Source: Acidobacteriota bacterium (lineage in GTDB: Bacteria; Acidobacteriota; Thermoanaerobaculia; Multivoradales; JAGPDF01). Taken from it: a stretch of DNA of 64,000 nt. Both the position numbers and the translations under genes were made by a program. Positions 1-64,000 of the stretch are shown here, one piece after another. A model generated the notes under the pieces. That model saw nothing but the letters and a program-made list of their open reading frames with translations, did no database searches and was not told where the DNA came from. The stretch lies in NCBI GenBank assembly GCA_014584695.1, contig JACTMI010000004.1:128006-192005 (forward strand), written 5' to 3'. Every line of letters starts with the position of its first letter. Position 1 is the first letter of the stretch.

Positions 1-604
1 CACGCACCAGGCGCCGCGGCGGGCGAATCCCGGCGAGGAGGGAGAGGAGCGGCGGCTCCGCCTCGAGCTCAAGCTGCTGGCCGACGTCGGTGTGGTCGGC
101 CTGCCCAACGCCGGCAAGTCGACCCTCATCTCGGTCGTGTCGGCGGCCAAGCCGAAGATCGCGGACTATCCGTTCACAACGCTCGTGCCCCAGCTGGGCG
201 TGGTCGCGAGCGGCCCGCTCGAGCGGCCGTTCGTGATCGCCGACCTGCCCGGCCTGATCGCCGGTGCTTCCCAGGGCGCGGGGCTCGGACACCAGTTCCT
301 GCGCCACGTCGAGCGCTGCCGCGTGCTGGTCCATCTGGTCGACCTGGCCGCCTTCGAGGGCTCGGCGGTCGCCGATCTCGCGACCGTCGAACGCGAGCTC
401 GCCGAATTCGACGCCCGGTTGATCGAGCGGCAACGGCTCCTGGTCGGCAGCAAGCTCGACGCGGCGCGGGAGGAGCGCCGCTCGGAGCTCGCGGCGGCGG
501 CCCGCGAGCGCGGGCTGCCCTACTTCGAGATCTCGGCGGCGACCGGGCAGGGGATTTCGGCGGTGGTGGCGGAGCTCGCGCGGCGGATGGAGGCGACGAG
601 TTGA
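1..604 (+). CDS. obg: GTPase Obg/CgtA, C-terminal part (5' end lies outside the window; frame begins at nt 2)
   Basis: G1 P-loop [10 protein letters not shown] and DLPGLIAGA switch motif; Obg-type C-terminal tail; stop overlaps the nadD start (TTGA). Confidence 0.85.
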
Positions 605-1209
605 AGGTCGGGTTCTTCGGCGGCAGCTTCGATCCGATCCATCTCGGCCACGTCGCCGCCGCCGAGGCGGCGCTGGTGGCGCTGGGTCTCGAGCGGGTGG
701 AGTTCGTGCCCACGGCGCGGCCGCCGCACAAAGTCGACCGGCCGATGGCGCCGGCGCTCGCCCGCTTCGCGATGGTCGAGCTGGCGCTGCTCGATCGACC
801 CGAGATGGTGGTCTCGGCCGCGGAGCTCGGCGACGCGGCCGCGAGCTACACCATCGAGACGCTGGAGCGCCGGCGCGCCGAACGCCCCGGCGACGAGCTC
901 CACCTGCTCCTGGGCGCCGATTCGCTCGCCCAACTGCACACCTGGCGGCGCTGGGAGGAGCTGGTCCGGGGCTATCCGATCGGGGTCCTCGCCCGGCCCG
1001 GCTTCGAGCTCGTCCGGCGGCTCGAGGGGGTGCCCACCGCGCTCGCCACGGCGCTCGCCGGCGCTCGCCTGACCTGGATCGACCTGCCCGCCCATCCAGC
1101 CTCCGCGAGCGAGATTCGCGCCCGCCTGGCGCGCGGGGTCGAGCCGCCGGCCGGCTGGCTCGATCCACGGGTGCTAACATTCGCGCGCAAGTACCGCCTC
1201 TATCGATGA
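601..1209 (+). CDS. nadD: nicotinate-nucleotide adenylyltransferase
   Basis: N-terminal [11 protein letters not shown] nucleotidyltransferase motif; TTG start overlapping the obg stop; conserved obg-nadD-rsfS order. Confidence 0.85.
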
Positions 1210-1595
1210 CCTCGCCCGCCCCGATCGAGCGCCCCGACATACCCGAACGCGTGCGCCTGGCGGTGGGCGCGGCGCTGGACACCAAGGGCGAGAACGTCCG
1301 CGTTCGTCACCTCGAGCCGGTGACCGACTTCACCGACTACTTCCTGTTCGCCTCGGGCACCAACGAGCGGCAGGTGCAGGCCATCGCCGACGCCGTCGAC
1401 GGGCGCTTGCGGGCCAACGGAGTCCGTCCCCTCCACGTCGAGGGTCACTCGCCGGCCTCCTGGATCCTGCTCGACTACGGCGATTTCATCGTCCACGTCT
1501 TTCTCGACGAGACGCGCTCGCACTACGGTCTCGAGCGGCTCTGGCGCGACGCGCCCGACGTCACCCCCGACTTCGTCCGGACGCCGGCCCCGTGA
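1206..1595 (+). CDS. rsfS: ribosome silencing factor RsfS (Iojap family)
   Basis: ATGA overlap with nadD; DYFLFASGTNERQVQAIADAV core typical of RsfS; 129 aa. Confidence 0.8.
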   Translation: MTSPAPIERPDIPERVRLAVGAALDTKGENVRVRHLEPVTDFTDYFLFASGTNERQVQAIADAVDGRLRANGVRPLHVEGHSPASWILLDYGDFIVHVFLDETRSHYGLERLWRDAPDVTPDFVRTPAP

Positions 1596-2512
1596 GCGCG
1601 GCGGCGCTCGCCGCGTTGGCGGCGGGCGCGCCCTCCCTGGGCGCCTCTCTGGCGGCGCTCGGCCGCGCCGCGGCGAGCGCGGCGCCGGTCTTGATCCTCG
1701 GCCCGGCCGGCGCCGGCCGCACGGTGCTGGCGCGCGCCCTGCACGCGGCGAGCGATCGCGCGACCGGGCCGCTGGTCGAGTTCGATCCCGGGACCGTGCC
1801 GGCGACCCTGTTCGAGAGCGAGCTGTTCGGCCATCGCGCCGGCGCCTTCACGGGCGCCGACCAGAGCCATCCGGGCCGCGTGGCCCGCGCGCGCGGCGGC
1901 ACGCTGCTGCTCGATCACGTCGAAGAGCTGCCGTTGCCCGCGCAGCCGAAGCTGCTCCGGCTGCTGTCGGAGCGGCGCTACGCCCCGCTCGGAGGGACCG
2001 AGGTCGAGGCCGACACGCGCTTCCTGGCCATCGGATCCGAGGACCTCGCGGAGCGCGTCGCTCGGGGGCTGTTCCGCGAGGATCTCTACTACCGCTTGGA
2101 GGTGCTGACCTTCCGGCTGCCGCCGCTGGCCGCGCGGCCGGGCGACGTCTTGCCCCTGGCCGAGGTGCTGATCGCCGACCTCGCGCTCCGCTTCCACCGC
2201 CCGGCGGCGACGCTCTCGGCGCGCGCGCGAGACTGGATGCCCCGCCACCCCTGGCCCGGCAACATCCGGCAGCTGCGCAACGTCCTCGAGCGCGCGCTGC
2301 TCTCGCCTGCCGGCGGCGACGGCACGGTCCTGGATCCCGAGCCCCCTCCGGGCGGGACCGAGACGCCGCCGCGCAGACTGGTCGATGTCGAGCGCGAGGC
2401 GATCGAGGCCGCGCTCGCCTACAGTCGGGGCCATCAGGGGCGGGCGGCGGCCCTCCTGGGGATCAGCCGCAAGGGACTGTGGGAGAAGCGGCGGCGCCTC
2501 GGCATCCCCTGA
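1592..2512 (+). CDS. stand-alone sigma-54 interaction-domain regulator (AAA+ core plus C-terminal Fis-type HTH, no receiver/sensor domain)
   Basis: GTGA overlap with rsfS; ESELFGH and GAFTGA motifs; atypical Walker A GPAGAGRT; C-terminal HTH (AALLGISRKGLWEKRRRLGI); only about 35 aa precede the AAA+ core. Confidence 0.7.
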   Translation: MSAAALAALAAGAPSLGASLAALGRAAASAAPVLILGPAGAGRTVLARALHAASDRATGPLVEFDPGTVPATLFESELFGHRAGAFTGADQSHPGRVARARGGTLLLDHVEELPLPAQPKLLRLLSERRYAPLGGTEVEADTRFLAIGSEDLAERVARGLFREDLYYRLEVLTFRLPPLAARPGDVLPLAEVLIADLALRFHRPAATLSARARDWMPRHPWPGNIRQLRNVLERALLSPAGGDGTVLDPEPPPGGTETPPRRLVDVEREAIEAALAYSRGHQGRAAALLGISRKGLWEKRRRLGIP

Positions 2513-2518
2513 CGGCGC

Positions 2519-3694
2519 TCATCCGCCGCGGGCATGGACCGCCAGCCGCTCGATGGCGCGGGCGCACTCCTCTTCCGAGTTGAAGAAGTGCGGACCGAGC
2601 CGGATGCCGGCGCCGCGTCGGACGTCGCAGAGGATCCCCTCGGCGAGCAGCGCCGCGCCGATCCGCTCAGCGTCCGCGTGGGCGACCGTGACGGTGCCGC
2701 CGCGTCGTGAGGGATCGCGCGGGGTGGCGATCGCCAGCCCGTGGCGGTCGGCCTCGCGGATCAGCAGCTCGGTGAGCGCGACCGAGCGCGCGCGGATCCG
2801 CTCGATGCCGACGGCCCGGATCATCCGGTAGCCCGGCCGGCAGGCGAGCAGCGACGGCACCGCGGGCGTGCCGGTGAGGAATCGCCGAGCCCCCGCCGCG
2901 GGGCGCAGGGGACCGGGCCGGAAAGCGAAGGGCTCCTCGTCGGCTTGCCAGCCACTGGCGGCGGGCACGAGCTCGGCCGCGCGGTCGGGCCGGACGTAGA
3001 GGTAACCCGCTCCCGGGCCGCCGCAGAGCCATTTCACCGAGCCGCCGACGGCGGCGTCGACGCCCCAGCGTTCGAGCTCGACCGGCAGAATCCCCGCCGA
3101 CTGGTAGGTGTCGAGGACCAGGATCGCTCCGACCTCCCGGCAGCGCGCGGCGAGCGCGGCGGCGTCGATCCGGTAGGAGCTCCGGAACAGGACGTGCGAA
3201 ACCACCGCGACGCGGGTGCGCGCGTCGATCGACTCGAGCAGGCGCGCCTCGTCGGCGTGGATCGGGTCCGCCGCGGGAATCTGGACGATCTCGGCGCCGC
3301 GGCGAGCCTCGCCGTACAGGACGTAGTGCGTGGTCGGAAAATCGAGCGCGAGCGTGACGATGCGCGAGCGTCCGGCGGGGAAGTCGAGAGCCGACAGCAG
3401 CACCGCGAGCGCCACGGAGACGTTGGCGTGCATCGCGAGCGTGCCGGCCGGGGCGCCGACGAGGGGAGCCAACAGGTCGCCGGTGGCGAGCGGCAGCTCC
3501 CACCAGCCCTCGCTCCACGCGCGGACGCCCCGGTCGCGCCAAGCGCCGGCGAAGGCGGCGAGCTCCGCCTCGACGCCGCGTGGCATGGGGCCGAGCGAGT
3601 GGTTGACGAGGTGGATCGTGGCCTCGGCCAGCGGCAGCTCGCGGCGCCAGGCGAGCAGATCGCTGGTTTCGATCGGGTCGGGGAGAGCGCTCAC
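2519..3694 (-). CDS. PLP-dependent aminotransferase class V-fold enzyme (kynureninase-like)
   Basis: GTG start; SVKWLCGGPGAGYLY resembles the kynureninase/class V lysine-region motif; 391 aa; convergent with the upstream regulator. Confidence 0.55.
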   Translation of the reverse strand: MSALPDPIETSDLLAWRRELPLAEATIHLVNHSLGPMPRGVEAELAAFAGAWRDRGVRAWSEGWWELPLATGDLLAPLVGAPAGTLAMHANVSVALAVLLSALDFPAGRSRIVTLALDFPTTHYVLYGEARRGAEIVQIPAADPIHADEARLLESIDARTRVAVVSHVLFRSSYRIDAAALAARCREVGAILVLDTYQSAGILPVELERWGVDAAVGGSVKWLCGGPGAGYLYVRPDRAAELVPAASGWQADEEPFAFRPGPLRPAAGARRFLTGTPAVPSLLACRPGYRMIRAVGIERIRARSVALTELLIREADRHGLAIATPRDPSRRGGTVTVAHADAERIGAALLAEGILCDVRRGAGIRLGPHFFNSEEECARAIERLAVHARGG

Positions 3695-3725
3695 GCCACC
3701 ATGGTACCCGGGTTAGCATGCGGGC

Positions 3726-4484
3726 GTGCTGCGTTGGCAGGAGCTGCCCTTTCCGCGACTCACTGTGGAGAGCGATCGGCCGCGGGTCGCGCTCCTGCCG
3801 GTGGGCGCGATCGAGGCGCACGGCCCGCACCTGCCGGTCGGCACCGACGTCTGGATCGCCGAGGCGATGGCCCGCGCCGCGTTTCCTGGCCTGCTCGACG
3901 GCGGCTTCCAGCCGCTGCTCCTGCCGGCGCTCGCCTACACGCCGGCGCCGTTCGCCGAAGAGTTCCCGGGCACGCTCTCGATCCGTCCGGAGACCCTGAC
4001 CGCGCTGGTGGTCGACCTGGCGCGCGCGCTCGGCCGGCAAGGGACCGCCTGTCTCGCGCTCGCCAACGCGCACTTCGACCCCGCGCACTTGGGAGCGCTC
4101 GCCGCCGCGCGCGACGAGCTTGCCGGCGGCGCCGCGCCACGGCTCGCCTGGCCGGACCTCACCCGGCGCGCGCTCGCGGCCCGGCTGACCGAGGAGTTCC
4201 AGAGCGGCGCCTGCCACGCGGGCCGCTACGAAACCTCGATCCTGCTCGCCGTCCGCCCCGAGCTGGTCGACGAGGAAGCGCGCGGCGCCCTCGCCGCCAA
4301 TCCCCGCTCGTTGCCGGAGGCGATCCGGGCCGGGCACAGGACGTTCCGGCAGGCGGGCGGGCCGGCGGCCTACTTCGGTGACCCCGCCCGCGGCTCGCGC
4401 GAGGAGGGAGAGGAGACGATCGCGCGCTTGGGAGGCATCCTCGTCGACGCCGTCCGCGCGGCGATGGGTGACCCGGCACGATGA
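3726..4484 (+). CDS. creatininase-family amidohydrolase
   Basis: LPVGAIEAHGPHLPVGTDVWIAEA metal-binding motif typical of the creatinine amidohydrolase family; 252 aa. Confidence 0.7.
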   Translation: MLRWQELPFPRLTVESDRPRVALLPVGAIEAHGPHLPVGTDVWIAEAMARAAFPGLLDGGFQPLLLPALAYTPAPFAEEFPGTLSIRPETLTALVVDLARALGRQGTACLALANAHFDPAHLGALAAARDELAGGAAPRLAWPDLTRRALAARLTEEFQSGACHAGRYETSILLAVRPELVDEEARGALAANPRSLPEAIRAGHRTFRQAGGPAAYFGDPARGSREEGEETIARLGGILVDAVRAAMGDPAR

Positions 4485-4507
4485 CGAACCCAGAGGAGGA
4501 GGCAACC

Positions 4508-4900
4508 ATGAGCATGGTCTCGGAGTTCCGGCAGTTCATCCAGCGTGGCAACGTGATCGATCTGGCGGTCGCCGTCATCATCGGCGGCGCGTTCGGCAAG
4601 ATCGTCGGCTCGTTCGTCAACGACGTGCTGATGCCGCCGATCGGACTGCTGCTGGGTGGCATGCAGTTCGGCGATCTCAAGGCGGTCATCGGCGGCAGCG
4701 CCGAGGCACCGGTGACCCTCAACTACGGCGCCTTCGTGCAGACGACGGTCGACTTTCTCATCGTCGCCTTCTGCGTCTTCCTGCTGGTCAAGGCGGTCAA
4801 CGCGATGAAGAAGCCGGAGCCGCCCGCCGCGCCGGCCGAACCACCCGCGCAGGAGAAGCTGCTGGCCGAGATCCGCGACCTCCTCCGCCAGCGCGCCTGA
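4508..4900 (+). CDS. mscL: large-conductance mechanosensitive channel
   Basis: MSMVSEFRQFIQRGNVIDLAVAVIIGGAFGKIV is the canonical MscL N-terminus/TM1; GAGGAGG RBS upstream; the track ORF starts 27 nt earlier at an in-frame Met. Confidence 0.9.
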   Translation: MSMVSEFRQFIQRGNVIDLAVAVIIGGAFGKIVGSFVNDVLMPPIGLLLGGMQFGDLKAVIGGSAEAPVTLNYGAFVQTTVDFLIVAFCVFLLVKAVNAMKKPEPPAAPAEPPAQEKLLAEIRDLLRQRA

Positions 4901-4924
4901 GCAAAGACAAGTCGACCCCTGGCG

Positions 4925-5095
4925 CGGCTGCATGGAGGCGAGCCGCCACGCGAGCGACCGCGGCGGGCTGAGGCCAGCGGAGCGAGCCGCCAGGCTCGCG
5001 ACCGCGGAAGGGTGAGGCCAGCGGATTCACTCCGCTGGCCGAGGGGAGGGCGCGTGCCCTCCCCTTGCAGACGAACCCCCGCGTGCCCTCCCCTT
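4925..5095. repeat. REP-like dispersed repeat, copy 1 (two tandem GC hairpin units plus two further hairpins)
   Basis: About 100 nt nearly identical to 53.9 kb (agcggagcgagccgccaggctcgcgaccgcgga.gggtgaggccagcggattcactccgctggccgaggggagggcgcgtgccctcccct); hairpins gcgagcc/ggctcgc, ccagcgga/tccgctgg, ggggagggc/gccctcccc. Confidence 0.6.
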
Positions 5096-5099
5096 TCAG

Positions 5100-5693
5100 T
5101 CACCCCTGAGGCGCGCCGGCGGTGGACCGCACCAGGCCGTGGGGCAGGCGGGCGGCGCAGTCGGCGCAGAAGGTGGCGCCGCGCAGATCGGCGGCCTCGA
5201 CGCTGGCGGCGAAACGCATCAGGCAGGCGGGGTCCTCGCAGTGGGCGAGCCCGGCGGCGTGCCCTAGCTCGTGCAGGATCTCGGCCGCGGCGCGCCGCGC
5301 GACCAGCCCCGGATCGCGCGGCAGGCCGTAGTGCTCGGGGTCGAGCCGGGCGAGAGAGATCACCACCGCGCGGCCGCCCAGCCGGGCGCGGCCGAAGACG
5401 TAGGCGAAGATCGGCACGGCGATGTCGACGGCGGTGATCCCGACCAGAGGTGCGTCGACTTCGGCCAGCGGCTCGAGGCTCACCAGCAGGCGGTCGGCGT
5501 CGAGCTGCGGTCGGTTCGGCACCCGCGGCAGCTCGCCCGCGAGCGGTGGCGGCACCGCGCGGCAGGGCAGCGCGCTGCGCTTCGACAGCTCGAGCGCCAA
5601 CCGTTCCAGCGTACCCTCGTCGAGCTGCGCGACCGGCGCGAGGTGAATCTCGCGCCAGGTCCGTGGCGCGCCGTGCGCCGGCGAATCCATCAT
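5100..5693 (-). CDS. archaemetzincin-like zinc metallopeptidase
   Basis: HELGHAAGLAHCEDPACLM...CADC matches the archaemetzincin signature HExxHxxGxxHCxxxxCxM...CxxC; 197 aa; only the 3' third of the 456-aa track ORF is real. Confidence 0.7.
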   Translation of the reverse strand: MMDSPAHGAPRTWREIHLAPVAQLDEGTLERLALELSKRSALPCRAVPPPLAGELPRVPNRPQLDADRLLVSLEPLAEVDAPLVGITAVDIAVPIFAYVFGRARLGGRAVVISLARLDPEHYGLPRDPGLVARRAAAEILHELGHAAGLAHCEDPACLMRFAASVEAADLRGATFCADCAARLPHGLVRSTAGAPQG

Positions 5694-5719
5694 CCGCGCC
5701 CGCTCCACGGCCCAGGCAC

Positions 5720-7086
<1,367 letters not shown>

Positions 7087-7090
<4 letters not shown>

Positions 7091-8775
7091 GCGGGCCTCC
7101 GCTCCGCGGCCGACTCCGGCGCGCCCTCGACCGGCGCCGGCTGCCGGACCGGCAGCTCGACCGTGAAGACCGCGCCCGAATCGGGCGGCGAGTCGACGTC
7201 GATGCGCCCGCGGTGACGCTCGACGATGCCGTAGACGATGGCGAGGCCGAGGCCCACGCCGGCGCCTTGCGACTTGGTGGTGAAGAACGGCTCGAAAACG
7301 TGGTCGATGACCTCCGGCGGGATGCCGCGCCCGGTGTCGGAAACCGTCAGGAACAACCGCTCGCGCGTCGTGTCGGTGCGCGCCGCGACGCGCACGCGGC
7401 CGCCCTCGGGGGTGGCTTCGAGCGCGTTGATCAGCAGGGCGAGCAGCGCCTGCTGGATCTGGGACGCGTCGCACTCGACGGGCGGCAGGTCGGCCGCCAG
7501 GACGATCTCGAGCTCGACGCCCGCGAGCTGCGCCTGGTGGCGCAGCAGGAGGACGCATCGCTCGACGATCGGCGCGATCTCGGCGGGCGAGAACAGGGCG
7601 CCGGGAGTGCGCGAGAACAGCAGCAGGTTGCGCACGATCTCGCCGCAGCGCAGGGCCTCGTCCTCGACCAGCTTGAGGATGCGGTCGATGTCCATGCCGG
7701 CGGTGCCGTCGGTCACCGGCGCGCCGGCGGCGAGCGCCTCCTCTCGCCGCCGCCGCAGCAGGCGGGCGTAGGTGGCAATGCCGGCCAGTGGATTGTTGAG
7801 CTCGTGCGCGACGCTCGCCGAGAGCTTGCCGAGCGAGGCCATCTTCTCGACCCGCAGCAGGTGCTGGTGGGTGAGCTCGAGCTCGCGGGTCTTCTCCTCG
7901 ACCCGCTCCTCGAGCCGGTGCCCCCAGGAGGCGAGCTCGGCGTGGGCGGCGCCGAGGTCGGAAGCCATCCGGTTCCAGGCGCGCGCGAGATCTCCCAGCT
8001 CGTCGGCGCCGCCGGCCGGCACGCGCGCCGAGAAGTCCCCCTCCGCGAGGCGCGGCGCGGCGGCGGTCAGCGCCCCGACCGGCCGCAGGACCAGCCACCA
8101 GGCGAGCAGGAAGGCGAGGGCGACGACGGCGGCGACGGTCGCCACCAGGCCAGCCAGCAGCTGGCGCTGGGAGTCGGAGAGGGCGGCGTCGACGCGCGTC
8201 AGCGGCAGCTGGACGTCGAGCACGCCGAGCACCGTCTGCTCCGGCGGGTGGGCGTGGCAATCCGCGTTCGAGCAGGCCAGCTCGTTGCGCACGGGCGAGA
8301 TGAGGCCGAGGATCCGGCCCTCCCCGGGCCGGGTGAAGATGCGCGTCCGGCCCGGCCCGAGCGGGCTCTCGAGCGCGGTGTCGCCGGCGTGACAGGAGAC
8401 GCACTGCTCGGCCGAGAGGTCGACCTGGTGACCGATCTCCGAGCTTTCGCTGGAGTGGGTGATCCGCCCCTGCTTGTCGAACACCCGCACGCGGTCGATC
8501 GTCTCCTGCGCCGCGAGCGTGCCGACGATGCGCGACAGCTCGGCCGTGTCGTTGCGCAGCATCGAATCGCGGGTCGCGCCACGGATGACCTCGACCACGG
8601 TGTCGGCCTGCGACTCGACGACGCGCGTGAGCTGCCGGCGTTGGGAGGCGAGATTCCACGCCCCGGCGGTGACCAGAATGGCGGCGGCGCCCGCCGACAG
8701 GACGAGCGCCAGCCGCAGGGCGAGGCGAAAAGGCGGTGACCGCCGCGAGGCGGCCACCGCCGGGCGCTGGGTCAT
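7087..8775 (-). CDS. sensor histidine kinase with two TM helices and a periplasmic domain carrying CxxCH
   Basis: HisKA H-box [13 protein letters not shown], HATPase G-boxes ([18 protein letters not shown]), HAMP-like linker; periplasmic CVSCH and CSNADCH motifs between the two TM segments. Confidence 0.85.
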
Positions 8776-8782
8776 CGCGACC

Positions 8783-9976
8783 TCACGCCACCCGGCCGGC
8801 CGTCGCCGGCAGCGGGCGGCCCGACGGACCCGAAGGCGCCGGCGCGGCGTGGTGCCCGCCGTCGGCCTCAGGATACACCCGGAAGTATCGCACCATCAGC
8901 GCGAAGGCCGCGAACCCGATCGCCACCATGAACAGCGAGATGGCGATCTCGGTCCAGGCCGGAACGTAGCGGGTGCCGGCCGCGGTCTCGAGCCCGGTGA
9001 CGCTGACGTTCAGGCGATTGACCACGAAGCCCATCACCGTGAGCAGCGCCGCCGGGTAGAGCCGTCGGATGTCGGCACGGGCACGCGGCGAGAGCAGGAG
9101 CAGGAAGGGCAGGACGACTCCGAGCGCCAGCTCGAGGGCGAACAGCGAGGCTTCGTAGGTGGGCTGGAAGGCCAGGGCGAGGACGCCGCGGTGGATCAGG
9201 TCGTAGATCCGGAAGATCGCGAACACGCCCAGACCGACCAGCAGCACGCGCGAGATGTCGGTGAGCAGGTCCATTTCCAGCTCGCGGCCGAAGGCGCGCG
9301 AGGAGAGGCGCGACTCGACGATCACCATCGCGAGCCCCGCGACGATCGCCGACGACCAGAAGATCCAGGGCAGCGCCGCGGTGTACCAGAGGGGATGGAG
9401 CTTGCCCGGCACGATCAGGTAGAGGGCTCCGAGCGAGGACTGGTGGAGGGTCGACAGCAGAACCCCCGCCAGCACCAGGGGGATGGTCGCCGCGCGCTGC
9501 ACCGCCTGCGCGCGCTTCCAACCCACCTTCTCGAACACCATGCCGGAGAGCTCGAGCGCCAGCACCGCGGTGTAGAGCATCACGCACCACGCGACCTCGA
9601 ACATCACCGAGCTGGGGTTCCACATCACGATCGGATGCCAGATGTTCCAGGGCCGCCCGAGGTCGAGCAGCAGCGCGCCGATCACCAGCAGGTAGCCGAG
9701 GAACGCGGTCAGCACCGCGGGCCGGACGATGGGATGGAAGCGCTTCAGGTTGAAGATGTAGACCGCCGCGGTGATGGTGAAGCCGCCGGCGGCGAGGCCG
9801 ACGCCGCACAGCAGGTCGAAGCCGATCCACAGACCCCAGGGGAACTCGTCCGAGAGGTTGGTGGTCGCGCCCAGCCCTTGGCTGTAGCGCAGGGCGACCA
9901 CCGGCAGGCCGACGGCGAGCAGCAGGTAGAAGATCCCCCGCCAGAGGGGGAAGCGGTTCGTCTCACGCGCGGTCAT
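8783..9976 (-). CDS. NrfD/PsrC/HybB-family polytopic membrane quinone-interacting subunit
   Basis: About 8-10 predicted TM helices; NrfD-like family resemblance; ATG at 9976 has a GAGGAG RBS (the track GTG at 10000 is an alternative); overlaps the FeS gene by 14 nt. Confidence 0.7.
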   Translation of the reverse strand: MTARETNRFPLWRGIFYLLLAVGLPVVALRYSQGLGATTNLSDEFPWGLWIGFDLLCGVGLAAGGFTITAAVYIFNLKRFHPIVRPAVLTAFLGYLLVIGALLLDLGRPWNIWHPIVMWNPSSVMFEVAWCVMLYTAVLALELSGMVFEKVGWKRAQAVQRAATIPLVLAGVLLSTLHQSSLGALYLIVPGKLHPLWYTAALPWIFWSSAIVAGLAMVIVESRLSSRAFGRELEMDLLTDISRVLLVGLGVFAIFRIYDLIHRGVLALAFQPTYEASLFALELALGVVLPFLLLLSPRARADIRRLYPAALLTVMGFVVNRLNVSVTGLETAAGTRYVPAWTEIAISLFMVAIGFAAFALMVRYFRVYPEADGGHHAAPAPSGPSGRPLPATAGRVA

Positions 9977-10745
9977 GGTTCGACTCCTCGGCCGCGGCAC
10001 GGGCCGCGTGCTCGGCGCGCGCGACCTCTTCGCGCCGGTTGGTGATCCACCAGATACCGGCCAGCATCGCGCCGCCGATCGACAAGATGCCGGGGATCTT
10101 CTCGAGCGCGGCCGCCGTCAGGGCGGGCAACGGAGCGCCGTCGAGCGCCGGGAAGCCGAGCTGCTCGAACGGCACCGGCGACAGGAACAGCATCGACGTG
10201 CCGCCGATCTCGTGCTCACCGTAGACGTGCGGATGGTAGGTGTCCGGGCTCTCGGCGATGCGCCGGTGCGCCTCGGCGATCAGCTCGTCGCGGGGGCCGA
10301 ACACGGTGGCCTCGGCGGGGCAGGCCTCGGCGCAGGCGGTGGGCTGGCCCTCGGCCTGGCGGGTGGCGCAGAAGTCGCACTTGACGACCGCCGGCACCGC
10401 CTTGTCCCACTCGTACTTCGGCACGTTGAACGGGCAGGCCTGCATGCAGTAGCGGCAGCCGAGGCAGCGCTTGGCGTCGTAGACCACCGGGCCCGCGGGG
10501 AGCTTGCGGAAGGCCTCGACCGGGCAGACGCTGACGCAGGAGGGCTCCAGGCAGTGGCGGCACATCTGCCGGACGTAGATCCCGTCGCGCTCCTCGAGCG
10601 CGGTGAGCGAGCGCGACGAGAGGGCGCGGACCGTCTCCGGGTCGGTGTCGAGGTGATGGGCGGCCAGGCAGGCCGCCGTGCACTCGTTGCAGCCGATGCA
10701 GCGGGTCAGGTCGATGAGCAGGGCCTGCGGACGGGCGAGGGCCAT
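9963..10745 (-). CDS. 4Fe-4S ferredoxin-type subunit (HybA/PsrB-like), C-terminal TM anchor, no signal peptide
   Basis: Four Cys clusters (CIGCNECTAAC, CRHCLEPSCVSVCP, CLGCRYCMQACP, CDFCATR...CAEACP); C-terminal hydrophobic helix IPGILSIGGAMLAGIWWI; no Tat motif at the N-terminus. Confidence 0.8.
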   Translation of the reverse strand: MALARPQALLIDLTRCIGCNECTAACLAAHHLDTDPETVRALSSRSLTALEERDGIYVRQMCRHCLEPSCVSVCPVEAFRKLPAGPVVYDAKRCLGCRYCMQACPFNVPKYEWDKAVPAVVKCDFCATRQAEGQPTACAEACPAEATVFGPRDELIAEAHRRIAESPDTYHPHVYGEHEIGGTSMLFLSPVPFEQLGFPALDGAPLPALTAAALEKIPGILSIGGAMLAGIWWITNRREEVARAEHAARAAAEESNHDRA

Positions 10746-10755
10746 GGGCCACCTC

Positions 10756-11430
10756 TCAGGTCAACAGGAATGCGCGGGTCAGCCGCCGCCACTCCTCGTC
10801 GGAGAGGTGGCTGGCGAAGTCGGCCGCCGGCTCGCCGCCGTCCGCGAGGACGGTGCCGGAGAGCGCCATCAGCTCGAGCTGCAGCTTCTCGCGCGAGTCC
10901 TCGGCGAAGCGGTGGGCGAGGCTGCCCGAGAGCAGGTTGTCGATGTTGCGGCCGAGCTCGGTGGTGCGCAGCTTGAAGAGCCAGCCGCGGCCATAGGGAT
11001 CGGTGGTCGCCAGGCCGGGCTGCCGCTCGACCAGTGGATTCGTCTCGATGACCTCCCCTTCCATCGGGGAGACCAGGTCGACGTCGCGGCCGTCGAGGCC
11101 GAGTCGGGCGGCGGGCTCGCCGGCGCGCAGCCAGGTGCCGGGGGCCGGCAGCTTGGCGCGGGTCGCCGGTCCGATCAGCCGCCGGGCGAAGTCGTCGAGC
11201 CCGACCGCGGCGGTGTCGGTGCCGGTCGGACGGGCCCAGGTGTGGCCGCGATGGAAGTGGAGCCCGTCGGGAACCATCAGGCCGGCCACCCAGACCGGCT
11301 CGACCCGGAAGCCCTCGGCGGCCTCGGGGCGGGTGGCGATCGCCGGAACAACGGCCTGCTCCCGGCGATGCATCCAGGCGTCCAGCGCGATGAAGATCGC
11401 GAAAGTCGCCAGCACGAAGAGAACGGTCAT
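10756..11430 (-). CDS. membrane-anchored glycine-cleavage H-protein-like (GcvH-fold) protein
   Basis: N-terminal TM helix (MTVLFVLATFAIFIALDAW), then GcvH-like core: HTWARPTG...AVGLDDFARRLIG ... EGEVIETNPLVERQPGLATTDPYGRGWLFKL (compare GcvH SGEVVEVN...DPYGEGWLFKI); GGAGG RBS before ATG 11430. Confidence 0.55.
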   Translation of the reverse strand: MTVLFVLATFAIFIALDAWMHRREQAVVPAIATRPEAAEGFRVEPVWVAGLMVPDGLHFHRGHTWARPTGTDTAAVGLDDFARRLIGPATRAKLPAPGTWLRAGEPAARLGLDGRDVDLVSPMEGEVIETNPLVERQPGLATTDPYGRGWLFKLRTTELGRNIDNLLSGSLAHRFAEDSREKLQLELMALSGTVLADGGEPAADFASHLSDEEWRRLTRAFLLT

Positions 11431-11472
11431 GGTCGCCTCCTTTCTGGTGAGTCCATGCACGCACCCCTTCTC

Positions 11473-11492
11473 TAGGCAAGAGATATGCCGAT
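11473..11492 (-). promoter_or_regulatory. candidate sigma-54 -24/-12 promoter (cGGCATatctcTTGCc) for the minus-strand operon
   Basis: GG-N10-GC spacing with TTGC at -12 on the minus strand; partly overlaps the palindrome; the operon itself encodes a sigma-54 activator. Confidence 0.25.
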
Positions 11493-11508
11493 TTCGGATT
11501 CCGAAATC
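11490..11508. promoter_or_regulatory. perfect 19-bp palindrome GATTTCGGATTCCGAAATC in an AT-rich divergent intergenic region (candidate operator)
   Basis: 9-nt arms around a single central T; about 60 nt upstream of the GcvH-like operon start and about 270 nt upstream of the divergent SDR gene; the local sequence is visibly AT-richer than the rest of the window. Confidence 0.4.
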
Positions 11509-11775
11509 TCCATCAGCAAGTAACTCCAGTCCAGTGAATGAAATAGAGGCATCGTCCAAGAGCTGTAGAGGGCTGCCACAGCACGGAGGCCGACGTGGAG
11601 AATTTCAACAGGCAACCGCCGGCGGCCGTGGCGATTCGCTCGGAAGCCCGATTCCTTGGCCTTCCAACGACTTGTAGAGGAATCGAACAGTCAACGCTGG
11701 GTTTCTCTACACTTCGCGGGTGCTGCGGGAGCGGCTTGCCTTGACCTCCCCAGGACCCCGTTCTAGGGTGCGCCG

Positions 11776-12552
11776 GTGCGGCTCGACGGCAAGGTGGCGG
11801 TGGTCAGCGGCGGCGGCCGGGGGATCGGTGCGGCCACCGCGCGCGCGCTCGCCGAGGCGGGTGCGCGGGTGGTCGTCGCGGCGCGCTCCACCGGCGAGAT
11901 CGAGGGCCTGGCCGCCGCGTTGGCCGCCCGAGGAGGAGAGGCGGCGGCGTTTTCCTGCGACGTCACGGATGCGGCGGCGGTTGCGGGTCTGCGCGACGAG
12001 GTCCTGGCGCGCTTCGGCGGCGCGCACATCCTGGTCAACAACGCGGGCAGCGCCGACTCGGCGCCGCTCAAGCGCCAGACGCTCGACGGCTGGCGCCGCC
12101 TGTTCGCCGTCAACGTCGAGGCGACATTCCTGCTGACCCAGGCGTTTCTTCCCGGCATGCTCGAACGCGGCTGGGGGCGGATCGTCAACGTCGCTTCGAT
12201 CGCGGGCCGCACCGGCGCGCCCTACATCGCCGCCTACGCGGCCTCGAAGCACGCGGTGGTCGGCTTCACGCGGGCGCTGGCCACCGAGGTGGCGGCGCGT
12301 GGCGTCACGGTCAATGCGCTCTGCCCGGGCTACGTCGACACACCGATGACCGACCGCTCGCTCGAACGAATCCAGGCCGCGACCGGGATTGCGCCGGAGG
12401 CCGCGCGGGCGAAGCTGGTGGCCGCCAATCCGCAGGGGCGGCTGATCGAGGCCGAAGAGGTCGCCTATTGGGCGCTGGTGCTCTGCGACGAGCGGGCGCG
12501 CGGCGTCAACGGTCAGGCGATCGGCATCGACGGCGGAGCGTTGCCGGCATGA
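11776..12552 (+). CDS. SDR-family oxidoreductase (3-oxoacyl/3-hydroxyacyl reductase-like)
   Basis: GKVAVVSGGGRGIGAA Rossmann motif, NNAG, YxxxK (YAASKHAV); 258 aa. Confidence 0.85.
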   Translation: MRLDGKVAVVSGGGRGIGAATARALAEAGARVVVAARSTGEIEGLAAALAARGGEAAAFSCDVTDAAAVAGLRDEVLARFGGAHILVNNAGSADSAPLKRQTLDGWRRLFAVNVEATFLLTQAFLPGMLERGWGRIVNVASIAGRTGAPYIAAYAASKHAVVGFTRALATEVAARGVTVNALCPGYVDTPMTDRSLERIQAATGIAPEAARAKLVAANPQGRLIEAEEVAYWALVLCDERARGVNGQAIGIDGGALPA

Positions 12553-12980
12553 GCGCCCGGTTGGTGGCGGTCGATCCGCCGGAGGTGGGCGGGCGCGGCA
12601 GCGGCTACTCGAACGGCATCGTGGCCCCCGCCGGGAGCCGCATCCTCTTCGTCTCCGGTCAGGTCGGCTGGGACTCGGAGCGGCGGCTGGTCGCGGGTGG
12701 CTTCGTGCCGCAGCTCGAAGCCGCGCTCGAGAACGTGGCGGCGGTGGTCCGCGCCGCCGGCGGCGAGCCGACGGACGTGGCGCGGCTGACTCTGTTCGTG
12801 GTCGACAAGGGGGAGTACCTCGCCGGCCTCGGTGCCGTCGGCGCCGCCTACCGGCGGGTGTTCGGGCGGCATTTCCCGGCCATGTCCCTGGTCGAGGTGC
12901 GCGGACTGCTCGAGCCGGGGGCGCGCGTCGAGGTCGAGGCGACGGCGGCGCTGCCACCCGCGCCGGCCGGCGGAGAGTGA
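12549..12980 (+). CDS. RidA/YjgF-family reactive-intermediate deaminase
   Basis: ATGA overlap with the SDR gene; ILFVSGQVGWD ... VARLTLFVVD ... EVEATA RidA-like core. Confidence 0.75.
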   Translation: MSARLVAVDPPEVGGRGSGYSNGIVAPAGSRILFVSGQVGWDSERRLVAGGFVPQLEAALENVAAVVRAAGGEPTDVARLTLFVVDKGEYLAGLGAVGAAYRRVFGRHFPAMSLVEVRGLLEPGARVEVEATAALPPAPAGGE

Positions 12981-12985
12981 GGCCG

Positions 12986-13786
12986 ATGGCGATTGCGCCG
13001 CGCAGCTTCCGCTACCAGCTCGACGCCGATTCGGCGGTGGCGACGCTGACGCTCGACCGCCCGGAGCGGTTGAACGCGCTGACCTTCGAGGTCTACGAGG
13101 AGCTGCGCGCCACCTTCGACGCGCTCGACACCGAGCCGGGGGTGCGCGCCATTCTGCTGACCGGCTCCGGACGGGCGTTCTGCTCCGGCGGTGACGTCGA
13201 GTCGATCATCGGCGAGCTGTTCGCGCGCGACGCCCGCGGGCTGCTCGATTTCACCCGCGCGACCGGCGCCCTGATCCGCTCGATGATCGGCTGTCGCCGG
13301 CCGATCGTCGGCGCGTTGAACGGCACCGTCGCCGGCGCTGGCGCGGTGATCGCCTGCGCCTGCGACCTGCGGATCGCCGCCGAGAGCGCCAAGATCGCGT
13401 TCCTCTTCCCCAAGGTCGGCCTCTCCGGGGCCGACATGGGCGCCTCCTGGCTGCTGCCGCGGATCGTCGGCCTGGGCCGCGCCATGGAGATCCTGATGGG
13501 CGGCGAGTTCGTGGACGCGACGACCGCGGAGCGGATCGGCCTCTATCACGCGGTGGTGCCGGCCGAGCGCTGCCTCGGCGAGGCGCGGGCGCGGGCCGAG
13601 AAGCTCGCCGCCGGTCCGTCGTTCGCGCTCGAAGTGACCAAGAAGATGCTCTACCGCGAGGCGGCGATGGATCTCGACGCCGCGCTCCAGGCGGAGGTCG
13701 AGATCCAGTCGATCTGCATGCAGGACCCCAACTTCCGCGAGGCCTACGAGGCCTTCCGCGGCAAGCGCCCGCCGCAGTTCGGCTGA
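12986..13786 (+). CDS. enoyl-CoA hydratase/isomerase (crotonase fold)
   Basis: LTLDRPERLNAL, GSGRAFCSGGDV oxyanion-hole motifs; ATG 12986 preceded by GGAGAG (the track starts at an in-frame GTG 12977). Confidence 0.8.
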   Translation: MAIAPRSFRYQLDADSAVATLTLDRPERLNALTFEVYEELRATFDALDTEPGVRAILLTGSGRAFCSGGDVESIIGELFARDARGLLDFTRATGALIRSMIGCRRPIVGALNGTVAGAGAVIACACDLRIAAESAKIAFLFPKVGLSGADMGASWLLPRIVGLGRAMEILMGGEFVDATTAERIGLYHAVVPAERCLGEARARAEKLAAGPSFALEVTKKMLYREAAMDLDAALQAEVEIQSICMQDPNFREAYEAFRGKRPPQFG

Positions 13787-13809
13787 GCGAGCGACCGGCG
13801 CGGCCCGCC

Positions 13810-14973
13810 ATGAGCGCACCCGACCCGGGGCTCGTCGAGCAGTTTCTCGCCCCCGCGCACCTCGAGCTCGCCGCCGCGGCGGCGAGCTTCGTCGCGGAGC
13901 GGATCGCGCCGCGGCCGCCCGCGAACGACGACGCGGCGGCGCGGCGCGAGGCGCCCGAGCTCGCCGTCCTGCTCGGCGGCGCCGGCGCCTTGCGGCCGGC
14001 GCTGCCTCGGGCTCCGGAGGCGCGCCCCGACTTGCGGGCGATCTGCCTCTGGCGCGAGACGCTGGCGGCGGCCTCGCCGCTGGCCGACGCGGTCTACGCC
14101 CTCCAGGCGCTCGGCGCGATGCCGATCGTGCTCGCGGACAACCAGGACGCCCAGCGGCGTTGGCTGCCGGAAGTCGAAGCGGGGCGCGCGCTGGCGGCCT
14201 TCGCGATGACCGAGCCGGAGGCCGGCTCGGACGTCGCCGCGATCGCGACCCGCGCCGTGCGCGCCGGTGACGGCTACCGGCTCGACGGCCGCAAGCACCT
14301 GATCTCGAACGCCGGCATCGCCGACTTCTACTGCGTCTTCGCGCGCACGGACGAGGCGGCGGGAGCGCGCGGCCTCTCCTGCTTCGTGGTGCCAGCCGAT
14401 GCGCCCGGCCTCCGCTTCGCCGGCGCCCAGGTACTTTCCGAGCCCCACCCTCTGGGCGAGATCGCGTTCGAGAACTGTTTCGTCCCGAGCGCTTCGCGAC
14501 TCGGCGCCGAAGGCGCGGGGCTGAAGCTGGGCTTGGCCGCCCTCGACCGGCTGCGGCCGACGGTCGCCGCGGCCGCCTGCGGCATGGCGGCGCGCGCGCT
14601 CGACGAGGCGCTCGCCCACGTGCGCGAGCGGCGGCAGTTCGGGCGCCCGCTCGCCGAGCAGCAGCTGGTCCAGCAGAAGCTGGCGCGGATGGCGACCGAC
14701 CTCGCCGCCGCGCGGCTGCTCACCTACCGCGCCGCGCACGCCGCCGACACCGGCGCCGCCCGGATCACGCTCGAGGCCGCCCAGGCCAAGCTCTTCGCCA
14801 CCGAGGCCGCGCAGCGGACCGTCGACGACGCCGTCCAGCTGCTCGGGGGCCGCGGCGTCCTCGCCGCGTCGGTCACCGACCGCCTCTACCGCGCCGTCCG
14901 CGCCCTGCGCATCTACGAGGGCACCTCGGAAATCCAGCACCTGGTGATCGCGCGCGAGCTGCTGCGCGGTTGA
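13810..14973 (+). CDS. acyl-CoA dehydrogenase
   Basis: Three-domain ACAD architecture; C-terminal IYEGTSEIQ catalytic-base motif. Confidence 0.85.
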   Translation: MSAPDPGLVEQFLAPAHLELAAAAASFVAERIAPRPPANDDAAARREAPELAVLLGGAGALRPALPRAPEARPDLRAICLWRETLAAASPLADAVYALQALGAMPIVLADNQDAQRRWLPEVEAGRALAAFAMTEPEAGSDVAAIATRAVRAGDGYRLDGRKHLISNAGIADFYCVFARTDEAAGARGLSCFVVPADAPGLRFAGAQVLSEPHPLGEIAFENCFVPSASRLGAEGAGLKLGLAALDRLRPTVAAAACGMAARALDEALAHVRERRQFGRPLAEQQLVQQKLARMATDLAAARLLTYRAAHAADTGAARITLEAAQAKLFATEAAQRTVDDAVQLLGGRGVLAASVTDRLYRAVRALRIYEGTSEIQHLVIARELLRG

Positions 14974-15035
14974 GGTCACACGCGCCGACGGGTGGCGGCG
15001 CGGTCCGCCGCCGGAGACGCGGCTAGACTGGACCC

Positions 15036-16487
<1,452 letters not shown>

Positions 16488-16518
16488 CCAGGGCGCCGGG
16501 AGTCTCCGAGACGGGACG

Positions 16519-17841
16519 CTAGCCTGGCGTTGGTTCCGCGCCGATGGCGAGGGGCTGGCCGGTGGATTCGATGACGTTCCACCAGAGCTCGCCGTTCGGG
16601 TTGACGCGGCGGACCTGGCCGCGCAGGGCGGTCAGGGGGACGTGGGTGATCTGGCCGTGCCAGTAGCCGATCAGCATGCCGGTGCGGCCGGACATCGCGG
16701 CGTGCACGGCGCCCTGCGCCAGGCGCGAGCCGTGGAGAGCGTCGGCGGTGCCGGCGGCGGCCGAGCGGACGAGGTAGCTGGGGTCGATGTACTTGATGGA
16801 GACGCCCCCCGGCAGCCGCGCGAAGTGCGACTCGATGCGCTGTTTCAAACGGACGCCGATGTCGCCCAGCTTGCGGTTGCCCGAGGCGTCGAGGCCGAAC
16901 TGTTCGCCGGCGAACAGCTCCTGTCCGGCGCCCTCCGCGACCACGACGACAGCGAAGCCCTTGCGGTCGAGAGTCCTCTCGATCAGGTCGAGCAAGCCCC
17001 CCGCGCCGTCGAGCGAGAAGGGGCACTCCGGGATCAGGCAGAAGTCGGCCTGGCCGGTGGCGAGCGTCGCCGCCGCCGCGAGATAGCCGGCGTTGCGCCC
17101 CATGAGCTTGACCAGGCCGACGCCGCGCCGCACCGAGCTCGCCTCGTTGAAGGCGCTGCGGATCGATTCGCTGGCGGTCCGCACCGCGGTCTCGAAACCG
17201 AACGAACGGCGCACCCAGGGGATGTCGTTGTCGATCGTCTTGGGCAGCCCGACCACGGCGATCTCGAGCCCGCGCCGCGCGATCTCCTCGGCGATCTCGA
17301 GCGCGCCGCGCAGCGTGCCGTCGCCGCCGACCGGAAAGAAGAGGTCGATCCGGTGCGCGACCAGGGTGTCGACGATCTCGGCGATCGGCGGCGTGCCGCG
17401 CGAGGTGCCGAGGAGCGTGCCACCGCGCGCGGGCGCGGCGTCGACGATCGCCGGCGTCAACACCATCATCGTGCCGGGGGCCGCGAGGCCGTTGTAGCCG
17501 TGGCGGACGCCGAGGATCTCGGCGACGCCGTAGCGCTCGGCGAGCTGCCCGACCAGCGCCCGGATGACGTCGTTGAGGCCGGGCGAGATGCCGCCGCAGG
17601 TGGCGATGGCGGCGCGGGTGCGCGCCGGCTCGAAGAACAGCCGCTCGCGCGGCCCCGCGATCTCGAAGCTCGCCGGCTCGCGGCCGGCGGCGAAGGCGGC
17701 CGCGACCGGGGCGAGGTGGGGCTCGACCAGCACGCGCTCGTGGTCCTCGGCGAAGGTCTCGCGCGAAGGCACCTGGAGCGGCGTCGGGAAGCGGGCCTCG
17801 CCCAGCCTCGGAATCACGAAATCGGGGAGCGCGGCGGCCAT
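16519..17841 (-). CDS. pfk: 6-phosphofructokinase (long PFK, group III / PPi-type lineage)
   Basis: GGISPGLNDVIRA, GGDGT, PKTIDNDI motifs; 440 aa. Confidence 0.85.
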   Translation of the reverse strand: MAAALPDFVIPRLGEARFPTPLQVPSRETFAEDHERVLVEPHLAPVAAAFAAGREPASFEIAGPRERLFFEPARTRAAIATCGGISPGLNDVIRALVGQLAERYGVAEILGVRHGYNGLAAPGTMMVLTPAIVDAAPARGGTLLGTSRGTPPIAEIVDTLVAHRIDLFFPVGGDGTLRGALEIAEEIARRGLEIAVVGLPKTIDNDIPWVRRSFGFETAVRTASESIRSAFNEASSVRRGVGLVKLMGRNAGYLAAAATLATGQADFCLIPECPFSLDGAGGLLDLIERTLDRKGFAVVVVAEGAGQELFAGEQFGLDASGNRKLGDIGVRLKQRIESHFARLPGGVSIKYIDPSYLVRSAAAGTADALHGSRLAQGAVHAAMSGRTGMLIGYWHGQITHVPLTALRGQVRRVNPNGELWWNVIESTGQPLAIGAEPTPG

Positions 17842-17945
17842 CTCTGGAGCTTATCGTCGCGCGCCCCCGCGGCGCCCGCCTCTTGCCGGCGGCCCCGCGC
17901 CACCGGGTTAGACTGGCCTGGTCTACCTGTTCTGGAGGTGTCGCC

Positions 17946-20900
17946 ATGCTGGCAAGCCCGGTCCTGTCCTCTCGGTTGCTCCGCACCTCGCTGGCGCTGT
18001 TTTTCGGGACCGTCCTTTCCGCCGCCGCGGCGGCGCAGTTTCCGCTCTCGGGCCGGATCCTGGACGCCGACCGCAAGCCGGTGCGCGACGCGGAGGTCGA
18101 GCTCGTCCCCCGCCTCGATCTTGCGGCCGAGTCGGCCGCCGAGCTCCTCGGGGAGACTCCCCGCGGCACCGTGCGCGCGCGCACCGGCGAGGACGGTCGC
18201 TACCGCCTGGTGGTTCCGGCACCGGGGCTCTACCGCTTTCGGGTCGCGCCGGCGGGTCTGGCGCCGATGGAGGAGAGCCTGCGGCTGGTCGAGGAGCGAA
18301 CGCTCGACGATCAGGTCCTCCGGCGCGGCGGCGCCGCCCGCGTCGAGGTGGTCGACGCCGCCGGCCGGCCAGTCGAAGGAGCCCGCGTGCGGCTGCGGGC
18401 GACCGCGCGCGACGCTTTCCGGTACGTCGGCTGGAGCTTCCCGGGGCTCGCGCCGCAGCGCGGCCGGACGGATGCAGCGGGGCGCCTCGACCTCCTGCGC
18501 CCGGCCGACGTCGCGCTCGAGCTGGCGGCTTCGGCCCCCGGCCTCGCGCCGGCGTGGCTCCGGATCGGGCCGCGGGATCTCCCCCGCGTGACGCTCGGCG
18601 CGGCCGAGCCGCGGGTCGTGGCCGTCCGCTTCGGGACGCGGCCGGTGCCCGGCGCCGCGATCCGGCGCGCCAAGGATGGCTTCCCCTTGGCGGTGACCGA
18701 CGAGACGGGCTTGGCGACGGTCGATGCGCCGCGCGCCGAGTCGCTCGCGCTCGAGATCCTGGCGAGCGAAGGGCGGCGCGCGCGGGCGCTGCTCGAGCCC
18801 TGGCGGGGCGAGGAGCCGCCGCCCCCCTTCGCGGTCACGCTCGAGGCCGGCCGGCGGATCGAGGGGCGGGTCGTCGACCTGCACTCGCGGCGCCCCATCC
18901 GGGACGCGCTGGTCACGACCCGCTGGATCGGCCACGAGGTCGCGGTGCTCACCGACGGGCGCGGCCAGTATCGACTCGAAGTCCCGCCGGGTACCGTGGC
19001 GAGCCTGGTCGGTGCCGCCGCCGGTCACCTCGAGACGCACCTCGGGCTGCCGGCGCCGGAGACGGGGCCGGGTCCGACGCTCGCCTTGCCGCCGGCGCTC
19101 GCGGTCCGTGGCCAGGCGGTCGATGCCGCCGGACGTCCGGTCGCGGCGGCCGAGATCGTCGCCACCTCGGTGCCGGCGCAGGGTCTGGCGAGACCCATGT
19201 TTCGCGGCGCCGGGCGCGACCTGCGAGCCCTCTCCGACGCCCAGGGCCGGTTCCTGTTGACGGGGCTCGACCCGGCCTTGCCGTTGCGGCTGGAGGGGCG
19301 GCGAGAGGGCTTCGCGCCGGCGACCGCCAGGCTGGAGCCGCCGCCGGCGGGGGGGAGGATGGAGGTGCGCCTGCAGTTCGAAGCCGGCGCGCGGCTCTCC
19401 GGCCGGGTGGTGTCGCTCGACGGGACGCCGATCGCCGGAGCGAGGCTCGGCCTGGTCGATGCGGGGGCGAGGCGGTCGCCCATGTCCGGCTTCACGCGCT
19501 GGGGAGCGCCGCCGCGTCCGGTCACCGCGGTCGCCGACGAGGAGGGGCGCTTCGGGTTCGGCGACCTGGGCACTGGCCCCTTCGACCTCGAGGTCGCGGC
19601 CAGCGGTTTCGCGCCGACCACCGTCCCGGGGATCCGCCTCGACCGCGAGCCCGGACCGCTCGACCTCGGCGAGATCGTCCTCGATCCGGGTGTCGAGCTC
19701 GCCGGGCGGGTACTCGACGGTCGCGGCCGGCCGGCAGCGGGGGCCGAGGTGCAGGCCCATCCGGCCGGCCGGCGGCGCTTCGTCCCCCCGTGGTCACGGG
19801 CGGTCGAGCCCGACTCCGACGTGCCGCGCGTGGTCGCCGACGAGCTGGGCGATTTCGTGATTCCCGATCGCCGCGCCGGCGAGCGGCTGACCCTCGAGGC
19901 GACGCTCACCGGCTCCGGCCGAGGTCATCTCGCCGAGGTCCTGCTGCCGACGACCGAGCCGGTGACCGTCCGGCTGCAGCCGATCGGGCGGGTGTCGGGT
20001 CGCGTCCTCGACGAGCGCGGCGGCGGCGTCGCCGAAGCCACCGTCTTCGCCGTCCATTCGATCGAGGAGACGACCGCGTCGGGTGGCGGCTCCGCGAGGA
20101 TGTCGATGCCGCCGACCACCGCCGACGCCGACGGCGGCTTCGAGCTCGACGAGCTGCCGGCGGGCAAGCTCGACCTGACCGCGCGCGCCTCCGACGGCGC
20201 CGTCGGCGAGCTGCTCGGTGTCGAGCTCGCGCCGGGAGCCGAGCTCGGCGAGCTCGAGATCCGGCTCGAAGCGGGGGCGAGAGGCGTCGTCACCGGGACG
20301 GTGGTGGAGCCCGGCGGCGCCCCGGCGGTCGGCGCCATGGTGCAGGTGGTGGGAGCGGGGGACAGCCGGAGCGCCATGGGCGGCGTCCTGACCGACGGCG
20401 ACGGGCGGTTCCGCGTCGAGCGACTCGCCGCCGGCCGCAAGGTCGTCAACGCCCACGCGCCGCCGTACCGGCCCGAGGTTCGGCAGATCGAGCTCGCCGA
20501 AGGCCAGGAACTCGACGTCTGGATCGAGCTCGCGGGCGGTGGGTCGGTTTCGGGCCGCGTCCTCGACGAGGCCGATCAGCCGGTCGCCGAGGCCCGCCTG
20601 CTGCTCTCGGCGGCCGGCGGACGGCCTCGCTTCGGTCCCGGTCAGGCGGCGAGCGGCGCGGACGGCTCCTTCCGCATCGAGCAGGTGCAGCCGGGCAGCT
20701 ATCTGCTGCGCGCGGAGCACGAGGCCTACGCGGCGGCGGAGCTCACCCAGCCGATCACGGTGGAGGACCTCGAGGTCGCCGGGATCGTGCTGCGGATGGA
20801 GCGCGGGGCCGCGATCGAGGGTGAGCTGCGCGGTGTCGCCTTCGACGAGCTCGCTTCGGTGCGCATCGTGGCCCACTCCGGCTCCGCGACCCGGGTCGGC

Positions 20901-22091
20901 ACGCCGGACTACGAGTCGCGCTTCCGTCTCGACGGCATCGGACCGGGCGAGTGGACGGTGACCGGCCGCGTCGGCGAGTCGGGGCGGCAGGCGCGGGCGC
21001 AGACGACGGTCGCGGCGGGCGCCGGCTCGGTCTGGGTCGAGCTCGAGTTCGGCAGCGGCCTCGTGGTGGCCGGGCAGGTGCGCCTGGAGCGCGAGCCGGT
21101 GGCCGCGGCGGCGGTCTCCGCGCAGGGCCTCGACGTCGTCTCGAGCGCGCAGACCCGCGGCGATCACGAGGGGCGGTTCCGGCTCGAGGGCCTGGTGCCC
21201 GGCCGCCACCGGATCCGGGCCTCCGACGCGACCGGCCTGGCGTGGGCCGAGGTCGAGCTGGATCTCGACGCCGACCGCCAGGTCGATCTCGATCTGGCCA
21301 GCGCGCGCATCCAGGGCACGGTGCGCGACGCCCGCGACGGCTCGCCCCTGGCGCGAGTCCGCGTCGAGTCCGTGCGGGTGACCGAGAGCCCGGAGCGGCC
21401 TGGACCGCTCTTCCGGCGGCCGGCGGAGACCAATTCGGCGGGCCGCTTCTCGATCCCGGGTCAGATCCCGGGCGAGCTGCTGGTGCGCGCGAGCCGCGAG
21501 GGCTACGCCAGCGCCGAGCAGCGCGCCCGCGTGATCGGCGAGACCGACGTCGTCGAGCTCGAGTTCCTGCTCGAGCCGAACGAGGGGAGCCGGATCCGCG
21601 TCGTCCGCGCCGACGGCGCGCCGGCGCGCGGCCTGCGCGCGGTGGCGGTGGACGAACGGGGGACGACGCGCTGGTCCGAGAGCGTGGTCGTCGACGAAGC
21701 GGGGATCGCGCGCTTGACCTCGCTGCCGCCGGGGAGCTGGCGGCTGCTGGTCGCCGAGGGCGACTCCCCGACCGTCGGGCTCACCGTCGATTCTCCCGGG
21801 GAAGGGGAGGTCCTGGTGCCCGAGCCGGGGGCGCTGCGCCTGCGCGTGCCGGCGCTCGAGAGCGGCGAGAGTCTGGCCATGGCGCGCCTGCTCGGCCCCG
21901 ACGGCTCGCCCTATCGCTCGATCTCGTTCTGGGCCACGACCGAAGAGTTTCCGGTGGTGCGCGGCCGGGCGACGCTGCCCTCGCTGCCGCCCGGCGACTG
22001 GACGGTCGAGGTGCGCGGCCCCGACGGCCGTCGCTTCACCGCGCCGGCGCGGGTGGTCGCGCGGGCGGAGACCGAGGTGTTGGTCGAGTAG
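17946..22091 (+). CDS. secreted 1381-aa protein built of 12 or more CarboxypepD_reg-like (carboxypeptidase regulatory/prealbumin-fold) repeats
   Basis: Signal peptide MLASPVLSSRLLRTSLALFFGTVLSAAAAAQ; recurring GRVLDxxGxPVAGAxVxL units about 100 aa apart (SGRILDADRKPVRDAEVELV, GRVVDLHSRRPIRDALVTT, SGRVVSLDGTPIAGARLGLV, AGRVLDGRGRPAAGAEVQAH, SGRVLDERGGGVAEATVFAV, VSGRVLDEADQPVAEARLLL, IQGTVRDARDGSPLARVRVE); GGAGG RBS before ATG 17946. Confidence 0.7.
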   Translation: MLASPVLSSRLLRTSLALFFGTVLSAAAAAQFPLSGRILDADRKPVRDAEVELVPRLDLAAESAAELLGETPRGTVRARTGEDGRYRLVVPAPGLYRFRVAPAGLAPMEESLRLVEERTLDDQVLRRGGAARVEVVDAAGRPVEGARVRLRATARDAFRYVGWSFPGLAPQRGRTDAAGRLDLLRPADVALELAASAPGLAPAWLRIGPRDLPRVTLGAAEPRVVAVRFGTRPVPGAAIRRAKDGFPLAVTDETGLATVDAPRAESLALEILASEGRRARALLEPWRGEEPPPPFAVTLEAGRRIEGRVVDLHSRRPIRDALVTTRWIGHEVAVLTDGRGQYRLEVPPGTVASLVGAAAGHLETHLGLPAPETGPGPTLALPPALAVRGQAVDAAGRPVAAAEIVATSVPAQGLARPMFRGAGRDLRALSDAQGRFLLTGLDPALPLRLEGRREGFAPATARLEPPPAGGRMEVRLQFEAGARLSGRVVSLDGTPIAGARLGLVDAGARRSPMSGFTRWGAPPRPVTAVADEEGRFGFGDLGTGPFDLEVAASGFAPTTVPGIRLDREPGPLDLGEIVLDPGVELAGRVLDGRGRPAAGAEVQAHPAGRRRFVPPWSRAVEPDSDVPRVVADELGDFVIPDRRAGERLTLEATLTGSGRGHLAEVLLPTTEPVTVRLQPIGRVSGRVLDERGGGVAEATVFAVHSIEETTASGGGSARMSMPPTTADADGGFELDELPAGKLDLTARASDGAVGELLGVELAPGAELGELEIRLEAGARGVVTGTVVEPGGAPAVGAMVQVVGAGDSRSAMGGVLTDGDGRFRVERLAAGRKVVNAHAPPYRPEVRQIELAEGQELDVWIELAGGGSVSGRVLDEADQPVAEARLLLSAAGGRPRFGPGQAASGADGSFRIEQVQPGSYLLRAEHEAYAAAELTQPITVEDLEVAGIVLRMERGAAIEGELRGVAFDELASVRIVAHSGSATRVGTPDYESRFRLDGIGPGEWTVTGRVGESGRQARAQTTVAAGAGSVWVELEFGSGLVVAGQVRLEREPVAAAAVSAQGLDVVSSAQTRGDHEGRFRLEGLVPGRHRIRASDATGLAWAEVELDLDADRQVDLDLASARIQGTVRDARDGSPLARVRVESVRVTESPERPGPLFRRPAETNSAGRFSIPGQIPGELLVRASREGYASAEQRARVIGETDVVELEFLLEPNEGSRIRVVRADGAPARGLRAVAVDERGTTRWSESVVVDEAGIARLTSLPPGSWRLLVAEGDSPTVGLTVDSPGEGEVLVPEPGALRLRVPALESGESLAMARLLGPDGSPYRSISFWATTEEFPVVRGRATLPSLPPGDWTVEVRGPDGRRFTAPARVVARAETEVLVE

Positions 22092-22133
22092 GCGCCGGCG
22101 GCCGGCGCGGCCGGCCACGTAGAATGCCGCGTC

Positions 22134-24404
22134 ATGCGCGCGGCGGTGATCGGGGGCGGGCCGGCGGGGCTCTACTTCGGCATTCTGCTGCGGCGCCTCG
22201 ACCCCACCGCGCGGGTCGAGATCTACGAGCGCAATCGGCCCGACGACACCTTCGGCTTCGGCGTCGTCTTCTCCGACGAGACCCTCTCGGCGCTCGAGCA
22301 GGCCGACCCGGTCTCTTTTCACGCCATCCGCTCCCGCTTCCGCTCCTGGCGCGACATCCGGACGTGGCAGGGCGGCCAGTGGACGGTCTCGAGCGGCCAC
22401 GGCTTCTCGGCGCTGGCGCGCACCACGCTGCTCGAGATCCTGCAGCGGCGCGCCGCGGCGCTCGGCTGTGAGCTCCACTTCCGCGCCGAGATCGGCGACC
22501 TCGGGGAGCTCCGCGAGGCCGACCTGGTGGTGGCGGCCGACGGCGTCCATTCGGGCGTCCGGAGCCAGCACGCCGACCGCTTCGCGCCGGTGATCGAAGA
22601 AGGGGCCTGCCGCTTCACCTGGCTCGGCACCACGCTGCCGCTCGACGCCTTCACCTTCATCTTCGCCGAGACGGCGGCCGGCCTGCTGCGCGTCCACGCC
22701 TACCCGTTCGACGGCGGGCGCTCGACCTGGATCGTCGAGTGCCGCGACGAGACTTGGCGGCGCGCCGGCTTCGAAGGGGCGTCGGACGAGGAGACGGTCG
22801 CGCGCTGCGAACGACTGCTGGCGCCGTGGCTGTCCGGCCACCCGCTGCTCGCCAACCGCTCGTTGTGGCGGCGCTTCCCGACCGTGACCTGCGGCAGCTG
22901 GCATTTCGACAACGTCGTCCTGCTGGGCGACGCCGCCCACACCGCGCACTTCTCGATCGGTTCCGGCACCAAGCTCGCGATGGAGGACTCGATCGCCCTC
23001 GCCGAGGCGTTCCGCACCCACGGCGCGGGCGACGTGCCGCGCGCGCTCGCCGCTTACGAGGAGGCCCGCCGCCTCGACGTCGCGAAGCTCCAGCGCGCCG
23101 CCCGCACCTCACAGCGCTGGTTCGAGGAGACCGAGCGCTGGCGGGCGCAGTCGCCGGTGCGGTTCACCTTCAATCTGATGTCGCGGTCCAAGCGGATCAC
23201 CTACGACGAGCTCGGCCGCCGCGACCCGGCGTTCGCGGTCCGCGTCGCGCGCGACTTCGCCGCCGCCGAAGGACGGCCGCGGGACGGCGGCGCGCCGCCG
23301 CCGCCGGCGTTCACGCCCCTCACCGTTCGCTCGATCGAGCTGGCCAACCGGGTGGTCGTCTCGCCGATGTGCCAGTACTCGGCGCTCGAGGGCGAGGTCG
23401 GCGACTGGCACCTGGTCCACCTCGGCAGCCGGGCGCTGGGTGGCGCTGGCCTGGTGATCGCCGAGATGACCGACGTGTCGGCCGCCGGGCGCATCACCCA
23501 CGGCTGCGCCGGCATGTACCGGCCCGAGCACCGCGCCGCCTGGCGGCGGATCGTCGACTTCGTCCACCGCGCGACGCCGGCGCGGATCGGCATCCAGCTC
23601 GCCCACGCGGGGCGCAAGGGCTCGGTGGCGCACGAGTGGTCGATGGCCGACCGGCCGCTCGCCGCGGCGGAAGGCGCCTGGACGACGCTCGCGCCGTCGG
23701 CGATCCCCTACGACCACGGCTGGCCGGCGCCGCGGGAGATGGACCGCGCCGACATGGACCGGGTGCGCGAGGAGTTCGCGGCCGCGACCCGCTTCGCCGC
23801 CGACGCCGGTTTCGACTGGCTCGAGCTCCACCTCGCGCATGGCTACCTGCTGTCGAGCTTCCTGTCGCCGCTTTCGAACCGGCGCACGGATGACTACGGT
23901 GGCTCGCTCGAGCGGCGGATGCGCTATCCGCTCGAGGTCACCCGGGCGGTGCGCGCGGCCTGGCCGGAGGCGCTGCCGATGTCGGTCCGCATCTCGGCGA
24001 GCGACTGGTTCGCCGACGGCCGCGGCTTCACGCTCGACGACGCGGTCGTCGTCGCGCGCGAGCTCAAGGCGCTGGGCATCGACCTGGTCGACGTCTCCTC
24101 GGCCGGCAACGTCCCGGATTCGCCGGTCGAGCACGGCCGCATGTATCAGGCGCCTTTCGCCGACCGGATCCGCCACGAGGCCGGCATTCCGGTCATGGCC
24201 GTCGGCGGCGTGCTCGACCTCGACCACGCCAACACCCTGCTCGCCGCCGGCCGCGCCGACCTGGCGGTGCTGGCGCGCGCTCACCTGGCCGACCCTTACC
24301 TCACCCGCCACGAGGCCGCGCGCTACGGCGTCGAGCTGCCCTGGCCGGAGCCCTATCGACTGGCCGCGGCGGTGGCGCGGCGCGCCCGCCCCGAGGAGCG
24401 CTAG
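22134..24404 (+). CDS. bifunctional FAD-monooxygenase / OYE reductase fusion (2-aminobenzoyl-CoA monooxygenase-reductase / salicylyl-CoA 5-hydroxylase family)
   Basis: N-terminal GGGPAGLY FAD fold with the class A monooxygenase GD motif (LLGDAAHTAHFSIGSGT); C-terminal OYE domain (VVSPMCQYSA..., HLAHGYLLSSFLSP..R.DDYGGS); 756 aa. Confidence 0.8.
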   Translation: MRAAVIGGGPAGLYFGILLRRLDPTARVEIYERNRPDDTFGFGVVFSDETLSALEQADPVSFHAIRSRFRSWRDIRTWQGGQWTVSSGHGFSALARTTLLEILQRRAAALGCELHFRAEIGDLGELREADLVVAADGVHSGVRSQHADRFAPVIEEGACRFTWLGTTLPLDAFTFIFAETAAGLLRVHAYPFDGGRSTWIVECRDETWRRAGFEGASDEETVARCERLLAPWLSGHPLLANRSLWRRFPTVTCGSWHFDNVVLLGDAAHTAHFSIGSGTKLAMEDSIALAEAFRTHGAGDVPRALAAYEEARRLDVAKLQRAARTSQRWFEETERWRAQSPVRFTFNLMSRSKRITYDELGRRDPAFAVRVARDFAAAEGRPRDGGAPPPPAFTPLTVRSIELANRVVVSPMCQYSALEGEVGDWHLVHLGSRALGGAGLVIAEMTDVSAAGRITHGCAGMYRPEHRAAWRRIVDFVHRATPARIGIQLAHAGRKGSVAHEWSMADRPLAAAEGAWTTLAPSAIPYDHGWPAPREMDRADMDRVREEFAAATRFAADAGFDWLELHLAHGYLLSSFLSPLSNRRTDDYGGSLERRMRYPLEVTRAVRAAWPEALPMSVRISASDWFADGRGFTLDDAVVVARELKALGIDLVDVSSAGNVPDSPVEHGRMYQAPFADRIRHEAGIPVMAVGGVLDLDHANTLLAAGRADLAVLARAHLADPYLTRHEAARYGVELPWPEPYRLAAAVARRARPEER

Positions 24405-24820
24405 TGCCGGTGCCCTATCGCACGCCGCTGCACGTCCGTTTCGGCGACCTCGATCCCGCGGGCATCGTCTACTACCCGCGTTACGGCCACTTCTGCCACG
24501 TCGCGATGGAGGAGTTCTTCCGCGACGTCGTCGGCATCGACTACCCGACCCTGCTGCGCGAGCACGGCCTCGGTTTCCCCACCGTGCGGATCGAGACCGA
24601 CTACCGGCGCCCGCTGCGCTACGGCGACGACCTCGAGATCGAGGTCACGGTGACGCGCGTCGGCACGACCGCGGTCGAGTGGCGCTACCGTTTCCTGCAC
24701 CGGGGCGACGACCGGCCCGCGGCGGAGAGCCGGCTGGTGACGGTCTGCGTCGTCATGGCGAGCTTCGAGAAGACCGCCGTGCCCGCCTGGCTGGCCGACA
24801 AGCTGACCGGGGCCGGATGA
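24404..24820 (+). CDS. hotdog-fold acyl-CoA thioesterase (4HBT/YbgC-like)
   Basis: HVRFGDLDPAGIVYYPRY catalytic-Asp region typical of 4HBT thioesterases; the GTG start overlaps the upstream stop. Confidence 0.7.
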   Translation: MPVPYRTPLHVRFGDLDPAGIVYYPRYGHFCHVAMEEFFRDVVGIDYPTLLREHGLGFPTVRIETDYRRPLRYGDDLEIEVTVTRVGTTAVEWRYRFLHRGDDRPAAESRLVTVCVVMASFEKTAVPAWLADKLTGAG

Positions 24821-25683
24821 CCCACCGCCGCGCGCTGGTTCTGGTGGCGATCTCGGCGCTGTCGTTCGCGGCGATGGCGGTGGTGACCAAGCTGGCGACC
24901 GCGACGCTGCCGGGCGGGCAGGTCGCGTTCGTCCGCTTCGTGCTGATGCTGGTCCCGTTCGCCCTGGTGCCGGGCCTGGCCCGCCGCGCCCTCACCTGGC
25001 AGCGGCTCGATCTGCTGATCTACCGCGGTCTGTTCGGCGGCGTCGCGGTGCTGCTCTACTTCCTCGCCATCGAGCACGTGCCGGTCGGCACCGCGACGCT
25101 GCTCAACTACAGCTCGCCGATCTGGGCGGTGCTCGCCGCCGCGCTCTTCCTGGGCGAGCGGGTGCGGCCGCTGCTGCTCCTGCCCTTCGCGCTCGCGATG
25201 GCGGGGATGCTGCTCGTCACCGGCGCGCTCGAGGGCGGCGGCTGGCCGCGGCTGGGCCCCTGGGAGCTCGCCGGGCTCGCCTCTTCGGTGCTCTCGGGCG
25301 GCGCCGTGGCGGCGATCCGCGCCGCGCGCCGAACCGAGGGGAGCTGGGCGATCTACGGCAGCTTCACCCTGTTCGGGATCCTGGTCACCGCGCCCTTCGC
25401 GCTCGCGAGGTTCCGCTGGCCCGACGCCCGCGAGTGGCTGCTCCTCGCCGCCATCGGCCTGTTCTCGATCGCGGCCCAGATGACGATGACCTACGCCTAC
25501 CGCTGGGTGACCAATCTCCAGGCCGGCGTGCTGGCCCAGATCACCGTGGTCTCGACGCTCGCCCACGGCGCGCTCTTCTTCGGCGACGTCTTCACTCCGC
25601 GCCAACTGCTCGGCGCCGCTCTGGCGCTGGCCGGCATCGTCGGCGTCGTCGCGCTCCAGCCGCCACCCCGCGCGGTGGAGTGA
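24817..25683 (+). CDS. EamA/DMT-family transporter
   Basis: ATGA overlap; ten hydrophobic segments; duplicated EamA halves; 288 aa; only the 3' portion of the 614-aa track ORF is genuine. Confidence 0.7.
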   Translation: MTHRRALVLVAISALSFAAMAVVTKLATATLPGGQVAFVRFVLMLVPFALVPGLARRALTWQRLDLLIYRGLFGGVAVLLYFLAIEHVPVGTATLLNYSSPIWAVLAAALFLGERVRPLLLLPFALAMAGMLLVTGALEGGGWPRLGPWELAGLASSVLSGGAVAAIRAARRTEGSWAIYGSFTLFGILVTAPFALARFRWPDAREWLLLAAIGLFSIAAQMTMTYAYRWVTNLQAGVLAQITVVSTLAHGALFFGDVFTPRQLLGAALALAGIVGVVALQPPPRAVE

Positions 25684-25716
25684 GCCGGCCCGGCGGGCGG
25701 CGAGGTCGGCGGTCGG

Positions 25717-27885
25717 TCAGTCGGCGATGGCGACTTGGGCCAGGCTCGCCGCTCGGCGCTCACCCTGGGTGATCGAGAGCTTCAGCGTGTGAGGGCCGGG
25801 CTTGGCGCCTCCGGCCGACAGTGCCACCCGCCAGAGCTCCTGCCCCTCGACCGGCGTCGCGCGGCGCTCGACCAGCCGCGCGCCGGCGCCGGCGACCGCG
25901 CCGCCGGCGGCGTCCGCGAGCTCGACGTCGAGCTCCACCGGTCCGGCGCCGAACCCGGCGACGCCGAGCCAGAAGGTGGCGTCGCCTCGGGTCCGCAGCG
26001 GCGCCAGGGCCGAGGGGAGGAAGAAGCTCTCGCCGTCGACGAACGGAAAGGGGAGCCCGCGGGTCTTCTCGGCGCTGGAGGCGGCCCGCACCAGGAGGCC
26101 GGCCGTCATCGGCGTGCCGACCAGCGCCGGCGTCACCAGCGTGCCACCCGCGGCGAGGTCGGGGATCGGCAACGCGACGTGCTCGACTCGATGGCGGCCG
26201 TCGCCCTCGCCGGCGCGGGTCAGCACCCGCACGGTGTAGTCGCCCGGCGGCAGCAGGAGGTCCCCGACGAGGCGCACCGTTCCGGCGCGGAGGTGGCCCG
26301 CGACCGTCGCCGGATCGAGCTCCGCGCTCTGCGCGGTGAAGTCCCGCACGGCGCCCGAGGCGTCGAAGGCGTAGGCGTAGAAGACGACCGGCACGCGGCC
26401 CCCGCGCGCCAAGCCACCGAGCGCCGGCGCCGAGACCTCGACCACCACCGGCACGTGGGCACGGCCGTCCGCGGTGCGAAACGGCGCCACCACCGTCGCA
26501 GCCTCGAGCGCGCCGCCCGAACGACCGGCCAGCAGCAGCTGCGAGCTCTCGAGCTGGCGCGCGGCCGGGGCGCGGCCACCGTCGGCAGCGGGCGCGTAGT
26601 AGCCGGGCCGGTGGACGAGCCGGGCGCCGGAGGGACCGCCCTTGAGCCGCACCCGCAGCTCGTGGAACTTGCCGTCGAGCTTGACGTCCTGGGGCTCGAT
26701 GGTGAGGACGTAGGTGACGCTGGTGGCGGCGAGCATGGAGGCCATCGCGCGACCGAGATCGTTGAAGTGCTCGAACAACTGCCCGCCGGTGTCGCGCGCC
26801 ATCGTGAACAGCGTGTCGCGGCCGGAGGCGCGCGGCCGCAGGTCCGAAGTGTCGACCAGCCCGCTGATGTCGACGGCCTGGATGACGCAGTCGGCGCGGC
26901 GCAGCTCGCCGAGCATCTGCTCGAGCTGGTTCTGCAAGCGGGTGTTGCCGAAGCGCTGCTCGGAGTCGACGTTCCAGATCTCGCCGAAGGCGGAGGCCTC
27001 GCCGGCCGCCGCCTGCTCCTCGGCGCTGGCGGTGCCGAGGAGGGCGGTGGACTCGAAGCCCTGCGAGAACAGCACCACCTGCTTGCGACCGACGAGCGCG
27101 CCCATCAACCGCGCCAGCTCGGCATAGCCGCGCGTCAGCGCGGCGATCTCGCCCTGTTGGACCTGCCGTCGCGCGCTCCGCTCCGCCGCCGCCAGCTCGC
27201 GCAGGTTCTCGAGGATCGCCTCGTCGATCTCGGCGCGAGGCCTCTGCCGGCTGCCGGCTCCGCCGGCGCCGGGCGCCTCCAGGGCGGTGAGCTGAAGGCC
27301 CAGCGGGTCGGGGGTCCGGTCGCGCAGCTCGACGAGGCCGAGGGTGTCGATGGCCAGCTCGGCCTGCCGGCGATCGGCGGTGAAGCCGAGGACGATGCGA
27401 GCGCCCGCCCGGAAACCGTAGGTCGCGACCGCCACGAGGTCGCTGGGGTGGAGCCCGTCGCGCAGCACGGCGCGCGCGGCGTCACGGGCGCGCGCCAGCG
27501 CCGAGGGCTCGGAGTGCGAGAGGTCGAAGAGGAGGAGGAAGTGGCGCCGTCCGGCCGGCGAGACCCGGTCGGTGACCGCGCCGAGGGTGAGGCCCGCCGT
27601 GGGCGCCGGCGGCGAGAGGTCGACGACCTCGAAGCCGACGATCGCGCGCTGCCGCCGCCCCTCGAACACCTCGAAGTGCTCGCGCGTCAGGCCGCGCACC
27701 GGCAGCCCGTCGGCGAGCACTTGCACCGGGATCTCGACCGCGAGCACGGTCGTCGTCTCGGAGAACTCCCGTCGCTGCGCCCCGGCGGTCGCGGCCGCGA
27801 CCGCGAGCAGCGCAGTGGCGGCAGCGCAGCGGGCGCACCATGCACGATAGGGCCGGGGTCTCGTCTGCCGAGCTTCGTTCGCCAC
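25717..27885 (-). CDS. secreted VWA-domain protein, VWFA-related Acidobacterial-domain family (paralog B)
   Basis: GTG start preceded by AGGAGG; signal peptide (RAWCARCAAATALLAVAAATAGAQ); VWA core (HFLLLFDLSHSE..., VVLFSQGFES, GNTRLQNQLEQML..ADCVIQAVDISGL); about 40% identical to paralog A over the full length. Confidence 0.65.
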   Translation of the reverse strand: MANEARQTRPRPYRAWCARCAAATALLAVAAATAGAQRREFSETTTVLAVEIPVQVLADGLPVRGLTREHFEVFEGRRQRAIVGFEVVDLSPPAPTAGLTLGAVTDRVSPAGRRHFLLLFDLSHSEPSALARARDAARAVLRDGLHPSDLVAVATYGFRAGARIVLGFTADRRQAELAIDTLGLVELRDRTPDPLGLQLTALEAPGAGGAGSRQRPRAEIDEAILENLRELAAAERSARRQVQQGEIAALTRGYAELARLMGALVGRKQVVLFSQGFESTALLGTASAEEQAAAGEASAFGEIWNVDSEQRFGNTRLQNQLEQMLGELRRADCVIQAVDISGLVDTSDLRPRASGRDTLFTMARDTGGQLFEHFNDLGRAMASMLAATSVTYVLTIEPQDVKLDGKFHELRVRLKGGPSGARLVHRPGYYAPAADGGRAPAARQLESSQLLLAGRSGGALEAATVVAPFRTADGRAHVPVVVEVSAPALGGLARGGRVPVVFYAYAFDASGAVRDFTAQSAELDPATVAGHLRAGTVRLVGDLLLPPGDYTVRVLTRAGEGDGRHRVEHVALPIPDLAAGGTLVTPALVGTPMTAGLLVRAASSAEKTRGLPFPFVDGESFFLPSALAPLRTRGDATFWLGVAGFGAGPVELDVELADAAGGAVAGAGARLVERRATPVEGQELWRVALSAGGAKPGPHTLKLSITQGERRAASLAQVAIAD

Positions 27886-27905
27886 GTCTCCTCCTTCGGC
27901 TCGTC

Positions 27906-30056
27906 CTACGGCCCGGCCTCGATGGTCAGGGGGGTGGTCGTGCCGGCGACTCGCCGACCGTCTCCATCGACGACCTGGAGCTCCAGCAGGTAGGTGCCCG
28001 GAGCCGCGGCCGTCGCCGCCAGTGTGCCCCGCCACTTCGCCATGCCCGGCGAGCCGGCCGGCGACGTCTCGATCTCGACTCGCGGCGGCGGCGCCGGGCC
28101 GCCGCGCGGCTCGCGCAGCGCGGCCTCGACCCGCAACGGGCCCGCCGGCAGATCGTAGCCCACCAGCAGGAAGGGCGCCGGCGAGCCGTCCGCTCGAATG
28201 CGCGGCGCGGCCTGCGGAACGAACGGCTCGCCCGCGACCACGAACGGATAGACGAGGCTGTCGGCCTCTCCCTCCGGCGGCGACTCGCGCGCCAGGAGCC
28301 ACCGCCCGCCCAGATCGAAGAGGAAGGGCGGCAGGAGCCGCGGCGCGCGCGCCGAAGCCGCCGGCACGTGGAGCGGGAGCGTGGCGAGGCCGGTGCGCCC
28401 GCCGCGCCCCTCGCGGGCGAGCGCGACGAGGCGATAGTCGCCCCCGGCCAGGTCGAGGTGGCCGTAGTACTTGAAGCCGTCGAGACCGCGCGCGGCGGCG
28501 GTCGGGGAGTCGTCGAGCGCCACCCGCCGCGCGAGGAAGTCGCGCATCTCGCCGCTGCTGTGGATCGCGTAGACGTAGATCTCGAGCGGCAGCGGTCCCG
28601 CCGGGACCTCGGGAAAGAGCCCCCGGGATCCGATCTCGAGGACCACGGGGACGTAAGCCTCTTCCCCGCCGGAGCGAAACGGCGCGGCGAGCGCACGGAC
28701 CTCGAGCGCCGCGGCGGGACGCTCGAGCGCGATCGTCTCGGCGGCGAGCAGAGCCTTCTCGAAGGGGTGGAGCTCGGGGAACGGCCGCGGCGCGTAGAAG
28801 CCCGCGCGGTGGGCGACGCGCAGGCCGCGGCCACCGACGACGCGCACCGCCAGCGGATGGAAGGCGCCGTCGTCCGCGATGCCGGTGGCCGCGACGGTCA
28901 GCAGATAGGCCTGCGAGGAGCGGCGCAGGGCTCGTCCGATGGCGGCGTGCAAGTCGTTGCCCTCGTCGACCAGCGAGCCGCCGCTGCCGTGGGCCAGGTG
29001 GAAGAGCGCTTCGGTGCCGCGAGCCGAGGACAGCCCATCGGCGCCGCCGCGCAGCCCTCCGACGTCGACCGCGTGCGCGACGCAGTCGGCGCGCCCGAGC
29101 TCGGTCAAGAGGCGCTCGACCTCGCCTTGGAGCTGGGTGTTGCCGAACCGCTCGTCGGAGTCGACCTGCCAGATCTGTCCGGTCTGGAGCTCCAGGTTGC
29201 CGAGCGCGTCCTCCTCGCCCCGCGGATTGGACCGCCCGAGCAGCAGGGCGCTGTCGAAACCCTCCGAGAAGAGCAGGATCTGCTTGCGCCCGGGCACCTC
29301 GGCCAGCCGACGCGAGAGCCAGGCCAGCTCGCGCGCCCAGCCGATGACCCGGGTGCGCTCGTACTGCCGGTGCTCGCGTGCCGCGGCGTGCGCGAGGATG
29401 CGCGAGCTCTCGAGGTCGATCTGCTCGATCTCGGCGCGCAGGTCGCCGCTGCCGGAGACGGCGACGCTGCCCGCGACCGCCGGGCTCGAGAGGCCTGGCA
29501 GCAGGAAGCCGAGGGGATCGAGGTGGGCCGTCGCGGCGCGTCGGTGCTCGAAGCTGGAGCTGTCGAGGGCGCGCGCGACCTGCGCCCGGTCGGGGGTGAA
29601 GGTGAGGAGCAGTCGGGGTCCGAGATCGGCCGAGAAAGTGGCGACTCCCACCAGGTCGGTCGGATGGAGCTCGTGCAGCACGACCTCCCGCGCCGCCTGG
29701 CGGGCGCGGGCGAGCGCGCCGGGGTTCGAGAAGGTGAGATCGAAGAGCAGCAGCACGTGCCGGCGGTAGCGCGGAGGCGGCCCCGCGGCCTCGGGTCGGG
29801 CGAGCGCGGACGCGGCCGGCCGGGCGCCGAAGTGGAGCGCCTCGAAGCCGACGATCTCGAGGCGGCGCCGGCCACGCCGGACCTCGAATCGATCGGCGGT
29901 GAGGCCCGCGACCGGCTCGCCGTCGCGGTCCAGCACCTCGACGGCCACCTCGACCTCGAGCACGTCGAGACGCCCCTCGAAGCGCGGCGCCACGGGCTGC
30001 GTGGCGGCGAGACCGGCCGCGGCCAGCGCACCCGCGAGCGCGACGAGGCTCTTCAC
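27906..30056 (-). CDS. secreted VWA-domain protein, VWFA-related Acidobacterial-domain family (paralog A)
   Basis: Signal peptide MKSLVALAGALAAAGLAA; VWA core (HVLLLFDLTFSN..., ILLFSEGFDS, GNTQLQGEVERLL..ADCVAHAVDVGGL); GTGA overlap with the upstream transglutaminase-TPR gene. Confidence 0.75.
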   Translation of the reverse strand: MKSLVALAGALAAAGLAATQPVAPRFEGRLDVLEVEVAVEVLDRDGEPVAGLTADRFEVRRGRRRLEIVGFEALHFGARPAASALARPEAAGPPPRYRRHVLLLFDLTFSNPGALARARQAAREVVLHELHPTDLVGVATFSADLGPRLLLTFTPDRAQVARALDSSSFEHRRAATAHLDPLGFLLPGLSSPAVAGSVAVSGSGDLRAEIEQIDLESSRILAHAAAREHRQYERTRVIGWARELAWLSRRLAEVPGRKQILLFSEGFDSALLLGRSNPRGEEDALGNLELQTGQIWQVDSDERFGNTQLQGEVERLLTELGRADCVAHAVDVGGLRGGADGLSSARGTEALFHLAHGSGGSLVDEGNDLHAAIGRALRRSSQAYLLTVAATGIADDGAFHPLAVRVVGGRGLRVAHRAGFYAPRPFPELHPFEKALLAAETIALERPAAALEVRALAAPFRSGGEEAYVPVVLEIGSRGLFPEVPAGPLPLEIYVYAIHSSGEMRDFLARRVALDDSPTAAARGLDGFKYYGHLDLAGGDYRLVALAREGRGGRTGLATLPLHVPAASARAPRLLPPFLFDLGGRWLLARESPPEGEADSLVYPFVVAGEPFVPQAAPRIRADGSPAPFLLVGYDLPAGPLRVEAALREPRGGPAPPPRVEIETSPAGSPGMAKWRGTLAATAAAPGTYLLELQVVDGDGRRVAGTTTPLTIEAGP

Positions 30057-31165
30057 CGCGCCTCCGGCGGCAGCCGCGTCGCGAGCCGCAGCGCTTCCGG
30101 ATGCGTCGCGTCCAGACGCAGCGCCCGGGACAGATGGTGCCGCGCGCGGGACAGGTCACCGACCGCGAGGTAGGTCTGCGCCAGGGCGACGTGGACCTCG
30201 GGCAGCTCGGAGTCTTGCCGCAGCGCCTCGGTCAGATACTCGAGCGCTCGCAGGGGCTCGTCCTGGGCGAGGGCGAGCTGTCCGCGGTAGACGAAGAAAT
30301 AGGGATTCGACACGCGCAGGGCTTCGAGCCGGTCGAGCACCCGGGAGGCCTCGTCGAGGCGGCCCGCGCGCTGGTGGAGCCGCGCCAGGTTGTTGAGCAG
30401 CGCCGGCTCCTCCGGGGCGAGCGCCAGACCGGTGGCGTAGGCCGCTCCGGCGCCCGCTTCGTCCCCACGCCGAGCCCGCGCCACCCCGAGGTTGTTCCAG
30501 GCGCGAGCGAAACCGGGCGCCACCCGGACCGCGGTCGCGAGCAGCTCGGCCGCGCGCTCGGCGTCGTCGGCGAGCAGCGCTTCCGCGGCGAGATTGTTGT
30601 AGAAGTGGGCGACCGCCGTGACGTCGTCGATCGGCCGGAAGCTCCGGTAGGGCTTCGGTCGGTACGGCAGGAAGTCGTAGGTTCGCAGCGTCCCGTCGAC
30701 GCGGAGCCCCGCGACCACGTGCCCCTGGCTCACCACCATGCCGTGAGAGTGGCTCCAGCTCTGCGCGTCCTCGACCTCGACGTAGAAGGCGGCGAGCCGG
30801 TCGGCGCGCGCCAGTCCAACGAAGAGATTGACGAACGAGAGGCAGTTGCCCTGCCGGCTCCGGTAGGCGCCGGCGGCGTCGCGGGTGGGGCGGAGCCGGT
30901 ACTCGAGCCGCAGGTCGCCGAAGACGAAGTCGGCAAGGGCCGCGGCGCGCCGGACCTCGCTGGCCGAGCCGGTGCGGCGGCGTTCGGCCAGCGCCGCCAG
31001 CTCGGCGTCCAACTCGAAGGGGACGAGGACCTCCAGGGCCTGGTCGCCCATCCGGTCGACTAGCGTCGCACGGAGGTGGCGGGCCGAATCGAAGGGCTGG
31101 TAGGTGGCGCAGCCGGCCAGGCTGAGGGCCAGCAACCAGCCCCGCGGTCGATCAGCCCGGCGCAT
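30053..31165 (-). CDS. lipoprotein with a transglutaminase-like cysteine-protease core and C-terminal TPR repeats
   Basis: Lipobox LALSLAGC; GNCLSFVNLFVGLARA (TGase Cys motif) with downstream His/Asp; at least four TPR units (AWNNLGVARARRGDEAGAGAAYATGLALAP...). Confidence 0.7.
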   Translation of the reverse strand: MRRADRPRGWLLALSLAGCATYQPFDSARHLRATLVDRMGDQALEVLVPFELDAELAALAERRRTGSASEVRRAAALADFVFGDLRLEYRLRPTRDAAGAYRSRQGNCLSFVNLFVGLARADRLAAFYVEVEDAQSWSHSHGMVVSQGHVVAGLRVDGTLRTYDFLPYRPKPYRSFRPIDDVTAVAHFYNNLAAEALLADDAERAAELLATAVRVAPGFARAWNNLGVARARRGDEAGAGAAYATGLALAPEEPALLNNLARLHQRAGRLDEASRVLDRLEALRVSNPYFFVYRGQLALAQDEPLRALEYLTEALRQDSELPEVHVALAQTYLAVGDLSRARHHLSRALRLDATHPEALRLATRLPPEAR

Positions 31166-31509
31166 TCCGCAGTCTCTCTCTCGCGGTGCCGGCCCGCAAG
31201 ATGCCGCGGCCAGCGAAGTCTCGGACCGGCCCCGGCCAGGGTCGGTCCGACGCAGCAATCACCGCGCTCGTAAGGGGGGAGCGGGCGCTCGCGAGCCGCA
31301 GCTACCAGCCCGCGACCGGCCCAAGTCGGCCCCGAGGAATGACGATTGGGCACTGATTTGGCCCCACTTGCCCCAGCAGCGTTTCGGGTTAAACTGGCCG
31401 GACCAGTCGAAGCCGGAAGGAGGTGACGGAACCCGCGCGGTGGCTCTCGCGCGGGCGGGGTGGAGAAGCCCTTAGCTGAACGGACTTCATCAATGACCCG
31501 AGAAGGAGG

Positions 31510-34323
31510 TTGAGAAAGATGACAGGACGGAGTGTTTGGAGTCGCTGCGCGGCGATCGTCGGAGTGATCCTGATGATCGGCAGCGCCCCCCTGCTCGGCC
31601 AGGCTCAGGCCGGCACCATCTTCGGCACGACCCAGGACGAACAGGGTGCCGCCCTGCCGGGTGTGACCGTGACCATCCGGGGCGGTGGCGCGCCGGTCGT
31701 GGTCGTTTCGGATGCGCAAGGCGCCTTCCGCGCGGTGGGTCTGCCCCCGGGCAGCTACCACCTGAGCGCGGCGCTCGAGGGCTTCGCCACCGTCGAGTAC
31801 CCGAGCGTCAACGTCGCCGTCGGCCGCAACACGACCCTCGAAGTGCGGATGCAGGCCGCGGTCGAGGAGACGATCACGGTCACGGCCGAGTCGCCGCTGC
31901 TCGACTCGCGGCGCATCACCGCGGGCGCCCAGGTCAGCCAGGTGGAGCTCGAGAAGATCCCGAGCGCGCGCGATCCCTGGGTGATCCTGCAGACCACGCC
32001 GGGCGTGCTCGTCGACCGGGTCAACGTCGGCGGCAACGAATCGGGCCAGCAGTCGACCTACACCGGCCCGGGTGACGACGGCACCAACTCGACCTGGTCG
32101 ATCGACGGCGTCGAGATCACGGACATCGGCGCCATCGGCTCGTCGCCTTCGTACTACGACTTCGACGCCTTCGAGGAGATGCAGGTGACGAGGCGGCAGC
32201 GACGCGACGTTGCGCACCGGCGGCGTCGGCCTGAACATGGTGACCAAGCGCGGCACCAACCAGTGGCGCGGCACGGCCCGCTACCTCTACTCGGACGACT
32301 CCTGGCAGTCGAACCTCAACTTCGACCGCGGTGAGCTGGCGCCCGGCCAGCCCGCCTTCGCCCAGGGCAACCGGATCGTCGAGGTCACCGACTGGGGCGG
32401 CGACATCGGTGGCCCGATCGTCAAGGACAAGCTGTGGTTCTGGGCCTCTTACGGCGAGAACGACATCCGCCTGCTGACGGTGCTCGACGTGCCGGACAAC
32501 ACGCTGCTCAGATCAAGATCGGGCGCAACGCCTCGCCGACGCGGCCGCCGGAGACGACCTGGAACCAGGGCGGCTATGGCGGCGGGCCGACGGTGCTCAA
32601 GGTCGAGGACACCCACATCTTCTCCTCGGCCTTCTTCCTCTCGGCGATGTACTCGGAGACCAACGGCAGCTTCCAGCTCGCCCCCCAGGGCGGCTTCACG
32701 CCGACCCAGAACAAAGCGGCCCTGGACGAGGACTTCATCTGGCGCAACACCTTCCTCTTCTACGGCAGCAAGCGGCCGCAGGACCAGGCGAAGGTCGACG
32801 GGTCCTACTTCTTCGGCACCGGCAACCTGAGCCACGAGCTGAAGTTCGGCACCAGCTACCGCGAGGGTGAGATCCGCTCGCTGTCCCGCTGGCCGGGCGG
32901 CGGCATCGACCTCAACTTCTACGAGCAGTACGGCTACGCCTACAACATCGTTCAGCTGACCAACGACGGCATCACCAACTACAACGTCCGCTACACCAAC
33001 GCCTACGTCCAGGACACCATCACGACCGGTAACCTGACGCTCAACGTTGGCGCGCGCTACGACAAGCAGGACGGCAAGCAGCTGGCGGGTGTCTCGGCGG
33101 CGAATCCGACTTTCCCGGCGCTGATTCCGCAGCGGACATTCGGGGGTCAGGACATCGGCTTCGACTGGACCTCGATCAGCCCGCGTCTGGGTCTGACCTA
33201 CAACGTCGGCGGCGCCAACCGGACGCTCCTGCGGGCGAGCTACTCCCGCTTCGCCGAGCAGTTGTCGGGCCTGGCGGCGTCGTGGACCTACCCGCTCTAC
33301 CCGTACACTTCGGTCTACACCTACTACGACGACCGCAACGGCGACGGCCACTCGCAGGCCAACGAGATCATCCCGGGAGTGCTGTTCAACTCGGGCAACT
33401 ACAATCCGGCGAACCCGTCGCAGATCGTCATCTCCTCGGCCGTCGACTCCAACCTCGACCCGCCGATGACCGACGAGCTGCTGCTCGCCTTCGAGCACGC
33501 CGTGCGGCCGGAGTTCGTGGTCGGCGTGAACTTCACCTACCGGCTGACCACGGACATCCTGGAGAACGAGCGGTTGGTCTTCGACGGTGACGCCACGTCG
33601 CCGGCGAACATCAACAGCCTCGGCCGCGTCCATCGGCGCAGCGACTACGTGCAGACCGGCACTGTCAACGTGACGCTGCCCAACGGGCAGGCGAGGTCGA
33701 TCCCGGTCTACGGGCTGCGGCCCGGAGTCACGACGCGCAACAACAACTCGCTCGGCGTCCAGTCCGGTGGCTTCCTGACCAACGGCGACCGCGAGCAGGA
33801 GTACATGGGCGTCTCCTTCACGTTCAACAAGCGGCTGTCGAACCGCTGGATGGCGCGCGGCAACTTCACCTGGTCGGACTGGGAGTGGAAGGTCCCAGAG
33901 AGCGAGCGGGAGGATCCGAACCAGTCCTTCGGCGGCGGCAACCGGGACGGCGACGCGGTGGTGACCTGCGTCGGCACCGGTTCGGGGGCCAAGGCCGGGG
34001 TGTGCATCAACAGCAGCTGGTCGTACAGCCTCAACTGGGTGCGAGCGCCGCAGGGTGGTATCAGCGGCGTCTACAACTTGATGGTCACCGACCGGCCGGA
34101 TCAGTTCCGGGCCGACGACATCCACGTCGTCGACCTGCGAGTCGAGAAGGAGTTCACTTTCGACCGCGTCGGGCTGACCGTCGGCGCGGACGTGTTCAAC
34201 GTCTTCAACGAGGGCACCGTGCTGCAGCGCGAGCTGCGGCTCGGCCAGGCGCAGGGCAACTTCGTTCGCGAGGTGCTCTCGCCCCGGGTGTTCCGACTCG
34301 GCGCCCGGTTGAGCTTCAACTGA
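31510..34323 (+). pseudogene. TonB-dependent-receptor-like outer-membrane protein (CarboxypepD_reg + plug + beta-barrel), copy 1, disrupted by two compensating frameshifts
   Basis: GAAGGAGG RBS and signal peptide; frame switches +1 at about 32191 (after FEEMQVT) and back at about 32510 (after LDVPDNTLL); C-terminus ARLSFN; three track ORFs (31510.., 32210.., 32434..) tile the gene. Confidence 0.6.
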
Positions 34324-34688
34324 TCGCCGCCTGACGCCTGATCGCGCGCCGCCGGACCTTCGGGACCGGCGGCGCGCGGTGTTTTCGGCCGCCTCCCGCT
34401 CCGCCGGGATGGATCGCCCCACCGCGCCTGCCTGAACGACGAGGGACCAATCGCGCTTGACGGGGGCGAGGCGGCGGTCCGCGGACCGGGAGTCCCACTC
34501 GTCGCCCTCCGAGCGCTGGCTCCCGCCTTGCTCCCGGAGCTCCTCACACGCGAACCCGTGAAGCCACGCCGGCCCCAGCGGGCGGCCGGAGAGAGCGCCA
34601 GCAAAGAGCTCAGGGGCCAACGGACCGCGCGACCGCCCGCCGCATGGCGCGGCCGGGCGAACCGCTCGCAGCGGGAAGGAGCATCGGC

Positions 34689-37532
34689 ATGAGAAGCAGG
34701 ATCTCGTGGTACCGAAGCGCCGCGATCCTCGGCGCGGCCTGGCTGGTCGGCGCGGCGGCAGCCGTCGGCCAGGTGCAGTCGGGCAATGTCTACGGCACCG
34801 TCAGGGACGCCGCCGGCGCCCCTCTTCCGGGCGTCGTCGTCACCATGACCGGCGGCGGCGCTCCCGCCGTCCAGGTCTCGGACGCGCAGGGGACGTTCCG
34901 CGTTCTCGGCCTCAGCCCCGGGACCTATCAGCTCGTCGCCGCGCTGGACGGCTTCGCCAACGTCGAGTACCCGAGCGTGACCGTCGCCGTCGGCCGCAAC
35001 ACTTCGCTCGAGATCACGATGCAGTCGGCGATCGAGGAGACGATCACGGTCACGGCCGAGTCGCCGCTGCTCGATTCGCGGCGCATCACCGCGGGCGCCC
35101 AGGTCAGCCAGGTGGAGCTCGAGAAGATCCCGAGCGCGCGCGATCCCTGGGTGATCCTGCAAAGCACGCCGGGCGTGCTCGTCGACCGGGTCAACGTCGG
35201 CGGCAACGAATCGGGCCAGCAGTCGACCTACACCGGCCCCGGCGACACCGGCGCCAACGCCGCCTGGTCGATCGACGGCGTCGAGATCACGGACATCGGC
35301 GCCATCGGCTCGTCGCCTTCGTACTACGACTTCGACGCCTTCGAGGAGATGCAGGTGACGAGCTGCGCACCGGCGGCGTCGGGATGAACATGGTGACCAA
35401 GCGCGGCACCAACCAGTGGCGCGGCTCGGCCCGGCTGCTGCGCGCCGAAGACTCCTGGCAGTCGGACCTCGACTTCGACCGCGGCGACCTGGCGCCGAAC
35501 CAGCCCGCCTTCGCCCAGGGCAACCGGATCGTCAGCGTCGAGGACTACGGCGCCGAGCTCGGCGGCCCGATCGTCAAGGACAAGCTGTGGTTCTGGGCCT
35601 CTTACGGCGAGAACGACATCCGCCTGCTGACGGTGCTCGACGTGCCGGACAACACGCTGCTCGGCGACCTTCTTCTACTCGAACAACGAGAAGATCAAGA
35701 TCGGGCGCAACGCCTCGCCGACGCGGCCGCCGGAAACGACTTGGAATCAGGGCGGTTGGGGCGGCGGTCCGACGGTCGTCAAGGTCGAGGACACGCAGGT
35801 CTTCTCCTCGAGCTTCTTCGCCTCGGTGATGTACTCCGAATCCAATGGCAGCTTCCAGTTGACGCCGCAGGGCGGCACCTCGCCGACCCAGAACAAGGCG
35901 TCGCTGGACGAGAACTTCGTGTGGGGAAACACCTTCCTGTTCTATGGCAGCAAGCGGCCGCAGACCCAAGCGAAGGCCGACGGGTCCTACTTCTTCGGCA
36001 CCGGCAACCTGAGCCACGAGCTGAAGTTCGGCACCAGCTACCGCGAGGGCGAGATCCGGTCGCTGACCCGCTGGCCGGGCGGCGGCATCGACCTGAACTT
36101 CTACGTCGCCAACTACGGCTACGCCTACAACATCGTCCAGCTGACCAACGATGGCATCTGGAACTACGACGTCGAGTACACGAACGCCTACGTCCAGGAC
36201 ACCATCACGACCGGCAACCTGACCGTGAACTTCGGCGCCCGCTACGACCTCCAGGGCGGAACGCAGCGGGCCGGAGTCGCGGCGGCGAATCCGACTTTTC
36301 CGGCGCTCATTCCGGAGCGTCGCTTCGCGGGCCAGGACATCGGCTTCGAGTGGTCGACGATCAGCCCGCGCCTGGGTCTGACCTACAACGTCGCCGGCGG
36401 CAACCGGACGCTGCTGCGGGCGAGCTATGCCCGCTTCGCCGATCAGCTCTCCGGCCTGGCCGCCGGCTGGACCTACCCCCTCTATCCCTACACTTCGGTC
36501 TACACCTACTACGACGACCGCAACGGCGACGGCCATTCACAGGGCAGCGAGATCATCCCCGACGTGCTGTTCAACTCCGGCAACTACGACCCGGCCAACC
36601 CGTCCCTGATCCTGTTCTCTTCGGCCGTCGACCCGGGACTCGACGCGCCGGTGACCGACGAGCTCCTGTTCGCGGTCGAGCATGCCCTCCTGCCGGAGTT
36701 CGTGGTCGGGCTCAACCTGACTTACCGGCTGTCGACCGACCTGCTGGAGCAGGAGCGCCTGGTCTTCGACGGCGACCCCTACTCGGCGACCAACGTGCGC
36801 AGCGTCGGCCGCGTCCACCGGCGCGACGACTACGTCCAGACCGGCACCGTCACGGTGACGCTGCCGGGCGAGTCGACGCCACGACAGGTGCCGGTCTACG
36901 GACTGCGGCCGGGGGTCGGAACCCGCAACGGCAACGTCCTGGGCGTCCAGCAGGGGGGCTATCTGACCAACGGCGACCGGGAGCAGGAGTACCTGGGAGT
37001 CTCGTTCACGTTCAACAAGCGGCTGTCGAACCGCTGGATGGCGCGCGGCAACTTCACCTGGTCGGACTGGGAGTGGAAAGTGCCGGAGAGCGAGCGGGAG
37101 GATCCGAACCAGCTGTTCGGCGGTGGCAACCGGGACGGCGACGCGGTGGTGACCTGCGTCGGCACCGGTTCGGGGGCCAAGGCCGGGGTGTGCATCAACA
37201 GCAGCTGGTCGTACAGCCTCAACGAGGGCTACGCGATGCCCTATTGGGTTCGCGCGAGCCTAGCGGGCGTCAGTGGCGCCTACTACCTGAACATCACCGA
37301 CCGGCCGGATCAGTTCCGGACCGACGACGTGCACACGCTCGATCTCCGGGTCGAGAAGGAGCTGACGTTCGATCGCTTCGGCCTCACGCTCGGGATCGAC
37401 GCGTTCAACGTCTTCAACTCCGGCACGGTCCTGCAGCGGGAGCTGCGGCTCAATCAGGGACAGGGAGACTGGGTGCGCGAGGTGCTCTCGCCCCGGGTCT
37501 TCCGGGTGGGCGCGCGGCTCAGCTTCAACTAG
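34689..37532 (+). pseudogene. TonB-dependent-receptor-like outer-membrane protein, copy 2 (tandem paralog), disrupted at the same two positions
   Basis: GGAAGGAG RBS and signal peptide MRSRISWYRSAAILGAAWLVGAAAAVGQ; frame switches at about 35361 and about 35668; otherwise collinear with copy 1 with high amino-acid identity. Confidence 0.6.
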
Positions 37533-37647
37533 CGCCCAGCCGGCTGTCGCGGTGAGGAGGGCGCCGCCGGGCCACGGCTCGGCGGCGCCCCGGCTTTCTT
37601 GGGGAGCCGCGGCGCCGGAGTGTAGACTCGCGAGCGAGGAGCCGAGG

Positions 37648-38592
37648 ATGAATTCCACCAACCTGTCGCGTACGGCGGTGGCGCTGCTGCTCGGGCTGGC
37701 GGTGCTCCTGCCGGCCACCGGGACCGCGCAGGACTGGAAAGGGCGTGGCCGCATCCAGGGCGAGGTGACCGACGAGCGAGGAGCGCCCGTCGCCGCGGCC
37801 AGCGTGACGCTGCGTTGGGGCGTGGCGCCCGACCAGGGACCGGCGCCGCTCGCCACCGACAGGAAGGGCAAGTGGTCCTTTCTGGGGCTGGTCGGCGGGG
37901 CCTGGATCGTGCTCGTCGAGGCGCCGGGCTTCGTGCCTCAGGAGGGATCGGTCCAGGTCAACGAATTCGGCGCGGTGCCGCCGATCAAGATGAAGCTGCG
38001 GCCGGCGGAGGCGAGCGCCGCGCCGGTCGATCCCGCAGTCGCGGCGATCGAGGAGGGCAACCGCCTCCTGGGCGAGGGGCGCCACGCGGAGGCGCGGGCC
38101 GCCTACGAGCGCTCGCTCGCCGATCTGCCGGCGGCGAGCCGTCCGGCGGTGATGCGGGCCGTCGCGCGCACCTGGTTCGACGGCGGCGATGCGGCGCGCG
38201 CGATCACCGTGCTCGAAGAGAGCCTGGCGCTCGCGCCGGACGACGCCGAGTCGCTGCGCTTGATCGTCACCCTGCTGGTCGCGGCCGGCCGGGAGGCCGA
38301 CGCCCGCGCCTACATGGCCCGTCTCCCCGCCGGTGCCGAGGTCGACGCCGACACGCTGCTCAACCTGGGCATCGATCTCTACAACCAGAACCGGCTCGAG
38401 GAGGCGCTGGCCGAGTTCGACCGCGTCGTGACGCAGCAGCCGACGCTCCCCGATGCCTATTACTACCGGGGCCTCGCGCGCCTCGGGCTGGGGCGCGGCG
38501 AAGAGGCCAAGGCCGACTTCCAGAAGCTGCTCGACCTCGACCCGAGCCACGCCAAGGCCGAGGATTGCCGACAGTTCCTCTCCTCGCTCTGA
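37648..38592 (+). CDS. secreted protein with an N-terminal CarboxypepD_reg-like domain and C-terminal TPR repeats
   Basis: Signal peptide; GRIQGEVTDERGAPVAAASVTL prealbumin-like unit; TPR-like helices (AYYYRGLARLGLGRGEEAKADFQKLLDLDP). Confidence 0.6.
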   Translation: MNSTNLSRTAVALLLGLAVLLPATGTAQDWKGRGRIQGEVTDERGAPVAAASVTLRWGVAPDQGPAPLATDRKGKWSFLGLVGGAWIVLVEAPGFVPQEGSVQVNEFGAVPPIKMKLRPAEASAAPVDPAVAAIEEGNRLLGEGRHAEARAAYERSLADLPAASRPAVMRAVARTWFDGGDAARAITVLEESLALAPDDAESLRLIVTLLVAAGREADARAYMARLPAGAEVDADTLLNLGIDLYNQNRLEEALAEFDRVVTQQPTLPDAYYYRGLARLGLGRGEEAKADFQKLLDLDPSHAKAEDCRQFLSSL

Positions 38593-38618
38593 CCGCGAGG
38601 CGACGAGGCCGGGGGCGC

Positions 38619-40706
38619 GTGCGTCGCGCAGGCTCTCCGCTGCCGCTCGCCGGTCTGCTCGTCGCGCTCGCGGCCGCCGGTGCTTGTGACTCCGGGCGCG
38701 AGGCGGCGGCGCCGCCACCCCCGGCGGCGCGCCCGGACGTCGTGCTGATCACCGTCGATACGCTGCGCTGGGACGCGGTCGGATTCGCCGGCAACTCGCG
38801 AGTGCGGACGCCGACGCTCGACCGGCTCGCGGTCGCCGGCAGGGTCTTCACCGACGCGCACGCCCACAACGTCGTCACGCTGCCGTCCCACGTCAACATC
38901 CTGACCGGGCTCTATCCCTTCCAGCACGGCGTCCGCGACAACGCCGGCTTCGTGCTCGGCGAGGAGGTTCCGACGCTGGCGACGCTCTTGTCGGCCGCGG
39001 GTTACGCCACCGGGGCCTTCGTCGCGGCCTACCCGCTCGATCGGCGCTACGGACTAGCCCGCGGCTTCGACCTCTACGACGACCGATTCCGCCGCGGCAC
39101 CGACCCGGCCGCCTTCGTCATCGCCGAGCGGCGCGGCGACGAGGTCGTGGCCAATGCGCTCGGCTGGTGGCGCTCGGCGGCCGGACGCCCGCGGTTTCTC
39201 TGGCTCCACCTCTACGATCCCCACGCCGCCTACGAGCCGCCCGAGCCGTTCGCCTCGGAGTATCGCGATCACCCCTATCTCGGCGAGGTTGCGGCGACGG
39301 ACGCCTTCCTGACGCCGTTGCTCGCGCCGCACCTCGACGGCGCCGAACCGCCGGCCCTCGTCCTGTTCACTTCGGACCACGGCGAAGCGCTGGGCGCGCA
39401 CGGCGAGCTGACCCATGGACTGTTCGCTTACGAACCGACGCTCAAGGTTCCGCTCGTCCTCTGGGGTCCGGGCGTCGAGCCCGGGCGCGACGGCCGCGCG
39501 GCGCGCCACGTCGACATCGTCCCCACGGTCCTCGAGGCGCTCGCGCTCGCGCCGCCGGGGCGACTGCCCGGCCACTCGCTCCTCGGACCCCCGGGCGCCG
39601 GGGTCGAGACCTACTTCGAGGCCCTGACCACCGCCCTGCACCGCGGCTGGGCGCCGCTCTTCGGCGTCATCCGCGACGGCGTCAAGGTGGTCGATCTGCC
39701 GGAGCCCGAGCTCTACCGTCTGGTCGAGGATCCCGAGGAGCGAGAAAACCGCTACGGCGCCGAGGCCGCGCTCGCGCGCGAGCTGCTGGCGCGGCGACCG
39801 GCCACCGCGTGGCCGCCGCAGCGGCCGGCGGCGAGCGGCGACGAGGAGGCGGCCCGGCTGCGCAGCCTCGGGTACCTGGTGGGCTCGGCGCCGCTGCGCG
39901 AGGCGTTCGGTCCCGAGGACGACCCGAAGCGGTTGGTCGGTCTCGACCGCCAGATCCACCTGGCGATCGATCACTACTCACGCGGCAGGTTCGCCGAGGC
40001 GGCGCGCCTCGGCGCCGCGATCGCGCGCGATCGCCCGGGGATGGCCGACGGCTACACGATGGGCGCGCTCGCGCTGCGTCAGCTGGAGCGCCACGAGGAG
40101 GCGATCGCGCTGCTCGCGACCGGCCGCGAGCGGACCGGCGGCGACGAGTCGGTGGTGCGCGCCCTCGGGCTCGCGCTCGCCGAGACCGGTCGCGCCGGCC
40201 GGGCGGTGGAGCTGCTTTCCCCCCTCGAGACGACGGGCCAACCCGAGACGCTGCGCGCCCTGGCGACCGCGCTCGCCGACGCGGGCGAGCCCGAGCGGGC
40301 GCGGCGGGTCCTCGACCGCGCGCTGCGGGAGCTGCCGGACGACCCGCGGGCGATCGAGCTCGCTGGCGTCATCGCCCTGCGCGACGGCCGTCCCGAGGAG
40401 GCGCGTCGTCACCTCGAACGGGCGCTCGAGCTCAACGACGAGCTGGCGACCGCCTGGAACTCGCTCGGCGTCGCGCTCTATCCGATCGAGGGTCCACGCG
40501 CCGCTCTGGGTGCCTGGCAGCGGGCGGTCGAGCTCGATCCGCGGCAGTTCGACGCGCTGTTCAACCTCGGGCTCGTGGCGGCGAGCGTCGGCGAACGAGA
40601 GCTGGCGCGGCGCGCGCTCGAGCAGTTCCTGCGCACCGCCCCGCCGGAACGCTACGCGCCAGACTTCGCGCGCGCCCGCGGACTGCTCGTCGAGGTGGCG
40701 GGATGA
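38619..40706 (+). CDS. lipoprotein: sulfatase-fold (alkaline-phosphatase superfamily) domain with Thr at the nucleophile position, plus C-terminal TPR domain (paralog 1)
   Basis: GTG start; lipobox-like LAAAGAC; VLITVDTLRWD metal-site motif; TLPSHVNILTGLYP in place of the C/SxPxR formylglycine motif; TSDHGE..HG; TPR repeats after about residue 430. Confidence 0.7.
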   Translation: MRRAGSPLPLAGLLVALAAAGACDSGREAAAPPPPAARPDVVLITVDTLRWDAVGFAGNSRVRTPTLDRLAVAGRVFTDAHAHNVVTLPSHVNILTGLYPFQHGVRDNAGFVLGEEVPTLATLLSAAGYATGAFVAAYPLDRRYGLARGFDLYDDRFRRGTDPAAFVIAERRGDEVVANALGWWRSAAGRPRFLWLHLYDPHAAYEPPEPFASEYRDHPYLGEVAATDAFLTPLLAPHLDGAEPPALVLFTSDHGEALGAHGELTHGLFAYEPTLKVPLVLWGPGVEPGRDGRAARHVDIVPTVLEALALAPPGRLPGHSLLGPPGAGVETYFEALTTALHRGWAPLFGVIRDGVKVVDLPEPELYRLVEDPEERENRYGAEAALARELLARRPATAWPPQRPAASGDEEAARLRSLGYLVGSAPLREAFGPEDDPKRLVGLDRQIHLAIDHYSRGRFAEAARLGAAIARDRPGMADGYTMGALALRQLERHEEAIALLATGRERTGGDESVVRALGLALAETGRAGRAVELLSPLETTGQPETLRALATALADAGEPERARRVLDRALRELPDDPRAIELAGVIALRDGRPEEARRHLERALELNDELATAWNSLGVALYPIEGPRAALGAWQRAVELDPRQFDALFNLGLVAASVGERELARRALEQFLRTAPPERYAPDFARARGLLVEVAG

Positions 40707-42988
40707 GCCCCGCGCCGCGGCGGAGCGGGCTCCTGGTGGCGGTGCTGCTGGCGGCCGTCGCCAGCGGCTGCCGGCCGCAGGAGGACGCGCTCCGCTTCCC
40801 GCGGGCGCCGATCGTCCTGATCTCGATCGACACGCTGCGGGCGGATCGTCTGCCGGCCTACGGCTACGATGGGGTCGAAACGCCGTCACTCGACGCCCTG
40901 GCGAGCGAATCGTTGCTGTTCGAGAGCGCCTGGAGCCACTACCCGCTGACCCTGCCCTCGCACACCTCGATGCTTTCCGGCCTGCTGCCGCCCCGTCACG
41001 GCGTCCGCGACAACGCGGGCTACGAGCTGGAGGCGGGCATCCGGCCCTGGCTCCCCGAGCGGCTGCGCGCGGCCGGGTACGCCACGGGCGCGTTCGTCTC
41101 GAGCTACGTGCTGCGCGGCGCGACCGGACTCGCGCGCGGCTTCGACCACTACGATGACGAGATCGAGCGCCCGGCGGGCGCCAGCCTCGACGCGGCGCAG
41201 CGCGAGGGTCTGGCGACCGTGGCGCGCGCCGCGGCCTGGGTGCGGGAACGGAGCGAGACGCCGTTCTTCCTCTTCCTCCATCTCTACGAGCCGCACACGC
41301 CCTACGCTCCGCCGGAGCCCTTCGCTTCACGCTACGCGGATCCCTATGACGGCGAAATCGCCACGGTCGACCTGGTCGTCGGCGGCTTTCTCGAGGAGCT
41401 GCGGCGCCTCGGCCTCTACGAGCGGTCGATCCTGGTCTTCACCGCCGATCACGGCGAGGGGTTGGGCGACCACGGCGAGCAGCAGCACGGCGTCTTCCTC
41501 TACCCGAGCACGACCCACGTACCGTTGCTGCTCAGGCTCCCCGGCGCGCGCCGCGGGGGCGAGCGGATCGCGGACGCCGTGGCGCTCGCCGATCTCGCCC
41601 CGACGCTCGCCGGCCTGGCCGGGATCGAGCTCGGCGCGAGCGCCGACGGCAGCTCGTTGCTCGCGGCGAAGGCGGGTGACGCCGCCCAACGCCGGATCTA
41701 CGCCGAGACCTACTACCCGCGCCTCCACTTCGGCTGGAGTGACCTCAAGGCGTTGCACGACGCGCGCTGGAGCTTCGTCGAGGCCCCCGAGCCGGAGCTC
41801 TACGATCGTCTCGCCGATCCGCGGCTCGAGACCAACCTGGTCGAGCGCGAGCGGCGCCTGTTCGCCGCGCGGCGCGCGGAGGTGCGCGAGATCGACCGGC
41901 CGCTCGCTGCCCCCGCCGCTGCGGACGAGGAGACGGCGGCGCGGCTGGCCGCGCTCGGCTACCTCTCGGGCGGCTCACGGACGCTCGAAGGGCCGCTGCC
42001 GGATCCGAAGAGCCAGCGGCACCTGATCGGCGACATCGAAAACGGCTTCCTCGCCTTCGGCGAACGCCGCTTCACCGCGGCGGCCGCGCACTTCGAGCGC
42101 GTGCTCGCCGAAAACGATGGCATGTTCGACATTTGGAGCTTCCTCGCCCGCAGCCGCAAGGAGAGCGGCGACCTCGACGGCGCCGCGCGCGCCTGGGAGC
42201 GGGCGCTCGAGCTCTCGGCGGATCCGGGCGTGGCGCTCGCCGCGGCCAACGCGCTGCTCGAGCTGGGGCGCCACGCCGAAGCGCGGGCCCGCGCCGAGCT
42301 CGGGCTGGTCGGCCAGCCGCAGCCGGCGCACGATCTGCTGGTCCGGATCGCGCTCGCCGTGGGCGACGGCGCCGCGGCCGACCGCTGGTCCACCGCCGCG
42401 CTCGCCGCCGGCGTCGCGAGCGAGGGGATCCGCCGCCGGCTGGCGCTCGCCGCGGCCGAGTCGGGGCGGCCAGCGGAGGCCGCGGCGCTGCTCGACCCGG
42501 TGCGCGAGTCGGCCACCGCCGCGACGCTCGATGTGCTCGGGCTGGCGCTGTCGGACCTCGGCCGGCACGCGGAAGGGGCCGAGGTGCTCGCCCGCGCCGT
42601 CGCGCTCGAGCCGGAGGCGGCGAAGTGGCGGGAGGACCTGGGCACCGTGCTGCTGCGCGCGGGCCGCCTCGAGGAGGCACGCGCCGCGCTCGACCGCGCG
42701 GTGGCGCTCGACCGGCGCCGCGCCGGGGCCTGGACGGCGCTCGGCGTCGCCCGCTACCAGGCGGGCGACGCGCGCGGCGCGCTCGCGGCCTGGCGGACGG
42801 CGGTCGAAGTCGACCCGCGGGCATTCGACGCCCTCTACAACCTCGGTCTCGCCGCCGCGGCGGCGGGGGAGCCGGAGATGGCCCGGCGCGCGCTCGACCG
42901 CTTCCTCGCCACGGCGCCTCCGGCGCGCTACGGCGGAGACTTCCCGCGCGCGCGCGCCGCGCTGGCCCAGCTCGGAGGCGGCGGATGA
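40703..42988 (+). CDS. lipoprotein: sulfatase-fold domain (Thr nucleophile) plus TPR (paralog 2)
   Basis: ATGA overlap; lipobox LLAAVASGC; ISIDTLRADR, TLPSHTSMLSGLLP, TADHGEGLGDHGEQQHG; long C-terminal TPR array. Confidence 0.75.
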   Translation: MSPAPRRSGLLVAVLLAAVASGCRPQEDALRFPRAPIVLISIDTLRADRLPAYGYDGVETPSLDALASESLLFESAWSHYPLTLPSHTSMLSGLLPPRHGVRDNAGYELEAGIRPWLPERLRAAGYATGAFVSSYVLRGATGLARGFDHYDDEIERPAGASLDAAQREGLATVARAAAWVRERSETPFFLFLHLYEPHTPYAPPEPFASRYADPYDGEIATVDLVVGGFLEELRRLGLYERSILVFTADHGEGLGDHGEQQHGVFLYPSTTHVPLLLRLPGARRGGERIADAVALADLAPTLAGLAGIELGASADGSSLLAAKAGDAAQRRIYAETYYPRLHFGWSDLKALHDARWSFVEAPEPELYDRLADPRLETNLVERERRLFAARRAEVREIDRPLAAPAAADEETAARLAALGYLSGGSRTLEGPLPDPKSQRHLIGDIENGFLAFGERRFTAAAAHFERVLAENDGMFDIWSFLARSRKESGDLDGAARAWERALELSADPGVALAAANALLELGRHAEARARAELGLVGQPQPAHDLLVRIALAVGDGAAADRWSTAALAAGVASEGIRRRLALAAAESGRPAEAAALLDPVRESATAATLDVLGLALSDLGRHAEGAEVLARAVALEPEAAKWREDLGTVLLRAGRLEEARAALDRAVALDRRRAGAWTALGVARYQAGDARGALAAWRTAVEVDPRAFDALYNLGLAAAAAGEPEMARRALDRFLATAPPARYGGDFPRARAALAQLGGGG

Positions 42989-45144
42989 ACCGCTCGCGCT
43001 CGCTCGTGCTCGCCGCGCTCGCGCTCGTGGGCGCCGCCGGCTGCCGCCCCGGCGGCGGCGCCGCCGGCCCCTTCCCCGGCGCGCCGGTCGTGGTCATCTC
43101 GATCGACACGCTGCGCTCGGACCGGCTGCCGGTCTACGGCTACGACCGGGTCGCGACGCCCGCCATCGACGCGCTGGCGCGCGACGGGATCGTCTTCGAG
43201 CGCGCCTACACCCACGTCCCCCTGACCTTGCCGGCCCACCTCTCGATGTTCACCGGGCTGCTGCCGGGCGATCACGGCGTGCGCGACAACCTCGGCTACC
43301 GCTTCGACGCCGAGCGGCATCCCTATCTGCCACGGCTCTTCGCCGCGGCGGGCTACGCGACGGGCGGGGCGATCTCGGCCTACGTCCTGCGCGCCGAGAC
43401 CGGCTTCGCCGCCGGCTTCGAGTTCTTCGAAGGGGCCGTCGACCTGCGCTCCGGCTTGACCCTCGGCCGCAGTCAGCGCCCGTGCGGTGAGACGCTGGCC
43501 GCGTCCCGCGACTGGCTGCGGCGGGTGGCCGCGGGCCGTTTCTTCTACTTCGGCCACTTCTACGAGCCGCACACACCCTGGGAGGCGCCCGAGCCCTTCC
43601 GTAGCCGCTACGGTGACCCCTACGACGCCGAGATCGCCGCCGCCGACGCCTGCGTCGGCGAGCTGGTCGAGGAGCTGCGGCGGCTCGACGTTCTCGACCG
43701 CGCGATCGTGGTCCTGACGTCGGACCACGGCGAGGGGCTCGGTGACCACGGCGAGCAGGAGCACGGCATCCTGCTCTATCGGGAAGCTCTGCAGGTGCCG
43801 CTGGTGCTGCGCCTGCCGGGGGCGGCGCGGGCGGGGACGCGGATCTCGGCGCCGGCTCAGCTCCTCGACCTGGCGCCGACGCTGCTCCGGCTCACCGCCC
43901 TCGAGCCGCCCGCCGGGCTGGCGGGATCCCACCTGCTCGAGGCGCTGCCGGAGGAGCGGCCGATCTACGCCGAGACCTTCTACCCCCGGTTGCACATGGG
44001 ATGGAGCGAGTTGACGGCGGTGATCGCCGGGCGCTGGCACGGCATCTTCGGTCCCGACCCCGAGCTCTACGACCTGATCGAGGATCCCGCCGAGCGGCGC
44101 AACCTGCGCGACGGCGAGCGGCGCCGGTTCGCGGAGCTGCGCGAGCAGGCCGCGACCTTCGAGCGTCCGCTCGCGGCTCCGGCGGCCGAGGACGCGGAGA
44201 CGGCGGCGAAGCTCGCGGCGCTCGGCTACCTCGGCGGCGCGGCCACCGGGGCGACGACGGGGCCGCTGCCGGACCCGAAGTCGAAGCTGCCTTCACTGCG
44301 CGAGTTCGGACGCGCGCTGCAGGATCTGACCGAGCGCCAGGACTACCGCGGCGCGGCGGCACGGCTCGAACGGGTGCTGGCCGAGAACCCGCGCATGGTC
44401 GATGCGTGGGACAGCCTCGGGCTGGCGCTCCACCGCCTCGGGCGCTCGACGGAGGCGCTGGCCGCCTACGAGAAGGCGATGGAGATCTCGGGGGGAACGC
44501 CGCACGTGGCGCTCGCGGTCGGCCAGGTGCTGCTCGATCTCGGCCGCGGCGACGAAGCGCGGGCGCACGCCGAGCTGGCGCTGGCGGCGAGCCCGGCTGC
44601 GGCGCACAGCCTGGTGGCGCAGGTCGATCTCGCGGCCGGGCGGTTGGAGGCCGCCGAGGCGGCGGCGCGCCGGGCGCTCGCGGCGCGCGGCTCGCGCATC
44701 GGGCCGCTGCTCGTGCTCGCCCAGGTCCAGCGGGCGCAGGGGGAGCTCGAAGCGGCGCTGGCGACCTGCGAATCGGCGCTCGCCGACCTCGCCAAGATGC
44801 AGGGCGAGCAGAAGTTCGCCGGGCTCTACTTCGTGCACGGGGACCTGCTGGCGCGGCTCGACCGTCCGCACGACGCGGTCGCGAGCTTGCGGCGCGAGAT
44901 CGCGCTCTTCCCGGCCGAGCCTCGCGCCTACGCGGCGCTCGCGGCGCTCTACGCCGCGCACGGTCAGCCGGACGACGCGGTGGGGACGCTGCGCGCCCTG
45001 GTCGAGGGCAACCCGGACCTGCCGGTCGCCTACGCCGAGGCGGTCAAGACGCTGCGCGTCCTCGGCGATCCGCAGGGCGCCGCCGGCCTGCTCGCCGCCG
45101 CCCGCCGCCGCTTCCCCGACGAGCCCGCGCTGACCGGGCTGTAA
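42985..45144 (+). CDS. lipoprotein: sulfatase-fold domain (Thr nucleophile) plus TPR (paralog 3)
   Basis: ATGA overlap; lipobox ALVGAAGC; ISIDTLRSDR, TLPAHLSMFTGLLP, TSDHGEGLGDHGEQEHG; C-terminal TPR array. Confidence 0.75.
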   Translation: MNRSRSLVLAALALVGAAGCRPGGGAAGPFPGAPVVVISIDTLRSDRLPVYGYDRVATPAIDALARDGIVFERAYTHVPLTLPAHLSMFTGLLPGDHGVRDNLGYRFDAERHPYLPRLFAAAGYATGGAISAYVLRAETGFAAGFEFFEGAVDLRSGLTLGRSQRPCGETLAASRDWLRRVAAGRFFYFGHFYEPHTPWEAPEPFRSRYGDPYDAEIAAADACVGELVEELRRLDVLDRAIVVLTSDHGEGLGDHGEQEHGILLYREALQVPLVLRLPGAARAGTRISAPAQLLDLAPTLLRLTALEPPAGLAGSHLLEALPEERPIYAETFYPRLHMGWSELTAVIAGRWHGIFGPDPELYDLIEDPAERRNLRDGERRRFAELREQAATFERPLAAPAAEDAETAAKLAALGYLGGAATGATTGPLPDPKSKLPSLREFGRALQDLTERQDYRGAAARLERVLAENPRMVDAWDSLGLALHRLGRSTEALAAYEKAMEISGGTPHVALAVGQVLLDLGRGDEARAHAELALAASPAAAHSLVAQVDLAAGRLEAAEAAARRALAARGSRIGPLLVLAQVQRAQGELEAALATCESALADLAKMQGEQKFAGLYFVHGDLLARLDRPHDAVASLRREIALFPAEPRAYAALAALYAAHGQPDDAVGTLRALVEGNPDLPVAYAEAVKTLRVLGDPQGAAGLLAAARRRFPDEPALTGL

Positions 45145-45146
45145 GG

Positions 45147-46697
45147 TCAGAAGACGAGCCGCAGCTTGGCCCGGTCGATCTTGCCGAGGTGGGTGCGGGG
45201 GAAGTCGTCGGTGAGGAAGCGAATGGAGCGCGGCGTCTTGTAGGGCTGGAGGGAGCGGGCGACGTGGTCCTGGAGCTCCTGGACGAGATCCTCGCTCGCC
45301 TCGTGACCGGGGCGCAGGACGACGACGGCGTGCGGCTTGACCAGCCCTTCCTCGTTGGCGACGGCGACCACGGCGCATTCGGCCACCGCGGGATGGGCGG
45401 CGAGGCAGCTCTCGACCTCGGCGGGCGAGAACCACTTGCCGCCCACCTTGAGCACGTCGTCGCCCCGCCCCTGGTAGGTGAAGTAGCCGTCGGGCGAGCG
45501 GGTGACGAGGTCGCCGGTCACCACCCACTCGCCGCGAAAGGTCGCCAGGCTCTTGTCGTGCTCGCGGAAGTAGCCCGCCGCGCGCGCCCCGCCGCGCACC
45601 CAGAGCAGGCCGGTCTCGCCGTCGGGGAGCTCTTCGCCGGCGTCGTCGCGCACCCGCACCTCGAATCCGGGCACGACCTCGCCGAGCGTGCCCGGGCGAA
45701 TCCGCCCCGGGCGATTGGTCAGGAAGACGTGCCACTGCTCGGCGGTGCCGAGACCGTCCAGCAGCTCGACGCCGAAGGTCTCGACGAAGCGCTGGTGGAG
45801 CGGCACGGGCAGCGCCTCGCCGGCCGAGGTCACGAGGCGCAGCGAGGCGAGGTCGGCCGCCGCCGCCTCGGGATGGGAGACCATCTGCTGGACCATGGTC
45901 GGCACGTTGACGAGCAGCGTCGGGCGGTATCGCCGAATCGCCGCGAAGACCGCCTCCGCGGTAGCGCGCTCGGGGAAGAGGCAGGCGGTGGCGCCGACCG
46001 AGAAGGGGAAGAAGAGGTTCGAGCCGAGCGCGTAGCCGAAGAAGAGCTTGGGTACGGCGAGCGTGACGTCCTCCGGGCCGAGCCCGAGGATCCCCTGGCC
46101 GTAGGCGACGGTGGTGAAGGCGTAGGAGCGGTGACTCTGGACGACCGCCTTCGGGCGGCCGGTGGTGCCGCCCGAGAAGAGCATCACCGCCGGGTCGTCG
46201 CGGTGGGTGCGGACGTTCTCGAAGCGCTCGGCGACCGTGCGGCCGAGCTCCTCGAACGACGGGCAGCCGGGGGCGACGTCGCCGACGGTCAAGAGCGCGA
46301 GGCGCTCGCGCGCGAGACCGATGGCGCCGGCCCAGCGCGCCACCTGCGCGCCGTCGACGATCGCCCAACGGGGCCGCAGGTAGTCGATCAGCGCCGCCAG
46401 GGCCTCGGCGGGCAGCTCCGGGTTGACCGGCACGGCGACGGCACCGGCCTTGAGGGTGCCGAACAGGGCGCCGACCCACTCGGCGCCGTCCGGGAGCGCC
46501 AACAGCAGCCGCTCCTCGGGGCGCACGCCGAGCCCCGCCAGAACGGTCGCGAAGCGGTCGGCGAGTCCGAGCACCTGTCGGTAGGTGTGGCTCTCGCCCG
46601 CGAGCCGGAGCGCGACGCGGTCGCCGCGCCCCTCGGCGACCCGCGCGTCGAGCAGCCACTCGGCGAGGTTGAACTCCTCCGGCGCAACGAAGGTCAT
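45147..46697 (-). CDS. AMP-dependent aryl-CoA ligase (benzoate/4-hydroxybenzoate-CoA ligase family)
   Basis: AMP-binding motifs LFSGGTTGRPKAV, GYFREHD, TGDLVTRSPDGYFTYQGRGDDVLKVGGKW; GGAGGA RBS; 516 aa, the real 3' part of an 881-aa track ORF. Confidence 0.8.
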   Translation of the reverse strand: MTFVAPEEFNLAEWLLDARVAEGRGDRVALRLAGESHTYRQVLGLADRFATVLAGLGVRPEERLLLALPDGAEWVGALFGTLKAGAVAVPVNPELPAEALAALIDYLRPRWAIVDGAQVARWAGAIGLARERLALLTVGDVAPGCPSFEELGRTVAERFENVRTHRDDPAVMLFSGGTTGRPKAVVQSHRSYAFTTVAYGQGILGLGPEDVTLAVPKLFFGYALGSNLFFPFSVGATACLFPERATAEAVFAAIRRYRPTLLVNVPTMVQQMVSHPEAAAADLASLRLVTSAGEALPVPLHQRFVETFGVELLDGLGTAEQWHVFLTNRPGRIRPGTLGEVVPGFEVRVRDDAGEELPDGETGLLWVRGGARAAGYFREHDKSLATFRGEWVVTGDLVTRSPDGYFTYQGRGDDVLKVGGKWFSPAEVESCLAAHPAVAECAVVAVANEEGLVKPHAVVVLRPGHEASEDLVQELQDHVARSLQPYKTPRSIRFLTDDFPRTHLGKIDRAKLRLVF

Positions 46698-46804
46698 GCG
46701 CGGTCCTCCACGAAGCGGGAAGGCGACATTGTAACGGGTCGGAACACCCATCAGCGAGGTCGCATTCGAGCCGCCCACCCACGGTAGCGTCGGACCGGCC
46801 CTCG

Positions 46805-47091
46805 GATCGCGTCCCCGCAGCGCAGCGCGAGGGGTCCCCGCTCCTCCAGAAAAGAAATCCAGATACCGCGGGGTGTCGCGGGCGCGAGGAGACCCGAGCC
46901 GAGGGCCGGTTCGACGCGGCCGACGCCGACATCGCTGCCCGAGACATCGCGCGAAGGAAGCGTCAGTGGCCTGCGCCGCGCCGGGACGTGACTCGCGCCG
47001 GCTCTCCTCGCGCCCGCGACACCCCACGGTTGGATTGGATACTGGTGGCGTGGGGACCCCTCGCGCTGCGCTGCGGGGAGACGTCGCGATC
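46805..47091. repeat. about 287-bp imperfect palindromic element with nested inverted repeats
   Basis: Outer IR gatcgcg..tccccgcagcgcagcgcgaggggtcccc (46805-46839) matches the reverse complement of 47052-47091; inner IR ggggtgtcgcgggcgcgaggaga (46870-46892) matches the reverse complement of 47003-47025; an unrelated centre of about 110 bp. Confidence 0.5.
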
Positions 47092-47146
47092 CACGCCCCG
47101 GCGCTCTCGTCGAGGAGCGGTTCGACGCGGCGCAGCGCGCGGCTAG

Positions 47147-48367
47147 TCAGGGCTCGACGGCGGCCCAGTTCTCGGTGGTGCCGGTCTCGAAGTGATCCCA
47201 GAACAGAAAGCCGGGATCGGGCACGTGCATGACGATGCAGTGGAGGACGCCCGCGGAGCCGACGATCGCGCTGCCGTCGATGGGGACGATCTGGGAGCCG
47301 GGAAAAGCCTGGGCGAAGACGTCGAGCGCCTGCTGGTTCTCGGTCGGATAGGCGCTGTACTGCGGCACCAGGACGAGCCGGTTGAGGATCACGGCGTTGG
47401 TGTAGGTGTAGTGGGTGGACGCGGCGCGCCAGCCCGGAGTGCGGAAGACCGAGTAGCCGAGCGCGGTCAGCTCGGCGACGGCGGCCTCGGTGATCGCCCT
47501 CGGCACGCCGCCCCCCTGACTCGCCGCGTACTCGCCGACGATCACCCGGCGGTCGCTCGCCGGCAGCAGCCACATGTCGATGTGCTGGGTCGAGTCGTAG
47601 CTGGTGGGGAAGCCGGGCCAGATCGTGAGCTCGAGCGCCTCGTAGTCCGCGAAGAGCTGCTCGACCTGGCTGGCGGAAAGCGTCGGATTCTCGCCGAGGA
47701 CGAGCTCGGTCATGAACGCGCGACCGTCGCCGAAGAGGTGGAAGTTGCCGCCGCCGTGGACGAGCGGCAGGTCGTAGTCGACGTGGCCCCATGCCGCGGC
47801 GACGGCGTCCGGGATCAGATCGTCGTTCGGGCGCGGCCGGTTGTAGACGTGATCGACGCTCGCCGCGGCACCGTCCTCGGTGATGAAGCGCGGGCCGTAG
47901 TCGCGGATCCAGACCGAGTCGGTCGGCGCGATCAGGAACGAGACCTGCGCCATGGCGGCTCCGGCGCCGGTGAGCGTCGTCGTCGCCGATTGCTGCTGCG
48001 CCGCGCCGGAGACCACGATCCAGACGCGCGCTTCCGGGTCACCCGTGGTCACCGCGACGGTCATCGCGGTCAGGATCGAGTTGAAGCTCCCCCAGCGGAT
48101 CAGCAGGCCGAGGTTCCGGTCGTACTCGGCGGGCGTCGCGACCAGCCCGGAGGGCGGCGCCGTCGGCGCCAGGAGCCCGGGCGCCGGCGGCACCCGTTCA
48201 CCGGGCGCGAGCCCGCGCGGCAGCGGCTCCAGGTCGTCGTCCTCGATCGCCGCGAGGACCTCCGGCGGCGGGACGCGGGCAGTCTGCGCCCGCAGCGGCG
48301 CGGCGCCCCCGACCAGTGCCAGCAGGGCCGCGAGGGTGAGCGTTCGATTGCGATCGAAAAGGCACAT
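47147..48367 (-). CDS. secreted agmatine deiminase / Porphyromonas-type peptidylarginine deiminase family protein
   Basis: Signal peptide; WIRDYGP, HVDYDLPLVHGGGNFH, C-terminal GVLHCIVMHVP (catalytic Cys) typical of the PAD_porph/AguA fold. Confidence 0.7.
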   Translation of the reverse strand: MCLFDRNRTLTLAALLALVGGAAPLRAQTARVPPPEVLAAIEDDDLEPLPRGLAPGERVPPAPGLLAPTAPPSGLVATPAEYDRNLGLLIRWGSFNSILTAMTVAVTTGDPEARVWIVVSGAAQQQSATTTLTGAGAAMAQVSFLIAPTDSVWIRDYGPRFITEDGAAASVDHVYNRPRPNDDLIPDAVAAAWGHVDYDLPLVHGGGNFHLFGDGRAFMTELVLGENPTLSASQVEQLFADYEALELTIWPGFPTSYDSTQHIDMWLLPASDRRVIVGEYAASQGGGVPRAITEAAVAELTALGYSVFRTPGWRAASTHYTYTNAVILNRLVLVPQYSAYPTENQQALDVFAQAFPGSQIVPIDGSAIVGSAGVLHCIVMHVPDPGFLFWDHFETGTTENWAAVEP

Positions 48368-48388
48368 GTGCGGGCCTGCGGCTCGGCC

Positions 48389-49165
48389 TCAGCGCCCCGT
48401 CCACGCCGCGGGTCGCTTCTCGAGGAAGGCGGCGACCCCCTCCGCCTTGTCGGCGGTGGAGAAGCAGAGGCAGAACAGGTCGCGCTCGTAGAGGAGCCCC
48501 TCCTCGATTCCGAGCCGCTCGGAGGCGCGCACCGCCTCCTTGGCGACCTTGAGCGTCAGCGGGCTCTTGGCGGCGATCTTCTGCGCCAGCTCGAGCGTTC
48601 TCGCGCGCAACTCCTCGTGCGGCACGACCTGGTCGACGAGGCCGATCTCCTTGGCCTCCGCCGCCGGGATCATGTCGCCGGTCAAGATCAGCCGCATCGC
48701 CTGACCGGTGCCGACCAGACGGGGGAGCCGCTGGGTGCCGCCGCCGCCCGGAATCAGGCCGAGGTTGATCTCGGGCTGGCCGAAGCGGGCCTTGTCGCTC
48801 GCGATCCGCAGGTCGCACGACATCGCCAGCTCGCAGCCGCCGCCGAGGCAGAAGCCGTTGATCATCGCGATCACCGGCTTGGGGAACGAGGCCATGACGT
48901 CGAAGATGCGCGGGCTGCGCATCGCGGAGCGCTGATCGAACGGCGTGCGGCCGGCGAACTCGCCGATGTCGGCGCCGGCGATGAACGACTTCTCGCCCGC
49001 GCCGGTGAGCACGACGACGCCGACTCCGGCGTCGGCCTCCGCCGCCGCCAGCGCGGCGAGCAGCTCGACGCGCACCTGCTCGGACAGCGCGTTCAACTTG
49101 TCGGGGCGGTGGATGGTGAGGATCGCGACGCGACCCTCGCGCTCGGACAGGACGACGTTGGACAT
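48389..49165 (-). CDS. enoyl-CoA hydratase (crotonase)
   Basis: [43 protein letters not shown]; 258 aa; the 3' part of a longer track ORF. Confidence 0.8.
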
Positions 49166-49191
49166 GGGCTTCTCCGGATGAGCGCCGCCGT

Positions 49192-50112
49192 TCAGGGAGC
49201 GGCGGGGGAAAGTGTGAAGTCGGTTCGGATCTCGAGCGCGACGGTCATGCCGAACTCCTCGATCGGCCGAACCTCGAAGGCGAGTCGCAGAAAGGACTGA
49301 TCCCGCCAGAGCATCCCGGTCGCCGGATCGACGAGCCGGGAGGAGTTGCCGCGGATCTCGACCTTCTTGAGCAGATTGTCGGCGCGCGTGGGATCGAAGC
49401 GGGTGCGCACCTTGGCGCGCACCTCCTCCGCGTCGGGGACGAGGGCGCGCGCGTTCTGCGTATAGGCGACGTTGAGGCGGAGCCGCCGCCCGGCCGGTGT
49501 CTCCTCCCACGGGCCGAGCCGGAACAGCACCTGCAGCGGGATCCAGCCCTCGTCGCTGGGGAAGGCCGAGCGGAACCAGTAGTCGCGGTCGAGCTCGAGC
49601 GTCTGGCCGAGGAAGATCTCGTGGCGATCGAACCACCGCCAGGACTCGAACTCGCCCTCCCGCCTCTCCTCGAGCCGCTTCTTGGCGCTCTCCTTGGCGT
49701 CGCCTTCGAGCAAGGCGATGCGGCGCTCGGCGTTGCGGCGCAGGCCGTCGAGGCTTCGCAGCACCCCGTCGCGGGCGACCGTGTAGACCACGCGGTCCTG
49801 AGCGACCGCCTTGAGCAGCGGCTCGTCGTGGGGTTTGCCGTCCTTGGCCAGCGCGACCTCCAAGTTGCGCTGGTCGAGGCGGTAACCGTCGCCGGCACGC
49901 GAGGCGGTCCAGGAGGCCCGCTCGCCCATCGCGATCTCCTGTCGGTTGCCGCCCCACTTGATCGTCAGGGTCCCCCAGTCGCGCAGCTCGAAGCGCTGGT
50001 CGACCGGCGGAGCGAAGCCGAAGGTGACGCTCTCGGCCGCGCTCGGTCCGGCGACGAGCAGGCCGGCGAGCCCCGCGGCGAGGGGGACGAGCTGGCTCCG
50101 GAATCTCCTCAT
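49192..50112 (-). CDS. secreted hypothetical protein (306 aa)
   Basis: GGAGG RBS; signal peptide MRRFRSQLVPLAAGLAGLLVAGPSAAES; no motif I recognise; ATGA-coupled to the upstream GATase gene. Confidence 0.5.
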   Translation of the reverse strand: MRRFRSQLVPLAAGLAGLLVAGPSAAESVTFGFAPPVDQRFELRDWGTLTIKWGGNRQEIAMGERASWTASRAGDGYRLDQRNLEVALAKDGKPHDEPLLKAVAQDRVVYTVARDGVLRSLDGLRRNAERRIALLEGDAKESAKKRLEERREGEFESWRWFDRHEIFLGQTLELDRDYWFRSAFPSDEGWIPLQVLFRLGPWEETPAGRRLRLNVAYTQNARALVPDAEEVRAKVRTRFDPTRADNLLKKVEIRGNSSRLVDPATGMLWRDQSFLRLAFEVRPIEEFGMTVALEIRTDFTLSPAAP

Positions 50113-50933
50113 CGAGGCCTCCATTGGGGTGCGCGCTGCTCGATGAACGCGTCGAGGCCCTGCCGCGGGCTCTCGACCTCGACCAGCTCGCTGGTATCGA
50201 TCCGTTCGGCTTCGGCGGCGGCGCGGGCGCGGGCGGCGGCGACGAACTGGGCGAAGAGGCGGCGGTGCAGCTCGTGCGCCTGCAAGTTCTCGGGGTGCCA
50301 CTGCACCGCCCGCAGCCACCAGCGCGGATCGCTGCCGATGACCGCCTCGACCACCCCGTCCGGCGCCACCGCGACGACCTCGAGCCCGGGCGCCAAGCTC
50401 CGGATCGCCTGGTGGTGGCGGCTGTTGACCGCCGGCTCGCCCGCGCTCTCCGGTGCCCGGAGCAGCTCGTGGAGCTCGCTGCCGCCCGGCCGGACCCGCA
50501 CCGGGTGCGCGAGCGCGTCGAGCGGCTCGGGGATCGAGTGGCGGACGTCGCCCGGCCGCTCGCTCGGCAGGTCGTGCCAGAGGGTACCGCCGAGCGCGAC
50601 GTTCAGCATCTGCAGGCCGCGGCAAATGCCGAAGACGGGGGTCGCGGCGCGCCGGGCGCCCGCGAGCAGCGCCGCTTCGAGCTCGTCGCGGCCGGGGAAG
50701 TGCCGGTAGGTGATCCCCGTCCGAGGGGATTCGCCGTAGCGGCACGGCTCGATGTCGTCGCCGCCGGTCAGCAGCAGCCCGTCGGCCGCCGCCGCCAACC
50801 GGTCGAGGTCCGGCCGGCTGGCATCGGCGGGCGTCAGCACCCCACGCTCGCTCTCGGCGATGCCGGCGCCGGCGAGCGCAGTGAGATAGGGCTCGACGCG
50901 GGCGGGCCGCGAGCAGGAGACGAGAATCCTCAT
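50109..50933 (-). CDS. class I glutamine amidotransferase-like hydrolase (peptidase C26 / PuuD-like)
   Basis: GICRGLQMLNVALGG (nucleophile Cys elbow) and HH..I...PGLEVVAVAPDGVVEAV (His/Glu) motifs; 274 aa. Confidence 0.7.
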   Translation of the reverse strand: MRILVSCSRPARVEPYLTALAGAGIAESERGVLTPADASRPDLDRLAAAADGLLLTGGDDIEPCRYGESPRTGITYRHFPGRDELEAALLAGARRAATPVFGICRGLQMLNVALGGTLWHDLPSERPGDVRHSIPEPLDALAHPVRVRPGGSELHELLRAPESAGEPAVNSRHHQAIRSLAPGLEVVAVAPDGVVEAVIGSDPRWWLRAVQWHPENLQAHELHRRLFAQFVAAARARAAAEAERIDTSELVEVESPRQGLDAFIEQRAPQWRPR

Positions 50934-52123
50934 TCCGCCTCCGCGCGCTCGATCAGCGCGGCCAAGCCCATACCACCCGAGACGCAGAGGGTGGCGAGAC
51001 CCAAGCGCTGCCGCCGGGCGGCCAGACCATGGAGCAGCGTCACCAGGATCCGCGCGCCGCTGGCGCCGATCGGGTGGCCGAGCGCGATGGCGCCGCCGTC
51101 GGGGTTGATCCGCTCGTGGTCGAACGGCAGCTCGGCCAGGCAGGCCAGCACCTGGGAGGCGAAGGCCTCGTTGAGCTCGATCGATTCGATCGCCGCCGGG
51201 TCGACGCCGGTCCGGGCGAGGAGATTGCTGGTCGCCGGCACCGGACCGATCCCCATGATCCGCGGCGCGACGCCGACCACCTCCCAGTCGAGCAGGTAGC
51301 CGGCGGGGGTGAGGCCGAGCCGGCCGGCGGCCGCTTCGGAGGCGACCAGCAGGGCCGCGGCGCCGTCGGTGATGCCCGAGGCGTTGCCGGCGGTGACGGT
51401 GCCGCCGTCGCGGAAGACCGCCGGCATGCGCGCGAGCGAGTCGACGGTCACGCCGTCGCGCGGATGCTCGTCGCGGTCGATCCGGACCTCGCCCCCCCGG
51501 CCCGGCACCGGCACGGGAGCGATCTCGGCCGTGAACCGGTCCCGCCCGCGCGCGGCCTCGCAGCGCCGCTGGCTCTCCGCCGCCCAGGCGTCGGCGGCGG
51601 CGCGCGAGATCCCACGCTCGCTCGCCAGCTCCTCGGCGGTCTCGCCCATGATCAGCCCGGAGAGCGGATCGGCGAAGCCGTCGCGGTACATGCCGTCGAC
51701 GATCTCGGCGTGCCCGAGCCGCTGGCCCCAGCGGGCGCGGGGGAGCAGGTGGGGCGTGTTCGACATGCTCTCGGTGCCGCCGGCCAAAACGACTTCGGCC
51801 TCGCCCGTGAGGATGGTCCGCGCCGCCGAGAGGACCGCCTGGAGCCCCGAGCCGCAAGCCTGGTTGATGGCGTAGGCGGGCCGCTCCTGGGGCACGCCGG
51901 CGCGCCAGGCGATCTGGCGCGCCGAATTCGGTCCCCCGCCGGCCTGGCGGGCGTGACCGAAGAGGACCTGGTCCACCCGCTCGGGCGCCAGCCGGGCCCG
52001 CTCCAGGCAAGCCTGGGCCGCGGCGACGCCGAGGTCGACCGCGGAGAGCGGAGCGAGCGCCCCGCCGAACTTGCCGATCGGCGTGCGCACCGGCGCCGCT
52101 AAGACCAGGCGGGGGCGCGGCAT
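50930..52123 (-). CDS. acetyl-CoA C-acyltransferase (thiolase II)
   Basis: NQACGSGLQAV (active Cys), GHPIGASGARI, CVSGGMGLAALIE; 397 aa. Confidence 0.85.
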   Translation of the reverse strand: MPRPRLVLAAPVRTPIGKFGGALAPLSAVDLGVAAAQACLERARLAPERVDQVLFGHARQAGGGPNSARQIAWRAGVPQERPAYAINQACGSGLQAVLSAARTILTGEAEVVLAGGTESMSNTPHLLPRARWGQRLGHAEIVDGMYRDGFADPLSGLIMGETAEELASERGISRAAADAWAAESQRRCEAARGRDRFTAEIAPVPVPGRGGEVRIDRDEHPRDGVTVDSLARMPAVFRDGGTVTAGNASGITDGAAALLVASEAAAGRLGLTPAGYLLDWEVVGVAPRIMGIGPVPATSNLLARTGVDPAAIESIELNEAFASQVLACLAELPFDHERINPDGGAIALGHPIGASGARILVTLLHGLAARRQRLGLATLCVSGGMGLAALIERAEAE

Positions 52124-52131
52124 CCCGGCGC

Positions 52132-52953
52132 TCAGCGGGCGGTGAAGGCGGGCTGCCGCTTCTCGACGTAGGCGGCCAGCCCCTCCTTGGCGTCGTCGCT
52201 CTGGAACAGCTGCTGTTGTAGCTCCCGCTCCAGGGTGAGCGCCGACTCGAACGGAATCTCGGCGCCGGACTGCACCGAGCGCTTGATCCGGCCGACCGCG
52301 CGCGCCGCCTTGGCGGGCGGACAGAACTGCCGGGCGTAGGCCTGGATCTGCTCGCGGAAAGCCTCCGGCGTCTCCGCGGCGAAGACCTCGTCGACGATGC
52401 CCAGGGCCCTGGCCTCTTCGATCCCGAACAGCCGGCCGGTGACCATCAGCTCGATCGCCCGCGACTTGCCGACGATGCGCACCAGCCGTTGGGTGCCGCC
52501 GGTGCCCGGGAGCACCCCCAGGGAGACCTCGGGCAGGCCGAACTTGGCCGGGCCCTGCCGCGCGATGCGCAGATCGGCGGCCATGGCGATCTCGAGGCCG
52601 CCGCCGACGGTGTTGCCGTTGAGCGCCGCGAGGACCAGCTTCGGCGTCTGCTCGAGGCGCGACAGCGTCTCGTTGGCGTGCAGGCAGAAGTAGTACTTGA
52701 AGGTCGGGTCCGAGGTCTTCAGCATGTTGATGTTGGCGCCGGCGCAGAACATCTTCTCGCCGGTGCCGGTGAGGACCAGGACGTGCACGGCGGTGTCGAA
52801 GCGCGCCTTCAGGATGGCGTCGTCGAGTTGCCGCATCATCTCGTGGGTGTAGGTGTTGGCCGGCGGGTCGTCCAGGGTCAGCCAGGCGACCCCGTCGCGG
52901 ACTTCGTAGTGGACCAGGGTGCGCGGCGCATTCTCGGCGGCGTTGTGCGACAT
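52132..52953 (-). CDS. enoyl-CoA hydratase (crotonase)
   Basis: GTGEKMFCAGANI and ALNGNTVGGGLEIAMAADLRIA motifs; first gene of the minus-strand operon. Confidence 0.8.
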   Translation of the reverse strand: MSHNAAENAPRTLVHYEVRDGVAWLTLDDPPANTYTHEMMRQLDDAILKARFDTAVHVLVLTGTGEKMFCAGANINMLKTSDPTFKYYFCLHANETLSRLEQTPKLVLAALNGNTVGGGLEIAMAADLRIARQGPAKFGLPEVSLGVLPGTGGTQRLVRIVGKSRAIELMVTGRLFGIEEARALGIVDEVFAAETPEAFREQIQAYARQFCPPAKAARAVGRIKRSVQSGAEIPFESALTLERELQQQLFQSDDAKEGLAAYVEKRQPAFTAR

Positions 52954-53060
52954 ACCAATTCCTCCAGGGATCGAGGGGTGGCCGGAGGCGGGATCCGGCC
53001 GGTCCGGACTTCGGTGGCCGGGATTCTTTCACGGCCCCGGACGGGGCGTCCAACCTCGCC

Positions 53061-53090
53061 TTGACCCCTTGCGGAGAGCCCTCCTACAAT
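53061..53090 (+). promoter_or_regulatory. near-consensus sigma-70 promoter TTGACC-N18-TACAAT
   Basis: -35 ttgacc and -10 tacaat 18 nt apart, about 20 nt upstream of ATG 53111; the predicted leader is very short. Confidence 0.5.
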
Positions 53091-53110
53091 GCCGCGATCG
53101 AGATTCCCGA

Positions 53111-53893
53111 ATGATCACGGGGTACAACACCGACGTCCGCCACGGGGACATCGTCCTGCACGTGCAGACGGAGGACAAGGGCGTCGAGAATCCGTTCATC
53201 GAGAGCGTGATCTACGTCCGCGGCCAGGTGCTGGCCGCGAAGCGCTCCGCCTACGCCAAGCTGCTCGACGAAGGCAAGGGCGAGCGCGACATCGCCTCCC
53301 TGATGGAGCACCAGCATCGCACCATCCTGGCGGCGATCAAGGCCGGCCGCTTCGACGTCCGGATCGAGCAGGCGGTCGGGTCCCGTGACGGTGAGAAGCT
53401 CGCCGAGGCCGGGACGCTGCTGCGCCCGCCGCCGCTCGCTGGGCCGAGTGAGGACGAAGGCGACGGCGCGGAGGCCCCGATCCCGGCCGGCACCCGCCGG
53501 ATCGAGGGCGCGGCGGAGCTCGCCGCGGCGGCCCAGCTCGACGATGGCCCCTCGCTCGACCAGGTCATTCTCGAGTATCTGTCGACCGAAGCGGAGCTCG
53601 AGCAGCTCGTGCTGACCCTCGACGGGCAGGAGGAGATCCAGCCCGGCCGGGTGAATCACCTCACCCTGCGCGCTTTCTCCTCGAAGACCGGCCTGCCGAT
53701 CGCCGGCGTCCTCGTCTCGATCCGGATGCTGTCGACGGTGGCCGACCCGCGGACGCTGCTCGCGGCCGAGACCGACGATCTCGGCACCATCGAGCTCCAG
53801 CTCGAGGTCCCCCCGTACGACCGCGGCTCCGCCGCGCTCATCATCTCCGGCTCCTCCGACCTCGGCCGAGCGGAGATCAAGCAACTCCTCTGA
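53111..53893 (+). CDS. hypothetical protein (260 aa) with an acidic Pro/Ala/Glu-rich central linker
   Basis: Long ORF with plausible codon usage; bracketed by a strong promoter and a REP element; N-terminal MITGYNTDVRHGDIVLHVQTEDKG...; no motif recognised. Confidence 0.5.
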   Translation: MITGYNTDVRHGDIVLHVQTEDKGVENPFIESVIYVRGQVLAAKRSAYAKLLDEGKGERDIASLMEHQHRTILAAIKAGRFDVRIEQAVGSRDGEKLAEAGTLLRPPPLAGPSEDEGDGAEAPIPAGTRRIEGAAELAAAAQLDDGPSLDQVILEYLSTEAELEQLVLTLDGQEEIQPGRVNHLTLRAFSSKTGLPIAGVLVSIRMLSTVADPRTLLAAETDDLGTIELQLEVPPYDRGSAALIISGSSDLGRAEIKQLL

Positions 53894-53913
53894 TCGCCCA
53901 GCATGGAAGTGTA

Positions 53914-54051
53914 GGAGCGAGCCGCCAGGCTCGCGACCGCGGAGGAGTGAGACTGAAGCCAGCGGAGCGAGCCGCCAGGCTCGCGACCGCGGAGGGGTGA
54001 GGCCAGCGGATTCACTCCGCTGGCCGAGGGGAGGGCGCGTGCCCTCCCCTG
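53914..54051. repeat. REP-like dispersed repeat, copy 2
   Basis: Same hairpin architecture as 4925-5095; generates look-alike spurious antisense ORFs (53084..54061 - and 4723..5103 - share GEGTRPPLGQRSESAGLT.PRSRAWRLAPLAS). Confidence 0.6.
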
Positions 54052-54075
54052 TGGAATGCAACTCTTCTGAGGCAC

Positions 54076-54104
54076 TTGTCTCGTCGGTCGCGGTTGGGTA
54101 GACT
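54076..54104 (+). promoter_or_regulatory. candidate sigma-70 promoter for the tRNA genes (TTGTCT-N17-TAGACT)
   Basis: 17-nt spacing; the -10 lies about 14 nt before the mature tRNA 5' end. Confidence 0.3.
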
Positions 54105-54117
54105 TTCTCTTCGTCGT

Positions 54118-54193
54118 GGGCCGCTAGCTCAATTGGTAGAGCAGCAGACTCTTAATCTGCGGGTTGTAGGTTCGATTCCTACGCGGCTCACCA
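54118..54193 (+). tRNA. tRNA-Lys (anticodon CTT), CCA encoded
   Basis: 76 nt; clover-leaf folds by hand: acceptor gggccgc/gcggctc, anticodon stem gcaga/tctgc, loop cTCTTaa, T-loop ttcgatt. Confidence 0.9.
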
Positions 54194-54266
54194 ACCCTCC
54201 CCCCTCTCGAAGCCCCTCCGGCAGGCGCCGGGGCGATGCAAGCTCCCGCCGCGCGGGGCGCGATCG

Positions 54267-54357
<91 letters not shown>

Positions 54358-54380
54358 ACCTACTCCGAGGTCCTCCCCTG

Positions 54381-55649
54381 ATGAGCGTCGTCCTCGCCGT
54401 CGAAGAGATCGGCCCCTGCCGCAAGCAGCTGAAGATCGAGGTTCCGGGTCCGGCCGTCGAGGCCGAAACCGATCGGGTCACCCGGGAGTTCGGCAAGAAG
54501 GCCAAGCTGCCGGGCTTCCGCAAGGGCAAGGTGCCGGAGTCCCTGGTCCGGCGCCACTTCGGACCCGACATCCGGCAGGAGGTGCTCGAGCGCCTGGTGC
54601 CGCGCTACTGGCGGCAGGCGGCGGCGGAGAAGGGGATCGAACCGCTGATGCCGCCCGAAGTGCGCGATGTCCATTTCCACGAGGGCGAGCCCATCACCTT
54701 CTCGGCCACGGTCGAGGTCCGGCCCGAGATCGAGCTGCGCAACTACCAGGACTTCGCCCTGCCCACCCCGCCGGTCGAGCCGACCGCCGAGGAGATCGCC
54801 GGTGCCTTGGCCGATTTGCGCCGCAACCACGCCGACTGGGAGCCGGCGGGTCGGGGGGCGGCCACCGGGGACCGGGTGCGCATCGAAATCGCCGAGCTCG
54901 GCCCCGACGGGCCCGGAGCGGCCAACGCCGCCGAGCTCGAGGTCGGCAATGCGCGCTACTGGGACGAGCTGTCGGCCGCCGTCACCGGGCTCGCCGCCGG
55001 CCAGAACGGCAGCTTCACCCGCCGCGAAGGCGACGGCGAGGCGGCGAGCGAGAAGAGCTACCAGGTGCGCATCGTCGACGTCCTGGCGCCGAAGCTGCCC
55101 GAGCTCGACGACGAGCTGGCGCGCCGTTTCGGGCGCTACCAGTCGGCCGCGGAGCTCGAGGCCGACGTCGTCCGCCGAATCCGGTCCGCCAAGGAGCAAG
55201 GGGCGCGCCAGCAGCGCGAGACCGCGCTGCTCGACCAGTTGACGGAGCGCCACCCGATCGAGCTGCCCGAGGGCGTCGTGCGCCACGAGGTCGAAGAGCT
55301 GCTGCGCGACTACGCCGAAGGGCTGTCGCGCCAGGGCGTCGACCTCGAGCGGGCGCAGATCGACTGGCAGAAGATGGGCGAGGAGGCGCGCCCGCACGCC
55401 GAGCGCCGGGTCAAGGCGCGGCTGCTGCTCGACGCCATCGCCGACCGGGAGCAGGTCGAGGTCACCGAGCCGGAGTTCGAGCACTCGCTGGCGCTCTTGG
55501 CGCGAACTCAGGGGGTGGCGACCCACGCCCTGCGCCACAAGCTCGACGAGACCGGACAGCTGGCGGGGCTTCGGGGCAGAATGAGGCGCGAGAAGCTGCT
55601 GCGCCGGCTGCTGGGGGAGGGCCCGCCGGGAGCCGGCGAGGCGAAGTGA
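54381..55649 (+). CDS. tig: trigger factor
   Basis: 422 aa; N-terminal ribosome-binding region with the GFRKGKVP signature; conserved position upstream of clpP-clpX. Confidence 0.9.
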
Positions 55650-55668
55650 CCGCAGAGGAGAGAGAAGC

Positions 55669-56256
55669 ATGCTGATTCCGATGGTCGTCGAGCAAACCAA
55701 CCGGGGCGAGCGGGCCTACGACATCTACTCCCGCCTGCTCAAGGACAACATCATCTTCCTCGGCCGGCCGATCGACGACGAGGTGGCGAGCCTGGTGATC
55801 GCGCAGATGCTCTTCCTGGAGGCGGAAAACCCGGAGCGCGACATCCATCTCTACATCAACTCGCCGGGCGGCTCGGTCACCGCCGGCCTCGCCGTCTACG
55901 ACACCATGCAGTACATCAAGCCGGACGTCGCGACGCTCTGCGTCGGGCAGGCCGCCTCCATGGCCGCGGTGCTGCTCGCCTCCGGCCGAACCGGCAAGCG
56001 GACCGTGCTGCCCAACAGCCGGGTGCTGATCCACCAGCCCTGGACCTCCGGCATGGGGGGGCAGGCCACCGACATCGAGATCCACGCCCGGGAGCTCTTG
56101 AAGCTGCGGGACAAGATCGACGAGATCCTGGCCTTTCACACCGGCAAGCCCAAGGACCAGGTCCACTTGGACACCGAGCGCGACAAGATCCTCTCGGCCG
56201 AGGAGGCGGTCGCCTACGGCCTGGTCGACCAGGTGATGGAACGCCGCAAGTCCTGA
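55669..56256 (+). CDS. clpP: ATP-dependent Clp protease proteolytic subunit
   Basis: Ser-His-Asp triad context ([15 protein letters not shown]); 195 aa. Confidence 0.95.
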
Positions 56257-56476
56257 GCCTCCCGTCTGTTAGAATTCGAGGGCGAGGTCGGACGGCGGCG
56301 GGAGCCGAGCGGGCGGCGCCGCGCCCGGGGGTATTGCACCCCGGCGGCGGAATAGGCACGCTCGCGGCGGGCGTTCTCCGCTGTGAGGGCCGGGGGTCCA
56401 ATCGGGCTGGGCGCCGGGCACGAGCCCGCGAGGCAACCGGCCGGCCGGGCGGCGCGTAGGGAAGGATGGAGGAGAG

Positions 56477-57715
<1,239 letters not shown>

Positions 57716-57717
57716 GC

Positions 57718-60150
<2,433 letters not shown>

Positions 60151-60288
60151 CGCTCCGCTGCGGAGAGCCGGCCGGACCCGAAACATCGCCGGCAACGGTT
60201 CCCAGTCCGACAACCGAGGTTCGAGCTTCAGATAGCCGCTCGCGCGGGCTCCGCGATTCCAGGTAGCGCGGAGCGTCGCCAGGAACCG

Positions 60289-60894
60289 ATGCTGAGGATC
60301 GAGAGGGCCGAATTCGCGCGCGCCTGCGGGAGCGACGCGGAACTGATCGACGACGGAGCGCCCGAGATCGCCTTCGCCGGGCGCTCGAACGTCGGCAAGT
60401 CGAGCCTGCTGAATCGTCTCCTCGGCACGAAGCTGGCAAGGACCAGCTCGACGCCGGGCCGGACGCAGACGGTCAACTACTTCCGGATCAACCGGAAGCT
60501 CTGGTTCGTGGACCTCCCGGGCTATGGCTACGCGAAGGTCGCGAAGTCGGACCGGGAGCGGTGGGCGAAGGTGGTCGGCGCCTATCTGGCGCGGCATCCG
60601 GGCCGGCGGTTGTTGGTGCAGCTGGTCGACGCCAAGGTGGGCGCCACCGCGTTGGACGTCCAGGCGGCGGAGTACTTCGCCGGACTGGGCTCGCCGTGGC
60701 TGGTGGTCGCCACCAAGTACGACCAGCTGAAGCGCGGCGCAAGGCAGCGGGCGCTCGCGGAGATCCGCGACGCGCTCGGCCTCGGGGACGAGACGGCTCT
60801 CGTCCCGGTCTCGGCGGTCTCAGGGGAGGGTGTTCGTGAACTCTGGAAATCAATCGCAGACTTTCTCGCGGGGCAGGTCCCGGCGGAACCGTAG
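60289..60894 (+). CDS. engB: ribosome-biogenesis GTPase YihA/EngB
   Basis: [13 protein letters not shown]1 motif; DLPGYG; 201 aa. Confidence 0.85.
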
Positions 60895-60910
60895 AAGAGG
60901 AAAACCGAAC

Positions 60911-62275
<1,365 letters not shown>

Positions 62276-62298
62276 GACGGCGGGGAGCGAGCGCCGCC

Positions 62299-63117
62299 AT
62301 GACGGAGCCGCCCGGGCCGCTGCGCGTCGGCATCGTCCACTACGTCAACAGCCGGCCGCTCGCGCGCGGCCTGATCGGCGGTGGCGGCCGGCCGCGGCTG
62401 CTCTGCGAGCGGCTGGCGCCGGCGGCGATCGCCGACCGGCTGGCCGCCGGCACGCTCGACGTCGGCCTGCTGCCCTCGATCGAGCTCGCCCGCATCTCCG
62501 ATCTCGCCGTCCTGCCGGGGCTGGCGATCGCCGCCACGCACGAGGTCCGGAGCGTGCTGCTGGTGTCGCAGGTGCCGGTGCGCGAGATTCGCTCGGTGGC
62601 GCTCGACGAGAACAGCCGCACCTCGGCGGCCCTCGTCCGCTTGCTGCTCGCCGACCGCTACGGCCTGACGCCAGCGACCCGGCCGGCCGCGGCCGACCTC
62701 GACGCGATGCTCGCGACCGCGGACGCGGCGCTGCTGATCGGCGACCCGGCGCTGGCGGTGCCGCGCGAGCGTTTCGTCGTCCTCGATCTCGCCGGCGAGT
62801 GGCTGGAGGAGACCGGGCTGCCGTTCGTCTTCGCGGTCTGGGCGGCGCGCGCCGAGGTCGCCGACCGGGTGCCGGTCGAGCGCTTCCGCGCGAGCCTCGA
62901 AGCGGGGCTCGGAGAGCTCGACGCGATCGTCGCCGAGACCGCGGCCGAGACCGGCCTGGCGCCGGCGGTGCTGCACGACTACTACACCCGCAACTTGTCC
63001 TACCGGATGGACGCCGCGGCGCAGGCGGGGCTCGCCGAGTTCCTGGCGCGCGCCCGCGCCCGCGGCCTCGCCCCCGCCGGGCCGCCGCTGCGCTTTCTGG
63101 CCGCGGCGCGCGTCTGA
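62299..63117 (+). CDS. mqnA: chorismate dehydratase MqnA-like (futalosine menaquinone pathway)
   Basis: [15 protein letters not shown]-terminal signature of the MqnA/MqnD periplasmic-binding-like fold; 272 aa. Confidence 0.65.
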
Positions 63118-63146
63118 CCGGAATGCTCCGGAGCGCCGCGACGCCG

Positions 63147-64000
63147 ATGCCACGACCCTCGTCCTCGCTCTGCGTTCTGGCGCTCGCCGCCGCGCTCGCC
63201 GGCTGCGCCTCGGCCGGGCCGGGCACCGCCCCGGTCGCCGCGGGCGAGCGGCCAGCGCTCTGGCCGCGGCCGCTGGCGCCGGGCGACACGATCATGTTCG
63301 TCGCGCCGGCGGGCGAGCTCGACCGCGAGCGGATGCTGCGCGCCCAGGCGCGGCTCGAAGCACGCGGCTATCGGGTGGTGATGCGCGACGATCTGTTCGC
63401 CGTCGAGGGCTATCTCGCCGGCGGCGACGAGCGCCGGGCCGAGGAGCTGATGCAGGCCTTTCTCGACCCGGAGGTCGACGCGATCTTCCCGGGCACCGGC
63501 GGCTACGGCACGATGCGGATTCTCGACCGGCTCGATTACGAGGCGATCCGCGCGCATCCGAAGACGGTCATCGGTTTCAGCGACATCACCGCGCTCCACG
63601 CCGCGCTCGACCGCCGCGCCGGCCTGGTCACCTTCCACTCGCCGAGCCCGATGTATCTGCTGGGCGGCGAGGAGGAGGCGGCGGCGTTCAGCGTCGACGG
63701 CTTCTTCCGCGCGATCGAGCGGGGGAGCGCGGGGGGCTACGAAGTCGAGGTCCCGGCGGAGGAGGGAATGCCGCGGCCGGCGGCGCTCGGCCGCGGGCGG
63801 GCCCGCGGCCGGCTGGTGGGGGGCAACCTGTCGATGCTCTCGGCGCTCGAGGGGACACCCTACGCGATCGACACGCGCGACGCGATCCTGCTGCTCGAGG
63901 ACGTGCGCGAAGCGCCCTACCGGATCGACCGGATGCTGCGCCAGCTCCAGCTCGCCGGCAAGCTCGCGACCTTGCGCGGCGCGATCCTCGGCCAGTTCAC
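63147..64000 (+). CDS. LD-carboxypeptidase (peptidase S66, LdcA-like) lipoprotein, 3' end outside the window
   Basis: Lipobox LAGCAS; GFSDITALH (nucleophile Ser) and [15 protein letters not shown] motifs; the open frame runs to the window end. Confidence 0.6.

What the first reader, a model, noticed from the sequence alone, without database searches (positions are those of the whole stretch)
46805..47091. 287-bp imperfect palindromic element with nested inverted repeats
Two IR pairs are nested. The outer pair is about 35 nt (gatcgcgtccccgcagcgcagcgcgaggggtcccc versus its reverse complement at 47052-47091). The inner pair is about 23 nt (ggggtgtcgcgggcgcgaggaga versus 47003-47025). They flank a non-palindromic centre of about 110 bp, and the arms between the two IRs are only loosely related. 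The element lies between the 3' end of the deiminase-like gene and the promoter of the aryl-CoA ligase gene. It could be a MITE-like mobile remnant. It could also be two inverted copies of a structured RNA or REP unit, or a large regulatory cruciform. The 119-aa ORF in the track (46873-47232) lies inside it and is probably spurious.
Basis: seen in the sequence. Interest (0 to 1): 0.55.

Follow-up and report, generated by a model that had tools for sequence, protein, structure and literature searches.

The report
Inverted pair of long hairpin repeats
The 287-bp palindrome is real: it is two inverted copies of a roughly 140-base hairpin-forming repeat, lying between two genes of an uncultured Acidobacteriota bacterium, at a spot where closely related strains have gained, lost or collapsed DNA.

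Summary
Both inverted-repeat pairs are exact at the stated coordinates, and the imperfect palindrome extends to 46766-47125 (RNA fold -247 kcal/mol, z = -13).

New finding: each half is itself a hairpin of about 140 nt (unit A 46782-46922, unit B 46972-47104).
- The two units share 100%-identical core arms of 28 and 23 nt.
- Their loops have diverged.
- Their outer stems differ in sequence but stay paired (7 compensatory pairs, none broken).
- Unit A carries a REP-style GTAG tag.

The pair fills the 449-bp spacer between a PAD/agmatine-deiminase-like gene and a benzoate-CoA-ligase-family gene in a Thermoanaerobaculia-like genome.

Strains 94-98% identical carry other alleles here:
- unit A alone;
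- a 244-bp collapse to a weak 45-nt hairpin;
- a 3.4-kb gene-bearing segment with unit A at both ends, which assembles as a cycle;
- a short "empty-site" paralogue;
- one more partial copy beside a 790-aa gene.

No copy was found elsewhere in the window, in 1.3 Mb of relatives' loci, or in any public collection scanned.

Best reading: an inverted dimer of a low-copy, REP/REPIN-like hairpin repeat that provokes rearrangement. Mobility and a terminator role are inferred. This is a new variant of a known kind, of moderate interest.

The parts
46766..47125 (.).
   Evidence: Alignment of the spacer with its own reverse complement; I1 and I2; folds
46782..46922 (.). Hairpin unit A (~140 nt), next to the ligase promoter
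   Evidence: Folds alone at -96 kcal/mol, z = -6.4. CM R1 scores it 157 bits. Conserved in L125, in L023 (45/45 nt) and in L024
46972..47104 (.). Hairpin unit B, an inverted copy of unit A with a different outer stem
   Evidence: Folds alone at -83 kcal/mol, z = -3.6. CM R1 scores it 147 bits. Its outer 5' arm is confirmed by Logan contigs L001-L010
46784..46787 (+). GTAG tetranucleotide directly 5' of the outer stem of unit A (a REP-style tag). The matching position of unit B reads AGAG (47104-47107, minus strand)
   Evidence: Read from the sequence. Kept in the L125, L133-L138 and motif2 copies. The tag concept is from PMC3733652
46812..46839 (.). Outer core arm in unit A (28 nt, TCCCCGCAGCGCAGCGCGAGGGGTCCCC)
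47052..47079 (.). Outer core arm in unit B (perfect reverse complement of 46812-46839)
46870..46892 (.). Inner core arm in unit A (23 nt, GGGGTGTCGCGGGCGCGAGGAGA)
47003..47025 (.). Inner core arm in unit B (perfect reverse complement of 46870-46892)
46840..46869 (.). Loop/top of unit A. It evolves fast: about 35% different from the loop of B, and 4 of 30 nt differ from a strain that is 98% identical overall
47026..47051 (.). Loop/top of unit B
46923..46971 (.). Spacer between the two units. It is conserved (91%) next to unit A in the P0242-type strain, where homology to the window ends at about 46969
46907..46920 (+). 14-nt direct repeat CGGTTCGACGCGGC, copy 1 (right end of unit A)
   Evidence: D3; junction in L023
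47118..47131 (+). 14-nt direct repeat, copy 2 (outside unit B). The two copies bracket the segment that is missing in L023
   Evidence: D3
46915..47137 (.). About 223 bp (unit B plus spacer) absent in the 94%-identical strain L023, where unit A follows the stop codon after 3 nt
46813..47056 (.). About 244 bp absent in the P0242/P0243-type strains (98% identical). The junction lies in a GGGG microhomology and leaves a weak 45-nt hairpin, 'H0'
   Evidence: all 14 contigs shown carry it, several sequencing projects; H0 fold z = 0.16
45147..46697 (-). Benzoate-CoA-ligase-family gene (516 aa), downstream neighbour
   Evidence: AMP-binding, AMP-binding_C; names given by the sources
47147..48367 (-). 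PAD_porph / agmatine-deiminase-family gene (406 aa), last gene of the upstream block
46728..46733 (-). TACAAT, a -10-like hexamer upstream of the ligase gene (TAGAAT in the 98% strain). GGAGGA ribosome-binding site at 46704-46709
   Evidence: Read from the sequence. The consensus scan found no full promoter, so this is inference only
46873..47232 (+). 119-aa ORF, judged spurious
   Evidence: No Pfam match. It lies inside the palindrome and runs antisense into the deiminase-like gene

Best explanation
The element is an inverted dimer of a GC-rich hairpin repeat unit of about 140 nt. It sits in the 449-bp spacer between the PAD-like gene and the benzoate-CoA-ligase gene of an uncultured Thermoanaerobaculia-like (Acidobacteriota) bacterium.

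Anatomy of a unit:
- two core arms (28 and 23 nt) that are identical in both units;
- a fast-evolving loop;
- a unit-specific outer stem that remains base-paired.
Unit A starts with a REP-like GTAG tag. The two units can fold separately, or together as one 340-nt hairpin or cruciform.

The unit belongs to a small, lineage-restricted set of related hairpin repeats (long units, a collapsed form and a short 'empty' form). In architecture this set resembles REP / REPIN / BIME-type elements.

How it most likely works:
- As DNA, hairpin extrusion on single strands promotes slippage, template switching and recombination between copies. That would make this spacer a hot spot of deletion, duplication and gene gain or loss.
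- Mobilisation by a RAYT/TIRYT-type Y1 transposase is possible but not shown.
- As RNA, the hairpins lie at the 3' end of the PAD transcript, upstream of the ligase promoter. They would act as a U-tract-less terminator or exonuclease block.

Shown: the anatomy, the compensatory pairing, the allelic variants and the extra copies. Inferred: the mechanism of instability, mobility, and any RNA role.
For: Anatomy:
- Exact cores and whole-palindrome statistics.
- Each half is its own hairpin, z = -6.4 and -3.6.
- In the alignment of A with inverted B, all 39 predicted pairs are kept and 7 of them are kept through changes on both sides.
- With a third unit from L125, 98.3% of cells are paired, 0 of 500 shuffles reach this, and slid controls drop to 28-55%.

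Heterogeneous conservation: the cores are 100% identical while the loops differ by about 35%.

GTAG tag: it sits directly before the outer stem in unit A and in the L125, L133-L138 and motif2 copies. REPs are defined by such a tag and commonly form inverted dimers that fold separately or as one large stem-loop (PMC3733652; REPIN definition in PMC3116915 and PMC3337134).

Alleles at this locus:
- L023 (94% DNA identity) has unit A directly after the stop codon, 45/45 nt identical.
- P0242/P0243 strains (98.2%) have the 244-bp collapse at a GGGG microhomology.
- NCBI contig L125 has a 124-nt terminal overlap equal to unit A, enclosing 3,382 bp that include a 790-aa gene.
- The 41-nt right part of unit A has two entries and two exits in k=31 assembly graphs.
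- A short paralogue has the two flanks 13 nt apart.
- A further partial copy lies after the P0245 version of the 790-aa gene, in a different upstream context, in a sample that also holds the window strain.
- More distant relatives (75% aa) have two genes, or an M48 peptidase gene, in place of the palindrome.

Short-read contigs from dozens of samples stop at the element on both sides.
Against: - Only one site was found in 64 kb.
- No match was found in 1.3 Mb of relatives' loci.
- Scans of public collections were all negative: the outer core against GTDB representative genomes; both cores against JGI metagenomes and IMG/VR; the whole element against plasmids and phages.
- No predicted protein overlaps another copy.
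- The units are 3-5 times longer than REPs.
- Unit B has AGAG, not GTAG.
- No transposase or integrase was found among the 30 window genes scanned, and the neighbouring genes annotated in the Logan contigs carry no such domain either.
- No target-site duplication is evident.
- Between the window and L125, the two substitutions in the outer stem of unit A break pairs rather than compensate.
- All extra copies seen lie at or next to this locus or beside the 790-aa gene, so genome-wide dispersal is not shown.
- There is no U-tract, so no canonical intrinsic terminator.
- The interior of unit B is seen only in the window assembly.
Confidence: 0.55

Rival explanations
1. A one-off, locus-bound structural palindrome. 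Nested fold-back (inverted) duplications arose during repair or replication at a deletion or rearrangement junction. The perfect cores are kept by quasi-palindrome template-switch correction. There is no mobility and no family. Any terminator effect is incidental.
For: The element sits exactly where relatives have other genes, so it is at a synteny break. No copy was found outside this neighbourhood in any search. The deletion variants end in microhomologies (GGGG, GCCGCG), as expected for palindrome instability.
Against: The loops are about 35% diverged while the cores are identical, so B is not a recent copy of A. Compensated, unit-specific outer stems are present. Related copies occur beside the 790-aa gene in a different upstream context, and a short 'empty' paralogue exists. 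The GTAG tag is conserved in all copies of the A type.
Confidence: 0.25
2. The hairpin units are recombination sites of a gene-cassette system, either integron attC-like or cut by an HUH/Y1 enzyme. The 3,382-bp segment (790-aa gene plus truncated 272-aa gene plus one unit) is a cassette that excises as a circle and reintegrates at the 41-nt shared sequence. The window allele is a site left after cassette loss.
For: L125 is terminally redundant by 124 nt, equal to unit A, at k=124. This proves the junction from unit A back to the start of the cassette, so the segment is a circle or a tandem array. In the assembly graphs the 41-nt shared block has two entries and two exits. The cassette's upstream part has lower GC, 56-62%. 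PMC3733652 reports a model in which circular intermediates carry REP units.
Against: A tandem duplication, or RecA recombination between direct repeats, gives the same cycle. The attC boxes are not present (GTTCGAC and GTCGGAC against GTTRRRY and RYYYAAC). The two window units are inverted, unlike cassette arrays. No integrase or Y1 transposase was seen. The cassette proteins have no mobility domain.
Confidence: 0.12
3. A dedicated cis-regulatory RNA (a riboswitch-like leader or attenuator of the ligase gene) or a small-RNA gene.
For: The structure is strong and conserved, and it lies upstream of the ligase gene.
Against: No Rfam family matches; the best hit is a generic hairpin model far below threshold. 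The hairpins lie upstream of the -10-like box, not in the leader. Close strains delete unit B or most of the palindrome. The fold is equally good on both strands. The two units are inverted, so only one of them can present a given strand.
Confidence: 0.05
4. An assembly artefact (a fold-back chimera) in the window's source assembly.
For: Short-read assemblies never cross the element, and the interior of unit B is seen only in the window.
Against: The palindrome is imperfect, with indels and diverged loops, whereas fold-back chimeras are perfect. Both flanks, and the first 20-28 nt of the outer core on the unit B side, are reproduced in independent contigs. L001 continues with the B-specific base. 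The interior of unit A is reproduced in NCBI contig L125.
Confidence: 0.03

Closest known systems
REP dimers / REPINs / BIMEs (GTAG-tagged repetitive extragenic palindromes, mobilised by RAYT Y1 transposases; PMC3733652, PMC3116915, PMC3337134)
   Same: Extragenic position downstream of a gene. An imperfect palindrome preceded by GTAG. Two units in inverted orientation with the tags outside, which can fold separately or as one large stem-loop. A heterodimer whose partners differ in stem and loop. Strain-to-strain presence/absence. Association with other small palindromes and with rearrangements.
   Different: The units are about 140 nt, not 20-40 nt. Unit B lacks the GTAG. Copy number looks very low (one site in 64 kb, none in public collections). 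No RAYT has been seen. The conserved part is the inner stem rather than the whole short palindrome.
Self-complementary TIR repeat families linked to TIRYT tyrosine transposases, described among others in Acidobacteria (PMC3733652)
   Same: Same phylum. Longer, partly or wholly self-complementary repeats, moderately abundant, arranged as dimers or clusters. Unit B contains GGGGAGAC, which fits the reported GGGGWSAS motif.
   Different: No TIRYT gene is flanked by these units in the available sequence. The motif is absent from unit A and could be chance. The published TIR sequences could not be compared, because the figures are not held.
Palindromic MITEs such as ERIC/IRU, Correia/NEMIS and RUP
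   Same: Imperfect palindromes of 100-300 bp in intergenic regions, co-transcribed with neighbouring genes, variable between strains.
   Different: No target-site duplication, no conserved terminal inverted repeats (the ends are the variable part here), no partner IS, and no multi-copy family shown.
Integron attC sites / gene cassettes
   Same: An imperfect palindrome of up to about 140 nt at the end of a gene. One unit per 3.4-kb gene-bearing segment, which assembles as a cycle.
   Different: The R'' and R' boxes are not present. The units in the window are inverted rather than in the same orientation. No IntI is present. The cassette has a long upstream region.
Long DNA palindromes / quasi-palindromes as hot spots of slippage and template switching (established knowledge from E. 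coli genetics; my own knowledge, not checked here)
   Same: The deletion alleles end in 4-6-nt microhomologies and remove one arm or the interior. Perfect stretches within an otherwise imperfect palindrome are what template-switch correction would produce.
   Different: That is a generic property of DNA, not a family. It does not explain the GTAG tag, the short paralogue or the copy beside the 790-aa gene.

Membership tests
REP / REPIN | Imperfect palindrome with a conserved GTAG (or CGTC) tetranucleotide at one end | tested here: met
   GTAG at 46784-46787 is followed at once by the stem CGTCGGACCGG... It is kept in L125, L133-L138 and motif2. Unit B has AGAG instead, so the feature is met for unit A only.
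REP / REPIN | Unit length 20-40 nt (REP); two inverted REPs plus a spacer form one hairpin (REPIN) | tested here: not met
   The units are about 133-141 nt. Only the short paralogue motif2 (36 nt after GTAG) is in range. The inverted-dimer architecture itself is present.
REP / REPIN | Many dispersed extragenic copies in one genome | tested here: inconclusive
   One site in the 64-kb window. Extra copies were seen only at this locus or beside the 790-aa gene in related strains. The rest of the genome was not available, and short-read assemblies break at the element.
REP / REPIN | A cognate RAYT (Y1/HUH transposase) gene in the genome, usually flanked by REPs | not testable with these tools
   None among the 30 window genes scanned with Pfam or the neighbours annotated in Logan contigs. 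The whole genome could not be reached.
MITE | Conserved terminal inverted repeats flanked by a target-site duplication | tested here: inconclusive
   The arms are inverted repeats, but the most conserved parts are internal and the ends vary between units. No direct repeat flanks 46766/47125. A 14-nt direct repeat brackets unit B plus spacer (D3), but it is equally explained by a slippage deletion in L023.
MITE | Multiple copies and a parent IS with the same ends | not testable with these tools
   No hits in GTDB representatives, JGI metagenomes, IMG/VR, plasmids or phages.
Integron attC | R'' (RYYYAAC) and R' (GTTRRRY) boxes at the ends; sites in the same orientation; intI nearby | tested here: not met
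   The ends read GTCGGAC and GTTCGAC, compared by eye against consensus boxes recalled from my own knowledge. The window units are inverted. No integrase was found in the window genes scanned.
Intrinsic (Rho-independent) terminator | GC-rich hairpin followed by a U-tract | tested here: not met
   The scan found no terminator-like site in 46400-47400. The sequences after units B and A lack T-runs.
Any Rfam RNA family | Score at or above the family's gathering threshold | tested here: not met
   The best hit was a plant miRNA hairpin model at 29.7 bits against a threshold of 90. Only two tRNAs in the whole window reach gathering thresholds.

The most novel reading that the evidence does not exclude
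The ~140-nt GTAG-tagged hairpins would be the recombination sites of a so far undescribed cassette-shuffling system in Thermoanaerobaculia, possibly driven by an HUH/Y1 enzyme acting on single-stranded hairpins. The 3,382-bp unit (790-aa gene plus one hairpin) would excise as a circle and integrate at the 41-nt shared sequence. The window's palindrome would be the footprint of two such sites left head-to-head after cassette turnover. This would make the PAD-ligase spacer an integron-like landing pad that lacks integron hallmarks.
Probability: 0.12. Interest if true: 0.75.

Novelty: new variant of a known kind. Interest (0 to 1): 0.42.

Why it matters
If the reading is right, REP/REPIN-type hairpin repeats also occur in an uncultured Acidobacteriota lineage, in an unusually long (~140 nt), low-copy form, and they mark a spot where strains 94-98% identical differ by whole genes.

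There are two practical points. First, such hairpins systematically break short-read metagenome assemblies: every one of the Logan contigs shown, from many samples, that reaches the full palindrome stops there. Elements of this kind, and the variable genes next to them, are therefore under-represented in genomes assembled from metagenomes. Second, the cycle-forming 3.4-kb segment gives a concrete, testable case of hairpin-bounded gene turnover.

If the reading is wrong and this is a one-off palindrome, it is an ordinary product of replication errors with little wider meaning.

Tried and rejected
- **Other copies in the window.** blastn with word size 7, 3-mismatch pattern searches, and covariance model R1 with filters off found only the two units.
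- **Exact-core scans of public collections.** GTDB representative genomes (outer core), JGI metagenomes (both cores), IMG/VR (both cores), and blastn against plasmids and phages all gave zero hits. Caveat: the species is not among the GTDB representatives (best ligase match 75%), and JGI holds no relative closer than about 76%.
- **Six-frame translation of the element.** Searched against 5.8 billion protein clusters, and one frame against 1.84 billion representatives. No ORF overlaps another copy.
- **Model R1 and blastn over 1.3 Mb of relatives' loci.** Only the truncated unit A of L023 was found.
- **Remnants of the relatives' extra genes.** No trace of the M48 peptidase or the 418-aa gene in the spacer or the window.
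- **Rfam.** Nothing.
- **Promoter/terminator scan.** Nothing.
- **Generic scan for GTAG followed by a palindrome in the window.** 21 hits against about 10 in Markov shuffles, mostly inside genes. This is not evidence for a REP family.
- **Short alleles.** H0 and motif2 fold no better than shuffles.
- **Pfam on 30 further window genes and on the cassette proteins.** No mobility genes.
- **Artefact hypothesis.** Rejected, because the palindrome is imperfect and its flanks and unit A are reproduced independently.
- **attC, riboswitch and small-RNA readings.** Rejected on the tests listed above.

Full report

Yes. The spacer between the two minus-strand genes runs from 46698 to 47146 (449 bp). It is one of the largest gaps in a 50-gene map of the window.

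- The outer inverted repeat (46805-39 against 47052-91) is identical apart from a 5-nt insertion. Its perfect part is 28 nt.
- The inner repeat (46870-92 against 47003-25) is a perfect 23 nt.
- Dinucleotide shuffles expect 0.00 and 0.02 such matches.
- Aligning the spacer with its own reverse complement shows an imperfect palindrome from 46766 to 47125.
- The region folds at about -245 kcal/mol as RNA on either strand (z = -13.3 and -12.4) and at -147 kcal/mol as DNA (z = -10.6).
- Nothing else of this size exists in the 64 kb.

**2. Anatomy**

The new point is that each half is itself a hairpin.

- Unit A (46782-46922) folds alone at -96 kcal/mol (z = -6.4).
- Unit B (46972-47104) folds alone at -83 kcal/mol (z = -3.6).
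- B is an inverted copy of A.

Aligned in the same sense, the two units share the two core arms without a single difference. Their loops are only about 65% alike, with indels. Their outer stems differ in sequence. All 39 pairs of the consensus hairpin are kept in both units, and 7 of them are kept through changes on both sides.

With a third unit from another strain, 98.3% of cells pair. No shuffle out of 500 reaches this, and sliding the partners by 1-3 columns drops pairing to 28-55%. The caveat is that the structure was derived from these same sequences. The two substitutions that separate the window's unit A from the L125 unit A in the outer stem break pairs rather than compensate.

Unit A begins with GTAG directly before its stem. 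The equivalent position of unit B reads AGAG.

**3. Surroundings and organism**

- The upstream gene (47147-48367, minus) is a PAD_porph / agmatine-deiminase-family protein. It closes a block of enoyl-CoA hydratase, thiolase, glutamine amidotransferase, an unknown gene and a second hydratase.
- The downstream gene (45147-46697, minus) is a benzoate-CoA-ligase-family protein.
- The names that sources give to homologues place the organism in Acidobacteriota, Thermoanaerobaculia. The closest GTDB representative reaches only 75% on the ligase.
- No Rfam family, tRNA, consensus promoter or U-tract terminator lies in the spacer.
- A TACAAT box (TAGAAT in a sister strain) and a GGAGGA site lie between unit A and the ligase start codon.
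- The 119-aa ORF has no family and is antisense to the end of the deiminase-like gene, so I judge it spurious.
- Thirty further window genes are housekeeping or metabolic. None is a transposase or integrase.

**4. Related sequences**

*More distant relatives.* In L019 (75% aa identity on the PAD protein), a 418-aa gene and an M48 peptidase gene lie between the PAD and ligase genes. L034 also has the peptidase upstream of the ligase. No remnant of either gene is in the window. The palindrome therefore sits at a synteny break.

*Close relatives.* These are present only as short-read (Logan) contigs and one NCBI contig. They show at least four other states of the locus.

- (a) Window-type samples. 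Every contig shown ends inside or at the edge of the outer core on both sides. L001 continues with the B-specific base.
- (b) L023 (94% DNA identity). The stop codon is followed after 3 nt by unit A, 45/45 nt identical. About 223 bp (unit B plus spacer) are absent, and the junction lies in a GCCGCG microhomology.
- (c) P0242 and P0243 strains (98.2% identity). All 14 contigs shown, from several projects, carry ...GCGCGAGGGG|ACGCGATCC... This is the window sequence minus about 244 bp (46813-47056), joined in a GGGG microhomology. It leaves a 45-nt hairpin that folds no better than chance.
- (d) In the same strains, the 41 nt GGGGACGCGATCC...TACCGTGGGTG (the right part of unit A) has two entries and two exits in the assembly graphs.
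  - The entries are the collapsed form on the PAD side and the interior of a full unit A.
  - The exits are the ligase gene and a segment carrying a 790-aa gene (weak CarboxypepD_reg match).
  - Contig ends fall exactly at these branch points.
  - The far end of that segment runs into the spacer and the left half of unit A.
- (e) NCBI contig CAADGN010000058.1 (L125, 3,506 nt). It has a 124-nt terminal overlap made of unit A. So at k=124 the path 'unit A, 790-aa segment, spacer, unit A' closes on itself. This means either a 3,382-bp circle or direct copies of unit A around the segment.
- (f) Inside that segment lies a short paralogue, 'motif2', in which the left and right flanks of the window's palindrome are only 13 nt apart. 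It again starts with GTAG.
- (g) A second version of the 790-aa gene (P0245, 91.6% DNA identity) has a different upstream context: a complete 272-aa gene and another gene. It is followed 45 nt after its stop codon by the GTAG flank and at least 53 nt of a unit, after which the contigs break. One of these samples also holds the window-type strain. The window has no such gene within 17-46 kb, which suggests, but does not prove, a second locus.

**5. Searches for a wider family: all negative**

- The window itself, including covariance model R1 with filters off.
- 1.3 Mb of 80 relatives' loci.
- GTDB representatives, JGI metagenomes, IMG/VR, plasmids and phages.
- Six-frame translations against 5.8 billion protein clusters, and one frame against 1.84 billion representatives.

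Two caveats apply. The species is absent from GTDB representatives and from JGI. Short-read assemblies cannot cross the hairpins, so copies are systematically lost from public assemblies.

**6. Interpretation**

*Shown:*
- The element is an inverted dimer of a long hairpin repeat with identical cores, free loops and compensated outer stems.
- Unit A is kept in strains down to 94% identity.
- The locus is hypervariable. Its deletion alleles end in microhomologies, and a gene-bearing segment is bounded by unit A.
- Related long, collapsed and short forms exist.

*Inferred:*
- The hairpins themselves cause this variability, through slippage, template switching and recombination between copies.
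- They may be substrates of a Y1 (RAYT/TIRYT-type) transposase, as GTAG-tagged REPs are (PMC3733652; REPIN papers).
- In RNA they end or stabilise the PAD transcript and insulate the ligase promoter.

The strict identity of the cores beside diverged loops cannot be neutral drift from a duplication. It needs either selection on sequence (for example a protein-binding site) or repeated correction between arms.

**7. Comparison with known families**

The architecture is closest to REP dimers / REPINs: a GTAG tag, an inverted heterodimer, folding singly or jointly, a position downstream of a gene, and strain variability. Membership is not established.

- Unit length fails the definition.
- Copy number is unresolved.
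- A RAYT could not be looked for.
- MITE criteria (conserved ends, target-site duplication) are not met or are ambiguous.
- attC boxes, an intrinsic-terminator U-tract and Rfam thresholds are not met.

I therefore file it as working like a REP/REPIN-type recombinogenic hairpin repeat, and as a new long, low-copy variant rather than a proven member.

**8. Rivals**

| Reading | Confidence |
|---|---|
| One-off palindrome made by fold-back duplication at a rearrangement junction | 0.25 |
| Cassette recombination sites with a circular intermediate | 0.12 |
| Regulatory RNA | 0.05 |
| Assembly artefact | 0.03 |

The evidence for and against each is given in its own section of this report.

**9. Verdict**

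This is a real and unusual structure. Mobility is plausible but unproven. The most interesting lead is the cycle-forming 3.4-kb segment bounded by the unit. Interest is 0.42, and the novelty class is a new variant of a known kind.

Noticed in passing
window 47147-47209 (minus strand); L019:7264-7320: The PAD-like protein ends in ...FWDHFETGTTENWAAVEP. The unrelated 418-aa DUF1554-like protein of relative L019 ends in ...HWDHFESGDLRRWSSAP. This shared C-terminal motif in two secreted-looking proteins could be a sorting tag.
   Followed up: no
window 37648-45144: Three tandem paralogous sulfatase plus TPR genes (38742-40706, 40703-42988, 42985-45144), about 68% identical to each other at the DNA level. 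They follow a CarboxypepD_reg/TPR gene and lie convergent with the ligase gene.
   Followed up: partly
window 24404-25683 versus L019:11564-13236: In relative L019 the ligase gene is followed directly by EamA and 4HBT genes. In the window, 4HBT-EamA lie about 20 kb away. The block 25.7-45.1 kb (unknown large proteins, transglutaminase/TPR, CarboxypepD_reg proteins, sulfatases) therefore looks inserted or rearranged beside the ligase.
   Followed up: no
L125 (NCBI CAADGN010000058.1), ~232-863; L134:391-1209: The 272-aa gene upstream of the 790-aa gene has clearly lower GC (56-62%) than the genome (about 72%). It is truncated in the copy that sits at the PAD-ligase locus. The two versions of the 790-aa gene differ by 8.4% while the strains differ by under 2%.
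   Followed up: partly
L125, about 50-160 nt downstream of the 790-aa gene stop: A cluster of small hairpins lies there: motif2 (GTAG-CGTTGGG...CCCGACG) and a GTGGGTC...GACCCAC hairpin between motif2 and the next unit A.
   Followed up: partly
window 46805-46816 and 47051-47060; ends of L001-L018, L024-L033, L115-L138: Every k=31 Logan contig shown that reaches the full palindrome, from many public sequencing runs, stops at its edges within a few bases. L001 shows a T-to-C miscall in the stem. Some breaks fit assembly-graph branch points exactly; others look like loss of read coverage in the hairpin.
   Followed up: partly
window 54118-54355: tRNA-Lys(CTT) and tRNA-Leu(TAG) lie in the 487-bp gap upstream of the trigger factor gene (54381-55649).
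   Followed up: yes
window 31166-31563, 34324-34643, 35388-35825: Three other long intergenic gaps (320-438 bp) lie among CarboxypepD_reg-domain genes and genes without any Pfam match. No inverted repeat or Rfam match was found in them.
   Followed up: no
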